Of a stretch of 64,000 nt of DNA, positions 1 to 64,000 are shown in pieces. A program made the translations under genes and the position numbers. Location of the stretch: assembly GCA_902784345.1 (NCBI GenBank), contig CACZUD010000003.1, positions 27,876 through 91,875 of the forward strand, given 5' to 3'. The notes below the pieces were generated by a model. It searched no databases, was not told the origin of the DNA, and saw nothing but the letters and a program-made list of their open reading frames with translations. Origin of the DNA: an uncultured Pseudomonadota bacterium (GTDB lineage Bacteria; Pseudomonadota; Alphaproteobacteria; Rs-D84). Each line of letters begins with the position of its first letter. The first letter of the stretch is position 1.

Positions 1-10132: not shown

Positions 10133-10207
10133 TGGCAGCCCCAATGGGAATCGAACCCATATTGTCAGAATGAGAATCTGGTGTCCTAACCGTTAGACGA
10201 TAGGGCC
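10133..10207 (-). tRNA. tRNA-Glu (anticodon CUC), CCA encoded
   Basis: Hand-folded cloverleaf: GGCCCTA/TGGGGCT acceptor, GTC..GAC D stem, anticodon loop TTCTCAT, T arm ATGGG-TTCGATT-CCCAT. Arm-by-arm parallel to E. coli tRNA-Glu. Confidence 0.85.
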
Positions 10208-10301
10208 TTTGTGTGAAAACATTTTAATATCAACGTGTTCGTGTTATCAAGAAAAAAATCAGTCTTTTTATTCTTTATTGTTTTTTCCAATAATGAAAAT
10301 A

Positions 10302-10742
10302 TCATCTGCCAGATTTCGAAAAATCGTTCATTGCCAAACCCAAATTGTTATGAATGTGATTTTTTTCATGTTGTAATATAGTACGATTGGCCTGAATCAA
10401 AGAAACGAATGTTTGCGCATAAGAATTTTTATTTATAAATTTACTGCGCATTCTTAAAACTGGTTTCAATCTATAATCGTGTAAATAGTGACTGTAATGC
10501 AAGGTTGGATACAAACCATTACGATTAAACAAATATGTTACAAAATCGCATTCTTTGATGTCTTCAAAAACATAGTACCAATAATGCCGCCCATTTGCAG
10601 CGTACAAATGCGACACATCTGTCGCCATATATGCCAACAATTCTGCATCATTTAATAAATCGGTTTTTGTGTTATTATTAATCTTTTCTTCTTTTTGTTT
10701 TGCAGATATACCATAACAGTGTTTTTTATCAAAAAATCTCAT
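10302..10742 (-). CDS. hypothetical protein
   Basis: ORF between two tRNA genes. The first ATG gives MRFFDKKH. His/Tyr-rich, no family recognised. Confidence 0.45.
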   Translation of the reverse strand: MRFFDKKHCYGISAKQKEEKINNNTKTDLLNDAELLAYMATDVSHLYAANGRHYWYYVFEDIKECDFVTYLFNRNGLYPTLHYSHYLHDYRLKPVLRMRSKFINKNSYAQTFVSLIQANRTILQHEKNHIHNNLGLAMNDFSKSGR

Positions 10743-10937
10743 GTGTTGCCCTCTAAAAAAAATCACAATCGGCAACTATATATATAAAAAATTTTTTTTG
10801 CAACAGTTTTTTTTTAGAAATGTATTCCTCTTGTGAAATACTTGTTTTTGCTTGCTCATAGTTGAACCAGTTTTGCCAAAGCTTTGTATTTTTATTCGCT
10901 GGAATGCGCTACGTGTCCTTGATAAACAATAACCAAC

Positions 10938-11048
10938 CGCTGGGCAAAAACTCTATTAAAAATATCCGTTTTTGCGCGGTTGCTAATTGTTCGTCTGCGT
11001 ATTGGTCATGCGCCCTTGCGGGCTCTGACCGATCCGTGCGCCCAGGAA
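10938..11048. ncRNA. candidate structured RNA (nested GC-rich helices; strand and identity unknown)
   Basis: Locally GC-rich with nested complementary pairs: CTGGGC/GCCCAG, GCGCGG/CCGTGC, GGTCA/TGACC, GCCC-TTGC-GGGC. It sits directly next to a hairpin terminator. Confidence 0.2.
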
Positions 11049-11052
11049 TAAA

Positions 11053-11080
11053 TAAAAACACCCAAAAGGGTGTTTTTGTT
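11053..11080. terminator. hairpin terminator downstream of tRNA-Gln (also usable on the + strand)
   Basis: acaccc-aaaa-gggtgt, flanked by A-run and T-run. Confidence 0.6.
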
Positions 11081-11085
11081 TATTC

Positions 11086-11159
11086 TGGTTGGAGCGCACG
11101 GATTCGAACCATGATAAAGAGAACCAAAATCTCTTGTCCTACCATTAGACGACGCTCCA
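11086..11159 (-). tRNA. tRNA-Gln (anticodon UUG), CCA encoded
   Basis: TGGAGCG/CGCTCCA acceptor with U1-A72, anticodon arm AGAGA-TTTTGGT-TCTCT, T arm CATGG-TTCGAAT-CCGTG. Confidence 0.85.
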
Positions 11160-11217
11160 AGGACTGTGGTTATTATATATGTCTTTTGTTTTTTTTCAAT
11201 AAAAAAATACAATTGTA

Positions 11218-11676
11218 TTATTTTTGCAATTCTTTTCTGATTTCCATCAAAATTTTGCCAATACGATTTGTGCCGCTGCCTTCGCCAAAGCCACATTTAT
11301 AACATATTGCACAAGATTTTATCAGTGTTGCATTGCCTGTGCCTTTTAACAATTCGGCAGCACCAGGATTTTGTGCAAATTTTGCACGTAATCCGTTTTC
11401 CATAATATCAAATTTGTTTTTATCAAAATCAGGTCTGCGGTTTATTTTATATTCGGCTGTTTTTGTTAACAATCGTGCGTCATCAGGATTAGACAGCCCT
11501 AAAATCACATTAAAACGGGGGTCGCATGCGAAAAACTTCATCGCTTGGTAATAATGTTCAACCGAAGGAAAAACATAATCTTTGCCATCAACAGACATTT
11601 TTATTGGGAATTTGGCCAACGGACTTAAAAACCAATATTCCCCGTCAGGCGTACAAAATCTAATTTCTTGTGGCAT
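11218..11676 (-). CDS. NADAR (YbiA/DUF1768) family protein
   Basis: FLSPLAKFPI...DGKDYVFPSVEHYYQAMKF...LGLSNPDDARLL...LRAKFAQNPGAAELLKGTG matches the conserved NADAR core. Confidence 0.75.
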   Translation of the reverse strand: MPQEIRFCTPDGEYWFLSPLAKFPIKMSVDGKDYVFPSVEHYYQAMKFFACDPRFNVILGLSNPDDARLLTKTAEYKINRRPDFDKNKFDIMENGLRAKFAQNPGAAELLKGTGNATLIKSCAICYKCGFGEGSGTNRIGKILMEIRKELQK

Positions 11677-11765
11677 ATTTGACCTTTTTATTTTGTTTGA
11701 TGATAGCGCGGGGTGTCGAGTTTTGCAAATTTTTTTTAATTATTAAATTTTTTAATATTTATTAC

Positions 11766-11793
11766 TTGACTTTATTCTTAATAAATATATAAT
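11766..11793 (+). promoter_or_regulatory. near-consensus sigma70 promoter of the marR-efflux operon
   Basis: TTGACT, 16-nt spacer, TATAAT, about 45 nt upstream of the MarR start. Confidence 0.5.
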
Positions 11794-11836
11794 TGTTAAA
11801 GTTTTTAATGAAAATAATCACAAAAAGGTCTGTTTT

Positions 11837-12286
11837 ATGACACATGCAGAAGTAACAAATTTAATGGCTGAAAATATGCGCATTATGGGACGATTGTCCA
11901 GCAGATTACAGCCATTGTTGGAAGAAAATTCTAATTTTTCACGTCAGCAAATGTCTGTTTTGGTGCGCCTTTATCTGGCTGGTAAAATCAAACTGAAAGA
12001 TTTTGCAAGTCGCGAAGTAATTTCTACGGCAAATCTTTGTGCTGTTTTTCGTAAACTGGAACAAGATAAATTGGTTGTTCGTACTGTTGATGAAAATGAC
12101 CGTCGTGATATGTGGTATGAAGTTACTAGATCAGGTAAAAATTTGGCAGAAAAATTAATAGATAAATTTATGCAAGGATTAGAATCTTTGTGCAAAGTTT
12201 TGCCAGAAGAAGATGAAGAAAAATTGGCAGAAACAGTTAAAACTGTAAATGTAATTCTTAAAAAAATGGAGTTGTTAAATGCGTAA
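11837..12286 (+). CDS. MarR-family transcriptional regulator
   Basis: 149 aa. Winged-HTH region QQMSVLVRLYLAGKIKLKDFASREVISTANLCAVFRKLEQDKLVVRTVDENDRRD. Confidence 0.8.
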   Translation: MTHAEVTNLMAENMRIMGRLSSRLQPLLEENSNFSRQQMSVLVRLYLAGKIKLKDFASREVISTANLCAVFRKLEQDKLVVRTVDENDRRDMWYEVTRSGKNLAEKLIDKFMQGLESLCKVLPEEDEEKLAETVKTVNVILKKMELLNA

Positions 12287-13592
12287 ATTATTTAGTGTTT
12301 TATTGTGTACATTGATGGTTATTCCAAATGCTTTTGCATTGGATTTATCGTTCGATGAAGCGGTTGATAAAATTGTTGCTGAATCTAACGATTTGAAAAA
12401 GGCAGATGCCAATGTTAAAAAGGCCCAGGCACAATTGAAATCTGTAAATGCAAATCGTTGGATGTCTATCGAAGGAACAGCAACATATATAAATTTAATT
12501 GATCCAAAAAATCCAACCAGTTCCAAAGGTGTTGAAATACCGTCTGACATTGGCGCGCTTTTGAATCGTTCTTTGCCGTTTCCACTTAGTGAAATCCCAG
12601 ATAACGTGTTTTCTGCGGGTGTTCAGGTAACACAACCTATTTATACTTTTGGAAAAATAGGAAATGCTGTTGACGCAATGCATGATGCAATTGATATGTC
12701 TAAATCTGCCAAAGATTTAACTATGCGCGAAGTGAAATATGCAGCGGCAAATCTTTATTGGACTGCAAAAATGACAGATGAAATTGTTGCGGCAAGTCAA
12801 AGAAACCTTGATAATGCACGTGCCGCTAAAAAGAAATTAACAGCGGCAGGTCGTGCAAATCGAAGTAATTTAATCAAGATTGAATCAGATATTGCAACCA
12901 AAGAAATTAATTTATCTGATGCCATGTTTGACAGGGATACTGCGTATAATATGTTGAAAATCATGGCTGGTATTGATGAAAATGAAGAAGTTGTTTTAAC
13001 TGACAATTTCCCAGATACTTTTGAAGAATTAAATGCGAAAGAATTAAAATCAAATCCACAGTGGGATATTTATCAAAAGCAAATAAAAATGTATGAATCT
13101 AATGCGTCATCTAAACGTTCTGGCGCGTACCCAACATTGGCAGCGGTTGGTTCGTATTCTTACTATGCTTTGGGAAATAATGTCGGAAACATGTTTGATA
13201 AAGAAGGTTCGCAATCTGCATATTGGGGATTGGCGTTAAAGATGCCTTTGTTCAGTGGCGGTCTTCATTCTGCAAATGCAACCATAGAAGCAATGAATGC
13301 AGAAGTTGCACATCAAGAATTAGATAAATCACAAAAATTAACCCGTCAAGAATATAATACTGCGGTAAATAAATATAAACATCTTTGTGATAATTTGGAC
13401 AAATTAAATGAAGCGCATGCTTTGGCACAAAAGGCATATGATGTGTCTGCTAATCGTTTCGCTGCGGGTCAAACATCTGCGATTGAATTGTCTGATGTGT
13501 CCGGGGCATTATATCAAATGGATATGGCGTTATTAAGCGCAAAATACAATATTTTAATGGCGGCAGAATCTGTGAAAAAATTAGGTGAATAA
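12279..13592 (+). CDS. TolC-family outer-membrane efflux protein
   Basis: Signal peptide, two-repeat coiled-coil/beta architecture, 437 aa. The start overlaps the marR stop. It lies upstream of the RND pump. Confidence 0.75.
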   Translation: MRKLFSVLLCTLMVIPNAFALDLSFDEAVDKIVAESNDLKKADANVKKAQAQLKSVNANRWMSIEGTATYINLIDPKNPTSSKGVEIPSDIGALLNRSLPFPLSEIPDNVFSAGVQVTQPIYTFGKIGNAVDAMHDAIDMSKSAKDLTMREVKYAAANLYWTAKMTDEIVAASQRNLDNARAAKKKLTAAGRANRSNLIKIESDIATKEINLSDAMFDRDTAYNMLKIMAGIDENEEVVLTDNFPDTFEELNAKELKSNPQWDIYQKQIKMYESNASSKRSGAYPTLAAVGSYSYYALGNNVGNMFDKEGSQSAYWGLALKMPLFSGGLHSANATIEAMNAEVAHQELDKSQKLTRQEYNTAVNKYKHLCDNLDKLNEAHALAQKAYDVSANRFAAGQTSAIELSDVSGALYQMDMALLSAKYNILMAAESVKKLGE

Positions 13593-13593
13593 A

Positions 13594-14220
13594 ATGGCAA
13601 AATTAACTAAAACTGAAAGAATCGAAAACGTTGTAAAAAGACTGCATACACGTAAGTCGAAAAATGTTATTTATACGATAATTGTTGTTTTGATTGTGGC
13701 GGTGTTTGCGTACCGTTTCTGGTCTGTATCAAATGAAAATAATTTTGAAGTGTTTAATATTGTTAGACACAATGCGCAAAATGGTGTTCCTGTGCGTGTG
13801 TTGGAAATGCAAAAAACAGATGGTGTTTTGTATGAACCATTAACAATCAAAAATAATCGTGCTTTTGTTTCTGGCGTTCGTTTGTCTGCTTTCAAAGAGG
13901 GACAAAAAGTTGGTAACTGTAAAATTATTTCTGTATCGCAAAATATAGATTTAGATACTGGTATGCATGTGGTAAGAACATCTGGATGTGCGGACGGTTT
14001 GCAATACGCAGAAAATAAAAAGAACGGTTTTTATGTGCCTGTATCTGCACTGAATGGTAACAGCGTCTTTGTTGTTGAAAACGGAATTGCACAATCACGT
14101 GAAATTGTAATTGAAAATCGTGATTTAGAAAATGCATTGATAAAATCTGGTGTAAACGCTGGTGATATTGTCATATTGTCCAGTGTTCAAAACGGTGAAA
14201 AAATTAAAATAGAACAATAA
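13594..14220 (+). CDS. short efflux periplasmic adaptor-like protein (N-terminal TM anchor, beta-barrel/MP-like region only)
   Basis: AGGTGA RBS 5 nt upstream of the ATG. TM segment VIYTIIVVLIVAVFAY. C-terminal YVPVSALNGNSVFVVENGIAQSREIVIE...GVNAGDIVILSS resembles the conserved C-terminal part of RND membrane-fusion proteins. No room for the alpha-hairpin. Confidence 0.5.
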   Translation: MAKLTKTERIENVVKRLHTRKSKNVIYTIIVVLIVAVFAYRFWSVSNENNFEVFNIVRHNAQNGVPVRVLEMQKTDGVLYEPLTIKNNRAFVSGVRLSAFKEGQKVGNCKIISVSQNIDLDTGMHVVRTSGCADGLQYAENKKNGFYVPVSALNGNSVFVVENGIAQSREIVIENRDLENALIKSGVNAGDIVILSSVQNGEKIKIEQ

Positions 14221-14234
14221 AAAGGAAATCAGAT

Positions 14235-17200
14235 ATGTTAAAATTCTTTATTCGTAGACCTGTTACAACAATAATGTTCGTTTTGTTTTTTGTAATATTA
14301 GGATTGGTGTCTTTTCCAAAAATGAACGTAGAAAGAACACCGTCTGTTGATTTCCCATATGTAACAGCAACCTTTGTATATCCTGGCGCAACCCCAGAAG
14401 AAATCGAAAGTCAGGTTGTAAAGAAAGCAGAAAACGCAATGTCAGAAGTAGCGGGTGTGAAAAAAATTACATCCCAAGTTTTTGAAAATTCTGCGTTTGT
14501 TATTTCTGAATTTAATCTGGGGGTCAATGTAGATGACAAGGCAAATGAAGTAAAAGCAAAGATAGATGGTTTGGCTAATGATTTTCCTGATGATTTAAAA
14601 CAACCTGTTATTGCAAAATTAAATCCATTGCAAACATCTGTTTTAGATATTGTTATCAAAGGTGGCAACCCAAGGGATGTTGATAAATATGTAAAAGATA
14701 CTCTTTCAAATAAAATTACTTCAGTCAAAGGTGTTGCTTCGGTTAATACTTTTGGTGGATTGCAACGTGCGGTTCGTATTGCAATGGATCCAGATTTAAT
14801 GGCGGCACGTGGTGTTACAATTAATGATATTGTAAGTGCGATTGCAACACATAACTTGAATGTGCCAGGCGGAAAAATAGAAACATCAACTAATTCTGAA
14901 AACGTTCGTTTTATCGGTGAATTTAAAAATGTAGAAGAAATCGCAGATCTTGAAATCACAACTGTCGAAGGCGAAACTTTCAAATTGTCCGATGTTGCGG
15001 GCATCACAGATGCATCACGCGATGTTGAAAAAGGTGCGCTTTATAACGGGGAAAACGTAGTGGTTTTGTCTGTTGTTAAAGCATCAGACGGTAATGCAAT
15101 TAAAATTTCACGCGCATTGAATAAAAAAATGCATGAATTTGAAAGTGAATTGCAAACAAAATTCCCTGATGCCACAATGCAAATAGTGTCTGATTCTTCT
15201 ATTCACATTTTACAAGAAACAAATGACACGATTTATGGGATTATTTTAGGGGTTATATTCACGATTATTGTGTTGTTAGCATTTACGCGCAATTGGCGTT
15301 CAACTGTTATTGCTGGTGTCGTGATTCCTGCTTCTTTGTTGGCTGGTTTCTTCCTTATGGATGAATCAGGTTTTACAATCAACGCGATGACTTTGTTGGC
15401 GTATGCGACAGCACTTGGAACATTGGTGTCAAATGCGATTATTTTGATTGAATCTGCACTTTCTGAATTGCGTGCAGGCAAAACACCAGATCAAGCCGCA
15501 GAAGATGGAACACGTAAAGTGGCTGTACCGGTATTGGCAGGTGTTGGAACAAATGTCGTTGTGTTCTTGCCTTTGGCATTTATGGGTGGAATTGTTGGAC
15601 AATTTATGTTGCAATTCGGTATGACTGTTGTGTATTTGACTTTGTTGTCTTTGTTGTTCTCGTTCACTTTGACACCAATGATGATTGCAAAATTATTAAG
15701 ATTGCCACGTAAACAACAAACAAAACAAGATATCAAAGAAATCAAAGAACATAATGATAAAACACGTTTGCATTCTTGGTATAAATATCAAATTGCTCAT
15801 CCTTTTATTGTAATTGTGGGTGCATTTGCAGTGTTGATATTATCATCCAGATTGATGGGATATGTCGGGAACGAATTTTCGCCATCTACCGATGCAAATG
15901 AAATAACAATTACTGCGCGTGCGCCAATGGGCAGTGTTTATGCAAAATCGGAATCGATTGCGCGTGAAATAGACAAACGCGTCAAAGAATTCCCAGAAGT
16001 TAAGGCTACCACAATAAAAATCGGTGACAAAGGATTACAAAATATAAATGTAAAAGTAGAATTGGTAGATGTGGAAAAACGTGGTATCAGTGATAAAAGG
16101 TTAGCGCAAAAAATGTTACCTGTATTATCTGATATTGTGGATGCAGAAATTCAAATTCGTGCTGGTGAAGCAATCAGTGGTTCTGCAATCAGTTCTGATA
16201 TGGTATTAAATATTTATGGTGAAGATGATGCAAAACGTAATGCATACGCGAATCAAATATTGAATATGATAAATAATATTGATGCAGTGCAAAGTGCGGT
16301 TTTGGCACAACAAATCCCAAGCAACGAAATTCGTTTTATTCCAGACACTGAAAAAATGAATTTCTGGGGTGTAAAAAATGCCCAAGCGGGTTCAACATTG
16401 CGTACAGCATTATTTGGAAATGATTCTTATAAGTATAAAGAAAAAGGCGATGAATACCCGATGATTTTGGAATTTGAAAAACAATTCAAAAAACAATCTA
16501 TGTTTGACAGTGTTTATGTAAATTCTCACAAGGGCATGGTTGCGCTTTCGCAACTTGGTACATTGGAAAATACACCTGCGACATCAAATATTTATCGTTT
16601 AAATAAAAATCGTGTTACAGAAATAGATATAAATATTGGAAAATCTACGACAGGTCCTGTCCAGGCACAAATACAAAAGCAATTGGATACAATAAATTGG
16701 GAACCGGGTTATGGTACATCTTTTGCGGGTATGTCTGAAATCCAAGAAGAATCAACCGCTGAAATTGCACAGGCGTTTTTATTGGCGACAATATTAACAT
16801 TTATGTTGTTGGCGGCAATTATGAATTCGTTTATACACCCATTTACAATTGCGACATCCATTATTACCAGTTTCGCAGGTGTGTTTGTTGCGTTGTTCTT
16901 GTCTGGTGCTTCATTTAACGTTGGTGCAATGTTAGCATTCATTATGTTGGTTGGTTTGGTGGTTAATAATAACATTTTGGTGTTGGAACCAACTGTGGCG
17001 CGCGTTCAACGTGGCGAAGATGCACAAAAAGTATTATGGGAAGAAATGATGGATAAAAAGCGTATGATTTGGATGACAACAATTGCTGTTGTTGCCGGTA
17101 TGGTACCACAATTGTGGTCAAACGACGGAATGAAAGTCGCAATGGGTGCGGTTATGATTGGTGGAATGATTGCGTCATTAATCTGGACATTTACTTTAAC

Positions 17201-17258
17201 ACCATCGTTGTTTTTTGTTATGGAAAAATTACGTAAAAAAATATATAAATTAAAATAG
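14235..17258 (+). CDS. RND efflux transporter permease (AcrB/AcrD/AcrF family)
   Basis: 1007 aa, 12-TM two-fold repeat with large periplasmic loops. N-terminus MLKFFIRRPVTTIMFVLFFVILG. Confidence 0.9.
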   Translation: MLKFFIRRPVTTIMFVLFFVILGLVSFPKMNVERTPSVDFPYVTATFVYPGATPEEIESQVVKKAENAMSEVAGVKKITSQVFENSAFVISEFNLGVNVDDKANEVKAKIDGLANDFPDDLKQPVIAKLNPLQTSVLDIVIKGGNPRDVDKYVKDTLSNKITSVKGVASVNTFGGLQRAVRIAMDPDLMAARGVTINDIVSAIATHNLNVPGGKIETSTNSENVRFIGEFKNVEEIADLEITTVEGETFKLSDVAGITDASRDVEKGALYNGENVVVLSVVKASDGNAIKISRALNKKMHEFESELQTKFPDATMQIVSDSSIHILQETNDTIYGIILGVIFTIIVLLAFTRNWRSTVIAGVVIPASLLAGFFLMDESGFTINAMTLLAYATALGTLVSNAIILIESALSELRAGKTPDQAAEDGTRKVAVPVLAGVGTNVVVFLPLAFMGGIVGQFMLQFGMTVVYLTLLSLLFSFTLTPMMIAKLLRLPRKQQTKQDIKEIKEHNDKTRLHSWYKYQIAHPFIVIVGAFAVLILSSRLMGYVGNEFSPSTDANEITITARAPMGSVYAKSESIAREIDKRVKEFPEVKATTIKIGDKGLQNINVKVELVDVEKRGISDKRLAQKMLPVLSDIVDAEIQIRAGEAISGSAISSDMVLNIYGEDDAKRNAYANQILNMINNIDAVQSAVLAQQIPSNEIRFIPDTEKMNFWGVKNAQAGSTLRTALFGNDSYKYKEKGDEYPMILEFEKQFKKQSMFDSVYVNSHKGMVALSQLGTLENTPATSNIYRLNKNRVTEIDINIGKSTTGPVQAQIQKQLDTINWEPGYGTSFAGMSEIQEESTAEIAQAFLLATILTFMLLAAIMNSFIHPFTIATSIITSFAGVFVALFLSGASFNVGAMLAFIMLVGLVVNNNILVLEPTVARVQRGEDAQKVLWEEMMDKKRMIWMTTIAVVAGMVPQLWSNDGMKVAMGAVMIGGMIASLIWTFTLTPSLFFVMEKLRKKIYKLK

Positions 17259-17279
17259 CGTGTTAGTTAAAGGTATAAA

Positions 17280-17876
17280 ATGTTACAGAAAAAAAATATA
17301 GTGGTATTTGATTTTGATGGGACGCTTTCTGCATCAGATTCTAATTATGAATTTTTTAAGTATAGTTTTAAACATTCAAAGCGTCCTTGGGCTTTTGTTC
17401 CATGTGTGATTGCTGGTTTAATTGGCGCAAAACTAAATCATGATGGTATTTGGTGGCGCGAAACAATTCGTAATTTTATAACCCCAAAAATGGTTCGTGA
17501 TTTTACACCAAACGTTGTAAAAATGCATAAAAAGAATCGTTTTGGTTGGGCAAAAGATATGGTAAAAAAAGAACACGACAAAGGAAATTTGGTTGTGTTG
17601 GTTTCTGCATCGCCAGATTATCTGATACCACATCTGGTAAGCGATATGAAATTTGATGCGGTTTTATGTTCACAAATGGACAAAGAAAAACCATATAAAT
17701 ATAAGTTTTTATGCTGGGGACAAAACAAAGTGATTGCGTTGGACAAATGGGCGATGGAACATAAAATAATTCCAAATGTTGTTCGTGCTTATTCAGACAG
17801 TTTATCTGATATGCCGATAATGGAAATCGCAAAAGAACAAGTTTGGATTGACCCAAAAACAGGTTTGCGAAAATAA
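17280..17876 (+). CDS. HAD-IB family hydrolase
   Basis: Motif I VVFDFDGTLS, motif II VLVSASP, motif IV AYSDSLSDMPIM. Confidence 0.7.
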   Translation: MLQKKNIVVFDFDGTLSASDSNYEFFKYSFKHSKRPWAFVPCVIAGLIGAKLNHDGIWWRETIRNFITPKMVRDFTPNVVKMHKKNRFGWAKDMVKKEHDKGNLVVLVSASPDYLIPHLVSDMKFDAVLCSQMDKEKPYKYKFLCWGQNKVIALDKWAMEHKIIPNVVRAYSDSLSDMPIMEIAKEQVWIDPKTGLRK

Positions 17877-17909
17877 TAAAAAAACACCGGCATTTGCCGG
17901 TGTTTTTTT
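17877..17909. terminator. bidirectional rho-independent terminator (HAD gene / rmuC)
   Basis: acaccgg-catttg-ccggtgt, flanked by A-run and T-run. Confidence 0.75.
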
Positions 17910-18786
17910 AATCTTCTCCGAAATCCATGTCGCGAAGTTTTTCCGCGCGTGGCGTTATTTTTGAAATGGAAGTTTCAAGGTCTGCCATATCTTTTTGTGC
18001 CAGTGTAAAATGTTGGTCAACTTTTGCGGCGCGATCATTAAGGCGCGACAGGTCTGTTAATAATAAATCAAGTTCGCGTTTAATTTTGCCTGCAACCCGT
18101 TTTATTTTTATATCAGATAAAACCGCACGGATTGTGTTCAATGTCGCCCACAGTGTTGCTGGCGATACTATAAACACTTTTTTGTGTGCGGCATATTCTA
18201 TTGTGTCTGGAAACATTGTATGTAATTCCATAAATATAGATTCAGAAGCAATAAACATCATTGCGCTTTCTGCTGTTACGCCAGAGATAATGTATTTTTC
18301 TGCGATCGCGTCAATGTGTTTACGAACGTCCAATTCAAATTGCTTGCGCGCGAAACCGTCGTTCTTGTTTTCCAGTATGCGATTATAACTTTCCAGTGGA
18401 AATTTACTGTCAATTATCATATCCCCGGGTGGATAGGGCAATCTGATTACACAGTCAGGACGAACGCCGGTTGATAAAACGCTTTGAAAGGCATAGGTTT
18501 CTGGTGGCATGATATCACGAACCAAATCTTCCAGTTGTCTTTCACCAAAAGTGCCGCGCGCCTGTTTGTTGCCCATTAAAATATCTTTGAAATTCGCAAT
18601 ATCAGAACTGATATTTTTCAACTCGATTGCATTTTGCGACAACATACCCAATCTTTCAGCCAATCTTTCGCGCAGGCGTGCGTTATCTTCGCGAAGCGTC
18701 GACAAATCTATTGTGTTTTTTCGAAAAATCAGCACCAATAAAAGCACTGTGATAATAATCAAAAGGATTAAAATATAGGTTGTCAT
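17908..18786 (-). CDS. rmuC: DNA recombination protein RmuC
   Basis: N-terminal TM segment, coiled coil, then the RmuC core GERQLEDLVRDIMP...PDCVIRLPYPPGDMIIDSKFPLESY. Confidence 0.8.
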   Translation of the reverse strand: MTTYILILLIIITVLLLVLIFRKNTIDLSTLREDNARLRERLAERLGMLSQNAIELKNISSDIANFKDILMGNKQARGTFGERQLEDLVRDIMPPETYAFQSVLSTGVRPDCVIRLPYPPGDMIIDSKFPLESYNRILENKNDGFARKQFELDVRKHIDAIAEKYIISGVTAESAMMFIASESIFMELHTMFPDTIEYAAHKKVFIVSPATLWATLNTIRAVLSDIKIKRVAGKIKRELDLLLTDLSRLNDRAAKVDQHFTLAQKDMADLETSISKITPRAEKLRDMDFGED

Positions 18787-18837
18787 TTGAAATTCCTTTG
18801 CTAATATCTATATAAAGATTATAAAAAGGTTTTATAA

Positions 18838-19341
18838 ATGTTGCAAATGAAACTTTGCGGGGATTTAGTGTTGCGCGAAAAATGTTCGCCTGTGGCGGAC
18901 ATTACGCCAGAATTGCTGAATACCATGAATGAAATGGTAAATATGATGCAAGCGCAAAATGGCGTTGGGCTTGCTGCGCCCCAGGTTGGTATTACGCAAA
19001 GATTTCTGGTTATGATGGACCCTGACACCAATGAAATATATCGTATGATAAACCCGACAATTTTATCAAAAAGCGATGAAACCGTCGTTATGGAAGAGGG
19101 CTGCTTGTCTGTTCTTGGTCCTGACGGTTTGCCTGTTTATTCCAATGTTCGTCGCCCATCTTCTGTGGTTGTTGAATGGACAAATGAAACCGGTGATAAA
19201 TTAAGTGCACAAATGTCTGGTGTGCCTGCGCGCATAGTGCAACATGAAACAGACCATTTGGATGGTGTTTTGTTTATTGATTATTTATCAGGTGTAAAAC
19301 GCGAAATGTTAATGCGCAAAGTTAATCGGGGGCATAAATAA
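18838..19341 (+). CDS. def: peptide deformylase
   Basis: The three PDF motifs: GVGLAAPQ, EGCLS, QHETDHL. Confidence 0.93.
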   Translation: MLQMKLCGDLVLREKCSPVADITPELLNTMNEMVNMMQAQNGVGLAAPQVGITQRFLVMMDPDTNEIYRMINPTILSKSDETVVMEEGCLSVLGPDGLPVYSNVRRPSSVVVEWTNETGDKLSAQMSGVPARIVQHETDHLDGVLFIDYLSGVKREMLMRKVNRGHK

Positions 19342-20153
19342 TGAAACTGATTTTAATGGGGACTAACGATTTTGTGGTTCCTGTATTTGAATCTTTGGCA
19401 AAACAGCACGATATTATCGCGGTTTTTACACGCGCACCAAAACCAATGGGTCGTAAACATATATTAACACCGTCGCCAGTACATACTTGGGCAGATGCGC
19501 GTGGTTTAAAGGTTTATACATCAATTAAAGAATTTAATAACGTTTCAGATAAACCAGATATGATAATCGTCTTTTCTTATGGGGTGATTTTGCGTGATGA
19601 TGTTTTGAATGCTGCACCGTGTATAAATATTCACCCAAGTTCATTGCCAAAATATCGTGGTCCATCGCCAATTAAAACCGCAATCTTGAACGGTGATAAA
19701 GATATGGATGTCTGTTTGATGAAGATGGTTGCTGAATTGGACGCTGGCGATATTTTGATGCGTGAAAACATTGAAATAGGCGAAAATGATACTAATGCGA
19801 TTATGGAAAGCAAAGTATCAAATACTGCGATTGAAATGTTGGATAAATATCTGGCAAATCCAGAAAAATATAACGCGATTCCACAGGGCGATAATGCAAT
19901 ATATACGCGCAAATTTACTGGCGCAGATGAAATCATAGATTGGAAAAATTCCGCGCAACAAATTCATAATCAAATTCGTGCGCTTGGGTGTGGGCGAACC
20001 AGAATCAATGGTATAGATGTAAAGATTTTGGAAACGCGTATTGAAAATGCGAATTTGCAAATCATCAAAATTCAACCAAGTGGAAAAAATCCAATGGATT
20101 GGAAAAGCTTTGTAAATGGTTTGCGTGGTGCAGAGATAAAATATGGAGAATAA
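19341..20153 (+). CDS. fmt: methionyl-tRNA formyltransferase
   Basis: Formyltransferase core INIHPSSLPKYRGPSPI, ELDAGDIL, C-terminal Fmt domain. It immediately follows def. Confidence 0.88.
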   Translation: MKLILMGTNDFVVPVFESLAKQHDIIAVFTRAPKPMGRKHILTPSPVHTWADARGLKVYTSIKEFNNVSDKPDMIIVFSYGVILRDDVLNAAPCINIHPSSLPKYRGPSPIKTAILNGDKDMDVCLMKMVAELDAGDILMRENIEIGENDTNAIMESKVSNTAIEMLDKYLANPEKYNAIPQGDNAIYTRKFTGADEIIDWKNSAQQIHNQIRALGCGRTRINGIDVKILETRIENANLQIIKIQPSGKNPMDWKSFVNGLRGAEIKYGE

Positions 20154-20155
20154 CA

Positions 20156-20632
20156 ATGATTTATATAGATAAAAACGACACTCTGGGCGGTATAAAAGAT
20201 CATTATACTTCTGACTATGAAGATCATAATGAATGGTGTCAATATTGTGTTCATTATTGTGAACATTGTAATAATCCATATCGGTGGTGTTCAAAAGGTT
20301 CCTTGACTGGTTCTGTTGTAAACTTTTGTGGACATTGTGATAAGTTTTCAAATAATGGAAAAATCAATCCGTTAAAACAGTGGCTTTTGGAAAAGAGTGG
20401 TTTTGAATTTAAAAACAAAGTGGTAGAAGAAATACCAGAAGAAAAAAAGAGGTGTTTTTATTGTAAACGTTTCTTTTGTACAGAATATCACTATCCACGG
20501 CACAGAATGGTATGTTCGGGTATTTTACCAAAATGGGACTGGCTTTATTTTTTAATGCGGGAAGTAAAAGCAACAGATTGTTGCAAAAAATTTGTAATGA
20601 ATAAAATTTTTAAAGAAAAAAAAGAGAGATAA
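20156..20632 (+). CDS. hypothetical Cys/His-rich (zinc-binding-like) protein
   Basis: The ATG is 2 nt after the fmt stop. CQYCVHYCEHC, FCGHC and a C2HC-like CFYCKRFFCTEYHYPRHRMVC. No family recognised. Confidence 0.55.
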   Translation: MIYIDKNDTLGGIKDHYTSDYEDHNEWCQYCVHYCEHCNNPYRWCSKGSLTGSVVNFCGHCDKFSNNGKINPLKQWLLEKSGFEFKNKVVEEIPEEKKRCFYCKRFFCTEYHYPRHRMVCSGILPKWDWLYFLMREVKATDCCKKFVMNKIFKEKKER

Positions 20633-20635
20633 AAC

Positions 20636-20845
20636 ATGCCAGAAAACAGCGATAAAAAATTTTGTGGGTTCAAGGGTGCACATGTTGTTGTATCAGAATA
20701 TAACCAAAACGGCGAATGTAAATGTTTGTCTTGCATTGGGTATTCGTGTTCCATGTGTCAGCAATATCGTGATTTGGTAGATGAATCTGTGCGTTTGGAC
20801 CAAGTAAAATTAGAACGTTGCATAAATTGTGTAAATCAAAGATAA
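20636..20845 (+). CDS. hypothetical small Cys-rich protein
   Basis: 69 aa with 9 Cys (CKCLSCIGYSCSMC, CINC). Packed 3 nt after the previous stop and 4 nt before truA. Confidence 0.5.
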   Translation: MPENSDKKFCGFKGAHVVVSEYNQNGECKCLSCIGYSCSMCQQYRDLVDESVRLDQVKLERCINCVNQR

Positions 20846-20849
20846 AATA

Positions 20850-21608
20850 ATGACACGTTATAAAGTAAATCTTGAATATGATGGAACAAATTTAATTGGC
20901 TGGCAAGAAAATCAGCAGGGTCCATCTGTGCAATCGCTGTTGCAAGATGCCATATTCAAGTTTTGCGGTGAAAAAGTAACGGTGTTTGGTGCAGGCCGCA
21001 CAGATGCAGGCGTTCACGCGATAAATATGGTTGCGCATTTTGATTTGGATAAAGAACAAAGTGCAGAAACCGTCAAAAAGGCTCTGAATTTTTATTTGGT
21101 CGAAGAACCTGTTTCTGTTTTAAATTGTGAAAAAGTTAATGATGATTTTCATGCTCGTTTTTCTTGTGTAAAAAGGCATTATAAATACGTGGTATTAAAT
21201 CGCAGTGCACCGGTGGTCTTGCAAAAAAATCGTGTTTGGTGGGTGCCACAGAAACTTGATATTGAAAAAATGAAAACTGCTGCACAGAAATTAGTTGGTA
21301 AACATGATTTTACTTCTTTCCGTTCTGTTCAGTGTCAATCTAAATCGCCAATTAAAACTTTGGATTCTTGCACAATTACACAAAACGGTGATGAAATAAT
21401 ATTTGAATTTTCGGCGCGTTCATTCTTGCATCATCAGGTAAGAAATATGGTTGGCACCTTGGTTGAAATTGGTATAGGCAAAGATTTAGATGTTGATAAA
21501 ATATTTGAAGCTAAAAACCGCAGTGCCGCCGGTGTTAATGCGCCGGCATCAGGTCTGTTTTTTGTGCGGGCGGATTATGCCACGGACGATGATTCACAAT
21601 TTCTGTGA
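20850..21608 (+). CDS. truA: tRNA pseudouridine(38-40) synthase
   Basis: YDGTNLIGWQ, catalytic GAGRTDAGVHA, FLHHQVRNMVG. Confidence 0.92.
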   Translation: MTRYKVNLEYDGTNLIGWQENQQGPSVQSLLQDAIFKFCGEKVTVFGAGRTDAGVHAINMVAHFDLDKEQSAETVKKALNFYLVEEPVSVLNCEKVNDDFHARFSCVKRHYKYVVLNRSAPVVLQKNRVWWVPQKLDIEKMKTAAQKLVGKHDFTSFRSVQCQSKSPIKTLDSCTITQNGDEIIFEFSARSFLHHQVRNMVGTLVEIGIGKDLDVDKIFEAKNRSAAGVNAPASGLFFVRADYATDDDSQFL

Positions 21609-23556
21609 TTGTTCCGTTTGGATAAATCATTAACCCGTTTTTAAGTATTTTTCCATGACAATTTGGTGCAGTTATATCGAAAGTTGACACAATATAATTA
21701 ATGCTTTTGTCTGCACAAACTTTCTCTATATTATCCAACACAGATGTAAAGTTTTGCATATATGCCAAATTCCAATTTTTTGTTTTATAAACACAAAAAC
21801 CATGGTCGCATTTATATCGTGTATTTTTGTCTGGTTGTATTTCATTGTTATACTGATACCAAGAATTGAATGCAAAATAATGGGCGGAAGCGCGTGCTTT
21901 GTTGAACTGTAATTTTCCTTTTACATTAAAAGCAACCAATTCATGGTCGTATGTCGCATAAAATAACGGTGTGTTTCGTGTTGTGCAAATTATTGCCGCC
22001 ACAGATATAAATATTGCACATAAAATATAATTTATATTTTTGATAAAGAAATTTTTGGAATCTGTTTTTTCAATTAAAATCAAAAACAAAAGCCCAAAAA
22101 TACTTAAAAGTAAAACAGTGTTTGATACATAAGGTGTGGATAAATTCGCATATGGCAAATCTGAAATATGTGTCGCGATTGTCAGTGCAAAATTATAAAC
22201 ACTGTTTGCAATATTTAAAAGGATGTGGTTGCCTAATAATGCAGTGATTGTTCCAATAATCACCAGTGGCATAATTGCAATTGAAAATATAGGTAAAAGA
22301 ACAATGTTTCCAATTAAACTGTAAATCGGAACATAGCCAAAATGCGCGATTATAAATGGCAGGGTGAATATGGTTGCAACCAAAGCCGTCATAAATAACA
22401 TAGATATATAATGAAAGATTCTTTGCAATGGTGTACGTTTAATATATTCTTTCTTGTCAAAGAACCAGAGTAATCCAAAAATAGCCGCAAAAGATAATTG
22501 AAAACCTGCATTCATAATTGAAAAAGGATTGATAAAGAATATTATTAAAAATGCCAATGCAGCGTTACGCAAAGATAAAACACCGCGCCCCAGTATTGTC
22601 GCGATGAATATTAATGTCGCCATTAAAAACGCACGCGTTGTGGCAACACTGATGCCTGATATGCACAAATAAAATATTAATCCAAACCATGCGCAAATAA
22701 TGGCGGGATATTTTGCCGGTATGCGTTTTGATAGTGGTGAAATAGTGCGAAATATTAAATAAAATAATGCGAATAACCAACCGCCAATAAGCGTCATGTG
22801 AAAACCACTAATAGACCAAACATGTCCGACGCCGACTGACTTCCAAATATTGCTTTCGTTTTCTGGGATAACTTTTTTATAACCCAAAACCAATGCATCT
22901 GTTAAAACAGAATTTGTTTTGTTGTGAATAAAGTTGCGCATAGTGCCAGATGAATCTTGGTTTATAATTTTATAATCTTTGAAAAAGCCAGTCCCCGATA
23001 TTTTTGAAAAGTAAGCCCATCGTGCAAAATCAAAAGAATCTGGTGTGTATCGCGCAGATGGGTGAAAAATACGTGCATCGCCCGTTATTGTATCGCCAAT
23101 ATTTATTATATCTTTGCTATCTTTAATAGAAACACGAATATTTAAATTTTTATCTGGTAATTTTTCATCAATTTGTTGTGCGGGGACACTTAATAAAACG
23201 CGCACAGAATCTGGTGTAAAATCTATATCTTTGACTGTTGCGTTGATTGAAATAAAATCAAAAGAATCTTTGATTTGTATTGTGTTTGTGATTTGCGTAA
23301 AAGACATTGCATAAAAGAAACCAAACGCAAACAAAGCAATCGCGCGAACAAAAATATTTTTATATTTATAAATAATTGCCGCCAATAGTAGCGATATGAT
23401 AATTGGGAAACTAAAATCTGGTTCAACATCAATTGAAAAATAAAACGAGGCACCAAAAGCAACGACAAATGGCACCCAAAGAAATACATTTTTATACTGA
23501 AGATTCAGGATTTCTTTCATATTTGGATTATAGGATTTTATTCGCTTATCCCGCAA
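21535..23556 (-). CDS. comEC: ComEC/Rec2-family DNA internalisation channel protein (no metallo-beta-lactamase domain evident)
   Basis: 673 aa, polytopic. DUF4131-like N-terminal region, then the competence domain with VGHVWSISGFHMTLIGG. Confidence 0.8.
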   Translation of the reverse strand: MRDKRIKSYNPNMKEILNLQYKNVFLWVPFVVAFGASFYFSIDVEPDFSFPIIISLLLAAIIYKYKNIFVRAIALFAFGFFYAMSFTQITNTIQIKDSFDFISINATVKDIDFTPDSVRVLLSVPAQQIDEKLPDKNLNIRVSIKDSKDIINIGDTITGDARIFHPSARYTPDSFDFARWAYFSKISGTGFFKDYKIINQDSSGTMRNFIHNKTNSVLTDALVLGYKKVIPENESNIWKSVGVGHVWSISGFHMTLIGGWLFALFYLIFRTISPLSKRIPAKYPAIICAWFGLIFYLCISGISVATTRAFLMATLIFIATILGRGVLSLRNAALAFLIIFFINPFSIMNAGFQLSFAAIFGLLWFFDKKEYIKRTPLQRIFHYISMLFMTALVATIFTLPFIIAHFGYVPIYSLIGNIVLLPIFSIAIMPLVIIGTITALLGNHILLNIANSVYNFALTIATHISDLPYANLSTPYVSNTVLLLSIFGLLFLILIEKTDSKNFFIKNINYILCAIFISVAAIICTTRNTPLFYATYDHELVAFNVKGKLQFNKARASAHYFAFNSWYQYNNEIQPDKNTRYKCDHGFCVYKTKNWNLAYMQNFTSVLDNIEKVCADKSINYIVSTFDITAPNCHGKILKNGLMIYPNGTITEIVNHRPWHNPPAQKTDLMPAH

Positions 23557-23564
23557 CCAATAAT

Positions 23565-23879
23565 TTATTTACCGAAAATAAAATCAGGATTTGAAGATAT
23601 TGAAATAATTGTGTCAACATCATCATTTTCAGCCGAGTGCTGATTTATGATTTTTCCGCATTTTTCACATTTATGCGTGATAATGAAACCATCTTTGTCT
23701 GGTTTAACAGATATTGGTCGCATCATGCCACCGCAATCAGACATTCTGTCGCCAGGGGTGTTATCAACGTGCCGCGACCAAAGACATTTTGGGCAATGGT
23801 TTGTATAACCATTACCAAAAACGTCTGCGCCACAGTGGGCGCAGGTAAAATCTTCAACACGTTTTGTGAATTTTTTCAT
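23565..23879 (-). CDS. RNHCP domain-containing zinc-ribbon protein
   Basis: FTCAHCGADV...GYTNHCPKCLWSRHVD...KCEKCG matches the RNHCP domain pattern. Confidence 0.65.
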   Translation of the reverse strand: MKKFTKRVEDFTCAHCGADVFGNGYTNHCPKCLWSRHVDNTPGDRMSDCGGMMRPISVKPDKDGFIITHKCEKCGKIINQHSAENDDVDTIISISSNPDFIFGK

Positions 23880-24128
23880 TTATAAACCCAACGCATCACG
23901 ATACATTTTTGTTAATTCGTCTGCTTCGTCCAATTCATCTGGGTCCAGTTTACGCAATCTTATCATTTGACGAATATATTTTGGGTCGTATCCTGCAGAT
24001 TTTGCTTCGCTGTAAACTTCTTTGATATCAGCAGCAACAGCTGCTGCATCTTCGTTTAATTTTTCGATTCTTTCAATAATACTGGTTAATTGGGCGTTAT
24101 CAAAAGCACCATGATTTGCGTTTTTCAT
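23880..24128 (-). CDS. gapR: GapR / DUF2312 (UPF0335) nucleoid-associated protein
   Basis: QLTSIIERIEKLNEDAAAVAADIKEVYSEAKSAGYDPKYIRQMIRLRK aligns closely with Caulobacter GapR. Confidence 0.85.
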   Translation of the reverse strand: MKNANHGAFDNAQLTSIIERIEKLNEDAAAVAADIKEVYSEAKSAGYDPKYIRQMIRLRKLDPDELDEADELTKMYRDALGL

Positions 24129-24223
24129 GACCTTCCTCTTGTTTTTTTAAGTGTTTCGTTATAAACTATATGATATATTAACAATTACAAAAATCAAATA
24201 TTTTATCAACGCAGGAGAGAGCT

Positions 24224-25594
24224 TTGACAAGATTTACAAAAATTACAGCATCCATTGGTCCAAATTGCGAAACGCGTGAAATTTTAACAGAAATGATAAA
24301 ATCTGGCGTAAATGTGTGCCGGCTTAATTTCAGCCATGATACCGGCAATGTCCAAGGTGCTAAAATAGATTTGATACGTTCTGTGGCGGACAAATTAAAT
24401 ATTCCTGTGGCGATAATGATTGATATTCAAGGTCCAAAACACAGAATAGGCGATTTTGAAACAGAAAATCACTACCCGTTAAAAATAGGTCAAAAATTCA
24501 TCCTTGATTCTGATCCGACACCGGGCAACGAACATCGTGTTTTCTTACCAGACAGGGATGTTATGAAATCGCTGAACGTTGGGGACAGAATATTATTAAA
24601 TGACGGTAAAATAGAATTAAAAGTTGACGCTGTATTTGATGATGAAATCGAAACTACTGTTGTTCGTGGCGATGAAATTTGGTCGCGTCGCGGGTTTAAT
24701 TTACCAGATACAGATGTTGATACAGAAATATTGACGACGAAAGACAGGGCTGACCTTGAATACGCAATAACTAAAAATCCGGATTTCATTGCTATATCTT
24801 TTGTACAAAGGGCGGAAGATATTGCCTTTGTGCGTGATTTCATTGCACAAAGAACATCGCACCCAATAAAAATTATAGCAAAAATAGAACGTCCAAAGGC
24901 GGTTGAAAGAATTGCTGATATCGCGATTGCTGCGGACGGTATAATGATTGCACGTGGGGATTTGGCGGTTGAATTGCCTTTTGAACAGGTTCCGGCTGTG
25001 TCGCGTAATATTATTCGTGAATGCAGAAAATTAAATCGACCGGTCATTATGGCAACACAAATGTTGTCATCAATGGTACATTCTGAATTTCCAACGCGTG
25101 CTGAAATTTCAGATGTTGCGACGGCGGCTTATTTGCGCGCTGATTCAACAATGACATCCGAAGAAACAACGATTGGTGATAATCCTGTAAATGTGATTCA
25201 AACAATGGATAAGATTTTGTCTTATTCAGACATGGATACAATTACAAATCCGTACGATTGGTCACGTCTTGATAATGTTCCTGAAAACGATTGGTCGCGT
25301 TCCGTATCTTCTATGGCATATTTGAACAAAGCTGTTGCTATCGTTGTTTTCGCAAATGATACAGAAAGCGCAACACAAATTGCATGTCGGCGCCCGGATT
25401 TGCCGATTATCGCAGTGTGTGGAAAAGATTATATCGCAAATCAATTGTCGCTGGTTCGTGGTGTGTTCCCGATATTTGATAAATATTTATTTGGCGAAAG
25501 ATTGGCATTTGAATCGGCAAATAAATTTGGTATCGGGTACGGCAAATTAGTGATTGTCGATGGCGATAAAATCAGTTTAAGAACTTTGGATTAA
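24224..25594 (+). CDS. pyk: pyruvate kinase
   Basis: TTG start after an AGGAGA RBS. TKITASIGP, NVCRLNFSH, IIAKIERP, MIARGDLAVE, MATQMLSSM. Confidence 0.92.
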   Translation: MTRFTKITASIGPNCETREILTEMIKSGVNVCRLNFSHDTGNVQGAKIDLIRSVADKLNIPVAIMIDIQGPKHRIGDFETENHYPLKIGQKFILDSDPTPGNEHRVFLPDRDVMKSLNVGDRILLNDGKIELKVDAVFDDEIETTVVRGDEIWSRRGFNLPDTDVDTEILTTKDRADLEYAITKNPDFIAISFVQRAEDIAFVRDFIAQRTSHPIKIIAKIERPKAVERIADIAIAADGIMIARGDLAVELPFEQVPAVSRNIIRECRKLNRPVIMATQMLSSMVHSEFPTRAEISDVATAAYLRADSTMTSEETTIGDNPVNVIQTMDKILSYSDMDTITNPYDWSRLDNVPENDWSRSVSSMAYLNKAVAIVVFANDTESATQIACRRPDLPIIAVCGKDYIANQLSLVRGVFPIFDKYLFGERLAFESANKFGIGYGKLVIVDGDKISLRTLD

Positions 25595-25649
25595 AAAAAC
25601 TTTTTTGTTATTGACCGGATTATAGTATTTTTACTATGATTCGGTTGTT

Positions 25650-26783
25650 ATGAAGAGAGTTTTTTCATTTTTTATATCACTTTTTATATTGTGTGGTATT
25701 GCAGATGCCGCAGATTACCGGGCTGCATTGGTCGCCGATATTGACAGCGGACGTGTTTTATATCAAGAAAAAGCAAACGAATTAAATTATCCGGCGTCTC
25801 TTACAAAAATAATGACTTTGTATTTAACTTTTGATGCGCTGGAACACAAAAGATTACACTTGGACGATTATTTGATAGTTTCGCAATATGCGGCAGATGC
25901 ACAGCCCGTGAAACTTGGTCTTGCCGCGGGCAGCAAGATTAAGGTTGAAGATGCCATAAAGGCAGTCGCAGTACATTCTGCAAACGATGTTGCGCGCGTT
26001 TTGGCTGAAAATTTAAAAGGTGGAAAAGAGGGCAGTTTTGCGAACCTTATGACACGCGTTGCAAACGAAATAGGTTTGCAACATACAAATTTTGAAAATT
26101 CTTCTGGTTTGCCAAATGATGATCATATGTCCACCGCGCGCGATATTGCGTTGTTGTCTATGGCGGTATATAAACACTTTCCGCAATATTGGAAATATTT
26201 TGGAATTAAATCGTGGACTTATGACGGAAAAACCTATACGAACGGAAATCGTTTGTTGGGCAGTTATCCTGGGTGTGATGGTATGAAGACGGGCTTTACA
26301 AACAAGTCAAAATATTCGCTGGTTGCAACAGCTGTGCGTGATGGACATCATTTGATTGCTGTTGTGCTGGGCGCAGAAAATAAAGATGTTCGGGCAAGTG
26401 TTGCGACAAAAATGTTAAATCTGGGCTTTTCAAAACTTGGTGTATCAAACGCGAATTATAATGTGCCACAGCAAACATATACCGTTGCGCCAAACAGTGC
26501 AAATCCAATTGCAAAATACGCCACAGATAAAAAGCCAGAACCAAAGATAAATGTTGCGGTATCTGCTGGTGGTGTCGGTGTTCAATTTGGTGCGTTTTCT
26601 TCTTATTCTTCTGCGCAAAACCAGGTGAAAAAGGTAAAATCTGCAACCGGATTAAATGCGGATATAGAACAAAACGAAACTGGTCTGTATCGTGTGCGTG
26701 TTAAGGGGTTGTCCGAAAGTGCAGCACAAAACGCTAAAAATTTAGCAGTTGCAAACGGCATAGATTGTTATATCTTTCATTAA
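25650..26783 (+). CDS. D-alanyl-D-alanine carboxypeptidase (S11/PBP5 family) with C-terminal SPOR domain
   Basis: Signal peptide. SxxK (ASLTKIM), SxN (HSAND), KTG (MKTGFT). The C-terminus reads VGVQFGAFSSYSSAQ...GLYRVRVKGLSESAAQNAKNLAVANGIDCYIF, a SPOR-like fold signature. Confidence 0.85.
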   Translation: MKRVFSFFISLFILCGIADAADYRAALVADIDSGRVLYQEKANELNYPASLTKIMTLYLTFDALEHKRLHLDDYLIVSQYAADAQPVKLGLAAGSKIKVEDAIKAVAVHSANDVARVLAENLKGGKEGSFANLMTRVANEIGLQHTNFENSSGLPNDDHMSTARDIALLSMAVYKHFPQYWKYFGIKSWTYDGKTYTNGNRLLGSYPGCDGMKTGFTNKSKYSLVATAVRDGHHLIAVVLGAENKDVRASVATKMLNLGFSKLGVSNANYNVPQQTYTVAPNSANPIAKYATDKKPEPKINVAVSAGGVGVQFGAFSSYSSAQNQVKKVKSATGLNADIEQNETGLYRVRVKGLSESAAQNAKNLAVANGIDCYIFH

Positions 26784-26795
26784 AGATAAATTAAG

Positions 26796-27386
26796 ATGAA
26801 TGTAAAAATAGAAAAACTTATAAAACAATTTGCTAAATTGCCACGCGTTGGAACGCGGGCTGCAACGCGTATAGTTATTGGTTTGTTGCAAGATAAAACA
26901 GGACGTGCAGAATCTTTGGCAAATGCGTTGTTAGATGCGTCAAAAACCATTCGTCCTTGTAAACAATGTGGAATATTAACAGATGGTGCGTTGTGTGAAT
27001 ATTGCCTGGACGATACGCGTAAAAACGGACAGTTGTGTATAGTGCGCGATTTATCTGATGTTTTGGTTTTGGAAAAATCAGGCGTATTTCATGGACGTTA
27101 TCATGTGTTGGGCGCAACTCTGTCTGGGGTTAATGGTGTTACACCAGAAGATTTGAATATTGCGAATATATCGTCGCGTATTAAAAATGAAGGCATCAAA
27201 GAAATAATTTTCGCACTGCCAAATACTGTCGAAGGGAAAACAACACAACAGTATATAATTTCTTCGATTGGTAATTATGAAATAGAATTTTCAGAATTGG
27301 CTTCGGGCGTTCCTTTGGGGGGCGATTTAGATTATATTGATGACGGCACGTTAACATTGGCTTTTGGGGGACGCAAAAAGTTATGA
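26796..27386 (+). CDS. recR: recombination protein RecR
   Basis: HhH LPRVGTRAATRI, C4 zinc finger CKQCG...CEYC, Toprim region. Confidence 0.92.
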   Translation: MNVKIEKLIKQFAKLPRVGTRAATRIVIGLLQDKTGRAESLANALLDASKTIRPCKQCGILTDGALCEYCLDDTRKNGQLCIVRDLSDVLVLEKSGVFHGRYHVLGATLSGVNGVTPEDLNIANISSRIKNEGIKEIIFALPNTVEGKTTQQYIISSIGNYEIEFSELASGVPLGGDLDYIDDGTLTLAFGGRKKL

Positions 27387-28216
27387 TTGATAAAATTGCA
27401 TCTTTACCACCAGTGTCTGAAATGATGCGCGAAAGCGGTTTGGAACCAAAGAAACAATTTGGTCAAAATTTTTTATTTGATTTAAATTTAACAGGGCGTA
27501 TTGCACGCAGTGTGCCAGATATAGAAAAAACAACTGTCGTTGAAGTTGGACCAGGACCAGGTGGTCTAACGCGTGCTATTTTAATGGCGGGTGCAAAAAA
27601 ATTAATTGCGATAGAGAAAGATAAAACCACACAACCGATTTTATCACAGATAGTTGATGCTGCAGATGGCAGATTTGAAGTAATATATGGTGATGCATTG
27701 AAAACAGATTTATCTAATATAGATAAAAATGGTTTCGCTGTTTGTTCTAATTTACCTTACAATGTTGGCACCGAATTATTGATTGGTTGGATGCAAAAAA
27801 TTGCAAACGGTGAAAAGATAAAATCTTTAACGCTGATGTTTCAACGCGAAGTCGCACAAAGAATAGTCGCAAATGTTTGTGATAGTCAATACGGGCGTTT
27901 GTCTGTGCTATGCAATTTAATTGCAGATACAAAAATATTGTTTGATGTTCCAAATACCGCTTTTGTACCACGTCCAAAGGTTCAATCTGCGGTTGTTCAA
28001 ATTATTCCAAATAAAAACAAGATTAAAGAAATTGGCGATATTTCAAAACTGGAAAAATTAACAGCAAAATTGTTTAGTCAGCGTCGCAAAATGATACGCG
28101 GAATTATAAAAACTGATTGGACGCAGTACGGTTTAACAGGGACAGAACGTGCAGAAGAAATTTCGCCAGAAATATTTTTAAAAATATCGCGCAATATTGA
28201 TGTAAATTTGTTATAA
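27383..28216 (+). CDS. rsmA: 16S rRNA (adenine1518/1519-N6)-dimethyltransferase
   Basis: KKQFGQNFLFD, VVEVGPGPGGLT, SNLPYNVGT. Confidence 0.92.
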   Translation: MIDKIASLPPVSEMMRESGLEPKKQFGQNFLFDLNLTGRIARSVPDIEKTTVVEVGPGPGGLTRAILMAGAKKLIAIEKDKTTQPILSQIVDAADGRFEVIYGDALKTDLSNIDKNGFAVCSNLPYNVGTELLIGWMQKIANGEKIKSLTLMFQREVAQRIVANVCDSQYGRLSVLCNLIADTKILFDVPNTAFVPRPKVQSAVVQIIPNKNKIKEIGDISKLEKLTAKLFSQRRKMIRGIIKTDWTQYGLTGTERAEEISPEIFLKISRNIDVNLL

Positions 28217-28241
28217 TAAGATAAAACGGGAGAGAGAAAAC

Positions 28242-29948
28242 ATGTCAACAGCAACACTTATATTTTTTGCAATTGCTTTTGTCGCAGTGTATTTTATGCG
28301 CCTTTTCAAGATGGGAACATTATTGGCGTTTTTGTTAACAGGTATTTTGGCAGGCCAGCACGTGTTTGGTTTGTTTGAATTATCTGGAACTTGGCAATTC
28401 TTGGGTGATTTGGGCATTATGTTCTTGTGGTTTAATATCGGTTTGCAAATTAATATGAGCCGACTTTGGCAATTAAGAAGAACGATATTCGGTCTTGGCG
28501 CATCTCAGGTTTTAATGGTGGCTGTAATGCTTTTCCCTGTGCTTGTTGGAATTACAACATGGTCATTAATTGGAACAATTATGATTTCTTTGATTTTGGC
28601 AATGTCCAGTACATCTGAAGATTTACAGATATTAATAGACAGAAATCAATTACAAACAAATATGGGACGTCAAACGTTTTCTATTTTATTGTTCCAAGAT
28701 TTATTGTCGATTCCTTTGCTTGCCATGTTGCCTGTTTTAGCGGGAAAATCGATAAATCTTGGGGCTTCTGCTATTGATATTTTGGTAATGTCTTTGGGTT
28801 TGATATTGGGTGTTATAATCGTATCAAAATTCATTATCAATCCGTTGATGCGCGTTGTTTCACGTGTCCGTTCCCAAGAAGCCTTTGTTTTGGCTATTAT
28901 GGTAAATATTGCTGTTTGGGCGGTGGTGTTAAGTTTAATGGGATTACCGGCGGCACTGGGCGCATTTTTGGCTGGTATGTTAATGTCAGAAACTGTGTAC
29001 AGACATCAGGTTAATGCCGCCATTGAACCATATGCAACATTGTTCTTGGCGTTCTTTTTTATTGTGTTGGGTATGGGAATAAATTTACCATTCTTGATGG
29101 AAAATTGGGGCATTGTTTTGATTGGTGTTGTGGGTTTGGTGTTTGTCAAATTTATGGCGTTATACATGGTTGCACGTGTGCGCCTTGTTCAAAGCCGTGA
29201 TGCCGCTTTAATGTCGCTTATTTTGGCACAGGGTGGTGAATTTGGTTTGTTGATTTTGCAGACTATGAAGACAAATAATATCTCTGCAATTCCACCTGAA
29301 CACCAAGAAATATTAACCGCCATAATTATAGTTTCTATCATTATGACCCCGATATTGTTATTGGTGTATGATCAATTAGTAAAATTTGGTGGGCTGTTCG
29401 GTGGTTCTAATAACAAGAATTTATCGGAAAGAATAACCGAAGAAACACCGACGGTTGTAATTTGTGGTTTTGGTCGTATGGGACAAATTGTCGCACAAAT
29501 GTTGGAATCAGAAAATATATCCTATGTCGCAATTGATGATAATGTTGACGAAGTTGTTGTCGCACGTGAAGCCGGTTATAATGTCATTTATGGTGATTCT
29601 AAAAAGAAGGCAATTTTATTGGCTGCCGGCCTTAGACCGCGTAAAACCAAAGCTGTTGTTATTTCTTTGAACGAAGAAGCCGCGGCGCGCGATATAGTTC
29701 AAACATTGCAAGGTTTTGCGCCACGAATGAAAATATTTGCACGTGCACACAGTTTAAAATCTTCACATGAATTGTTAAAAATGGGTGTAACATCTGCAAC
29801 ACCAGAAATTATAGAATCTTCATTCAGTTTGGGCGCAAGTGTTATGGAAAATCTTGGTTTGTCGAAACTAAAGATAAATTCATTGGTCGATTATTTGCGT
29901 GAAAATGGCTATGAAAATGTTAAAAAGCCACTTAGCGCCAAACAGTGA
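28242..29948 (+). CDS. CPA2-family cation:proton antiporter with TrkA-N (KTN) domain (KefB/KefC-like)
   Basis: About 12 TM segments, then a Rossmann motif VVICGFGRMGQIVAQML. Confidence 0.8.
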   Translation: MSTATLIFFAIAFVAVYFMRLFKMGTLLAFLLTGILAGQHVFGLFELSGTWQFLGDLGIMFLWFNIGLQINMSRLWQLRRTIFGLGASQVLMVAVMLFPVLVGITTWSLIGTIMISLILAMSSTSEDLQILIDRNQLQTNMGRQTFSILLFQDLLSIPLLAMLPVLAGKSINLGASAIDILVMSLGLILGVIIVSKFIINPLMRVVSRVRSQEAFVLAIMVNIAVWAVVLSLMGLPAALGAFLAGMLMSETVYRHQVNAAIEPYATLFLAFFFIVLGMGINLPFLMENWGIVLIGVVGLVFVKFMALYMVARVRLVQSRDAALMSLILAQGGEFGLLILQTMKTNNISAIPPEHQEILTAIIIVSIIMTPILLLVYDQLVKFGGLFGGSNNKNLSERITEETPTVVICGFGRMGQIVAQMLESENISYVAIDDNVDEVVVAREAGYNVIYGDSKKKAILLAAGLRPRKTKAVVISLNEEAAARDIVQTLQGFAPRMKIFARAHSLKSSHELLKMGVTSATPEIIESSFSLGASVMENLGLSKLKINSLVDYLRENGYENVKKPLSAKQ

Positions 29949-30003
29949 TTTATATTTGATTTTACAACATCTAATTGCTATATTTTCTGAAAACGGAGAA
30001 AAA

Positions 30004-30564
30004 ATGAAAAAGTTTTTGAAATATATAGCAATTATTTTTGTCGTTTTTGTGGCAGATTTCTTTTCAAAAAAATATTTGTTGGATTTACTGGCAAATAAAT
30101 ACGGTGATATGATTTTAGACCCAAATGCAATTTGCGCAAAATGTCATATAAACGGCGTAATTATATCATGGCAAGATTTAATCGGTGGCGATTATGGCTT
30201 GTCCAATTTATTCAATATACATTTTGTTTGGAATCGCGGGGTTTCTTTTTCTGCGTTTAACTTTTTGATGCCTGTTATTTTGAGTGTTATAACAGCTTTG
30301 ATAATTTTATGGCTGATTTATTACATGATAAAGAAAGCATGCGATTATGAATATTTGCCGTTGGCATTTATTATTGGTGGTGCGATTGGCAATTTTGTGG
30401 ACAGGGTACGCTTTGGTGCTGTTGCAGATTTTATACAATGGCATATTGGCGGACTTTGGACATTCCCAGCGATATTTAATATTGGTGATGTGTTTATCAC
30501 TTTCGGTGTGATTTTGTATTTAATAAATATGTTCTTGAACAGAAAAAAATGTTCGTGTAAATAA
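30004..30564 (+). CDS. lspA: lipoprotein signal peptidase II
   Basis: Start MKKFLKYIAIIF. HFVWNRGVSFS and GGAIGNFVDRVRFGAVADFI. Confidence 0.88.
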   Translation: MKKFLKYIAIIFVVFVADFFSKKYLLDLLANKYGDMILDPNAICAKCHINGVIISWQDLIGGDYGLSNLFNIHFVWNRGVSFSAFNFLMPVILSVITALIILWLIYYMIKKACDYEYLPLAFIIGGAIGNFVDRVRFGAVADFIQWHIGGLWTFPAIFNIGDVFITFGVILYLINMFLNRKKCSCK

Positions 30565-30576
30565 AAGGAAAACAAA

Positions 30577-32124
30577 ATGGTACAGTATATGGATAATCAA
30601 TCCGGTTTTAATCAGTGGAACCAAATGAACGCCAAAAAGCCGTCTAAATTTTCTGGTTTTTGGTGGTGGATGTTTTTGTTCTTGTTCGCTTGGTGGATAA
30701 TGGGCTCATGGTTTAAACCGCAAAACACAGAAATCAAAGAAGTTGCACCAATAACTGTTGAACAATCAAACGCAACAAAACGAAATCTTGTAAACGAAGA
30801 TGTGTCTTTTGATGTTCAGGGTTTGCGTATATCAAATGTATCATTGAATAAACATAAAAAAGATTCAAAATCCACAGAACATGTTTCTTTGTTAAATAAA
30901 GAAAATAATTTTGTGGAAATAGGTTATGTTTCATCTGAAGTTGTTGTTCCAAACATAAACACACAATGGGAGATGAAATCAGGGGAAATGCATTGGGATA
31001 ATCCAAATATACATTTTATGCGCAAGATATCGGTTAATGGTTATGTTATAAATGTTAAAGATATTATAAAAAATAAAACAAACCATGAAATCAATGTTGC
31101 GCCATATGCACAAATTACACAAAGCGCGGAAAATCAAACTTCTTCTGTTGTTGAAACGGGCGGTGTGGTTTATGCTAATTCCAATCTTGATTATGTTGGT
31201 TGGAATAAACTGAATAAAAAATCTGTTGCGTATTCTTCTGTTGACGCTTCGTTCGGGTTTGCAGATCAATATTGGGAAACAATCGCATCTGTATCCGCAA
31301 AAGACCAAACAATCAGTTTGAAAAAAAGTGGTGATTTATATTTTGCACAAACAAACGCTGCACCTGTAAAAATCGCACCTAAAAGCGAATCTGAAATAAA
31401 TACTTATGTATTCACAGGTCCGCGTCAAAGCGATGTTTTAAAAGTGGCAGAAAAAAATATCCCAGGTATAACAAAAACTATGGATTATGGTTGGTTCTGG
31501 TTCTTTGCACAGCCCATGTTGTGGATGATAAATTGGCTGTATGCTTTGGTTGGTAATTATGGTATCGCAATTATTTTGATGACATTAATTTTAAGAATAT
31601 TGATATGGCCATTAACGCGTAAATCATACGTATCAACAATGCTGATGCAAAAAATGCAACCAGAATTGCAACGTGTTCAAAAATTGTACGCTAATGACAA
31701 AGTTCGTCTTCAAATGGAAATGATGAAAGTTTATCAAACACATAAAACTTCGCCAATGTCTGGTTGTTTGCCAATGCTGATTCAGATTCCAATCTTTTTC
31801 GCATTGTACAAGGCGTTATTGATTTCTGTGCCAATGCGCAGCGCACACTTTTTGTGGATATCAGATTTGGCGGTAATGGATCCTTACTTTATATTGCCAA
31901 TATTGATGGGGGCAACAATGTGGTTGCAACAATATTTGCAGACCCCAAACCAAATATCAAATACAAATGATATTGCTGCATCAACACAGCGCGTAATGAA
32001 ATGGATGCCTGTATTGTTTACGGTATTGTTTGCATGGATGCCTGCTGGGTTGGTTTTGTATTGGACCGTATCAAATGTATTTGGAATTTTACAAATGTAT
32101 ATAATCAAGAAAACAATGAAATAA
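30577..32124 (+). CDS. yidC: membrane protein insertase YidC
   Basis: N-terminal TM segment, large periplasmic domain, 60-kDa insertase core GNYGIAIILMTLILRILIWPL...CLPMLIQIPIFFALY. Confidence 0.92.
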   Translation: MVQYMDNQSGFNQWNQMNAKKPSKFSGFWWWMFLFLFAWWIMGSWFKPQNTEIKEVAPITVEQSNATKRNLVNEDVSFDVQGLRISNVSLNKHKKDSKSTEHVSLLNKENNFVEIGYVSSEVVVPNINTQWEMKSGEMHWDNPNIHFMRKISVNGYVINVKDIIKNKTNHEINVAPYAQITQSAENQTSSVVETGGVVYANSNLDYVGWNKLNKKSVAYSSVDASFGFADQYWETIASVSAKDQTISLKKSGDLYFAQTNAAPVKIAPKSESEINTYVFTGPRQSDVLKVAEKNIPGITKTMDYGWFWFFAQPMLWMINWLYALVGNYGIAIILMTLILRILIWPLTRKSYVSTMLMQKMQPELQRVQKLYANDKVRLQMEMMKVYQTHKTSPMSGCLPMLIQIPIFFALYKALLISVPMRSAHFLWISDLAVMDPYFILPILMGATMWLQQYLQTPNQISNTNDIAASTQRVMKWMPVLFTVLFAWMPAGLVLYWTVSNVFGILQMYIIKKTMK

Positions 32125-32150
32125 AAAACGCCCAAACGGGCGTTTTTTAT
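32123..32150. terminator. bidirectional terminator after yidC
   Basis: acgccc-aaac-gggcgt with flanking A-run and T-run. Confidence 0.7.
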
Positions 32151-32485
32151 TTTTTGCTTAAATGATTCAAAAGGGCTTGCGGGGTTTGGATTTTTATATT
32201 TTTGATACCGCATGCCTGTTTTGTAAATTGAACACAGGTAAGGCAGGGTATGGCGCTTTTTTCTTGTAGCTTGGTTGAGTATTTAATAAAAACCCATCCA
32301 TGTTGTTTTAATAATCTTAAATCGCTTTTTTTTATAACAATTTTTAATGTTTTTTTCATATGCACGAATTGATAAATTGTCGCATTGTTTTTATTAACCA
32401 CTATTGGTGCACAGTGTTTATATTTTTTACAAAATATTTTCGCATAAAATTTATTTGAATAATTTGAAAAACCTATGTACAGCAT
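32147..32485 (-). CDS. hypothetical protein
   Basis: 112-aa basic ORF, 24 nt downstream of 32510..32863. No family recognised. Confidence 0.45.
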   Translation of the reverse strand: MLYIGFSNYSNKFYAKIFCKKYKHCAPIVVNKNNATIYQFVHMKKTLKIVIKKSDLRLLKQHGWVFIKYSTKLQEKSAIPCLTCVQFTKQACGIKNIKIQTPQALLNHLSKK

Positions 32486-32509
32486 AATATATAACCTTTT
32501 AAATTAAAT

Positions 32510-32863
32510 TTAATCAACCAACCAGCCTTTTTTTGATGCGTACGCGCCAAGTATATCCATCGAAGATTTCCAAAGTGCGCTTGCGCGATTTTCAGAATAA
32601 ATATATTGATGTGGTGCGCGTTTTTTATCTCCAAATTTTTTCATGACAGCCAGTTGTTCTTCTGTTAATTTTCCGCACAAGTAAAGTTTTGTAATTAAAC
32701 TTTCTACATCCAATATTTCACATGGACGACGTATAGAAGATTTGTGGTAACGAAATCCGTTTTGAATTGATTTAGAATACAAAAACCAGAACCAGAGTTG
32801 TTCTGCGTTTTGGAATTTTTCTGTTGCGTTTATTTCGTCTTTTTTTATTTTGGTATTTAACAT
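32510..32863 (-). CDS. hypothetical protein
   Basis: 117-aa ORF with an AAGGAGAAAG RBS. W/F-rich N-terminal segment EQLWFWFLYSKS. No family recognised. Confidence 0.5.
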   Translation of the reverse strand: MLNTKIKKDEINATEKFQNAEQLWFWFLYSKSIQNGFRYHKSSIRRPCEILDVESLITKLYLCGKLTEEQLAVMKKFGDKKRAPHQYIYSENRASALWKSSMDILGAYASKKGWLVD

Positions 32864-32895
32864 TATCTTTCTCCTTTTGTTTGTTCTTGGTTAAT

Positions 32896-32927
32896 TAAAA
32901 AAAGTGCATTATTTCCTAATGCACTTT
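32896..32927 (-). terminator. terminator-like hairpin inside the 5' leader of the 32863 gene
   Basis: Minus strand: aagtgcatt-aggaaat-aatgcactt followed by TTTTTTT, about 30 nt upstream of the RBS. Confidence 0.45.
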
Positions 32928-32939
32928 AAAGTATATAAA

Positions 32940-33036
32940 AAATCGAATCGTGTAAAATTATACAACTGTAAATAGAAACACGAATCGAAAAATCGATTCG
33001 AAATCGATATTTGAATATCGGTGTTCGAATCGATTA
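32940..33036. promoter_or_regulatory. cluster of CGAATCG/CGATTCG repeats (each contains a GANTC site) overlapping an extended -10 promoter (TGTATAAT, minus strand, 32957-32964)
   Basis: Heptamer copies at 32944-50, 32981-87, 32994-33000 and 33026-32, plus ATCGAT half sites at 33003-08 and 33030-35. Confidence 0.45.
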
Positions 33037-33037
33037 A

Positions 33038-33064
33038 ATTAAAAAATCCGCATTTGCGGATTTT
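33038..33064 (-). terminator. rho-independent terminator of the virB8-10 operon
   Basis: aatccgc-aaat-gcggatt immediately after the virB10 stop, followed by a T-run on the minus strand. Confidence 0.75.
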
Positions 33065-35500
33065 TTAATTAACTTCTATCGGCGGGAAACAATCGCCACC
33101 CGTATCCGGACAACAATTGAATCCAGCTTCGCCCATATCTGTATAAGTTTCACCAGCGCAGCATCCGTTTAAATCAGGTGCACTGCCGTCATCACATGTC
33201 AACACTTCTTCTGCTGCGGCTGCTTCTGCAACAAAATTGTCAGGTTTTGCCCATGGATTAACAATATTGTCATTATCATCGTATTTAAGACCAAGAATAT
33301 CTTGATTATATGCTTTTTTCTGTTCTGCGGTTTGATCAGATATGTAATCACCGGTGGTTTGATTAAATGTAACCGTTCCATACTTGTTTTCGGCCTGTGT
33401 TTTTACGCTTTCGTTATATGCAGCCTGTTTAGCATTGTTTTTCGCCTGATAGTTTTGTGATTCACAGTACATATAAACTGTTCTGTAATCATAACCAGAT
33501 TGTGCCCAGTTATCACCAATTGTTACTTTATTGTTTTTGGTAGTGCAATATTGCATCAAATCAAATGAACGAACCTGACCAACCCATGAAGAATCCGTTG
33601 TATCAATAGTTACTTTGTTTTTCAATTTTGCCCACTCACGACGTGGATTTTCGCCGTATGTTGTAAATGCACATTTTTTACCTTTGTTCGCATTTTCATC
33701 ACATGTAACAATCAAATCAACCGGTGAAAAAACATTTATGCGCGTACCGGCGGCAATTGAAAATGGTGGTACAGTATTATCAATTGCATCAACAATTAAT
33801 TTTTGAGTGATTTTATTCCATGTATTAATAACTTCTTGTTTTGCCATTTCTGATGAACGAATTGTTCCTGATTGAACAATTGTATTATTATCCAAATCTA
33901 TTTGGTTTATAACAGTATCTGCAATTGGTGCAATCATATTAACTGCCGCAGGAACCAAAGATGTCAATATCGGCATAACCATTTGTTCTACATAATCAGT
34001 ACTGCCGTGTCCTGGGACACCCATACGACCTTGGGCATCGGCCGAATATGGATCCTGATCGCCGTCAAAATTAAATTCAACACCATCTGGACGGATAAAT
34101 TGGTACCATTTAATATTCATACGACCAAATGCTTGGTATGGCCCAGGCAGATTGCCGTCCAAATACCCCATTAACAATGTTCCCGTGGGTAATATTATTG
34201 TGCGGCCATCATCAGAATAAACATTTCTGTCCACCGTTGCACGAACAGGTATGCTGTAGTTTTTACTTGGATCACATTGTCCTGATTGTACTTTTGAACA
34301 ACCATAAACACTGGGGTCTGCGCGCACTTCAGAAACAATAGTTGCCGGAATTGGTTTAAATTGGCGCAATATAAATGTTCTGTCATACGGACGAGATGAT
34401 ACGACGGATTCTGCCCCTACTGCAGAGCCTTTTAATGCTTCATAGTCATAACTGTTATCTTTATCAAAGATAAGTCCGCCTTCTTTATCGTTCCCGCCTG
34501 TTTCCCAAATTGGTTCGCCACCAAAAGAACCGTCTGCATTTGGCGCAACAAAAGAACGTGGTGCTGTCAATTTTGGAACAGATAAATTTCTGGAACGAAC
34601 ATTACGATATCCAATATGGTCTGAATCTGTGCCGATTTTAGAACCATCTTTTAATGAAGTTATAATACCTGTTGTTATATCGTATTTTCCAGTTGGATTC
34701 GAACAATCTTTGTCTGAAAAAGGATGAAAATAATTCGCGCCACGTTCTGGTTTTATCCAACCAATTTGACGGCCTGATTGATCATAACCTGGAATTGCAA
34801 ATTCAGAACATTTTTCAGGTGGCAAAACAAAATCATCTTTTTCTTTCAACGGATTTCTTACTGCGACAGTTTTTATTTCTTTTGCTGCTTTTTCTACAAT
34901 TGGTTCTGGTTCTTCGTCTATAAAATCTTCTTCGTCTTCTTCTTCTGGTTCTTCAATAACAACTGGTTTAGGCGCAACCACAGGTTTCTTTTCTATAACA
35001 GGTTCAACTTTTTTTGGTTCTTCTTTTTTCCACGAAGAATACTTAACAACAACTTCTTGTGTTTTTATCAATTCAGGCTGTGATTCAATGTGCCAATTTA
35101 TTTTCAGTGTTGCTTCTGATTCTTTTTGGACAAGTGTTGGTTTATAAATAATCTTGATTATGCACAAATCAGTTGCACTATCACGACAATTATCTGTCGT
35201 TTTTATTCCGTCTGCTTTGATATCAATATCTTTAATGATAACAGGTACAGTAACCGAAACAGTGATGCTTTCATCATTAGATTTACCAACTTCTGTTTCT
35301 GTTAAATCGACAATTTGTGGATCAACAGAAAAAGAAACATTTTCGTTCATTTCTTTTATTTGTGTGTTATCTGATTTATGTCCCAATAACAAGAACAACA
35401 AAATAATTACAACAATAAACGCCGCCCCCAGCAATATCCATTGAACATGTTTTGGGGTATTGGTTCTTAATTCTTTAAATTGTTGTTTTAAATTTTTCAT
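33065..35500 (-). CDS. virB10: VirB10/TrbI-family type IV secretion protein, expanded (811 aa)
   Basis: N-terminal TM segment WILLGAAFIVVIILLFLLLG. Pro/Glu-rich linker (EEPKKVEPVIEKKPVVAPKPVVIEEPEEEDEED). Conserved core ILPTGTLLMGYLDG...IKWYQFIRPDGVEF...ADAQGRMGVPGH...IAAGTRINVFSPVDL. About 210 extra C-terminal residues ending in a Cys-rich tail. Confidence 0.85.
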   Translation of the reverse strand: MKNLKQQFKELRTNTPKHVQWILLGAAFIVVIILLFLLLGHKSDNTQIKEMNENVSFSVDPQIVDLTETEVGKSNDESITVSVTVPVIIKDIDIKADGIKTTDNCRDSATDLCIIKIIYKPTLVQKESEATLKINWHIESQPELIKTQEVVVKYSSWKKEEPKKVEPVIEKKPVVAPKPVVIEEPEEEDEEDFIDEEPEPIVEKAAKEIKTVAVRNPLKEKDDFVLPPEKCSEFAIPGYDQSGRQIGWIKPERGANYFHPFSDKDCSNPTGKYDITTGIITSLKDGSKIGTDSDHIGYRNVRSRNLSVPKLTAPRSFVAPNADGSFGGEPIWETGGNDKEGGLIFDKDNSYDYEALKGSAVGAESVVSSRPYDRTFILRQFKPIPATIVSEVRADPSVYGCSKVQSGQCDPSKNYSIPVRATVDRNVYSDDGRTIILPTGTLLMGYLDGNLPGPYQAFGRMNIKWYQFIRPDGVEFNFDGDQDPYSADAQGRMGVPGHGSTDYVEQMVMPILTSLVPAAVNMIAPIADTVINQIDLDNNTIVQSGTIRSSEMAKQEVINTWNKITQKLIVDAIDNTVPPFSIAAGTRINVFSPVDLIVTCDENANKGKKCAFTTYGENPRREWAKLKNKVTIDTTDSSWVGQVRSFDLMQYCTTKNNKVTIGDNWAQSGYDYRTVYMYCESQNYQAKNNAKQAAYNESVKTQAENKYGTVTFNQTTGDYISDQTAEQKKAYNQDILGLKYDDNDNIVNPWAKPDNFVAEAAAAEEVLTCDDGSAPDLNGCCAGETYTDMGEAGFNCCPDTGGDCFPPIEVN

Positions 35501-35506
35501 TTTCTT

Positions 35507-36982
35507 TTACTGTATTCTTACCACATGACAACTTGCACCACTGAACTTTAACAATTGATCACACAATCTTTGTGCCGTATCAATGTCAGACAATGGACCA
35601 ATACGTAAACGATACAGACGTGCAGTTGCAGAATCAGACCCCAGATCGCCAACACCTTGTTCGTCAACCGCGAAAAACACACTGTTCTTGTACGGGCTTA
35701 AAATACCTTCGCCGTCATCGCCACTGAATTTAGCCAACAAACTGGTCCAATAATCATTCAATGCCTTTACAGATGTATCAGATTTTAATTCAACCGCAAC
35801 ACCTGTCTGATTGCTGGATATTAATGGAATGTTTGTTTGTGGTAAATAAGAACCTGCCGTAGTACGCGCTGTTGGAATCATGCTAACACCGTTGGCGCCG
35901 CCGGACACAGCATTTGGTTGGTCATATATATATATTGGTGTTGCACTGTAATCCGTAATGCTTTGGCTTATTGCATACTGTTCATCGCCATATGCAACGT
36001 TATTCAAAGATTGGTTTGATGCCAAAGATTGTGCAACGTTTGCTTCTGCCAATGCCATAACAGATGCGGTATCTGCAATCAAGAAAGGTTTAGCACGTTT
36101 TTTGATGCAAACAATTCTTTGTCCACTGCGCAATACCATATCGCCAACTGCTTCAACAATCAATAAACGTCCATCTTCGCCGTCTGTACGGAAACCAACA
36201 GGGCTTTCGCCACCTTCGACCAAAAGCGATACTACTGGGCGTTGGGTCATAGAAATAACTTTGTCGCCAAAATCAATATATGTAAATATACGGTCACGCC
36301 ATACGCGTTCTGGCGCAATAACATAATCATCCGGATTTGGAACGAATATATCTAAATCAAAGCGGAATTCAGAAGGATCTATTTTCATCGTTTTTATCCA
36401 TCCGTAATCTTCGCCATCAACACCGACTGTATTTGTTGCAGGTGCCGCAGATTTTGTGAACACAGAACCCATTGCACCACCAGATGTTGTCGATGTGTTT
36501 TGTATTGATTTTGATGCGCCACCCAAAGAAACATCAACTTGAGAATAAGTGATTTCACTGGAATTCACAGGGTATGCACGCAAATAAAATATATAAGTAT
36601 TACCAGATTGGCCCGTAACAATCATATTCGTATCATTTCCTGCATTACTGGAAGCAGGAGTAATGTACATTGTATTACCACCTTTGTCAGGTTTGATTTC
36701 AAACAAACCATCGTTTCCAACAACCGCATCGGCAATCTTTTCGCCGTTTGGCAGCGTTACCAAAGTTGCCATACCTGCACGTGTTTTGATTGGCAGAACA
36801 GTTCCTGTTGACCAAGTAAGATTCGCATAACCTGGTTTTGTTGAACCTGCGGTCATATTTGCATTTGGATTATCCCATGCGGCCTGAAAAGTGGCTTCTG
36901 CATGTGCAGGAAACGCACAGCATAACACAGCCAACAAAGAAATACTCAATTTACATGTTTTTACAAAAGTCATGTTTCCCAA
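35507..36982 (-). CDS. virB9: VirB9/TrbG/CagX-family type IV secretion protein fused to a C-terminal SPOR-like domain
   Basis: Signal peptide. VirB9 N-terminal domain (NMIVTGQSGNTYIFYLRAY) and C-terminal domain (RIFTYIDFGD...RPVVSLLVEGGESPVGFRTDG...LRSGQRIVCIKK). Then about 190 extra aa ending ...ARLYRLRIGPLSDIDTAQRLCDQLLKFSGASCHVVRIQ. Confidence 0.85.
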   Translation of the reverse strand: MGNMTFVKTCKLSISLLAVLCCAFPAHAEATFQAAWDNPNANMTAGSTKPGYANLTWSTGTVLPIKTRAGMATLVTLPNGEKIADAVVGNDGLFEIKPDKGGNTMYITPASSNAGNDTNMIVTGQSGNTYIFYLRAYPVNSSEITYSQVDVSLGGASKSIQNTSTTSGGAMGSVFTKSAAPATNTVGVDGEDYGWIKTMKIDPSEFRFDLDIFVPNPDDYVIAPERVWRDRIFTYIDFGDKVISMTQRPVVSLLVEGGESPVGFRTDGEDGRLLIVEAVGDMVLRSGQRIVCIKKRAKPFLIADTASVMALAEANVAQSLASNQSLNNVAYGDEQYAISQSITDYSATPIYIYDQPNAVSGGANGVSMIPTARTTAGSYLPQTNIPLISSNQTGVAVELKSDTSVKALNDYWTSLLAKFSGDDGEGILSPYKNSVFFAVDEQGVGDLGSDSATARLYRLRIGPLSDIDTAQRLCDQLLKFSGASCHVVRIQ

Positions 36983-37001
36983 TCCTTACCTTTTCAAATC
37001 T

Positions 37002-37664
37002 TTACCAAGACGCTGTATCTGAATCAAGTGGGTCGCCCCGTCCGTCCAGAATATCATATTGAACAACCTGAATTCCCAGCGGATTATCGCGCAGTTTTTC
37101 CAGATTTTCCAACGTTCCAGATATCTTTTCATCCAGATCAGATTTTATCCTTATTTGTATCTTATAATTTTTTTGCGTGGTCTGTCCACCACTATTTTTA
37201 CAAACCCAAGTAAATTTTACATGATATGTGTCATTGTTCATCTTTAAAACAGGTTTGTCGTTATTTGGACTTGAAAAATTAACATTGCATGAAATGTTTG
37301 GTAGTTGGTCACTTAGAGCGAATTCTTTGTAAATAGGGGTCTTAACCATTTTTGAAAAAACTTCATTTGAAGACCATGGTTTAACAATTCTGGACCAATT
37401 TTTGCGTGTCATACCAGGTGTTGCGTACAAAGTATTGCGTGCAATTACATATTCGCGAACAAAACCTTCTTTGTAATTATTCAGTGCTATTTTATTGTTG
37501 CTGTTTGGAACAAGAGGTTCAATAACCACATTTGCAGAACGGGTAGGGGTGTATAAAAAGAAAACTTCTGGTCTTTCAAGTGGCATCATCTTCATCAAAG
37601 TGAACACCAGACAACCCAAAACAACAACGGCCGTTGCCAACACAAAGGCCAGAATTCTGGACAT
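37002..37664 (-). CDS. virB8: VirB8-family type IV secretion protein (start uncertain; the ORF extends to 37820 with a TTG)
   Basis: TM segment ILAFVLATAVVVLGCLVFTL, then a VirB8 periplasmic NTF2-like domain: FVREYVIARNTLY ... YHVKFTWV ... RDNPLGIQVVQYD. Confidence 0.8.
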   Translation of the reverse strand: MSRILAFVLATAVVVLGCLVFTLMKMMPLERPEVFFLYTPTRSANVVIEPLVPNSNNKIALNNYKEGFVREYVIARNTLYATPGMTRKNWSRIVKPWSSNEVFSKMVKTPIYKEFALSDQLPNISCNVNFSSPNNDKPVLKMNNDTYHVKFTWVCKNSGGQTTQKNYKIQIRIKSDLDEKISGTLENLEKLRDNPLGIQVVQYDILDGRGDPLDSDTASW

Positions 37665-37954
37665 TAAAACCGGCGGTTCAACTGTTTTTGCCACAACATC
37701 TCCTACATATTTATATCGATTGTAGAAAATTTTGTTTGCATAGTGCAAGTAAAAAATAACGATTTTTTGATTTGTTTTATCTTTTTTATTGGAAAAAGTT
37801 TTTCTTTTTCGCTTGCGCAAAAAATTAAAAACCTTTATAATATTTCCGCTTGATTTTTAATAATGGTGTGCTATGCTTTGACCGATTATCAGTATAAAAT
37901 GGCTTAAATGCTGGGGTGTGGTTATGGGTACAGACGCTTAAAAACACGAATTAG

Positions 37955-38028
37955 AGGGGCTTAGTTCAACGGTAGAATATCGGTCTCCAAAACCGCGGAT
38001 GAGGGTTCGATTCCTTCAGCCCCTGCCA
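37955..38028 (+). tRNA. tRNA-Trp (anticodon CCA), CCA end encoded
   Basis: AGGGGCT/AGCCCCT acceptor, anticodon loop CTCCAAA, T arm GAGGG-TTCGATT-CCTTC. Classic position upstream of secE-nusG. Confidence 0.88.
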
Positions 38029-38067
38029 GAAAAAATGTTGATAACCAACGCAAAAAATGGGAAACAT

Positions 38068-38247
38068 ATGAAAAAATTAATAGATTTTATCAAATCAGTA
38101 CGCAGCGAATGGTTCAAAATTGTTTGGCCAACGCGTGAAACTGTTATTCATACTACATTTATGATATTGTTGTTTTCTGGTCTGTCTGCGTTGTTCTTTT
38201 TTGTTGTCGACAGTATTTTAAATGCTTTGGTAAACTGGATTTTCTAA
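38068..38247 (+). CDS. secE: preprotein translocase subunit SecE
   Basis: 59 aa. KSVRSEWFKIVWPTRETVIHTTFMILLFSGLSALFFFVVD. Confidence 0.88.
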   Translation: MKKLIDFIKSVRSEWFKIVWPTRETVIHTTFMILLFSGLSALFFFVVDSILNALVNWIF

Positions 38248-38263
38248 TACAAAGGAATGTATC

Positions 38264-38809
38264 ATGGAAGAAAAAATGCAGTGGTTTGTTGTCAACGTTC
38301 ATACTTCTTGCGAAGACAAGGTTGCCCGTGAATTGCGTGAACAGATTGATAAACGTAAATTAAATGCTTATTTTGGTGAAATATTGGTTCCAACACGCGA
38401 AGTTTCCGAAGTCAAAGCAGGTAAACGTGTCAAAACAGAAAAAAAGTTTTTCCCAGGATACATCGTTGTTCAAATGGTTATGAACAATGAAACATTTTCT
38501 TTGGTAAAATTGATGCCAAACGTTGTTATGTTTTTGGGTCAAAAAGTTAAAAATCAATCTAAACCTATTCCTATCAGTGAAGCAGAAGCCCGCCGCTTGT
38601 TGAAACAGGTCGAAGAAGGTTCTGTGGTTACAGAAGATACTGTCTATGAAGATGGTCAAGAAGTGCATGTTATCGATGGACCATTTGCGAACTTTAATGG
38701 TATCGCATCAAATGTTGATAATGTTAAACAGAAAATGACAGTAACGATTTTAGTATTTGGACGTGAAACCAGTGTAGAATTGGAATTCGCCCAAGTCGAA
38801 AGAATTTAA
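38264..38809 (+). CDS. nusG: transcription termination/antitermination factor NusG
   Basis: WFVVNVHTSCEDKV, FPGYIVVQM, KOW region VIDGPFANFNGIASNVD. Confidence 0.93.
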   Translation: MEEKMQWFVVNVHTSCEDKVARELREQIDKRKLNAYFGEILVPTREVSEVKAGKRVKTEKKFFPGYIVVQMVMNNETFSLVKLMPNVVMFLGQKVKNQSKPIPISEAEARRLLKQVEEGSVVTEDTVYEDGQEVHVIDGPFANFNGIASNVDNVKQKMTVTILVFGRETSVELEFAQVERI

Positions 38810-38883
38810 CCGGTTGGTTAAATAAAACTGTGGTAGATGCGCCACATCGCACCACAACACTAACAAAAAAATGAGGTGAAAAA

Positions 38884-39315
38884 ATGGCAAAAAAAGAACT
38901 TAAAGGAATTGTTAAACTGGTCGTACCAGCGAAACAAGCTAACCCAGCTCCTCCTATTGGACCGGCTTTGGGTGCTGCGGGTGTTAACATCGCAGAATTT
39001 TGTAAACAATTTAATGACAAAACAGCAGATAAAGAACCAGGAATGCCAATTCCTTGTATAATCACTGTTTATACAGACCGCAGTTTCGAATTCATTATGA
39101 AATTGCCACCTGTGTCATATTATATTAAAAAAGCTTTGAAATTGAAAATCGGTTCACACAAACCAGGTCGTGAATTTGTTGGTACAATTACCAAAGCTCA
39201 AATCGAAGATATTGCAAAGAACAAAATGCCTGACTTGAATTGCTCTACTATTGAATCTGCAATGAACATCGTTGCTGGTCAATGTCGTTCTATGGGCGTA
39301 AAGGTGGAGGAATAA
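38884..39315 (+). CDS. rplK: 50S ribosomal protein L11
   Basis: VKLVVPAKQANPAPPIGPALGAAGVNIAEFCKQFN. Confidence 0.95.
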   Translation: MAKKELKGIVKLVVPAKQANPAPPIGPALGAAGVNIAEFCKQFNDKTADKEPGMPIPCIITVYTDRSFEFIMKLPPVSYYIKKALKLKIGSHKPGREFVGTITKAQIEDIAKNKMPDLNCSTIESAMNIVAGQCRSMGVKVEE

Positions 39316-39318
39316 GTC

Positions 39319-39993
39319 ATGAAAGTTACAAAAAGAAAACAAACTTGGGCTAATTTAGACGCCAAAAAAGTTTACGCTTTGGACGAAGCAATTGAAACAT
39401 TGCGTGGTTTTTGTTCTAAAAAATTCGACGAAAGTTTAGAAATTGCAATCAAATTAGGTATTGATGTAACAAAAGCAGATCAAAATATTCGTGGTATGTT
39501 ATCTTTGCCAAACGGCACAGGTAAAAAAGTCCGCGTTGCAGTGTTCACAGTCAATTCACAAGAAGATGCCAAAAAGGCAGGCGCTGATGTTATCGGTGGT
39601 GAAGAATTGATTGACAAAGTTGCAAATGGATTTTTGGATTTTGATCGTGTTATTGCTACACCTGATATGATGCCAAAGATGTCAAAAGTTGCACGTGTTT
39701 TGGGACCAAAAGGTTTGATGCCAAATCCTAAACTCGGCACTGTTACAAATAACGTAGCAGAAGCAGTTGCCAGTGCAAAGGCAGGACAAATTGAATACCG
39801 TGCTGAAAAGAAAGGTATTATCCATGCTGGTATTGGTAAAATGTCTTTTGAAACATCTAAATTGGTCGAAAATGCAAATGCATTGATTGAACAATTGAAA
39901 AAAGTTAAACCTGCATCGGCTAAGGGTCAATATATCTTGGGTGCATCTGTTGCAACAACCCAAGGCCCAGGTCTGAAAGTTGATGTAAAATAA
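39319..39993 (+). CDS. rplA: 50S ribosomal protein L1
   Basis: FDESLEIAIKLGIDVTKADQNIRG, LPNGTGK, PDMMPKMSKVARVLGPKGLMPNPK. Confidence 0.95.
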   Translation: MKVTKRKQTWANLDAKKVYALDEAIETLRGFCSKKFDESLEIAIKLGIDVTKADQNIRGMLSLPNGTGKKVRVAVFTVNSQEDAKKAGADVIGGEELIDKVANGFLDFDRVIATPDMMPKMSKVARVLGPKGLMPNPKLGTVTNNVAEAVASAKAGQIEYRAEKKGIIHAGIGKMSFETSKLVENANALIEQLKKVKPASAKGQYILGASVATTQGPGLKVDVK

Positions 39994-39996
39994 TTT

Positions 39997-40177
39997 TATG
40001 GTGGGGACAACACCCCACTATAAACCGAGATTTCTGTCCAAGACTGATGGTGTGAAGAAAATCACTTAATTCCCATCATAGACAAAGAAAAATTCTTTGG
40101 GGCAGGAACAAAAGCCCCACCGGTGGAAAAACCACAGATGGAAAGATTAACAAAAAAGCTTAAAAGGATATAAAAAG
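39997..40177 (+). promoter_or_regulatory. structured rplJ leader (L10-leader-like autoregulatory region)
   Basis: 180-nt untranslated region with GC-rich hairpins (gtgggg-acaaca-ccccac; ggggc...gcccc; ccaccggtgg), at the position where L10(L12)4 feedback leaders occur. Confidence 0.4.
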
Positions 40178-40686
40178 ATGAAACGCGAAGAAAAATCAGA
40201 TTTGATTTCAGCGTTGCAGTCGTCCTTGAAAGAAGCAGACGGTGTTTTCGTTATTGAAAACCATGGTTTGGTGTTTTCGTTATTGAAAACCATGGTTTGA
40301 CAGTGAAAGAAATGGAAACATTGCGCAATGAATTGCGTCCTTTGGTTTCTATGTTCAAAGTTGTCAAAAACCGTTTGATGAAATTGGCGTTGAAAGACAC
40401 CAACTTCGAAGCTGTATCTGATTTGATGAAACGTCCAACAGCAGTTGCAGTTGCAACAGATGCGTTGGCTGTTACCAAAGTATTGGCAAAATTTGCTGAA
40501 GAACACCAAAAATTAACAATTGTTGGTGGTAAAATGGATGCAGAACTTCTGGATGTGAACGGCGTTGTGCAATTATCCAAGCTTCCATCCTTGCTGGAAA
40601 TTCGTGGTACTATCGCACGTATATTGATAGAACCAGCATCACGTCTTGCACGTGTTTCAGCAGAATATGGAAAAAAAGAAAATTAA
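40178..40686 (+). pseudogene. rplJ: 50S ribosomal protein L10 gene interrupted by a 29-bp tandem duplication (frameshift)
   Basis: The ATG at 40178 gives MKREEKSDLISALQSSLKEADGVFVIENHGL, then the frame runs into TGA at 40295-97. The canonical continuation TVKEMETLRNELRP...VVKNRLMKLA is in another frame (ORF 40297..40686). Removing one repeat copy restores a 159-aa L10. Confidence 0.85.
40241..40298 (+). repeat. perfect tandem duplication, 2 x 29 bp (ggtgttttcgttattgaaaaccatggttt)
   Basis: Read directly: 40241-40269 is identical to 40270-40298. Confidence 0.98.
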
Positions 40687-40710
40687 TAAAAACTCACAAG
40701 GAGTATTAAA

Positions 40711-41013
40711 ATGGCAGATATTCAAAAAACATGGGGCGTAAGCGCTGCTGCTGCTGTTGCAGTTGCTGCGGGTCCGGCTGCCGGTGCTGCGGCTGAAGAA
40801 AAAACAGAATTTGATGTTGTATTGGCTGACGCTGGTGCAAACAAATTGGCTGTTATCAAAGCTGTTAAAGACATCACAGGTTTGGGTTTAGGCGAAGCGA
40901 AAGCTTTGGTTGAATCTGCACCTAAGGCTGTTAAAGAAGCAGTTGCAAAAGATGAAGCTGAAAAAATGAAAGCCACATTGGAAGCAGCTGGTGCAAAAGT
41001 AGAAATGAAATAA
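40711..41013 (+). CDS. rplL: 50S ribosomal protein L7/L12, N-terminally shortened (100 aa)
   Basis: Strong AAGGAG RBS. The hinge and C-terminal domain are canonical ([14 protein letters not shown]...[10 protein letters not shown]...[15 protein letters not shown]). Only MADIQKTW precedes the hinge, versus about 30 residues in other L7/L12. Confidence 0.85.
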
Positions 41014-41074
41014 TTTCTATCTTTTCATAGAAATCGCAAGATTTCAAAATAATTGCAGAAATGCAATTTTCGCC

Positions 41075-41106
41075 GCCCGCTGAAGATATAAAAATCTTTG
41101 GCGGGC
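41075..41106 (+). promoter_or_regulatory. rplL-rpoB intercistronic stem-loop (attenuator-like)
   Basis: gcccgctgaagat / atctttggcgggc, a 13-bp stem with wobble pairs. This is the position of the known partial terminator in other bacteria. Confidence 0.4.
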
Positions 41107-41182
41107 ACACAGGCGTAAAAAGGTTTTATACTTTTTTCGTTTGCAAAATACAAAAAAAAGACAAATAAAAAGGATTCAGAAA

Positions 41183-44100
41183 ATGGCAGTTATCCAGAAA
41201 CTTAGAAAATCTTTTGGTAAAAGTTTTTTGCAAACTCCGCTTCCTGATTTGGTTGAAATTCAGTACAATTCTTACAGAGATTTCTTACAGGCAGATGTAG
41301 CCCCAGAAAACAGAAAAAATATCGGGCTGCAAAATGTATTCAAATCTATGTTCCCAATTAAAGACTATGCGGGAATTGCAGATTTGGAATTCATTGAATA
41401 TACTTTGGACAAACCTGTATACAATGTTCACGAATGTATGCTGCGTAATTTAACTTACAGCAGCAAACTGAAATTGAAGCTGAGATTGATTTTATGGGAT
41501 ATCGCAGAAGATGGTAAAAAATCTTTGCGTGATATCAAAGAACAAGAAATATTTATGGGTGACGTTCCTTTGATGACAGAACGTGGCAGCTTTATTGCTG
41601 CTGGTGTGGAACGTGTTGTGGTTTCGCAAATGCATCGTGCCCAGGGTGTAGTTTTTGGTACAACAAAAGAAGCAAAAGTTGCTGGAAATCCAGAAACATA
41701 TACAGGTCGTATAATTCCTGAACATGGTTCTTGGATTGATTTTGAAGAATCCAAAGGCATTATCTATGTTCGTATTGACCGCAGACGTAAAATACCTGCA
41801 ACAGTATTGTTGCGTTGTTTGCCTGCCGCATCTGACGAAAAGAAATTTGCCGCTGATCCACGTAAACCAAACATCGCGGGTATGAGTGCCGAAGAAATTT
41901 TAGGTACTTTCTATAAACAAATTCCTTTATCTTTTGATGGTAAATTCTGGATTGGCGATGTAGCTGTATTCGAAGGTTTGGATAAATATCGTTTGAATTA
42001 CGATTTGATTAATCCAAAAGATAAAAAAGCCATGGCAAACAAAGGCGATCGTTTGAATGCTAAACGTTTGTCAAAGATTGCAGCAACTTCTAAGAAATTT
42101 GGTATTGAACGTGATGCCCTGATTGGTGAATATTTGTTCAGTGCTGTTAAAAACGGCGAAGATGTTTTGTTCCCAGAAGGCACAGAAATCACAGATGAAG
42201 TATTGAATGAAATTGAAAAATTGGGTGTTAAAAACATTTCGATAATTTCAATCGATAATACAACAATTACATCACATATGCGCAATACTTTGGTCGCAGA
42301 TAAAACTTCAAATCGTGAAGAAGCATTGATTGCTATCTATGATTTGGTTCGTCCAGGTGAACGTCCAACATTAGAAGCCGCAATCAATTTGTTCTTGCGT
42401 CAAGGTTTTGACCCAGCATACTATGATTTGTCAGCGGTTGGTCGTTTCAAAATGAACAAACGTTTGAAAATTGATTCAGGTAAAAGACCAGAAGACGAAC
42501 GTACATTGACCAAATCTGATTTCTTGGCAGTGTTAAAGACATTGACAAACATCATCGACCACAAAGATGTTATCGATGATATTGATAATTTGTCTAATCG
42601 TCGTGTTCGTGCGGTCGGCGAATTGTTTGAACAAACATTCCGTAATGGTATGTTGCGTATCGAAAGATTGGTTCGTGAAAGTTTGACTTCACCAAACATT
42701 GCAACAATGCAACCACAAGATGTTATCAATGCAAAGCCATTGATGTCTTTGGTTTCTGAATTCTTGGGAACATCTCAGTTGTCTCAATTTATGGATTCTT
42801 ATAACCCATTGGCGGAAGTAGAACACAAACGTCTTATTTCTGCATTGGGTCCTGGTGGATTAAACCGCGAACGTGCCGGTATCGATGTCCGCGACGTTCA
42901 TCCTACACACTATGGAAGATTGTGCCCAATTCACACCCCAGAAGGTGCGAACATTGGTTTGATTTCACACTTGTCATCTTATGCACGTGTTAATCCATAT
43001 GGATTTATTGAAACACCATACTATGTTGTAAAGAACAGCAAAATTACCGAAGAAATGGTATATTTGACTGCTGATGAAGAATTGGGACACAAAATTGCCC
43101 AAGGAAACACACCAACAACAAGCACGGGAGTCTTGGCAGAAGATATGGTTACCGCACGTGTTGACGGTGAATTTACAATGGTTCCAAAAGACGAAATCGA
43201 TTTAATCGACGTGGCCCCACGTCAGGTAGTATCTATTGCAACAGGTTTGATACCATTTGTTGCTAACGACGACGCGAACCGTGCTTTGATGGGATCGAAC
43301 ATGCAACGTCAGGGTGTTCCATTAATGCGCGTCGAAGCACCATTGGTTGGTACAGGTATCGAACGCGAAGTGGCACGTGATTCACGTACAGGTAAAGTTG
43401 CAAAACACAGTGGTATTGTTGAATCTGTGGATGCAAATCGTATCGTGGTTAAATGTATGAATTCACGTAATGTCGTAACAGGTGTTGATATTTACAACCT
43501 TGAAAAATTTCAACGTTCTAATGGTGAAACTTTGGTACACCAAAAACCATTGGTTCACGTAGGCGACAGAATTTCTGCGGGTGATATCATTGCCGACGGT
43601 TCATCTATGAATTATGGTGAATTGGCTTTGGGACGCAATGTATTGGTTGCTTTCGTTCCATGGCGTGGATATAACTATGAAGACGCTATTGTGATTTCTG
43701 AACGTATTTCACGTGATGATGTTTATACATCTATCAAAATTGTTGAAAAAGAAATCAAATTACGTGATACACAACTTGGACCAGAAAGTTTCACAAGAGA
43801 TATTCCAAATGTTGGTGAAGAAGCACTGAAAAACTTGGATGAATCTGGTATTATTTATGTTGGTGCCCGCGTAAAACAAGGCGATATTTTGGTTGGTCGT
43901 GTTTCACCAAAATCTGAAACATTATTGACCCCAGAAGAAGCGTTGTTGCGTAACATCTTTGGTGAAAAGGCGTTGAATGTAAAAGATACTTCATTAAAGG
44001 TCGGACCAAACGAAGAAGGAACAGTTATCGGTGTTAACGTCTTGACACGTCATGGTGTTAAAAAAGACGACAGAACACAGATGATTGAATTGCAAAAGAT

Positions 44101-45319
44101 TGAAAAAATCAACAAAGACCGCGATGAACAAACGGCGATTATTGAAAAAGGTTTTGCAGATCAAGTGTTCCAGTTGGCTGAAAACGCGACTATTTCCGCA
44201 GGTACAGGCAGTTTGAAACCTTTTGTTGGTAAAAAATTAACAGCAGAAGTTTTCGAAGGTATCAGAGCATCTGATATGAAAAAATTGACTGTGTCCAACA
44301 AAGAGATTCAGGCGAAAATTGATGAATTGCGTGAACAACATGTAATTAAATTGAAAGAATTGAACGAAAGCGCAGATGCTGAAATTGCAAAAGCAACAGA
44401 AAGCACATCTTTGGGTGCCGGCGTTTTGAAAGAAGTCAAAGTTTACATCGCACACAAAATGAAATTGCAACCTGGTGATAAAATGGCTGGTCGTCATGGA
44501 AACAAAGGTATCGTATCACGTGTTGTTCCAATCGAAGATATGCCACATATGGAAGACGGAACACCTGTCGATATCGTGTTGAATCCACTTGGTGTGCCAT
44601 CGCGTATGAATATCGGTCAGATATTTGAAACTCACCTTGGTATGGCGGCGCGTACACTCGGTAAACAAATCGGTGAAGTTTTAGATGAAGTAAAACAAAA
44701 ACGTGCTGTAACTGATGATTTGCGCAACATTATGGGCAAGATTTATGGAAAATCTGTTGCTGAAAAACTTGAAAAAATGACAGATACAGATGTTCGTGCC
44801 CAAGCAGCCCTGTTGCGTAACGGTGTTCCAATGGCAACGCCTACATTTGATGGTGCAACACCAGAAGAAATTAAAGCAATGTTGAAATTGGCTAAATTAC
44901 CAGAATCTGGTCAGTTCACATTGTACGATGGTGTTACAGGTGAAAAATTTGCCCGTCCTGTTACAGTTGGTGTAATGTACATGATGAAATTGCATCACTT
45001 GGTTGATGAAAAGATTCACGCACGTTCAACTGGAAATTATTCTTTGGTTACCCAACAACCATTGTCCGGAAAGGCACACATGGGTGGTCAGAGACTTGGA
45101 GAAATGGAAGTTTGGGCATTGGAAGCACACGGTGCTGCACACCTGTTGCGCGAAATGTTAACTGTCAAATCTGACGATATCGTCGGCAGAAATAAAATGT
45201 ACGAAGCAATTATTTCTGGAAACAACGATATCCAAACAGGAACCCCAGAAGCATTTAACGTTTTGGTACGTGAATTGCGCGGTTTGGGATTGGCATTAAC
45301 ACCAAAGAAAATAGACTAG
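41183..45319 (+). CDS. rpoB: DNA-directed RNA polymerase subunit beta
   Basis: Start MAVIQKLRKSFGK. LVEIQYNSYRDFL, rifampicin cluster FMDSYNPLAEVEHKRLISALGPGGL, GDKMAGRHGNKGIVS. Confidence 0.96.
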   Translation: MAVIQKLRKSFGKSFLQTPLPDLVEIQYNSYRDFLQADVAPENRKNIGLQNVFKSMFPIKDYAGIADLEFIEYTLDKPVYNVHECMLRNLTYSSKLKLKLRLILWDIAEDGKKSLRDIKEQEIFMGDVPLMTERGSFIAAGVERVVVSQMHRAQGVVFGTTKEAKVAGNPETYTGRIIPEHGSWIDFEESKGIIYVRIDRRRKIPATVLLRCLPAASDEKKFAADPRKPNIAGMSAEEILGTFYKQIPLSFDGKFWIGDVAVFEGLDKYRLNYDLINPKDKKAMANKGDRLNAKRLSKIAATSKKFGIERDALIGEYLFSAVKNGEDVLFPEGTEITDEVLNEIEKLGVKNISIISIDNTTITSHMRNTLVADKTSNREEALIAIYDLVRPGERPTLEAAINLFLRQGFDPAYYDLSAVGRFKMNKRLKIDSGKRPEDERTLTKSDFLAVLKTLTNIIDHKDVIDDIDNLSNRRVRAVGELFEQTFRNGMLRIERLVRESLTSPNIATMQPQDVINAKPLMSLVSEFLGTSQLSQFMDSYNPLAEVEHKRLISALGPGGLNRERAGIDVRDVHPTHYGRLCPIHTPEGANIGLISHLSSYARVNPYGFIETPYYVVKNSKITEEMVYLTADEELGHKIAQGNTPTTSTGVLAEDMVTARVDGEFTMVPKDEIDLIDVAPRQVVSIATGLIPFVANDDANRALMGSNMQRQGVPLMRVEAPLVGTGIEREVARDSRTGKVAKHSGIVESVDANRIVVKCMNSRNVVTGVDIYNLEKFQRSNGETLVHQKPLVHVGDRISAGDIIADGSSMNYGELALGRNVLVAFVPWRGYNYEDAIVISERISRDDVYTSIKIVEKEIKLRDTQLGPESFTRDIPNVGEEALKNLDESGIIYVGARVKQGDILVGRVSPKSETLLTPEEALLRNIFGEKALNVKDTSLKVGPNEEGTVIGVNVLTRHGVKKDDRTQMIELQKIEKINKDRDEQTAIIEKGFADQVFQLAENATISAGTGSLKPFVGKKLTAEVFEGIRASDMKKLTVSNKEIQAKIDELREQHVIKLKELNESADAEIAKATESTSLGAGVLKEVKVYIAHKMKLQPGDKMAGRHGNKGIVSRVVPIEDMPHMEDGTPVDIVLNPLGVPSRMNIGQIFETHLGMAARTLGKQIGEVLDEVKQKRAVTDDLRNIMGKIYGKSVAEKLEKMTDTDVRAQAALLRNGVPMATPTFDGATPEEIKAMLKLAKLPESGQFTLYDGVTGEKFARPVTVGVMYMMKLHHLVDEKIHARSTGNYSLVTQQPLSGKAHMGGQRLGEMEVWALEAHGAAHLLREMLTVKSDDIVGRNKMYEAIISGNNDIQTGTPEAFNVLVRELRGLGLALTPKKID

Positions 45320-45358
45320 TGGCCGGGCCCGCGGGCGGTTTATTCGCCCACCGGCCAC
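45319..45358 (+). other. GC-rich nested stem-loop between rpoB and rpoC
   Basis: gtggccgg...ccggccac enclosing gggcg-gtttatt-cgccc. No T-run follows. Confidence 0.4.
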
Positions 45359-45394
45359 AAGGCACTTTTAGTGACTTAAAAGGAGCAAAAACAC

Positions 45395-48300
45395 ATGACA
45401 AATATGTTGCAAAAGATATTTGGACAAATAGAAACCAAGGAACAGTTTGATGCTTTGCGTATTTCTATTGCGTCCCCAGAAGAAATTCTGTCTTGGTCGC
45501 ATGGTGAAGTTAAAAAGCCTGAAACAATCAACTATCATTCCTTGAAACCAGAAGCAGAAGGTTTGTTCTGTCAACAAATCTTTGGACCTGTGAAAGATTA
45601 CGAATGTGCATGCGGAAAATATAAACGCATTAAATTCCGCGGTGTTGTTTGTGAACGTTGCGGTGTGGAAGTTGGTTCTTCTGCTGTTCGTCGTGAACGC
45701 ATGGGACACATTAAATTGGCAATTCCTGTGGCACACACTTGGTTTTTACGCGAAGGCAAAATTGCCACTTTGTTGAACAATTTACCACAAAAGAAATTGG
45801 AACAAGTTATTTCTTATGATGCGTATATTGTTACAGAACCAGGTTTAACCAGTTTAAAACAATATGATGTTATCAGCGAAGATGAATATCAGGCAGCCAT
45901 TGAAGAATTCGGTGAAGATTCTTTCCATGTTGGTATTGGTGCCGAAGGTATTCGTTCCATCATTGCAAATCTTGATATGGGTGATGAAAGAACACGTTTG
46001 CGTGCTGAATTGGCAGAAACAAAATCAGAAGCAAAACGTAAAGCAATTATCAAACAATTAAAGTTGGTTGAATCTTTCCTTGATTCAAAAACAGAACCAC
46101 AATGGATGTTGCCGGATGTTATTCCTGTAATTCCACCAGATATGCGTCCTTTGGTTACATTGGATGCGGGACACGTTGCAACATCTGATTTGAACGATTT
46201 GTATCGTCGTGTAATTATTCGTAACAATCGTTTGAAAAGATTTATGGAAATGCACGCACCTGAAATCATCGTTCGTAACGAAAAACGCATGTTGCAAGAA
46301 GCGGTTGATTCTTTGTTCGATAATGGACACAAGGCACGTCCAATGGTTTCACAAAACCGTCGTCCATTGAAATCATTATCTGATTCTTTGCGTGGTAAAC
46401 AAGGTCGTTTCCGTATGAACATGTTGGGTAAACGTGTAGATTATTCAGGACGTAGTGTTATTACACCTGGACCAACATTGCGTATGCACCAAGTTGGTTT
46501 GCCAAAAACAATGGCTTTGGAATTGTTTAAACCATTTGTTTTCGCAAAATTGTTGGCTGGTGATTATGCAAACACTTTGAAAACAGCGCGTCGTATGGTC
46601 GAAGCAGGTGAAGATATCGTATGGGAAATTTTGGAAAAAGTTATTTACCAACATCCTGTATTGTTAAATCGTGCTCCATCTTTGCACAGATTGTCGCTTA
46701 TCGCTTTTGAACCGGTTTTGATTGAAGGTAAAGCAATTCGTTTGCATCCATTGGTATGTAAAGGATTTAATGCTGACTTTGACGGTGACCAGATGTCTGT
46801 ACACGTTCCAATCTCGCTCGAAGCGCAGCTTGAAGCACGTACATTAATGTTGGCAACAAATAACGTATTGTCACCTGCAAATGGTGAACCAATGACTGTT
46901 CCATCTCAGGACATGGTTTTGGGTGTTTACTATATCTCGTTGATGAACGGTGAACACGATGAAAAGAAATCACCAAGATTTTCTGGTATGGACGAAGTTA
47001 AATTGGCTTTGGAAAACAAAACAATCACATTGCATACACCAATTTATGCTCGTATCAATGGTAAAACATACGCTACAACAGCAGGTCGTATGATTTTGGG
47101 TGAATTGTTGCCAAAGTCTGACAATATGCCATTTGATTTGGTTAACAAAGTTATGCCAGTGAAAGAAATCAAAAAATTGTTGGCGACAACATATGAACGT
47201 TGTGGCGACAAAGCGATGATTTTGTTGGCTGACGCGTTGAAAGATACTGGATTTGAACAGGCTGTACGCAGTGGTATTTCTATTGGTTTTGACGATATTG
47301 TTGTTCCTGCTGATAAAGAAGCAATGATTGCAAAATCTGAAAAAGCAGCAGCAGAAATCGAAGCTCAATATCAAAACGGTTTGCTTTCCAGTGGTGAACG
47401 TCATAATAAATTGATTGACTTGTGGCAACACACCACAGACGAATTGGGTGATAAAGCATATGCGTCTTTGGGTAATACTAGTGGCGATAAATGGAATTCT
47501 ATCCATATGATGGCTTTGTCGGGTGCTCGTGGTTCCAAAGGTCAGATTCAGCAGTTGGCAGGTATGCGTGGTATGATGCAGAAACCAGACGGTTCTATTA
47601 TCGAAGTTCCTATTATTTCGAACTTTAAAGAAGGTCTGACCATGTCTGAATACTTTACATCAACACACGGTGCGCGTAAAGGTATGTCAGATACGGCTTT
47701 GAAGACAGCAAGTGCTGGTTATTTGACACGTCGTTTGGTTAATTTGGCAATCAACACAGTTATCACAGAACACGATTGTGGAACACACGAATTTATTACT
47801 GCAAAACCAGTATATCAAGGTTCTACATTGACAGTTGCGCTGGGTGATGTGGTGTTGGGACGTACTGCGGCTCACGATATTGTTCATCCTTTGACCAAAG
47901 AAGTCATCGTGAAAGCAGGCGATTTAATCACAAAAGCAGCCGCGCGTCAAATCAATGAATCTGGTCTTCCATCTGTTGATGTACGCAGCGTTTTGACATG
48001 TCAAAGTGATGGTTTGTGTGCAAAATGTTATGGTATGGATTTGTCCCGTAACGCATTGGTACACGTTGGCGAAGCGGTTGGTTTGATTGCTGGACAATCA
48101 ATTGGTGAACCTGGAACACAGTTGACTTTGCGTACCTTCCACATTGGTGGTATTGCAGAAGGTGGTTCTGAATCTCACTTTATTGAAATGCCAGTTGCTG
48201 GAAAAATCAAATTTGATAACGTGAATACAATCACTAATTCTGCTGGTCGTGTTGTTGTGTTGTCGCGTACTGGTAAGATTGGTGTTGTTGACGGTGATGG

Positions 48301-49507
48301 TAAAGAATTATTTACTGTTGCATTGCCATACGCATCTATGTTGTTGGTCAACGAAGGTGATAAAGTCGAAAAAGGTCAAAAAGTTGCAGAATGGGATCCA
48401 TATTCCAATACAATTATTGCAGAAAAAGACGGTATTGTATCGTTCAACGATTTGATTGAAAACGTTTCTTACCAAGAAGAAGTCGATTCAATGACAGGTA
48501 TCGTTTCCCGCAAGGTAATTAACTGGAAAGCGAATACCAAAAAAGCACTCAGCCCATCTATCAGATTGGTTGATGACAAAGGCAATGTGATTTCACTTGG
48601 TGGCAAAAAAATCGCAGAATATTTGTTGCCAACATATTCAACCTTGAATGTGTCGAATGGTGATAAAATACATGCTGGCGATATTTTGGCACGTATCCCT
48701 GTACAATCAAAGAAAACAGGCGATATTACCGGGGGGCTTCCACGTGTTGAAGAATTGTTGGAAATCCGTCGTCCTGCGAATCCTGCGTTGTTGGCCGAAA
48801 TTGACGGTACAGTCGAATTAGAAGATGCAAAATCTAAAATCATAATTCGTATTGAACCAACAGACGGCACAGCACCTGTGGAATACGCAGTACCAAAAGG
48901 AACTAATTTATTGGTTCGCAGCGGTGATATAGTGCGCAAAGCCGATAAATTGGTCGATGGTGACCCGGTACCACAAGACATCTTGCGTATCCTTGGTCAA
49001 AAAGCATTGGCACAATTTATGGTTGAACAGGTACAACAAGTTTATCGCTTGCAGGGTGTGTCTATCAACGACAAACACATTGAAATTTTGATACGTGAAA
49101 TGACACGTCGTGTGGAAGTCAGCGACCCTGGTGATACAGCGTTCCTGTCTGGACAAGTTATCGATCGCGTTGATTTCGAAGAAGAAAACGCACGTGTTGC
49201 AAAAGACGGTGGTCGTGTTGCCGAAGCTTCTCAAGTTTTGGTAGGGCTTACACGTGCGTCGCTAACTTCACGTTCATTTATATCCAATGCAGCGTTCCAA
49301 CAAACAACGAAAGTGTTAGTTGATGCGGCAATCAATGGTTCTACGGATAAATTGGTTGGTGTGAACGAAAACTTGGCTGTTGGTCGTTTGATACCAATTG
49401 GAACTGGCGCGTATGTTCGTCGTGTTCGCGAAATCGCGAAACAAGAAGAACGTGCTGAAAAATTGGCACGCGAAGGTGGCGAACAACAACAGTTGTTGGA
49501 TATCTAA
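45395..49507 (+). CDS. rpoC: DNA-directed RNA polymerase subunit beta'
   Basis: Zn finger CACGKYKRIKFRGVVCERCGVEV, catalytic NADFDGDQM, trigger-loop and bridge-helix regions. Confidence 0.96.
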   Translation: MTNMLQKIFGQIETKEQFDALRISIASPEEILSWSHGEVKKPETINYHSLKPEAEGLFCQQIFGPVKDYECACGKYKRIKFRGVVCERCGVEVGSSAVRRERMGHIKLAIPVAHTWFLREGKIATLLNNLPQKKLEQVISYDAYIVTEPGLTSLKQYDVISEDEYQAAIEEFGEDSFHVGIGAEGIRSIIANLDMGDERTRLRAELAETKSEAKRKAIIKQLKLVESFLDSKTEPQWMLPDVIPVIPPDMRPLVTLDAGHVATSDLNDLYRRVIIRNNRLKRFMEMHAPEIIVRNEKRMLQEAVDSLFDNGHKARPMVSQNRRPLKSLSDSLRGKQGRFRMNMLGKRVDYSGRSVITPGPTLRMHQVGLPKTMALELFKPFVFAKLLAGDYANTLKTARRMVEAGEDIVWEILEKVIYQHPVLLNRAPSLHRLSLIAFEPVLIEGKAIRLHPLVCKGFNADFDGDQMSVHVPISLEAQLEARTLMLATNNVLSPANGEPMTVPSQDMVLGVYYISLMNGEHDEKKSPRFSGMDEVKLALENKTITLHTPIYARINGKTYATTAGRMILGELLPKSDNMPFDLVNKVMPVKEIKKLLATTYERCGDKAMILLADALKDTGFEQAVRSGISIGFDDIVVPADKEAMIAKSEKAAAEIEAQYQNGLLSSGERHNKLIDLWQHTTDELGDKAYASLGNTSGDKWNSIHMMALSGARGSKGQIQQLAGMRGMMQKPDGSIIEVPIISNFKEGLTMSEYFTSTHGARKGMSDTALKTASAGYLTRRLVNLAINTVITEHDCGTHEFITAKPVYQGSTLTVALGDVVLGRTAAHDIVHPLTKEVIVKAGDLITKAAARQINESGLPSVDVRSVLTCQSDGLCAKCYGMDLSRNALVHVGEAVGLIAGQSIGEPGTQLTLRTFHIGGIAEGGSESHFIEMPVAGKIKFDNVNTITNSAGRVVVLSRTGKIGVVDGDGKELFTVALPYASMLLVNEGDKVEKGQKVAEWDPYSNTIIAEKDGIVSFNDLIENVSYQEEVDSMTGIVSRKVINWKANTKKALSPSIRLVDDKGNVISLGGKKIAEYLLPTYSTLNVSNGDKIHAGDILARIPVQSKKTGDITGGLPRVEELLEIRRPANPALLAEIDGTVELEDAKSKIIIRIEPTDGTAPVEYAVPKGTNLLVRSGDIVRKADKLVDGDPVPQDILRILGQKALAQFMVEQVQQVYRLQGVSINDKHIEILIREMTRRVEVSDPGDTAFLSGQVIDRVDFEEENARVAKDGGRVAEASQVLVGLTRASLTSRSFISNAAFQQTTKVLVDAAINGSTDKLVGVNENLAVGRLIPIGTGAYVRRVREIAKQEERAEKLAREGGEQQQLLDI

Positions 49508-49519
49508 TAAAACAAACAT

Positions 49520-49560
49520 GTACCCGGTATTTTTGCATTTGCAAAATGCCGGGTGTTTTA
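49520..49560 (+). terminator. rho-independent terminator after rpoC
   Basis: Long hairpin acccggtatttttgca/tgcaaaatgccgggt followed by TTTT. Confidence 0.65.
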
Positions 49561-49573
49561 TGGAATCAAAGAA

Positions 49574-49972
49574 ATGAAAGAAATACCTGCGATTTTTTGT
49601 GATATAGATGGCGTTGTAACGCACAAATTTGCAGTGCCAAACTATGACCATTTTGGTGAACCAAATGAAACAATGATTCCAGTATTGGAATGTTTGGGGC
49701 GCGAATTCACTTTGGTCTTTATCACTGGTCGTTGGGCGATGGGTCAAGAAAAAGTCGAAAAATTACTTAACGATTTATTGCCAAACGCAAAAAAGTTGGT
49801 TTTTTGTAAAGCACATGATTATCCTGGTACAACGGCAGAATACAAATTGGAAACAATAAAAAATCTGGAAAAAGCGGGCTATAAATTTCATTTCGGCATA
49901 GATGACCACAGTGCTGTTGTAGGTCTTATGCATAATCATGGTATGTTTATTGCCCAGGCGTTAAGTGATTAA
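49574..49972 (+). CDS. small HAD-superfamily phosphatase-like protein
   Basis: Motif I IFCDIDGVVT, motif II LVFITGR, late acidic motif GIDDH. 132 aa. Confidence 0.5.
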   Translation: MKEIPAIFCDIDGVVTHKFAVPNYDHFGEPNETMIPVLECLGREFTLVFITGRWAMGQEKVEKLLNDLLPNAKKLVFCKAHDYPGTTAEYKLETIKNLEKAGYKFHFGIDDHSAVVGLMHNHGMFIAQALSD

Positions 49973-50043
49973 ACAAGTATTTTTTACTTGCAAATGGCGA
50001 AGAATTGAATAGAATTAACAAAGTTAAATAAAAGGACTGTAAA

Positions 50044-50193
50044 ATGGCAACACCAAAAAGTAAAACAAGTAAAGCACGTTCTGCACAACGCCGCTCTCAT
50101 GATGCATTGTCTGTAATGCCGGTCAGCGTTTGCAAAAAATGTGGCGAAAAGAAACGCCCACATCATGTTTGCCCTGCGTGTGGTTCAAAATAA
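50044..50193 (+). CDS. rpmF: 50S ribosomal protein L32
   Basis: Not in the ORF track. Hand translation gives MATPKSKTSKARSAQRRSHDALSVMPVSVCKKCGEKKRPHHVCPACGSK. Classic rpmF-plsX linkage. Confidence 0.92.
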   Translation: MATPKSKTSKARSAQRRSHDALSVMPVSVCKKCGEKKRPHHVCPACGSK

Positions 50194-50258
50194 TACTTGA
50201 TTAAGGGAAATTAAGGGGCGCGGGATATTTTATCCACTTGCCCCTTTTTTATTTAAAA

Positions 50259-51329
50259 ATGTCAGATACAAAAAAAATAATTTCAGTTGATGCGATGGGT
50301 GGGGATCATGCACCCGGTGCTGTTTTGGGCGGAATGAATCAGTTTCTTTATCAGTATGGTGAAGATACAGTGTTTTTTCGTGTGTTTGGTAATGAAAAAA
50401 AATTGCGTCCGATGTTAAAAAGGTTTCCGCGTGTTGCGCGCAACTGTGAAATTATTCATACAGAAGGCGTTATTTCTGGGACAGACAAAGTGCGCGATGT
50501 TATTCGCCATGCCCAAGATACGTCTATGTACATGGCAATCAAAGATGTTCGCGAAGGCAATTCTTCTGCGGTTGTGTCTGCTGGTAATACAGGTGTTTTG
50601 ATGGCTTTGTCCAAATTGGCACTGAAAACAGTTGACGGTATTTCACGTCCTGCGATAACAACAATGTTGCCGTCTGGGAATGGCGACACACGTGTTGTTG
50701 GTCTTGATTTGGGCGCCAATGTCCATTGTGACGAAGAAATATTGTTTGACTTTTCTATTTTGGGCAGCGTTTATGCCGAAATCATCGGTGGAATGAAACG
50801 TCCACGCGTTGGTATTTTGAATATTGGGGCCGAAGAAACCAAGGGCAACGAAACACTGCAACGTTTGAATAAAATTTTAACAGAACATATCGATGAATTG
50901 CCTTATGAATACATCGGATTCGTTGAAGGTAATGATGTTACATCTGGGAATGTCCAAGTTGTCGTCACAGATGGCTTTACAGGCAATGTTATGTTAAAAA
51001 CAGTAGAAGGTACCGCAAAAATGATTTCACGCATTGTAAAGGCAAATTACAAGCGTTCATTGATTGCTATATTGGGTACTTTTTTCTTGGTCCATTTGTT
51101 TAAACGGTTAAAGAATAAAATAGACCCGCGTTCATATGCCGGGGCTGTGTTCTTGGGACTTAATGGGTTTTCAATAAAAACACATGGAAATTCAGATGCA
51201 CTTGCATGGTCGCATGCGTTGGAATATGCGGTGAATTTGTCTAATTCTGACTTTTATGGGCAGATACGCGAAAGAACAGAAAAACTTTCCAATATCAAAG
51301 AAGAAATAAAAAATCTGGATGCAGAATAA
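50259..51329 (+). CDS. plsX: phosphate acyltransferase PlsX
   Basis: Start MSDTKKIISVDAMGGDHAPG. SAGNTGVLMA, GILNIGAEE, VVVTDGFTGNVMLK. Confidence 0.93.
   Translation: MSDTKKIISVDAMGGDHAPGAVLGGMNQFLYQYGEDTVFFRVFGNEKKLRPMLKRFPRVARNCEIIHTEGVISGTDKVRDVIRHAQDTSMYMAIKDVREGNSSAVVSAGNTGVLMALSKLALKTVDGISRPAITTMLPSGNGDTRVVGLDLGANVHCDEEILFDFSILGSVYAEIIGGMKRPRVGILNIGAEETKGNETLQRLNKILTEHIDELPYEYIGFVEGNDVTSGNVQVVVTDGFTGNVMLKTVEGTAKMISRIVKANYKRSLIAILGTFFLVHLFKRLKNKIDPRSYAGAVFLGLNGFSIKTHGNSDALAWSHALEYAVNLSNSDFYGQIRERTEKLSNIKEEIKNLDAE
51246..51329 (+). repeat. plsX 3'-end, copy 1 of a direct repeat (68 nt identical to 51878-51945, then divergent to the stop)
   Basis: tctgacttttatggg...gaagaaataaaaaa is identical in both copies. 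The tails encode ...KNLDAE* (copy 1) and ...KKLETAE* (copy 2). Confidence 0.95.
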
Positions 51330-51877
51330 TTTCCCTCCCACGGAGGGGAGGGCTAGTTCGGAGTCGAGAGCAAATTCCCCGCCTGGGGCGGGGTGGATTG
51401 TGCGTCAGCACAAGACGGGGAGGGTTGATATTAGAATCTATTAATATTATGTTTTATCCATAGCAACACATTTGACATATCTTGTTTTACATCTTTATCT
51501 GATATCCTTACTACATGTATCCCCAAAGATTCCATATATTCATCTCGCTCTTTATCGTATTCGTATTTATCATCGTGCGACCAACCATCAATTTCTATAA
51601 CTAGTTTCTTTTCACGACAATAAAAATCTGCAATATAATTTCCGATTGGTTTTTGTCGCGTAAACCGAACCCCTAATTTGCAATGTTGCAACTCTTGCCA
51701 CAGTAAAACCTCTGACAAATTACCAGCTTTACGATTGGCTCTCGACAGACCTTTAAGTTGTTTATTATATGCATACATATTTCAATTTTATGTGTAATTT
51801 ATAGCGGTTGCAATATAAATATTCAACCCTCCCCGTCACCTTCGGTGCCACCCCGCCCCGGGCGGGGAATACAAGCA
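51330..51877. mobile_element. DUF559-endonuclease cassette bounded by GC-rich imperfect inverted repeats, inserted at the plsX 3' end
   Basis: Left 51374-51432 (attccccgcctggggcggggtgg...gacggggagggttgatat) versus the reverse complement of right 51819-51870 (attccccgcccggggcggggtgg...gacggggagggttgaatat). Strongly GC-rich against an AT-rich background. Flanked by the duplicated plsX tail. Confidence 0.55.
51431..51778 (-). CDS. DUF559 (Vsr-like, PD-(D/E)xK fold) endonuclease domain protein
   Basis: 115 aa. SEVLLWQELQ...LGVRFTRQKPIGNYIADFYCREKKLVIEIDGWSHD...DKERDEYMESLGIHVVRISDKDV is the typical DUF559 pattern. Confidence 0.8.
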   Translation of the reverse strand: MYAYNKQLKGLSRANRKAGNLSEVLLWQELQHCKLGVRFTRQKPIGNYIADFYCREKKLVIEIDGWSHDDKYEYDKERDEYMESLGIHVVRISDKDVKQDMSNVLLWIKHNINRF

Positions 51878-51964
51878 TCTGACTTTTATGGGCAGATACG
51901 CGAAAGAACAGAAAAACTTTCCAATATCAAAGAAGAAATAAAAAAATTAGAAACCGCAGAATAA
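51878..51964 (+). repeat. plsX 3'-end, copy 2 (orphaned, followed by the native-looking terminator)
   Basis: See copy 1. In frame it would encode SDFYGQIRERTEKLSNIKEEIKKLETAE*. Confidence 0.95.
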
Positions 51965-51978
51965 TAAAAAAATTAAAT

Positions 51979-52007
51979 AAAAAAACCGCCGATACGGCGG
52001 TTTTTTG
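51979..52007. terminator. bidirectional rho-independent terminator
   Basis: accgccg-ata-cggcggt with flanking A-run and T-run. Confidence 0.75.
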
Positions 52008-52008
52008 T

Positions 52009-54384
52009 TTATTCAACTGTGCAACCTGTTAACGTTATTCTGCCAGTAGGTACACCACTTACCATTTCTTCTGTTAAGACATCTGTATATCCGTCCGGAC
52101 AAGAGCAACGTGTTACCTGACCACCAGTAGATACTGTCTGGACGCTGTTGTTAAATTTTGGACATACGGTGCACTTTGTTGTCAATCCGTTGTCGTCCAA
52201 ATAAGTACCAGAAGGACAATTGATAGATATACTTGCAACCCAATCGTTCATTGCGCGCAATGTTAACTTGGTTCCGTCTTTTGGTGTATAACCATTGACC
52301 GACATACATGTTGTAATTTCTGCTACGCATGCATTAACAGCGGTACGAGATACCGTAGATGTGGTATTAGAATCGTCATATCCATTTGAAGACAGGCATG
52401 ATTGTACATCACCACGGCATCCTTCGGCATAATCTGCAATCAAAGCATCCTGTTGAACCTTTATCTTTGGCAAAGTGGTGTCCAAATACATGCGAACTGC
52501 TTCGTTGTCAATGACATATTCTGAACCTGTTTTGTTGCTTTTAATTTTGAATGTATAATCTTGACATTGTTTCATAATGGATGCGCACATACCATGAACT
52601 TTGTCATTGTTGTCAATATAACCAATTTTTTGCAACAAGTAAAAGGCTATATTAGGTGTTGATAAATTCTTGTCGTAATCGGCTTTCCAGTCGCCCAATG
52701 CTTCTTGGACATATCCGCCTAAGTTTTCTGTTTGACCCTTGCTCCATGCATTAAGGCCGGAACCATAATTCCATGTTGCATACAAATCATACATACCACC
52801 ACTGGTCCAGCTTGCATAACCGTTAGCGCTGTCTATATCTGATTGATTAACAGTCTGTCCACCAGAAATACCAGGTGTAGATCCTTTTACAACTTCACCG
52901 TTTGCAATGAATTTGCCGGTTGGATCCAAACATAATTCATAGTCAGAACCGCAAACATATTCGTCTTGCATACATGAATCAATTGCCGCAACACAACCAC
53001 GCAAATCATAAGAATTCTTGTTTTGTGTCAACAACAAACGCGCCTGTTGCAAGATGTTTGTTGCATTGAACACATTGTTTTTCATTTCTTTGTTTGCTTC
53101 GGTTAATGCACGTTCATACGCAATACATTGCTTGTCAATTTCCAAATCATAAGAATTTGTAATTACGTTTGCATCAATACCTTGGGCGGTACAAGAATTC
53201 AAAACAGCCGTTTTGCAACGATTCGTCGCTGTTTTATACAATTGTTCGCCACGTTGATTTGAAACACTGGTTGTATTTGTTGTTTTTGTGCTGCCCAAGA
53301 ATGAATTCAAATCGAATCCAGATGTAAAGTCAGCATCCAATAATCCGTTTAAATCCAACGAAAGACCACTGGTCATTTCGTATGTAGAAGAAGCATTTGG
53401 TGTTGAAATATCAACGACTTTACGTTTAATTGCATCCAAACTGGTCTTTAACTGTGAAGAATCAGAATTAGATTTCATCGCCAATTCTGCTTCTGTTTCT
53501 GCAAACAGAGCTTCAATTTGTGGACCACTTAAACCAATATATCTGATTTTTTGAATGGCTTCTTGGAATTGTTCTGTTGCAGCCTCTAAAGCTTTTTCTG
53601 TTTTCTCATAATTCTTTAAGTTCTTAGAGCAAGAACAACGACCCTGATTATCATCCAAAACATTACAATAATTATCCATACATGCTGCATATTGTGCCTG
53701 ACAGTATTCTGTCAATTCTGCAACCGCTGTCAAAGTAGATGTTGTGGAAGAAACGTCTTCTTCTGTGATAACAGGTGTAGTAGATGTCGTAGATGTTGAT
53801 AAACGAATACCTGAACTTGGAGAACGACGTGTTGCGACACTTACGCGTGCAGTATTAGAAGGATTATATAAAGAAGAGTTCGAACCTTCTATTACAGTTG
53901 CCTGATTAGATGGCAATGATCTGCTTGTTGCAGACATAACAGTATTACCAGCCGTCCCAACACGTGCAGTTACTGGCTTGGCGGTCTGTGCGCCGCGTGC
54001 CGTCACGCTGGCACGAGAAGAAACTGTAGAAGAAGGTCTGTTAACAACGCCTGTCGTACGTGCAGCACGTGAAGTTGTTCCGCGAGCCACTGTTGCGCGT
54101 GGAGATGATGCCATTGCACGGGAAGATGTGTTTGTGCGTGCAGAACCAGAATTTGCCGCGGACGATATTGCACGAGATGCAGTTGTAGAACGGTTTATCG
54201 TATTACGTTGGGCAACAGCCTGTGGTTGAACAATTTCTTGTTCTTTTGTGGCAACTTCACCGTCATTAAGCATTTCATCAGTGTATTCGACAATTTCGTC
54301 GTAATAAACCGGTGCAACCTCTGCAAATGCAGGCAAAACCAGTATTCCACTTAATACAGTAATAAATCTTTTCATGTTAGACAT
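52009..54384 (-). CDS. hypothetical exported protein, 791 aa (basic Ser/Thr/Arg/Ala-rich low-complexity region plus Cys-rich body)
   Basis: Signal peptide MKRFITVLSGILVLPAFA. Residues about 57-200 are low complexity, of the type SRAISSAANSGSARTNTSSRAMASSPRATVARGTTSRAARTTG. More than 30 Cys, including YCQAQYAACMDNYC...RCSCS, and a C-terminal CPSGTYLDDNGLTTKCTVCP furin-like repeat. Confidence 0.7.
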   Translation of the reverse strand: MSNMKRFITVLSGILVLPAFAEVAPVYYDEIVEYTDEMLNDGEVATKEQEIVQPQAVAQRNTINRSTTASRAISSAANSGSARTNTSSRAMASSPRATVARGTTSRAARTTGVVNRPSSTVSSRASVTARGAQTAKPVTARVGTAGNTVMSATSRSLPSNQATVIEGSNSSLYNPSNTARVSVATRRSPSSGIRLSTSTTSTTPVITEEDVSSTTSTLTAVAELTEYCQAQYAACMDNYCNVLDDNQGRCSCSKNLKNYEKTEKALEAATEQFQEAIQKIRYIGLSGPQIEALFAETEAELAMKSNSDSSQLKTSLDAIKRKVVDISTPNASSTYEMTSGLSLDLNGLLDADFTSGFDLNSFLGSTKTTNTTSVSNQRGEQLYKTATNRCKTAVLNSCTAQGIDANVITNSYDLEIDKQCIAYERALTEANKEMKNNVFNATNILQQARLLLTQNKNSYDLRGCVAAIDSCMQDEYVCGSDYELCLDPTGKFIANGEVVKGSTPGISGGQTVNQSDIDSANGYASWTSGGMYDLYATWNYGSGLNAWSKGQTENLGGYVQEALGDWKADYDKNLSTPNIAFYLLQKIGYIDNNDKVHGMCASIMKQCQDYTFKIKSNKTGSEYVIDNEAVRMYLDTTLPKIKVQQDALIADYAEGCRGDVQSCLSSNGYDDSNTTSTVSRTAVNACVAEITTCMSVNGYTPKDGTKLTLRAMNDWVASISINCPSGTYLDDNGLTTKCTVCPKFNNSVQTVSTGGQVTRCSCPDGYTDVLTEEMVSGVPTGRITLTGCTVE

Positions 54385-54504
54385 CCTTCCTTTTATACGA
54401 CAATTTTATCATAAATATAAATGCTATACAAGCAGAAAAATATTTTTTTGCATAAGATTTTTATGTTTGATAAAAAATTTTTTTTAAAAAATGCATTTTT
54501 ATAC

Positions 54505-54534
54505 TTGACCTGCGAATCGATTTTGTTTTAAGAT
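54505..54534 (+). promoter_or_regulatory. candidate sigma70 promoter for the 54707 gene (the spacer contains GAATC within gcgaatcgatt)
   Basis: TTGACC, 18-nt spacer, TAAGAT. Confidence 0.35.
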
Positions 54535-54706
54535 GTTTGTATAGACAAGGGAAAAGTTAAATAAAACCCCCGGAAATCTGGAAAAACTGGAAATCTGGGA
54601 AAAAATAAAAAATAACAAAAAGTAAAAATAAAAAATTGTAAATACACTGGTAAATACAAAAATTTTTACTTTTTTACAAAAAAAGCCCTGAAAGGAGGGA
54701 AACCAC

Positions 54707-55036
54707 ATGCCAAAAAATATCAAAGAAATAATGATTGCCCTTAACAAAGTTCTTACAACAACTGTTTGGGTTAATGCCGATCGTCAAATCGTATCTTTAA
54801 GTGATGAATTGCATATCGGTAAAAATAACGCACCACGTTCTATCGAAGATTTATCTCGCACAGCTTTGATTGGTGCGTATGTTTCTTTGCAAATAAGAAC
54901 AGACAATTTTGATGTTGCTGCTGAAACTCTGGAAACACCAGATTTGGCATTGCGCGTAAAAGAAATGGTTTTCGCAGAAGCTAAAAAGATTATGGATGCT
55001 GGCGAAACAGCAGAATCACAACGCAAAGCAGCATAA
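54707..55036 (+). CDS. hypothetical protein
   Basis: 109-aa ORF with an AAGGAGGG RBS. No family recognised. Confidence 0.55.
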   Translation: MPKNIKEIMIALNKVLTTTVWVNADRQIVSLSDELHIGKNNAPRSIEDLSRTALIGAYVSLQIRTDNFDVAAETLETPDLALRVKEMVFAEAKKIMDAGETAESQRKAA

Positions 55037-55063
55037 CACAGTTTCCGTTTATCGGAAGGAAGG

Positions 55064-55104
55064 GAGTCCCGCCACAGATGCAAATCTGTGGCGGACTTTT
55101 TTTA
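55064..55104. terminator. bidirectional terminator
   Basis: agtcccgccacagat / atctgtggcggact hairpin followed by TTTTTTT. Confidence 0.7.
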
Positions 55105-55407
55105 TCGTCCCTGATTCAGCATGCGCACATCATCAAATTCTGGGTGTTCAACAAATATCTTTGAAATATAAGGACATATTGTCATAACTTTGCGGTGCTG
55201 TTCACGTGCAATGTTTATAATTTCTTGGACTAAGTATAGTTCAATGTCTTGGGCTTGATATTCTGGGTCAATTTCGGCTTCACTTATCATGATTTTATCA
55301 GACCCAACCCGAACAAAAAACAAATTGCCGATTTTTCGTCCATGGCAAATTGCGTATATGCGACATCCGTTATCGCCAATCTGAAAAGTTATGTCGTTTC
55401 TGTTCAT
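55102..55407 (-). CDS. small GNAT-family N-acetyltransferase (YjdJ/GNAT_CG-like)
   Basis: First ATG gives MNRNDITFQ. The C-terminal ICPYISKIFVEHPEFDDV motif is typical of the about 100-aa GNAT_CG proteins. Confidence 0.6.
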   Translation of the reverse strand: MNRNDITFQIGDNGCRIYAICHGRKIGNLFFVRVGSDKIMISEAEIDPEYQAQDIELYLVQEIINIAREQHRKVMTICPYISKIFVEHPEFDDVRMLNQGR

Positions 55408-55479
55408 ATAAAAAATCCAGTGCAATTTTTAATAAAATATAACACTGGATTTTTCGTAAAGACCATAAGATTGATTTCT

Positions 55480-56409
55480 TTAAATCAAATCAAAGTTTTT
55501 GCGTATGATTTTCGCACTTTTGCGCAGGGCGACAGATTCTTCTTTGCTTAATTTTGTATGCAAAGTTGTTATGACACCGTTTTCACCGACAATGCGTGGC
55601 AATGACATTGCGACAGCATCTTTACCATTGCCGTCAACAGTCGATACCGATAATATGCGTTTTTCATCGTTAACAATTGCGTGTAATAAATCTGCAACTG
55701 CCGCGCCAATACCATCCCAAGTTGCACCGCGGCCTTGGATTATTTCGTATGCCGCATTGCGAACGCGATGTTCGATGGTTTTGCGTGTTGTTGCGGGCAG
55801 GGCGATTTTGGCCTGTTTGCAAAAATCATCCAGTGCGATTCCACCAATCGATACTGATTCCCAATTCACGACAGAAGAATCACCATGTTCACCCAAAACA
55901 TAAGAATTTATCGAACGTGTCGATACGCCCAATTGTCGCGATAATATAATTTTAAGACGTGCAGAATCCAACATTGTACCTGTTCCAATGACGCGACCAG
56001 CAGGCAATTTAGACAATTTCTGTGCCAACATAACCATTACATCCAATGGATTTGTAACAACAATGATTTTTACTTTCTTAGAATCTACGTTTGCCATAAC
56101 GCGTGGAACGATATCAGATATAACTGCTACATTTTTTTGCAATAAATCAGTGCGCGTTTCGCCAGGCTTTTGATTTGCACCAGCGGCAATAATAACAATT
56201 TCGCAACCGCGTATGGCGCGATAAGTATTTACAGCGGTTATTTTTACGTCGTAAGAAAATGCGGATGCGTGACCCAAATCTTCGGCGGCGGCGCGTGCAC
56301 GAACACCATCGCGGTCAAACAAAACTATTTCGTGTGCAAGACCTGTATTTTTTACAGCCGTTGCAACCGCGGACCCAACCGACCCAACACCAATAATTGC
56401 TATCTTCAT
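55480..56409 (-). CDS. ldh: L-lactate dehydrogenase
   Basis: Start MKIAIIGVGSVGSAVA after a GGAGAA RBS. AGANQKPGETR (Gln at the specificity position), DSARL, LGEHGDS. Confidence 0.85.
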   Translation of the reverse strand: MKIAIIGVGSVGSAVATAVKNTGLAHEIVLFDRDGVRARAAAEDLGHASAFSYDVKITAVNTYRAIRGCEIVIIAAGANQKPGETRTDLLQKNVAVISDIVPRVMANVDSKKVKIIVVTNPLDVMVMLAQKLSKLPAGRVIGTGTMLDSARLKIILSRQLGVSTRSINSYVLGEHGDSSVVNWESVSIGGIALDDFCKQAKIALPATTRKTIEHRVRNAAYEIIQGRGATWDGIGAAVADLLHAIVNDEKRILSVSTVDGNGKDAVAMSLPRIVGENGVITTLHTKLSKEESVALRKSAKIIRKNFDLI

Positions 56410-56485
56410 AAATTTCTCCATTTTCAATGCAAATATTATATCACATTTTGCAAATAAAAAAAACGGGGTTTTAATACCCCGCTTT

Positions 56486-57922
56486 TTAATAAGATTTTGC
56501 AACAAAGACAAAACTTGGGTCTTTGTCGTCAAGGCAACGTCGGCTGATTTTATATTTTTCAATCAGACCATCAAATTCTTCGTTCGTTGTTAAATCGTAT
56601 TTGATACGAAAGAATCCGATTTTTCCAGATTTCAATGCAGATTCTAATTCTTTCAAATCTTTGACATCGTTAATCATTGTCGCATTACGCTTTTCAACGG
56701 CAACCAACATATCGTGTTGAATTGTGTCTAACAAAGATTTTGCTTTTGACATAAAATCATCAACAGATAAAGTTTGTTTTGATGCTTTGCCCAAATCACG
56801 ACGTGTTATTGTCAAAGTTTTTTCAGTCATTTCACGCGCGCCAATTTCAACACGTAATGGCACACCGCGTTTTATCCATTTCCACATTTTATCTGGTGCA
56901 CGTGCATCAGAATCATCAACCAATACGCGAATACCCAAACCGCGTAATTCTTCGCCCAGTTTGTTTGCGTATGCATTTAATTCTTTTTCGTTTTCATCGC
57001 GTGTAATTGGAATAATAACAATTTGATATGGTGCAACCGCCGGTGGCAATATCAAACCGTCATCATCAGAATGTGTCATGAACAAACCGCCCATCATACG
57101 TGTAGATGTTCCCCAAGATGTTGTCCAAGCGTGAGTTAGTTTGCCATCTGTACCCAAATATTGAATACCAAACGATTTTGCAAAATGTTGTCCCAAGTCG
57201 TGAGATGTTCCGGCTTGCAATGCTTTCCCGTCTTGCATAATTTGTTCGACAGTATAAGTATGGTCTGCGCCGGCAAATCTTTCTTCTGGTGTTTTTTCAC
57301 CCATTATAACAGGTATCGCCAAAACGTTAGCCATGTATTCTGCGTACATTTTATGCATTTTGCGTGCATCTGCATTAGATTCTTCGTGCGATGCAAAAAC
57401 ATTGTGTCCTTCTTGCCAGTTAAATTCAGCAGTACGCAAGAATAATCTTGGTCGCATTTCCCAACGCATAACATTAACCCACTGATTTAATTTCAAAGGT
57501 AAATCGCGATAAGATTGAACCCAGCGCGACATCGCTTCACCAATAATGGTTTCAGATGTTGGACGAATAACATAAGGTTCAGTTAATTTTGCATCAGGGT
57601 CTGGTTGCAAAGTTCCATCAATCATTTTCAATCTGTGATGTGTAACAACTGCACATTCTTTTGCGAAACCTGCAACATGTTCTGCTTCTTTGTTAAAGAA
57701 ATCGATAGGTATCAATAATGGGAAATTCGCATTTAATACACCGTTCGCCTTGATGCGTTTATCCATTTCATCACGCATCAATTCCCATATTGCCCAACCA
57801 TAAGGTTTTATTGTCATACAACCACGCACAGGCGAATTTTCAGCCAAATCAGCGGCTGTGATTAGATTTTGATACCATTCGCTAAAATTTTCTTCTCTTG
57901 TAGGTGTTATTGCTGTTTTCAT
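56486..57922 (-). CDS. proS: prolyl-tRNA synthetase (archaeal/eukaryote-like type, no editing insertion)
   Basis: 478 aa. FSEWYQNLITAADLAENSPVRGCMTIKPYGWAIWE, class-II motifs, C-terminal ProRS-C1-like domain ending ...AKSY. Confidence 0.9.
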   Translation of the reverse strand: MKTAITPTREENFSEWYQNLITAADLAENSPVRGCMTIKPYGWAIWELMRDEMDKRIKANGVLNANFPLLIPIDFFNKEAEHVAGFAKECAVVTHHRLKMIDGTLQPDPDAKLTEPYVIRPTSETIIGEAMSRWVQSYRDLPLKLNQWVNVMRWEMRPRLFLRTAEFNWQEGHNVFASHEESNADARKMHKMYAEYMANVLAIPVIMGEKTPEERFAGADHTYTVEQIMQDGKALQAGTSHDLGQHFAKSFGIQYLGTDGKLTHAWTTSWGTSTRMMGGLFMTHSDDDGLILPPAVAPYQIVIIPITRDENEKELNAYANKLGEELRGLGIRVLVDDSDARAPDKMWKWIKRGVPLRVEIGAREMTEKTLTITRRDLGKASKQTLSVDDFMSKAKSLLDTIQHDMLVAVEKRNATMINDVKDLKELESALKSGKIGFFRIKYDLTTNEEFDGLIEKYKISRRCLDDKDPSFVFVAKSY

Positions 57923-57944
57923 TTTTTTACCACTCTTAATTTTT

Positions 57945-58754
57945 TTATTTATTTTCCATGTATTTATCTGAAATTATTTTGTGCAGTGTGTCTGCAATTT
58001 GTTTTCTGTCCATACCCGACAAGTCGGGACATGGTAAAACTTCGATTTCAACCAAAAATCCGCCCAGCATCATGATATGGAACACTTGCATAAAGGCACT
58101 GCGTTCGCGTTCGCAGTATGGACCACAATCCATTTTTTTATTATCAAAGTATGCAAAATGGTTTGCCAAATCTTCATCATTTATTTTTGTTCCGTCGTGC
58201 AAACGATAATGTATAACCACAGGTTGTACTGTTGCGCCTGTCTTTTCAACCACATCAAACATAGAACTTTTGAATTGTTTTACATATGCACCGTTAGTAG
58301 AAGTTCCTTCGGGAAAAATAAACAATGGGTAATCAACAGATTCTAATTCTTTTTGTATCGCGTTCAAAGCTTCTGTGGCATGTGAAGGACGACGGTCGAT
58401 AAACACAACCCCAAATTTTTTTGCCATCCAACCAATCAATGGCCAAGATTCTAATTCTTTTTTGCCAAAGAATGAACCACCAAACGCCACCGGAATAGTA
58501 GATAATTCAAATACAGATATATGATTAGCTACACACAGCAAAGGACGTTTTGATGAAAGTTTTCCTTTGACTTTTAAACGAACCCCCATAAACCAATTAA
58601 ATTGGTGCATAAACATTCGCATATATCTTACAGACAATTTTCCGCGTGGAATGAAACACAAAATAATTGCATTTGCGCATACAAAAAACCATGCAGCACA
58701 AAATTTTATTGCTGCCCATATTGTTGTAAATATGTTTTGTTTGCGGATTTGCAT
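57945..58754 (-). CDS. olsA: lysophospholipid acyltransferase (PlsC family), probable lyso-ornithine lipid O-acyltransferase
   Basis: GAGGAA RBS before the ATG at 58754. HX4(D/E) motif VANHISVFE and FIFPEGTSTNG. It immediately follows the OlsB-like gene. Confidence 0.6.
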   Translation of the reverse strand: MQIRKQNIFTTIWAAIKFCAAWFFVCANAIILCFIPRGKLSVRYMRMFMHQFNWFMGVRLKVKGKLSSKRPLLCVANHISVFELSTIPVAFGGSFFGKKELESWPLIGWMAKKFGVVFIDRRPSHATEALNAIQKELESVDYPLFIFPEGTSTNGAYVKQFKSSMFDVVEKTGATVQPVVIHYRLHDGTKINDEDLANHFAYFDNKKMDCGPYCERERSAFMQVFHIMMLGGFLVEIEVLPCPDLSGMDRKQIADTLHKIISDKYMENK

Positions 58755-58758
58755 TTTT

Positions 58759-59721
58759 TTATCTTTCCTCTTCTTCTGCATCTTCTGATTCTTTGTCGAT
58801 ATATTCGACATCGTTTACGTCTTCGCGAATGATTAATTCTGCAAGAGCACGCAAAGCCTTTGCTGTACCAGTAATTGGTGACATAATTATTTTACCAAAT
58901 ATGTGCAACGGTCCTTCTTTGATGCCCAAATCTGCGAATGCTGTTTCGGAACCTGTAAAATGTTTCTGATATGTTTTATCTATATCTTTTGTTTGCACCA
59001 ACACGAACACGTCGTATGTTCCGAACGCCTTGTCGATAAATACACCGCGACCAAATGTTGCGCCAAGACGCAAATAGCCCTTTATCAAAGGTGTCATTTG
59101 TTTCTTTGCTTCTTCTTCATCGACAAATACACGTGGCAAGATATTCATTTGCGTCATACGCGGATCAATGCTTGGGTCAATGTTTTCTTTTAACACTGTT
59201 GCACGCAAACGAGATGGTGATAAACAGTTGTAATAGAGATAAGATATCGCCTGTGCCGATGTTGCAGGGTTTGTTCCAACAAAAGATGGGACACCAAACA
59301 AAATCGCAACTTTGCGTTTAACAACATATTCACAAAGCCCAGCCCAAAGCAAACGCATAACCAATCCGTTTTCACGATATTCGGCGTTTACACAAGCACG
59401 CGACATTTCTGCAATATTACCATTTATGCGTTTAATTTTAGACAAATTAAATTCAGTTTCTGTATAAAAACCACCCATTTTTTCAGCGGCTTCACGATCT
59501 ATGATACGATATGTTCCAACGATTTTTTTGTTATGAAACACCGCCATATAATCAGCATATGTATCATATGCATCATATTCTTCGCCAAGGTTTTTTTGTT
59601 CTTCTGTTGCACCAGCACCTTCTTCCATGCAAAATACTTCATATCGCAATTGACGCACCTGTTTTCTTTCTTCTTTAGTGCGAGTTAAACGTACTTCGTA
59701 ATCACGAACTTTTATAGCCAT
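58759..59721 (-). CDS. olsB: GNAT-like N-acyltransferase (hemolysin-like/OlsB family), probable ornithine N-acyltransferase
   Basis: Start MAIKVRDYEVRL. RQLRYEVFCMEEG...GTYRII...ETEFNL...EMSRACV pattern of OlsB-type acyltransferases. Paired with a PlsC-family gene. Confidence 0.6.
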   Translation of the reverse strand: MAIKVRDYEVRLTRTKEERKQVRQLRYEVFCMEEGAGATEEQKNLGEEYDAYDTYADYMAVFHNKKIVGTYRIIDREAAEKMGGFYTETEFNLSKIKRINGNIAEMSRACVNAEYRENGLVMRLLWAGLCEYVVKRKVAILFGVPSFVGTNPATSAQAISYLYYNCLSPSRLRATVLKENIDPSIDPRMTQMNILPRVFVDEEEAKKQMTPLIKGYLRLGATFGRGVFIDKAFGTYDVFVLVQTKDIDKTYQKHFTGSETAFADLGIKEGPLHIFGKIIMSPITGTAKALRALAELIIREDVNDVEYIDKESEDAEEEER

Positions 59722-59830
59722 AATATTTCCTTTATGATGTATAACAAGAATTTTATCAAAGAAAAACACTATAAGCAATGTTTTTTATTTTTACTGGACT
59801 TTTACATTTTTTTATATATGAGGGAATTTT

Positions 59831-60889
59831 TTATTTCAATTTTTCAGACAATTCGCCGATTGCAATCGCATACCAAGATGAATTATTCCATCTTTTTATT
59901 CTGTAAAAATTAGGGTAAGTTAAATACGCTTTTATGACAGGGGCGGGTGCAACATCGCTGTCAACACTTTCTGATTCATCAGTTCGTTGTGGTTGATATA
60001 AATCACGTTGCGCAATTTCCTTGGTATCTGCAACCAAACCAACAATTGTTTCAGATTGTTGCAGTGGTGTTCCATCAAGATTTGTTACGCCCATATTTGA
60101 CCATTCTGTGAAACTTTTTTTAACATCGCCATTTAAAACCGTTCTGTCAAAATCAGCAGGCAATATAACCTTTTTTATAATTGGTTCATTTTTATTCCAG
60201 CCCAGTTTGTTCAGGTAATTTCCGGCACTGAACATTGCATCACCAACACTGTTTATTATATCGATACGACCATCATTGTTTCCATCTACCCCGTATTGTG
60301 CCAGCGTTGTCGGTATAAATTGGAAATGTCCCATCGCACCAGCCCATGAACCATGAATGTTATTTATTGGTAATTTATTTTTATCTGCGATTTTCATCAG
60401 GGCAATAAGTTGCTTTGTAAAAAACTCTTCACGTCTGCCATCGTAAATAAGAGTTAAAAACGCACTTGTTAATTGGTGTTTTGATTTAATTGCGCCATAA
60501 TTGGATTCCATTCCCCAAAACGCTAATATCACATTTCTGGGAATTCCATATTTGTTTTCAACATGTCCCAAAAGAGTAGGGTATTCGCGCGCTTTTTTGC
60601 GTCCTTTGGTAATACGTTCATCGCTTACAGTTCGGGATAAATACTGTTCCAATGTCAAAGTAAATTCAGATTGATTTTTGTCAGATTTTATTATTCCTGG
60701 AACAATAAAAGGTGATTTTAATGTTTCGTCTATGACAGATTTACTGATATTTTGTTCTGTTGCTTTTGTACGAATGCCTGTCAGAATATTGTCCCATCTT
60801 TCCAAATCAAAAGCGCCTTTGTTGGCAAAAGATGCACCCATTGTGCACATATAAAATATCCCAAAAAGCACAGGCAATCTATATTTCAT
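59831..60889 (-). CDS. lytic murein transglycosylase (MltB/SLT_2 family)
   Basis: Signal peptide. Catalytic region ILAFWGMESNYG, SWAGAMGHFQFIPTT, DGNNDGRID. Confidence 0.85.
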   Translation of the reverse strand: MKYRLPVLFGIFYMCTMGASFANKGAFDLERWDNILTGIRTKATEQNISKSVIDETLKSPFIVPGIIKSDKNQSEFTLTLEQYLSRTVSDERITKGRKKAREYPTLLGHVENKYGIPRNVILAFWGMESNYGAIKSKHQLTSAFLTLIYDGRREEFFTKQLIALMKIADKNKLPINNIHGSWAGAMGHFQFIPTTLAQYGVDGNNDGRIDIINSVGDAMFSAGNYLNKLGWNKNEPIIKKVILPADFDRTVLNGDVKKSFTEWSNMGVTNLDGTPLQQSETIVGLVADTKEIAQRDLYQPQRTDESESVDSDVAPAPVIKAYLTYPNFYRIKRWNNSSWYAIAIGELSEKLK

Positions 60890-60907
60890 ACCTTTCCATT
60901 TGATCGA

Positions 60908-62386
60908 TTAAAAAGAATATTTCAACCCCAAGTGCAAACCAAAAGATTGCCATGTGGCTTCTTTCAAAGATTCTGATACATATTCTGTGTATGCTGGCTG
61001 TTTTTCAATAATGAAATTACCAGGATTGTTAACGTCTTCAACGTAAATATATGATTCTGCAACATATAATTCACCAGGTATCTTGCCAATATGGAAATAA
61101 GTGGTATCTGCTTTTAAAGATAATTGCATACGGTCAGAAAGCTTGTACATGTATTCCATTTCCGCTTCGTAAGAAAATGCACCGTTTGTACCTTTGTCTA
61201 AGAAACTAGGATTTTGTTGCCAGTCATCACGATTTGGCCATGTGCCTTCGGAAGAATATTGTGGCATACTTACTTGAGCATAGAAACGCAATTTATCCGC
61301 AAGCGTCATTTGCTTTTCCAGTTCTAACCCAAGGTAAAAACCAGACCAAGTTGTGTTATAAATATGCGTTGTGCCGTCAACTTTTACAACGCCATCGCCG
61401 CCAATAACTATACAGTCGCCAGAGACCACACCCCATGGCAAGTCGCCCATGCTGGTGTTATAATCAATGGTTGTCAGTTCTGTTCCTATGAACGTAATGC
61501 CACCACCTAAATCAGTGCCGCCTGTTGGGGCATTAACAACCTTGATATCTTCTGGGCCCATACAAACTTGATAAAAATTCGAATCTTGGGAAACGTCTAC
61601 ACCCTGTGGAACCGCAAAATAGTTTCTTTCGTCATCACCAAATACATAGTCGCCATTAACTGTCATCAAAGGCAGATATATCCCAGGATTAGGATATATG
61701 TGATCACCCATCTTTAAATCGTGTTTAAATATTTCGTAACCAATATGTGGGGTTAATTTCCATCCGCCCAAATCCCAAACATTATGTGCAGCAACGCCAA
61801 ACTTCAATTTGTTTAAAGTTCCGCTTTGGTTTCCCATAGATATTGTGAAAATACCATCTGTTGGATAAGCATAATCATATGGTTCCAAATCGTAATCCAT
61901 TGACATACCGCCGCTGGCCATTTTTCCATAAGTGTATCCACCATACACGGCCAAATCAAAACCATGAATATCAAAAACATGTTTTGCGCCGACATTGATT
62001 TCATTGAAAATCATATCGTCCCATTCTAAAATGGAATTAACGCCAGTCTTAAATTCAAAATCAGCGAAACGACGTGAATAATCTGCATACACGGTTGTTC
62101 TGCTTTCCGCAGGTTCTGAAATACCGTTTGTGGTTGTTGAACCGTAATATGTTGGTAATTGTGGACGCGGAACCTGATAGGAATAACTTTGTGAAGATAC
62201 AATCTGTTTTGTGCCGGAATTGCCGACATATTGTGTGTAACCCTGTTTTTGATATTTGCTGTATGCGGCGCGGTTGGCGTTCATCTGTGAATTATTTGAG
62301 TAATATGATGGTACACCTTCGTTTGATGCAAAGCACGCAGACGAAGCCGCAATCGAGCATAAAAAGACTAAAAATGTGTTTTTCAT
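60908..62386 (-). CDS. outer-membrane beta-barrel protein (unknown family)
   Basis: Start MKNTFLVFLCSIAASSACFA after an AAAGGAAG RBS. Alternating beta-strand pattern. C-terminal OMP signature GLHLGLKYSF. Confidence 0.65.
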   Translation of the reverse strand: MKNTFLVFLCSIAASSACFASNEGVPSYYSNNSQMNANRAAYSKYQKQGYTQYVGNSGTKQIVSSQSYSYQVPRPQLPTYYGSTTTNGISEPAESRTTVYADYSRRFADFEFKTGVNSILEWDDMIFNEINVGAKHVFDIHGFDLAVYGGYTYGKMASGGMSMDYDLEPYDYAYPTDGIFTISMGNQSGTLNKLKFGVAAHNVWDLGGWKLTPHIGYEIFKHDLKMGDHIYPNPGIYLPLMTVNGDYVFGDDERNYFAVPQGVDVSQDSNFYQVCMGPEDIKVVNAPTGGTDLGGGITFIGTELTTIDYNTSMGDLPWGVVSGDCIVIGGDGVVKVDGTTHIYNTTWSGFYLGLELEKQMTLADKLRFYAQVSMPQYSSEGTWPNRDDWQQNPSFLDKGTNGAFSYEAEMEYMYKLSDRMQLSLKADTTYFHIGKIPGELYVAESYIYVEDVNNPGNFIIEKQPAYTEYVSESLKEATWQSFGLHLGLKYSF

Positions 62387-62462
62387 CTTCCTTTCGTACG
62401 ATTTATTATACCACAAAAAAGCAATTAAAAAAAGTATTTGTTTGTATTGAATTTTATTTTTC

Positions 62463-63539
62463 ATGAATTATCATGATTTTACTATGAACAAAGCCCATAA
62501 CTTATACATTCACGTCCCTTTTTGTATGTCAAAGTGCAATTATTGCGCATTTTATTCGTTTGCATGTAAAAGTCCGGATTGGACGGAATATGCAAATAAA
62601 ATTTGCAACGAATTAAGATTTTGGTCGCAAAAACTGGGAAAAATAAATGTTCCAACAATCTTTTTTGGTGGCGGGACCCCTTCTTTGATGCCTGTTTCAA
62701 TATTTGAACAGATAATGAACAGTATAAATCAAAATTTTAAGGTCGATGAAAACTGTGAAATTACGTTAGAATCAAATCCCGGAACGATAGATAAAGATAA
62801 ATTATTGGGATTTGTATCAAACGGTGTAAATCGGTTGTCTGTGGGTGTGCAGTCGCTTAATGATGAAGAATTAAAATTCCTTGGACGCAGGCATGATGTG
62901 AAAACAGCGATAAATCTATTAGAAACTGCACAAAATATGAATTTGCGTGTAAATGCAGATTTTATCTATGGACTGCCTAATCAAAAAACAGCGAATGTTG
63001 TCAATTTGTGTGAAAATATAAATAAATTGGGCTTGTCGCATGTGTCGATGTATGAACTGACAATCGAAAAAAATACGCCGTTTGGAAAAATGAATTTGAA
63101 TATGCCAGATAATGAAAAAATGGCAAAAATGTATGATGCGATACCACAAATTTTATCCCTGCCACGATATGAAGTTTCTAATTATGCTGCGTCAGGCAAC
63201 GAATGCCGCCATAATCTAAATGTTTGGTCTGGTGCTGCGTATATAGGTATTGGCAAAGGTGCGGCAGGTCGTGTTTATTTTGATAATACTTGGTTTGAAC
63301 AACGCGGCAATTTTGAATGCTTTGAAAAAATGTCAGATGATACACGTGCAACTGAAAAAGTTATAACAGGAATGCGAACAATGCGTGGTGTAAAATTAAG
63401 CGAAGATGTAAAAAAGCAACTTGATTTTGACTGGATAAATTCACACAAAGATTTGGTTGAAATAGATGGCGAATATTTGCATACTACCGACAAAGGTTTG
63501 CTGATACTGGACGATATAATTGTGGATATAATAAAATGA
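62463..63539 (+). CDS. hemW: radical SAM heme chaperone HemW (HemN-like, oxygen-independent coproporphyrinogen oxidase family)
   Basis: YIHVPFCMSKCNYCAF (CxxxCxxC), FFGGGTPS, HemN_C-like tail. Confidence 0.85.
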   Translation: MNYHDFTMNKAHNLYIHVPFCMSKCNYCAFYSFACKSPDWTEYANKICNELRFWSQKLGKINVPTIFFGGGTPSLMPVSIFEQIMNSINQNFKVDENCEITLESNPGTIDKDKLLGFVSNGVNRLSVGVQSLNDEELKFLGRRHDVKTAINLLETAQNMNLRVNADFIYGLPNQKTANVVNLCENINKLGLSHVSMYELTIEKNTPFGKMNLNMPDNEKMAKMYDAIPQILSLPRYEVSNYAASGNECRHNLNVWSGAAYIGIGKGAAGRVYFDNTWFEQRGNFECFEKMSDDTRATEKVITGMRTMRGVKLSEDVKKQLDFDWINSHKDLVEIDGEYLHTTDKGLLILDDIIVDIIK

Positions 63540-64000
63540 AAAACAAATTTTTAAATATTATTGGAATGGTTGCCGTATGTGTTGCGGTAATGATTGCTGT
63601 TTGTTCAACAAAGGGGAAAGTAATGAGTGTTGGTATAAAAACTGAAAATATGGATTTAGGTGTCAATCCAGGAAATGACTTTTATGATTTTGCAACAAAG
63701 GGTTGGCGAAAAGCAAATCCGATTCCTGATGATTATACGCGCTATGGTTCCTTTGATATGTTAATCGAAGAAAACAATAAACGTGTTCGTGAAATTGTCG
63801 AAAATGATAACGGTAAAATAGGGCTGCTTTATAAAATAGCCATGGATGAAGAAAAATTAAATGCAGACAAAACAAATCCTGTGAAACCATATTTGGATGA
63901 AGTCGACGCAATAAAATCAAAAGAAGATTTACCAAAATATCTGGGTAAAATGCATCGTTTTTCTTCTGCATTTTGGGGTGATGGTGTTGGTCTGGACGAA
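63536..64000 (+). CDS. pepO: M13-family metallopeptidase (PepO/endothelin-converting-enzyme-like), N-terminal part; 3' end beyond window
   Basis: ATGA overlap with the hemW stop. Lipoprotein-like signal MKNKFLNIIGMVAVCVAVMIAVCS. NPGNDFYDFATKGWRKANPIPDDYTRYGSFDML is the typical M13 N-terminus. The frame stays open to base 64000. Confidence 0.75.
   Translation, partial: MKNKFLNIIGMVAVCVAVMIAVCSTKGKVMSVGIKTENMDLGVNPGNDFYDFATKGWRKANPIPDDYTRYGSFDMLIEENNKRVREIVENDNGKIGLLYKIAMDEEKLNADKTNPVKPYLDEVDAIKSKEDLPKYLGKMHRFSSAFWGDGVGLDE

Follow-up and report, generated by a model that had tools for sequence, protein, structure and literature searches.

A chromosomal virB8-virB9-virB10 trio of Candidatus Enterousia as a putative reduced derivative of an alphaproteobacterial VirB-type T4SS

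The virB8-virB9-virB10 trio and its setting

The window, meaning the whole 64 kb stretch of DNA analysed here, belongs to Candidatus Enterousia, a rumen/gut alphaproteobacterium of the order Rs-D84 that is uncultured and has a genome of 0.75-1.0 Mb. Three genes lie on its minus strand in the order virB8, virB9, virB10 (Table 1), with operon-like packing (intergenic gaps of 28 nt and 6 nt). Their original assignment to the VirB8, VirB9 and VirB10 families is borne out by Pfam, where all three exceed the curated cut-offs (VirB8, 34.9 bits against 23.2; VirB9 CagX, 79.2 bits against 34.2; VirB10 TrbI, 56.8 bits against 35), and the NCBIfam assignments are concordant for the trio (VirB10, E 1.2e-16), at scores under the equivalog cut-offs. 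The slot has lspA-yidC on one flank and tRNA-Trp-secE-nusG-rplKA on the other, which agrees with the proposed core-chromosome context, neither plasmid nor ICE. The original prediction had extended VirB8 to a TTG at 37820; the most likely start is instead the GTG at 37694, which is preceded by an AGGAG RBS and gives the same 230 aa as the public gene call. The VirB9 start is likewise corrected from an earlier coordinate, to the ATG at 36973.

Table 1. Positions of the trio and of neighbouring features in the window
Feature	Position	Strand	Evidence or remark
comEC	21535-23556		Pfam Competence E 2e-49, and DUF4131
orf112, small protein	32147..32485	-	Always after orf117
orf117, conserved small cytoplasmic protein	32510..32863	-	Always immediately downstream of virB10 in Enterousia
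Intrinsic terminator hairpin	33038..33064	-	Directly after virB10 stop codon
VirB10-like gene, 811 aa	33065..35500	-	TrbI/VirB10 PF03743, E 3.5e-15
VirB9-SPOR fusion gene, 488 aa	35507..36973	-	PF03524, E 4.8e-22; PF05036, E 3.9e-4
VirB8-like gene, 230 aa	37002..37694	-	PF04335, E 1.8e-8
Upstream intergenic region	37695..37954	-	Common to divergent tRNA-Trp; read from sequence
RBS AGGAG of virB8	37704-37700	-	Read from sequence
Promoter-like TTGCAC, 18-nt spacer, TACAAT	37748-37743 (TTGCAC), 37724-37719 (TACAAT)	-	Read from sequence

The promoter upstream of virB8 is one by resemblance only, and a consensus scan did not pick up its TTGCAC/TACAAT pair. A strong terminator had been predicted at the other end of the trio; read directly, the sequence there folds into a perfect hairpin that runs out into a T-run, and its folding energy is -16.8 kcal/mol (z = -5.06; 0 of 200 shuffles fold as well). 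A simple consensus scan missed this terminator because its stem is prolonged by A/T pairs that consume the T-tail.

The data establish the identity, domain architecture and membrane topology of the three genes, and the predicted topology is canonical: VirB8 and VirB10 would each be bitopic and VirB9 secreted, and VirB10 has a Pro-rich linker as well as predicted antenna helices. VirB8 has a single N-terminal transmembrane helix (a hydrophobic segment, about residues 10-35) and then a periplasmic VirB8 domain that bears the NPxG motif, here NPLG at residues 204-207, with N204, P205 and G207 invariant in the alignment. Its family profile matches Bartonella VirB8 (4lso, E 1e-13), and also Brucella VirB8 and TrwG.

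VirB9 carries a signal peptide cleaved between AHA and E at about residues 25/26, an N-terminal domain (residues 30-150), a C-terminal domain (residues 200-295), a disordered linker and, at the end of the protein, a SPOR domain with two conserved Cys (residues 390-488). The AlphaFold model has three confident domains, with pLDDT of about 90 and 88 in the two VirB9 domains, and its Foldseek matches include Xanthomonas citri VirB9 (6gyb_B, E 6.8e-17) and R388 TrwF (E 1.5e-16). By domain, Foldseek aligns the N-terminal part with the N-terminal domain of TrwF (TM 0.78-0.79), the C-terminal part with the C-terminal domain of TraO (2ofq, TM 0.80) and the SPOR domain with that of RlpA (6i09_A, TM 0.71). 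The model thus predicts the two-domain VirB9 fold, an N-terminal beta-sandwich plus a C-terminal domain of the VirB7/VirB10-binding type.

VirB10 begins with a short cytoplasmic tail whose TPKHxQW motif is nearly invariant genus-wide (T15, P16, Q20 and W21 are invariant in the alignment), followed by a transmembrane helix (residues 21-39), an ASH/PapD-like Ig domain (residues 55-160, from Foldseek matches to ASH/PapD), a Pro/Glu-rich linker (residues 160-225), a conserved domain with no match in Pfam (residues 230-295), and the TrbI/VirB10 domain (residues 384-600), in which two long antenna helices are predicted (502-532 and 548-575). Its 210-aa C-terminal extension is specific to Enterousia and ends in a near-invariant Cys-rich motif with the consensus TCxDGxxPDxNGCCxGExYTDMGxxGFNCCPxxGGDCFPPI. 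The AlphaFold model of VirB10 is confident only outside the TrbI domain, and pLDDT in the barrel region is below 50; pore formation by VirB10 therefore rests on homology.

Other T4SS genes at the locus and in its relatives

Our scan of the window compared plausibly coding ORFs of at least 100 aa with Pfam, leaving out ORFs that overlap others on the opposite strand and genes easily identified as ribosomal-protein or rpoB/C genes. Apart from the trio, the scanned ORFs were housekeeping genes, comEC or ORFs with no Pfam match, and no further T4SS gene was found in the 64 kb. Clade-specific queries from relatives (VirB2/3/4, B7-like, VirB11, VirD4, and unnamed genes between B4 and B8) returned nothing in the window or in the 10 kb past its right end, nor did they in the 10 kb to either side of the trio in any of 80 Enterousia genomes, so that the claim that the 64 kb hold no other T4SS gene stands on both searches. 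Altogether, the 74 kb of genome examined yielded no T4SS ATPase, pilin, B6-like gene, VirD4 or relaxase; about 92% of the Enterousia genome lies outside this search. No VirB7-type lipoprotein gene stands beside virB8 or virB9: the 260-bp region upstream of virB8 holds no VirB7-like lipoprotein ORF, and the B7-like queries found no match in Enterousia sequences. No T4SS-derived machine is known to work without VirB4. One account describes VirB4 as the only ubiquitous T4SS protein (PMC4027160).

The VirB9 clade to which the Enterousia protein belongs is small: a search of 1.84 billion proteins gave only 483 representatives at E <= 1e-3. Aligned members whose sequence extends to the C-terminus, those on plasmids among them, have a SPOR-like C-terminal domain. 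The closest annotated homologues are the VirB9 and VirB10 proteins encoded by T4SSs on alphaproteobacterial (mega)plasmids, of which the inspected example is conjugative; Enterousia VirB10 is 30% identical over 184 aa to that of an Erythrobacter plasmid. On Erythrobacter and Microvirga plasmids the set is VirB2-VirB3-VirB4-...-B7-B8-B9-B10-B11-VirD4, and the Erythrobacter plasmid has a MobA/MobL relaxase gene upstream of it. Chromosomal relatives from gut and rumen have B8-B7-B8-B9-giant B10-B11, with VirB4 about 8 kb upstream, and a B7-like gene of 54-66 aa is present in most sampled loci of relatives. A database search with VirB11 gave matches dominated by another gut lineage. Further along, the distant relative L084 has B7-B8-B9-B10-B11, L169 has B7, extra B8-like genes, B8, B9, an unnamed 283-aa gene and B10, then lspA and no B11, and L086/87 have only rpsB-tsf-B8-B9-B10. 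The Enterousia locus, with B8-B9-B10 only, stands at the end of this reduction series. Wherever VirB11 is found in the clade it directly follows VirB10, the position taken in Enterousia by the terminator and the unrelated orf117 and orf112. Gene content shows the loss of B7 and B11 from the Enterousia locus, and sequence relationships place the ancestry of the trio in the alphaproteobacterial VirB9-SPOR clade. Because relatives carry fuller VirB sets and Enterousia only B8-B9-B10, we read the trio as a putative reduced, domesticated derivative of a VirB-type system.

An alternative possibility is a T4SS that is complete but split, the trio being one of its islets and VirB3, VirB4, VirB6, VirB11 and VirD4 lying elsewhere in the roughly 0.9 Mb genome; it would then deliver effectors to a partner cell on which Enterousia relies, or make contact with that cell. 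We consider this somewhat unlikely. The rvh genes of Rickettsiales, which lie in islets, are a precedent (PMC4676284), the B8-B7-B8-B9-B10-B11 layout of relatives resembles an rvh islet, and Enterousia is predicted to depend on a partner (PMC12306168). In L084, none of the genes called over the 9 kb upstream of the B7-B11 operon is VirB4, and therefore splitting may occur in the VirB9-SPOR clade. Retention of VirB8, together with the near-invariant cytoplasmic tail of VirB10, also hints at an inner-membrane partner beyond the examined sequence. However, VirB11 comes right after VirB10 in rvh and at every clade locus that reaches far enough, except those of Enterousia, L086/87 and L169, and given this constant position, deletion is more parsimonious than relocation in Enterousia. 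The locus has also lost the B7-like gene and the B8 paralogue, VirD4 is non-adjacent even in the closest chromosomal relatives with VirB4 and VirB11 nearby, and the 74 kb searched yielded no further T4SS gene.

Conservation and selection across Enterousia

The arrangement secE-nusG/trio/yidC-lspA is identical in 80 of 80 Enterousia species genomes, barring contig-end cuts, in keeping with the original description of the trio as chromosomally fixed. All three genes were recovered by tblastn at every one of these loci, and VirB10 is one complete ORF of 600-900 aa at all but four (two of the four being contig-end cuts). The trio is under purifying selection: at dS of about 1, dN/dS is 0.05-0.10 for VirB9, 0.14-0.17 for VirB10 and 0.18-0.21 for VirB8, and VirB9 is as constrained as the comparators ksgA, yidC and recR (0.07-0.13). 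These data bear on a further reading, in which the trio is what a lost conjugative element left behind, in decay and with no present function. Incomplete T4SS loci are common in genomes, and accessory genes are missing at this one; nonetheless, the recovery of all three genes at 80 loci, the low dN/dS and the housekeeping-like constraint on VirB9 argue against decay, as does the lack of pseudogene accumulation in the Enterousia genome (PMC12306168). The conservation data effectively refute a relic, which we regard as highly improbable.

Two small genes downstream of the trio are also conserved in the genus, orf117 at 73 of the 80 loci (55-85% identity) and orf112 at 72 (30-66% identity). Neither occurs in the examined relatives outside Enterousia, and neither has a match in Pfam, NCBIfam or PHROG. 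For orf117, dN/dS is about 0.1 and the alignment gives a conserved motif, EKFQNAEQLWFWFLYSKS...RAPHQY; whether it is part of the trio's system is uncertain, since it is separated from virB10 by the terminator and another two hairpins. Membership of orf112 is uncertain as well. It has a conserved His (HCAP) and a conserved Cys (TCV), which recall a permuted papain/NlpC-P60-like enzyme and might indicate one.

Candidate roles and comparison with known systems

We tentatively favour the view that the trio is a functional, vertically inherited, streamlined remnant of a domesticated chromosomal alphaproteobacterial VirB-type (P-type) T4SS, which would serve as a reduced envelope-spanning conduit or scaffold and no longer as a conjugation or VirD4-coupled effector machine. 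Against this view stand the share of the genome outside the search, the possible splitting in L084, the lack of any known T4SS-derived machine that works without VirB4, the hints at an inner-membrane partner and the low-confidence model of the TrbI domain. We infer both the assembly of the trio into a core complex and the direction and nature of its cargo. From domain homology, VirB10 would be anchored in the inner membrane with its antenna helices forming an outer-membrane pore, VirB9 would form a periplasmic/outer-membrane ring around VirB10, the SPOR domain of clade VirB9 would tie this ring to peptidoglycan, and VirB8 would be an inner-membrane-proximal scaffold. Genome reduction may have stripped the locus of the VirB7-like lipoprotein, of the second VirB8 and of VirB11, and its wider surroundings of VirB4 and VirD4, and VirB10 may have acquired its genus-specific Cys-rich C-terminal extension. 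The leading candidate roles would be import or cell contact, including passage of DNA across the outer membrane towards ComEC.

The last of these roles corresponds to a ComB-like DNA-uptake channel leading from the outer membrane to ComEC, with or without a ComB4-like ATPase encoded elsewhere, which would supply nucleotides or DNA to an auxotrophic cell. As a distinct explanation we think it unlikely, and the case for DNA uptake is circumstantial; it overlaps the preferred reading of a reduced VirB-type conduit as the leading specific function of that conduit. The original prediction likened an operon without ATPases to ComB, but ComB uses an ATPase, ComB4, encoded in a second operon. The comEC gene that it placed about 10 kb away is indeed 9.5 kb from the end of virB10, so that ComEC is encoded in the same genome, as in ComB systems, and has been kept in a genome of 0.9 Mb. 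In L084, comM is directly upstream of the operon and comEC 2.7 kb downstream (comM-B7-B8-B9-B10-B11-gltX-comEC). By composition, too, the locus resembles Helicobacter pylori comB, which has no VirB11 and no VirD4, and neither is found at the Enterousia locus. The one survey of genomes from the order mentions type IV pili in a different reduced lineage, and not in Rs-D84 (PMC12306168). The solved structure that best matches the VirB10 family profile is ComB10 (E 2e-19), a preference that probably reflects which structures have been solved.

Several observations weigh against ComB-like uptake. At upwards of 80 loci from other relatives neither comEC nor comM is near the operon, the linkage to comEC seen in Enterousia is to be counted as one inherited arrangement, and the window contains no other competence gene. 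ComEC is, moreover, widespread in bacteria not known to be competent. Specific kinship with ComB, as the ComB-like core of the original prediction would imply, is unsupported: VirB10 scores 18 bits against H. pylori ComB10 and 67-77 bits against plasmid VirB10 of Rhizobiales and Erythrobacter (Erythrobacter, 76), and the NCBIfam VirB10 model (60.8 bits) outscores the ComB10 model (42.5 bits). The nearest annotated homologues are instead the VirB9 and VirB10 of alphaproteobacterial plasmids.

Among known systems, the plasmid VirB/VirD4 systems (P-type, MPF-T), such as those of Erythrobacter aureus (NZ_CP031358) and the Microvirga megaplasmids, are the nearest annotated homologues. They share the order B8-B9-B10 with Enterousia, VirB9 is 33-37% identical and the TrbI domain of VirB10 about 30%, and Microvirga VirB9 bears the same SPOR-like C-terminal domain. 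They differ in adding VirB2, VirB3, VirB4, B6-like genes, a B7-like lipoprotein, VirB11, VirD4 and, in Erythrobacter, the MobA/MobL relaxase, none of which is at the Enterousia locus, whereas the Enterousia trio sits in the core chromosome and its VirB10 has extra domains, including the 210-aa Cys-rich extension.

ComB of Helicobacter and Campylobacter is likewise a B8-B9-B10 operon without VirB11 or VirD4, in genomes with ComEC, but it belongs to Epsilonproteobacteria and lacks specific sequence affinity to the trio. ComB also needs ComB2-4 and ComB6/7, which have no counterpart in the Enterousia sequence examined.

Rickettsial rvh, also named as a precedent, is a chromosomal, vertically inherited VirB-type system of host-dependent alphaproteobacteria with reduced genomes. 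The parallel holds for the relatives of the trio, whose order VirB8-B7like-VirB8-VirB9-VirB10-VirB11, with duplicated VirB8, resembles that of the R. typhi rvh islet (PMC4676284). It fails for the Enterousia locus itself, which lacks the VirB8 duplication, B7, B11 and D4; in addition, Rs-D84 is not Rickettsiales, and the VirB8 profile gives far stronger matches to VirB8 of Bartonella and Brucella than to R. typhi RvhB8-II. Lastly, Bartonella Trw differs in retaining VirB4, VirB11 and amplified pilus genes, none seen in the Enterousia sequence examined, but it too is a VirB-type system without a coupling protein, repurposed for a role other than translocation, as host-cell-binding surface structures (PMC4676284), and it offers a precedent for retaining a T4SS core in adhesion or contact.

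The operon and its products

Three consecutive minus-strand ORFs span 33065-37820 of the window, and the original prediction had read them as virB8, virB9 and virB10, lying in core chromosome with no further T4SS gene in the window; all three points were borne out. Each product scores above the curated Pfam cut-off for its family: VirB8 for a 272-aa ORF (E 1.8e-8), CagX/VirB9 for a 491-aa ORF (E 4.8e-22) that also carries a C-terminal SPOR domain (E 3.9e-4), and TrbI/VirB10 for an 811-aa ORF (E 3.5e-15, aa 384-592). NCBIfam likewise matched VirB9 and VirB10, both under the equivalog cut-offs. VirB8 most likely starts at a GTG at 37694 preceded by an AGGAG ribosome-binding site, giving 230 aa in agreement with the public gene call, and VirB9 starts at 36973, giving 488 aa. 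The genes are separated by only 28 nt and 6 nt, and a terminator hairpin (AAAAAAUCCGCAAAUGCGGAUUUUUU; -16.8 kcal/mol, z = -5.1) lies directly 3' of the virB10 stop codon. The slot lies between secE-nusG and yidC-lspA. When plausibly coding window ORFs of at least 100 aa were scanned against Pfam, we found no T4SS ATPase, pilin or relaxase; the remaining ORFs were housekeeping genes, ComEC, or had no Pfam match, with ribosomal-protein and rpoB/C genes recognised from their translations or the public gene call.

The topologies of the three proteins are canonical: a single N-terminal transmembrane helix in VirB8, a signal peptide in VirB9, and a short cytoplasmic tail, one transmembrane helix and a Pro/Glu-rich linker in VirB10. 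Single-sequence PDB searches gave no match for VirB8 and marginal ones for VirB9 and VirB10, such that PDB matches required family profiles; the VirB8 profile matched Bartonella VirB8 structures at E 1e-13, versus only 8e-4 for R. typhi RvhB8-II, and the NPxG motif of VirB8 is invariant. AlphaFold models VirB9 as three confident domains with disordered linkers between them. In Foldseek searches, both VirB9 domains matched solved T4SS core complexes (X. citri VirB9, E 6.8e-17; R388 TrwF, E 1.5e-16; the C-terminal domain of pKM101 TraO, TM 0.80; also DotH and CagX), and the last domain matched the SPOR domain of RlpA (TM 0.71). In VirB10, an ASH/PapD-like Ig domain follows the transmembrane helix, and is followed by a conserved middle domain; Foldseek matches of a model built from close homologues identify the N-terminal Ig-like domain only, and the TrbI/barrel part of the AlphaFold model has low confidence. 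Two long helices are predicted in the TrbI domain, at 502-532 and 548-575, the expected site of the outer-membrane antenna, and the protein closes with a 210-aa C-terminal extension that is confined to Enterousia and has a nearly invariant Cys-rich motif at its end.

Several other window genes concern the cell envelope or matched no family (see the table of coordinates). A carboxypeptidase also carries a SPOR domain; together with VirB9, this implies SPOR-based peptidoglycan targeting in at least two envelope proteins within 11 kb. The apparent four-gene operon near the start of the window may be a cell-wall remodelling module, and had no match when proteins from the T4SS regions of relatives were used as queries. 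The Pom-type porin is unusual for an alphaproteobacterium, and may fit a host- or partner-associated envelope. The 791-aa protein had no Pfam or PHROG match and no similarity to unnamed proteins from the T4SS regions of relatives.

Coordinates of features in the window and at sampled loci of homologues
Sequence	Positions	Feature	Details
Window	6288-10094	Apparent four-gene operon	Unknown 327-aa protein, 294-aa protein, 343-aa protein, trypsin-like protease; C-terminus of 294-aa protein matches phage endolysin/transglycosylase PHROGs (E 2e-12), no Pfam family
Window	21535-23556	ComEC	673 aa; DUF4131 and Competence domains, no metallo-beta-lactamase domain
Window	23565-23879	Small RNHCP zinc-ribbon protein	Follows ComEC
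Window	25650-26783	D-Ala-D-Ala carboxypeptidase (Peptidase_S11)	C-terminal SPOR domain, E 7.8e-9
Window	32147-32485	orf112	Minus strand
Window	32510-32863	orf117	Minus strand
Window	33065-35500	virB10	Minus strand
Window	35507-36973	virB9	Minus strand
Window	37002-37694	virB8	Minus strand
Window	51431-51778	Lone DUF559 gene	Vsr-like endonuclease fold; between plsX and 791-aa unknown gene
Window	52009-54384	791-aa protein	Called as 788 aa on identical right-flank contig
Window	60908-62464	518-aa outer-membrane protein	Protochlamydia Pom porin family (PF17251), E 1.4e-8
L002 (Enterousia)	7710-9163	Insertion adjoining operon	Repeats of form C..GYYLPAN..C..CP
L038 (Enterousia)	15073-17328	Insertion adjoining operon	751-aa protein, Ser/Thr-rich plus Cys-rich
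L084 (environmental, JGI 3300049386)	7164-21015	B7-B11 operon and flanks	comM directly upstream, comEC 2.7 kb downstream
L127 (human-gut/rumen)	11485-20279	Giant-VirB10 cluster	
L174 (human-gut/rumen)	11611-19764	Giant-VirB10 cluster	

Conservation across Enterousia

A VirB9 scan of the genome collection recovered no locus other than the syntenic one, in 80 Enterousia species. All 80 species genomes share the order rplA-rplK-nusG-secE / virB8-virB9-virB10-orf117-orf112 / yidC-lspA-kefB-ksgA-recR, as far as each contig reaches and save for insertions and a few genes that went undetected. The window VirB9 is identical to a protein on a 152,954-bp ENA metagenome contig, and its closest genome matches (85-91% identity) are in MAGs, among them 'Candidatus Enterousia sp.' and rumen RUG bins. 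Across the genus, VirB9 is 68-91% identical, on a par with ksgA or recR, with VirB10 at 29-74% (best tblastn segment) and VirB8 at 33-78%. Nei-Gojobori comparison of the window with five close species, at dS of about 1, gave dN/dS values of 0.05-0.10 for VirB9, 0.14-0.17 for VirB10 and 0.18-0.21 for VirB8, alongside 0.07-0.13 for ksgA, yidC and recR. Because the slot is conserved in every one of these species and dN/dS is low throughout (0.05-0.21), the operon is a functional, vertically inherited feature of the core genome, and it is very improbable that the trio is a relic.

In Enterousia, virB10 is always followed by two small genes, orf117 and orf112, that no relative outside the genus has; neither product has a match in Pfam, NCBIfam or PHROGs. 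The first is well conserved (dN/dS about 0.1), with the motif EKFQNAEQLWFWFLYSKS...RAPHQY, and conserved His and Cys residues suggest that the second encodes a small permuted papain-like enzyme. In some Enterousia, insertions adjoin the operon. Those in L002 and L038 were inspected for T4SS genes and proved to encode variable, Cys-rich secreted proteins, which may be surface or contact proteins; a Cys-rich composition is common to them and the VirB10 C-terminus.

Members of Enterousia (order Rs-D84, Alphaproteobacteria) have genomes of 0.75-1.0 Mb and neither a TCA cycle nor respiration; standard transporters for sugars, amino acids and peptides are missing, as are many biosynthetic pathways, and the organism is predicted to rely on a partner (PMC12306168). 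The paper that describes genomes of Enterousia and Rs-D84 makes no mention of secretion systems (PMC12306168), and we found nothing on RF32 and T4SS in the searchable literature.

Relatives of the operon and loss of neighbouring genes

An exhaustive VirB9 search of 1.84 billion representative proteins returned only 483 at E <= 1e-3, and from their sequences these VirB9-SPOR proteins appear to be a distinct clade of small size. Where an aligned member extends to the C-terminus, it has a SPOR-like domain with two conserved Cys, suggesting that the fusion marks the whole clade and may be an alternative means, independent of VirB7, of fixing the core complex to the cell wall. We found no account of a VirB9-SPOR fusion in the searchable literature; the clade that it marks is new, as is a genus-wide conserved trio stripped of accessory genes.

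The genomic contexts of clade members form a reduction series.

Gene order around VirB9-SPOR genes
Source	Gene order
Microvirga (L085), Erythrobacter aureus plasmid (L172)	VirB2-VirB3-VirB4-x-x-B7like-B8-B9-B10-B11-VirD4
L171	likely B8, then B9-B10-B11-D4
Abundant human-gut/rumen lineage	VirB4, 4-5 unnamed genes, B8-B7like-B8-B9, 1-2 giant VirB10, B11
L084	comM-B7like-B8-B9-B10-B11-gltX-comEC
L169	B7like, two extra B8-like genes, B8, B9, unnamed gene, B10; lspA next, opposite strand; no B11
L086/87	rpsB-tsf-B8-B9-B10
L088	B9-B10
Enterousia	B8-B9-B10 only

The first three loci listed are conjugative-type systems; a DnaB-like gene lies 5' of the sets in Microvirga and Erythrobacter, and the latter also has a MobA/MobL relaxase. 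The human-gut/rumen lineage, sampled as 80 metagenome loci (L089-L168) plus L173 and L174, is alphaproteobacterial but not Enterousia, and one of its VirB11 sequences occurs on about 1000 contigs, the longest of 1.9 Mb. Its VirB10 proteins are giant (1,400-2,700 aa), often duplicated, and contain beta-flower, DUF3659 and RHS-type repeats.

Wherever VirB11 is found in the clade, it lies directly 3' of VirB10, a position occupied in Enterousia by the terminator and the two genus-specific small genes. VirD4 is not adjacent in the human-gut/rumen loci, nor indeed in any of the closest chromosomal relatives with VirB4 and VirB11 nearby. Because B7, the B8 paralogue and B11 have been lost from the Enterousia locus, and VirD4 is non-adjacent in relatives, we think that the trio is no longer a conjugation machine or a VirD4-coupled effector machine. 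Clade-specific queries for B2, B3, B4, B7like, B11, D4 and the unnamed genes had no match in the Enterousia sequences searched, namely 74 kb of this genome (about 8% of one Enterousia genome) and 80 others at the trio locus only; that the trio is one islet of a complete, split T4SS seems to us somewhat unlikely. A search of a 5.8-billion-protein database with a relative's VirB11 is uninformative on Enterousia, its top 120 matches being from another gut lineage (66-71%) bar one near-identical relative of the query.

Possible function and comparison with known systems

The outer-membrane core complexes of T4SSs are regarded as components of machines driven by ATP. Our tentative preference is that the trio is a reduced conduit or scaffold operating without B11 and D4, a reading that includes the case of a true orphan. 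VirB10 would form the pore of an envelope-spanning core, VirB9 would form a ring tethered to peptidoglycan by its SPOR domain, and VirB8 would act as a scaffold. A narrower proposal, which we regard as doubtful, is a stand-alone, ATPase-independent, envelope-spanning complex: a whole order of gut Alphaproteobacteria with reduced genomes (Enterousia and relatives such as the L086/87 lineage) would have kept VirB8, a VirB9-SPOR anchored to peptidoglycan and an elaborated VirB10 alone, co-opted as an outer-membrane conduit or contact device that is passive or energised in another way. Such a complex might import DNA or nutrients towards ComEC, or attach to a partner cell through the Cys-rich C-terminus of VirB10. 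A trio under strong purifying selection after loss of its VirB7 and VirB11 neighbours could be a stripped-down natural variant of the T4SS, which, if true, would help to define the smallest core that functions; should VirB4 be missing as well, it could be the first example of a T4SS core that works alone. The trio may also bear on how Enterousia, an abundant, uncultured rumen and gut lineage, survives and on how it might acquire DNA or metabolites from partners.

A ComB-like DNA-uptake channel, an idea that overlaps with a reduced conduit, is unlikely as the specific function. ComEC is encoded 9.5 kb away, comM and comEC flank the operon in one relative, and no type IV pili have been reported for the order, all of which is circumstantial; however, the comEC/comM arrangement recurs at none of more than 80 further loci of relatives, being the sole case among roughly 10 lineages sampled. 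The window contains no other competence genes.

The ComB analogy drawn in the original prediction holds for gene composition but not for ancestry. Among annotated homologues, the nearest are VirB9 (33-37% identity) and VirB10 (about 30%, 67-77 bits) of alphaproteobacterial plasmids, whereas VirB10 scores only 18 bits against ComB10; Campylobacter and Helicobacter systems are not among the organisms in the matches listed for the window proteins. ComB10 is the best PDB match of the VirB10 family profile, which probably reflects which structures exist rather than kinship, and we rejected ComB ancestry on these bit scores and on the higher score of the NCBIfam VirB10 model (60.8 bits, versus 42.5 for ComB10). 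As judged from sequence comparison, the trio appears to derive from an alphaproteobacterial VirB-type T4SS that has been streamlined and domesticated. The parallel originally drawn with the Rickettsiales vir homolog (rvh) system proved apt, since the B8-B7like-B8-B9-B10-B11 layout of the human-gut/rumen relatives resembles the R. typhi islet, rvhB8-II / rvhB7-rvhB8-I-rvhB9-II-rvhB10-rvhB11 (PMC4676284).

Follow-up and report, generated by a model that had tools for sequence, protein, structure and literature searches.

The host gene at this locus is plsX, and its 3' end is present twice. A repeat search of the window, by which we mean the whole 64-kb stretch of DNA analysed here, pairs the last 85 nt of the gene (51246-51330) with a second copy at 51878-51962; the two copies are the sole dispersed exact direct repeat of at least 25 nt, spaced by up to 3 kb, in the window. 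Positions 51246-51313 and 51878-51945 are identical (68/68), and beyond them the tails diverge, ending in ...KNLDAE* and ...KKLETAE*, respectively. The copies are separated by a 548-bp insert in which GC-rich inverted arms surround one intact DUF559 gene (Table 1). The plsX stop codon (TAA, 51327-51329) directly abuts the first GC-rich module, and the distal copy with its terminator is collinear with plsX ends that are uninterrupted in related species (L082-L089), where an equivalent hairpin lies directly 3' of plsX.

The original prediction had described this duplication, with its identical stretch and diverged stops, at the same positions. Its inverted repeats enclosing a single DUF559 gene were recovered by the repeat search and the match to PF04480, and the GC-richness it ascribed to them against an AT-rich background is seen in the GC content of the arms (0.55-0.65, compared with 0.377 for the window); as it had also claimed, a proper terminator follows the distal copy only, none being found after the proximal one. 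The -35 box (TTGAAT) that it placed at the repeat terminus fared less well: a consensus scan gave weak promoter-like sites there, matching at 9/12 positions. Absent from the prediction was the segment between the plsX stop and the left arm (51331-51372). Here a truncated module, which by eye matches the left-arm start of a plsX-site cassette in another species (L010), is followed by a linker of the kind seen between modules in related loci (compared by eye with those in L003, L007 and L165); judged from its sequence, the segment was probably left behind by an earlier cassette or arm. Short fillers comparable to CAAGCA are present in L010, L002 and L015.

Table 1. Features at the 3' end of plsX, in window coordinates.
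Feature	Position	Strand	Evidence
plsX CDS, host gene	50259..51329	+	PF02504, E = 9e-97; ORF list
Proximal plsX 3'-end copy; diverged tail 51314-51329 (...KNLDAE*)	51246..51330	+	direct-repeat search; sequence
Truncated extra module TTTCCCTCC-CAC-GGAGGGGAGGG and linker CTAGTTCGGAGTCGAGAGCAA	51331..51372	+	read from sequence; DNA fold -8.6 kcal/mol, z = -1.9
Left arm, downstream of DUF559 gene	51373..51428	+	R1 match 51373-51425, 50.2 bits, E = 1e-10; inverted repeats; DNA fold z = -3.9
Left arm, hairpin 1 including pyrimidine block, CCCCGCC TGG GGCGGGG	51377-51393	+	
Left arm, hairpin 2	51398-51413	+	
Left arm, third G-rich block GGGGAGGG	51417-51424	+	
DUF559 (Vsr-like / EDxHD-type) nuclease gene, 115 aa, intact	51431..51778	-	PF04480, E = 2e-28; homologues 70-90% identity
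AT-rich 5' region of DUF559 gene; promoter weakly predicted	51779..51822	-	9/12 promoter-like matches
Right arm, upstream of DUF559 gene, inverted relative to left arm	51823..51871	-	R1 match 51826-51871, 58.1 bits, E = 7e-13; inverted repeats
Filler CAAGCA between arm end and distal repeat; homology to neither	51872..51877	.	read from sequence
Distal plsX 3'-end copy (...KKLETAE*)	51878..51964	+	direct-repeat search; comparison with L082-L089
Intrinsic terminator, native plsX terminator	51980..52006	+	12-bp stem then T run

The nuclease and its arms

The match of the DUF559 protein to PF04480 spans the profile from position 3 to 108 of 109 (E = 2.1e-28; 98.8 bits, cut-off 20.6). Against the E. 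coli YcjD equivalog NF007294, for which the cut-off is 218, the protein scores 60.8 bits; by these scores it is a relative of YcjD without being an orthologue. Its AlphaFold model (pLDDT 81) matches 3HRL, I-Bth0305I and Vsr. The structure 3HRL is the top match by both sequence and fold, and sequence searches of the PDB, whether started from the protein or from a profile of 28 sequences, reached 3HRL alone, not 3R3P. Compared with I-Bth0305I (3R3P), the model gives E = 5e-4, a TM-score of 0.67 and an rmsd of 2.8 Å, and compared with 1VSR E = 0.1; the predicted structure is of the Vsr-like variant of the PD-(D/E)xK fold. Among 28 DUF559 homologues, the set to which this conservation refers, D51, E62, D64 and H68 are invariant and D69 nearly so (...ADFY...EIDGWSHD...), and 41 alignment columns are invariant. 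The protein is under strong purifying selection, with dN/dS values of 0.04-0.2 at dS ~1 (L161 series excluded); together with the invariant columns and the fold match to I-Bth0305I and Vsr, this suggests that it is functional. Vsr, DUF559, DUF2726 and I-Bth0305I (3r3p) have been grouped together before (PMC3424549), one DUF559 gene has been called an EDxHD member (PMC9403480; see also PMC3384342), and the idea that DUF559 proteins act as selfish site-specific nucleases is not new (PMC3424549, PMC9403480).

The arms pair as inverted repeats over 51374-51396 / 51848-51870 (23 nt, 96%) and 51414-51428 / 51823-51837 (15/15), and the right arm has the same three blocks as the left with another hairpin 2 (CACC/GGTG). 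In the window the CCCCGCCYGGGGCGGGG block occurs in just two places (4 strand matches; 0/100 shuffles); the 15-mer block is confined to the arms but is not significant by itself, because 2 matches were also reached in 5/100 shuffles. Folded as single-stranded DNA, each arm forms two hairpins (z-scores of -3.9 and -1.7 for one strand, and of -4.9 and -2.0 for the opposite strand). The module of the wider family, which flanks DUF559 homologues in inverted orientation, consists of AATTCCCCTCC, a loop, GGAGGGG, a covarying hairpin and GGGG(A/T)GG. Changes on both sides are seen in 6/8 pairs of hairpin 2 and likewise in the central pair of hairpin 1, and the covariation score is 0.184, compared with 0.062 for shuffles and at most 0.056 for slid controls. 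In three sequence families the third block follows the purine block in mirror image, and the two change together in the L061/L027 and L059/L071 families. The family alignment has the three blocks CCCCTCC / GGAGGGG / GGGG(A/T)GG, and the arms in the window, reading CCCCGCC / GGCGGGG / GGGGAGG, have one position that is non-standard for a triad. It is the structure of the arms that is conserved; that the type of arm covaries with the nuclease clade is also expected from plain linked descent. Rfam searches of the whole window at the gathering threshold, and of 51200-52050 at E <= 10, returned tRNAs and terminator-like noise, and no family over the arms.

Cassettes at other genes

Arm-like flanks at other DUF559 genes, which the original prediction had proposed to look for, are present at ~80 loci from many phyla, where inverted arms of this kind lie on either side of the homologues, and at every one of the close homologues (L002-L018). 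In most of 78 loci scored, the best inverted repeat between the two flanks exceeds all 20 shuffles and is GC-rich. The covariance model R1 found 239 modules in 638 kb of DUF559-anchored loci, compared with 3 in 359 kb of plsX-anchored loci; 131 of its 176 strong matches lie within 200 nt of DUF559, and orientation around the gene is nearly fixed, with upstream arms on the + strand (62:3) and downstream arms on the - strand (56:10). Modules also occur as inverted doublets (L163, L003, L042) and as arrays (L009, L022, L039, L060); DUF559 domains are 75-83% identical across phyla, and some MAGs contain several cassette copies. The cassette in the window is one member of a large and seemingly undescribed family: in the open-access literature we found no description of a DUF559 cassette and no link between BoxC repeats and DUF559. 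Further arm copies in the same genome, which the prediction had also suggested seeking, did not appear within the 64-kb window, nor did GC-rich islands, solo modules or a second DUF559 gene; with its one cassette and no solo modules, the window lends no support to proliferation in this genome.

Presence/absence polymorphism is seen directly at plsX. Species whose plsX is 80-84% identical in nucleotide sequence have a single plsX end followed by a terminator, with no cassette (L082-L089); these are loci without insert of the kind that the original prediction had wished to see compared. These empty sites, along with the ~80 armed loci, uphold its view of a small selfish element of the mobile type with terminal inverted repeats. 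Its claim that the element targets the plsX end stands only in part: two further species have a cassette there (L008, L010), both of a different cassette lineage and the one in L010 in the orientation opposite to that of the window and L008, but the nearest nucleases (88-90% aa identity) are located after mnmE (L002, L161, L166), and other cassettes after serS, rlmN and a hemolysin-III-like gene, the hosts in L061 and L015/L017/L018 being read from short C-terminal peptides. A solo arm can likewise be present or missing, as in L095, where one is inserted, and in its relatives L094 and L097, which are without it.

In Bacteroidota and others, the whole unit of arm, DUF559 and arm lies in frame inside hsdR, hsdM and type IIG genes. 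Uninterrupted hsdR homologues, with flanks 73-85% identical, are without exactly this unit, the empty site being defined at the protein level alone because the linker is too variable for nucleotide boundaries, and a single 1219-aa hsdR ORF reads through the cassette. About 35 of 63 more distant loci are in-frame fusions, and 81 of 96 module matches in the more distant loci, compared with 32 of 80 in free-standing loci, have a length divisible by 3; judging from these reading frames, the in-frame copies are apparently translated. No intron was found at the window locus with Rfam, and no intein domain in the in-frame hsdR copy with Pfam. We considered and rejected an intein reading of that copy, which runs NSPPLEGW...DUF559...TPPTEGN followed by Leu, and so has no nucleophile at the downstream junction; DUF559 is the sole Pfam domain in the insert, with no Hint splicing domain. 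As in transposons and insertion sequences, terminal inverted repeats are present; no recognised transposase or integrase was found, DUF559 being the only gene of the cassette, and a target-site duplication of fixed length was rejected, as the length of the flanking duplications varies between 0 and 92 nt.

At other genes, too, the end of the local host gene is duplicated, over lengths of 15-92 nt (L010, 92; L066, 66; L002/L166, 58; L161, 54; L061, 49; L015/17/18, 23-49; L008, ~15 nt), and each duplicate is derived from that gene's own end; the cassettes in L014, L016 and L165 have none. The claim that the element repairs the gene with a diverged copy of its own stands only in part: duplications do recur, but they consist of the local gene end and are missing at these three loci, so that the duplicate is not a fixed cargo of the element. 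Its variable length at other genes (0-92 nt) makes it look like a by-product of insertion or cassette turnover and not like a plsX-specific cargo. With no fixed length, and missing at several cassettes, it is no classical target-site duplication either, and we know of no enzymology that yields a duplication so variable. In a comparison with 11 related tails, neither of the two plsX tails in the window stands out as foreign. The idea of a proximal tail from an L010-like donor finds no support in the tails; just the arm remnant at 51331-51352 resembles L010. Differences between copies are mostly synonymous in L161 (5/5) and L010 (4/5), a bias that is compatible with an origin from a donor allele but not significant. 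In the window, the identity over 68 nt and the abrupt divergence of the tails are not accounted for by simple insertion; in an additional step, either the copies would have undergone gene conversion or recombination would have left a junction at 51313/51314.

Likeness to the BoxC/PIT/TM repeats of E. coli

In the BoxC/PIT/TM repeats of E. coli and other bacteria, as in the cassette modules, a pyrimidine block is followed after a loop by a purine block and after another loop by a second purine block. The two kinds of element are also alike in being GC-rich, in having conserved stems but variable loops, and in being found either singly or as inverted pairs. The published TM_ECO consensus, CCCTCNCCC-N3-6-GGGNGAGGG-N3-GGGNGAGGG, has the same three blocks (Holder et al. 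2015, PMC4666352). It is unmatched by the arms in the window, where the blocks are of 7 nt and the second loop is hairpin-forming, with 23 nt in the left and 16 nt in the right arm; these arms share the TM_ECO architecture but belong to another sequence family. In that family the second loop is a hairpin of 10-30 nt and the blocks are of 7 nt, compared with 9 nt in BoxC, and the CCCCGCC variant of the window, unlike BoxC, has one position that is unable to form a standard triad. Modules near DUF559 in L059, L071 and L074, on the other hand, have a TTA-type second loop of 3-4 nt, as in BoxC. BoxC has been reported as purely intergenic and linked to no gene or mobile element, whereas the cassette modules bracket a nuclease gene and are translatable inside genes. 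Holder et al. saw neither a stable triplex in vivo nor an association of TM_ECO with mobile elements; the repeats are tied to genome instability, and their origin, function and mobilising enzyme are not known (PMC4666352).

DUF559 is a widespread family of 'unknown function' that includes E. coli YcjD, and this family and the BoxC-type repeats are physically tied: in many phyla the nuclease gene is bracketed by repeats of this type, and in E. coli it ends inside one. TM_ECO no. 9 is located 168 nt from ycjD (PMC4666352), and in another E. coli strain the stop codon of this gene falls within a complete inverted TM, whose polarity is that of the downstream arms in cassettes; upstream of E. coli ycjD there is no arm. 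An apparent 39-nt 'target duplication' at this gene proved to be a second, diverged copy of the ycjD end together with its TM, and no target sequence of a different gene. The tie makes both puzzles testable through one question, whether YcjD/DUF559 cuts or moves BoxC-like DNA.

How the cassette may move

We suggest, as the best explanation and one that is rather probable, that 51331-51877 is an autonomous copy of a widespread selfish DUF559 cassette family. Its unit is a small DUF559 nuclease gene between two inverted, structured GC-rich modules. In each module a pyrimidine block and its complementary purine block precede a variable hairpin, after which comes another purine block, the mirror image of the earlier one; this is the 'intrastrand triplex' design of the BoxC/PIT/TM repeats. 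The nuclease would act on its own arms, or on similarly folded DNA, and make breaks by which the unit would be copied or joined into A/T-rich sites, by preference directly at a stop codon and before the terminator, and in other lineages in frame into the linkers of restriction-modification genes. The two cassette ends may be joined at separate nearby positions, or cassettes may be exchanged later by recombination; either route would leave a local host duplication of variable length, here the last 85 nt of plsX, and selection would retain only those insertions whose upstream copy still terminates the gene properly. Arms that occur singly, as doublets or in arrays would be derived, non-autonomous forms, standing to the cassette as REP/REPIN elements do to RAYT transposases. 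RAYTs are HUH/Y1 transposases with single-stranded hairpins as their substrate, and the likeness to them lies in a single-copy enzyme gene flanked by inverted, short structured repeats that are also found as dispersed singles, inverted doublets and arrays; the difference lies in the enzyme, here a PD-(D/E)xK-type, Vsr-like nuclease in putative partnership with its repeats. More tentatively, we speculate that DUF559/YcjD nucleases may be the missing partner enzymes of the BoxC/PIT/TM repeats. This would be a bacteria-wide, RAYT/REPIN-like selfish system of nuclease and repeats, with a Vsr-like nuclease and triplex- or double-hairpin-forming ends, which inserts at stop codons with long variable duplications or in frame into restriction-modification enzymes; we regard so wide a proposal as possible rather than probable.

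The original prediction had favoured classical homing with a carried surrogate gene end, an arrangement known from mitochondrial mobile ORFs. On this model the nuclease would cut a cassette-free plsX 3' region at the left edge of the repeat, repair would copy the donor plsX end together with the cassette, and the recipient end would be displaced downstream as a remnant. Mobile endonuclease ORFs with a C-terminal duplication are described for Allomyces atp6 and for Glomus atp6, atp9, cox2 and nad3 (PMC3630166), and their geometry of inserted C-terminus, endonuclease ORF and native C-terminus is that seen here, with the ORF at the host 3' end, a duplicated gene end on each side and the upstream copy in use; in this respect the cassette is the bacterial equivalent of a mitochondrial 'mobile ORF with duplicated gene end'. 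Allomyces mtDNA, as far as the work of Paquin et al. (1994, 2000) is summarised in PMC3630166 and PMC3787672, also has mobile GC-rich double-hairpin elements in an AT-rich genome. Homing would further account for a distal copy collinear with uninterrupted relatives, for a distal repeat whose start falls at equivalent positions of plsX in the window and L010 despite their differing lineage and orientation, and for the mostly synonymous differences between copies, which are expected if both were once functional alleles. The fold match to a bona fide homing endonuclease fits as well; in common with EDxHD enzymes such as I-Bth0305I, the cassette also has presence/absence polymorphism of a selfish gene in conserved host genes, and free-standing members of that family, as at the window locus, have been described.

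We nonetheless think homing unlikely. The 68/68 identity of the two copies means that any recognition site within this stretch remains intact in the host, and the tails point to no foreign donor; the mitochondrial copies, in contrast, are strongly diverged (63% identity) and of demonstrable foreign origin, their nucleases are of the LAGLIDADG or GIY-YIG type, and some of our cassettes are without any duplication. The same cassette lineage is found at different genes, each with its own duplicated end or none, which would require repeated de novo duplications that homing does not explain. It also leaves the arms without a function, although no other DNA feature is as well conserved across phyla; homing endonuclease genes have no such structured inverted repeats. 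Nor does the cassette reside in an intron or intein or keep to one host gene, and its product is just a 115-aa catalytic core, without the extra DNA-binding domain that I-Bth0305I reportedly carries.

We consider it quite improbable that DUF559 is instead a host maintenance nuclease, for example one that clears or processes folded triplex or hairpin DNA as Vsr does in repair, beside which modules that spread independently accumulate. The plsX duplication would then reflect repeat-induced instability at the locus, through stalled replication, slippage or unequal exchange, and would have no part in a mechanism by which the gene moves. Rearrangement between E. coli strains is indeed significantly more common at TM/BoxC loci than at control sites, and DNA polymerase is blocked by PIT elements in vitro (PMC4666352); duplicated units that contain an arm are found at E. 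coli ycjD and in L163, and the purifying selection on the protein and the insertion of a solo arm by itself in L095 would both fit. But arm, gene and arm are present or absent as a unit, in hsdR and at plsX, the orientation of the arms around the gene is almost invariant, the gene moves among unrelated host genes and across phyla, and at this locus, to which the point is confined, it is missing in most close relatives, which is odd for a housekeeping function.

Very improbable, in our view, is a regulatory device in which the inverted arms make the DUF559 segment an invertible switch for nuclease expression or for turning a restriction-modification host gene on and off. Although 'DUF559 domain-containing protein' is 14-fold enriched among predicted targets of programmed inversion (PMC9881135) and plsX-site cassettes occur in both orientations, the latter difference lies between species and between lineages only 77% identical, there is no invertase gene nearby, and presence/absence polymorphism, different host genes, solo arms and duplication would all go unexplained. 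Finally, the sequence is apparently from a metagenome, and many homologues lie on very short contigs, which suggests that such regions break assemblies, but an artefact of assembly is hardly credible as the source of the duplication, given that analogous duplications are found in many independent assemblies at different genes and that the stretch 51103-54675, including both copies, is matched at 100% identity by a public ENA contig (L001), which may derive from the window's own assembly. A short duplicated gene end beside a GC-rich hairpin in a MAG is not to be written off as an error of assembly.

The insertions in hsdR, hsdM and type IIG genes indicate that a nuclease cassette can be tolerated, and apparently translated, inside these genes, which bears on the annotation and diversification of restriction-modification enzymes. 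The Rickettsia palindromic elements are in-frame selfish palindromic DNA that is translated within host proteins and carries no gene. The modules of 42 and 48 nt that lie in frame in restriction-modification genes resemble them, with the difference that here a whole nuclease domain is inserted along with the repeats.

The cassette at the plsX end

The window locus represents an autonomous member of a cassette family that is widespread and, as far as our searches reach, new to the literature: a DUF559 nuclease gene between two inverted GC-rich arms. The repeats, arms, reading frame and terminator described in the original prediction are all present in the window; the promoter proposed for the nuclease gene is weak, and a remnant of a further arm-like module (51331-51372) had been missed. 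The two plsX ends share their initial 68 nt and then carry diverged tails (...KNLDAE* vs ...KKLETAE*); beyond this pair, the window holds no dispersed exact direct repeats of at least 25 nt with copies up to 3 kb apart. The arms lie between these ends and match over 23 nt (96%) and 15/15 nt; the longer block is found nowhere else in the window and never in shuffles, while the 15-mer is restricted to the cassette within the window, its count alone not being significant. A second public-collection contig is 100% identical across 3.6 kb, including both plsX ends. Visual comparison pairs the truncated module (51331-51352) with the beginning of the left arm at L010, another cassette-bearing plsX locus, which suggests that an older CCCCTCC-type cassette was partly replaced at this site by the present CCCCGCC-type one.

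Features of the window at and near the plsX end, with two GC-rich stretches elsewhere
Feature	Position	Strand	Basis or remark
plsX	50259-51329	+	PF02504, E = 9e-97; ends at 51329
Truncated extra arm-like module and linker	51331-51372		linker recurs between modules at other loci
DUF559 ORF	51431-51778	-	E = 2e-28; single, intact, enclosed by arms
Read-through ORF, 68 aa	51758-51964	+	crosses right arm in frame
Distal copy of last 85 nt of plsX	51878-51962	+	repeat comparison
Strong intrinsic terminator	51980-52006	+	after distal plsX copy only
Gene for 791-aa protein	52009-54384	-	convergent with plsX
Short tandem direct repeat	40241-40299		30-nt exact match at 29-nt offset; GC-rich, coding-looking stretch
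GC-rich stretch	40753-40800		

The 68-aa frame runs into the distal plsX tail (...PSPSPSVPPRPGRGIQASDFYGQIRE...KKLETAE*) and is probably due to chance, since a frame match is a one-in-three event and the GC-rich arm lacks stop codons. In the 791-aa protein the N-terminus is signal-like, one region is rich in Ser/Thr/Ala/Arg, and cysteines are numerous; it matches no Pfam family significantly (weak TIMP match alone, E = 0.008), and similar Cys-rich genes also follow plsX in several related contigs. The tandem repeat is unrelated to the cassette.

Distribution and mobility of the family

The window nuclease has thousands of homologues; the 70-90% identical ones derive from metagenomes of gut and rumen and from MAGs that carry the label Alphaproteobacteria or Candidatus Enterousia. 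The expectation that other DUF559 genes would be flanked in the same way is borne out: inverted GC-rich arms of the same kind bracket the gene in 17/17 close loci (L002-L018) and in most of 63 more distant ones (45-59% identical), from Bacteroidota, Balneolaceae, Cyanobacteria, Francisella, Desulfobacterota, Bacillota and Patescibacteria. Covariance-model arm matches number 239 in 638 kb of DUF559-anchored loci vs 3 in 359 kb of plsX-fetched loci, and 131 of the 176 strong matches lie within 200 nt of a DUF559 gene; orientation is nearly invariant, with upstream arms on the plus strand (62:3) and downstream arms on the minus strand (56:10). In free-standing cassettes (L003, L005, L165), the stretch from the upstream arm to the start codon contains a conserved AT-rich palindrome, TTGAACAAAA(C/T)ATATTTTCAA, ~40 nt ahead of the start; this palindrome could serve as a promoter or as an autoregulatory operator. 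At L005 (3650-4700), the cassette flanks form a ~300-nt inverted repeat (score 429) reaching far past the arms into host sequence, which may reflect either a genuine palindromic duplication or faulty assembly.

The family also bears a signature of mobility. The proposed insertion has its empty counterparts: among plsX relatives 80-85.5% identical in nucleotide sequence, at least eight (L082-L089) have a single plsX end and then a terminator. Cassettes do occupy the plsX end in L010 (plsX 85.5% identical) and L008 (83%); compared by eye, these two cassettes look near-identical; they are only 77% identical to that of the window and have CCCCTCC-type arms, the L010 copy being inverted relative to the window. 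The nucleases closest to the window's (88-90% at the amino acid level) follow mnmE (L002, L161, L166), and other cassettes follow rlmN (L165) and, as read from short C-terminal peptides, a putative serS (L061) and a hemolysin-III-like gene (L015, L017, L018). Several MAGs carry two copies, and DUF559 domains of cassettes in different phyla are 75-83% identical. Apparently non-autonomous forms exist as well: a solo arm after the plsX terminator in L095 (L094 and L097 have none), gene-less inverted doublets (L163, L003, L042) and tandem arm arrays (L009, L012, L022, L039, L060).

In ~35 of the 63 more distant loci, the arm-DUF559-arm unit lies in frame within a long ORF. The 1219-aa hsdR product of L029 reads ...LRATGF/NSPPLEGW...DUF559...TPPTEGN/LVQESPESYG..., with Pfam domains HSDR_N, DUF559 and helicase; uninterrupted homologues, with flanks 73-85% identical, lack exactly the 148-residue segment. 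The site (L029:3920-4364) falls in the linker that connects the HSDR_N nuclease domain to helicase motif I and is shared by several genera (L019, L030, L031, L035, L043, L046, L053, L058 and others), whose HsdR type I restriction subunits thereby measure ~1220-1270 aa and include an internal DUF559 domain. At in-frame loci, 81/96 matches have a module length divisible by three (mostly 42 or 48 nt), vs 32/80 at free-standing ones; in-frame modules are thus under selection for reading frame. Other genes of restriction-modification type likewise contain in-frame cassettes, as well as additional arm arrays in frame. Putative hosts, read from flanking peptides, are an hsdM-like N6 methylase (L062), type IIG/ISP-like methylases (L024, L040, L049; ...LGLxFxxEK/NSPP...) and a 1469-aa ORF (L060) in which 42-nt modules form five separate groups, without exception on the coding strand.

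The DUF559 protein itself is under strong purifying selection (dN/dS 0.04-0.2 at dS ~1), with 41 invariant columns, D51, E62, D64 and H68 among them. Its model (pLDDT 81) matches, in order, 3HRL, the catalytic domain of the homing endonuclease I-Bth0305I (E = 5e-4) and Vsr. DUF559, Vsr and I-Bth0305I have already been placed in one group (PMC3424549); EDxHD homing endonucleases, free-standing genes included, have been described (PMC3384342), and one DUF559 gene has been named a member (PMC9403480). Several Toxoplasma and Tetrahymena mitoribosome large-subunit proteins also match the fold (E = 2e-4 to 6e-2), and R2 retrotransposon endonuclease domains do so weakly.

Origin of the duplicated gene ends

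Duplication of a gene end recurs across the family and is always made of the local host gene.

Duplicated host gene ends at other cassettes
Locus	Host gene	Duplication
L010	plsX	92 nt, 5 mismatches, 4 at third codon positions
L008	plsX	about 15 nt
L002, L166	mnmE	58 nt
L161	mnmE	54 nt, 5/5 differences synonymous
L061	putative serS	49 nt; upstream copy has lost its stop and ends within the arm loop
L066	gene in Algicola MAG	66 nt and diverged tails
L015, L017, L018	hemolysin-III-like gene	23-49 nt

Apart from that of L061, upstream copies reach the stop codon, which usually overlaps or abuts the AATT end of the arm (TAATTCCCC, TAAATTCCCC), and the downstream copy meets the opposite arm, sometimes across 3-10 nt of filler. 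The anatomy of the cassettes, their distribution, the mobility signature and the structural conservation are computational results; we infer the enzymology by which the nuclease would cut the arms or the empty target and by which the variable duplications would arise. The cassette ends may each be joined to a different A/T-rich position close by, or insertions that are staggered may recombine; either would duplicate the interval, and selection would retain products with a correct gene end. Alternatively, as in the mitochondrial mobile-ORF model (PMC3630166), homing may copy a donor gene end plus cassette into a break opened at the repeat's left edge. The mostly synonymous differences between copies, too few for significance, would favour homing; the variety of host genes, the cassettes lacking a duplication and the role of the arms, which homing leaves unexplained, favour joining. 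With their local origin, varying length and absence at some cassettes (L014, L016, L165), the duplications are neither the plsX-specific gene end that the original prediction had the cassette carry nor a fixed-length target-site duplication.

Under joining or homing, the 68/68 identity and abrupt tail divergence in the window need an extra event. This might be gene conversion between the plsX ends, halting where homology stops, or a recombination junction at 51313/51314; comparison with the tails of relatives does not discriminate between the two.

Arm structure and the BoxC repeats

From outside to inside, the consensus arm reads AATTCCCCTCC, 3-4 nt, GGAGGGG, TG, a hairpin variable in sequence and length, and (C)GGGG(T/A)GGTT. 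Structure is what is conserved: the second hairpins differ even between arms of one cassette (TTGTGC/GCACAA vs CACC/GGTG in the window), and across loci their sequence is wholly replaced while pairing is maintained, with two-sided changes in 6/8 pairs; the central pair of hairpin 1 alternates between T-A and G-C. The covariation score is 0.184 vs 0.062 for shuffles and at most 0.056 for slid controls. As single-stranded DNA, both window arms are predicted to form two hairpins on either strand, the left clearly beating shuffles (z = -3.9 and -4.9) and the right marginally (z = -1.7 and -2.0). The final block mirrors the purine half of hairpin 1 (GGAGGGG vs GGGG(A/T)GG), and the two change together: GAAGGGG with GGGGTAG (L061, L027), AGGGGG with GGGGGA (L059, L071).

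Intrastrand triplex motifs are defined by three blocks, namely pyrimidine, purine and mirrored purine. For them, Holder et al. give the BoxC/PIT/TM_ECO consensus CCCTCNCCC-N3-6-GGGNGAGGG-N3-GGGNGAGGG; they tied the motif to instability of the locus, saw no link with mobile elements and were unable to assign it a function (PMC4666352). The cassette arms have the same three-block order, whereas the second loop, N3 in TM_ECO, is enlarged to a hairpin in the window's family. The cassette family unites orphan nucleases (DUF559/YcjD, EDxHD-like) with orphan repeats (BoxC/PIT/TM-like); the original observation holds, and is of wider interest than the single plsX locus implied. Our literature search returned nothing connecting BoxC/TM with DUF559 or YcjD.

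In E. coli (L167-L169), the end of the DUF559 gene ycjD lies inside or beside BoxC/TM repeats. In K-12 (L167:4041-4560, NC_000913.3 ~1351040-1351560), TM_ECO no. 9 (1351239-1351204) lies 168 nt downstream of ycjD (1351407-1351760), the one DUF559 gene examined there; the chance of such proximity is ~0.004, a rough estimate from 18 TM loci in 4.6 Mb. The stop codon of ycjD in strain 2017-02-2CC falls within a complete inverted TM, CACCCTCACCCC-AA-CCCTCTCCCT-GAAA-GGGCGAGGGGG, with the polarity of cassette downstream arms, and K-12 has an extra, diverged second copy of the ycjD end plus TM that has no counterpart in that strain. At megablast sensitivity, at least 80% of the 361-nt ycjD region is matched in only 3367/5426 complete E. 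coli genomes, hence either polymorphism or divergent alleles at this locus.
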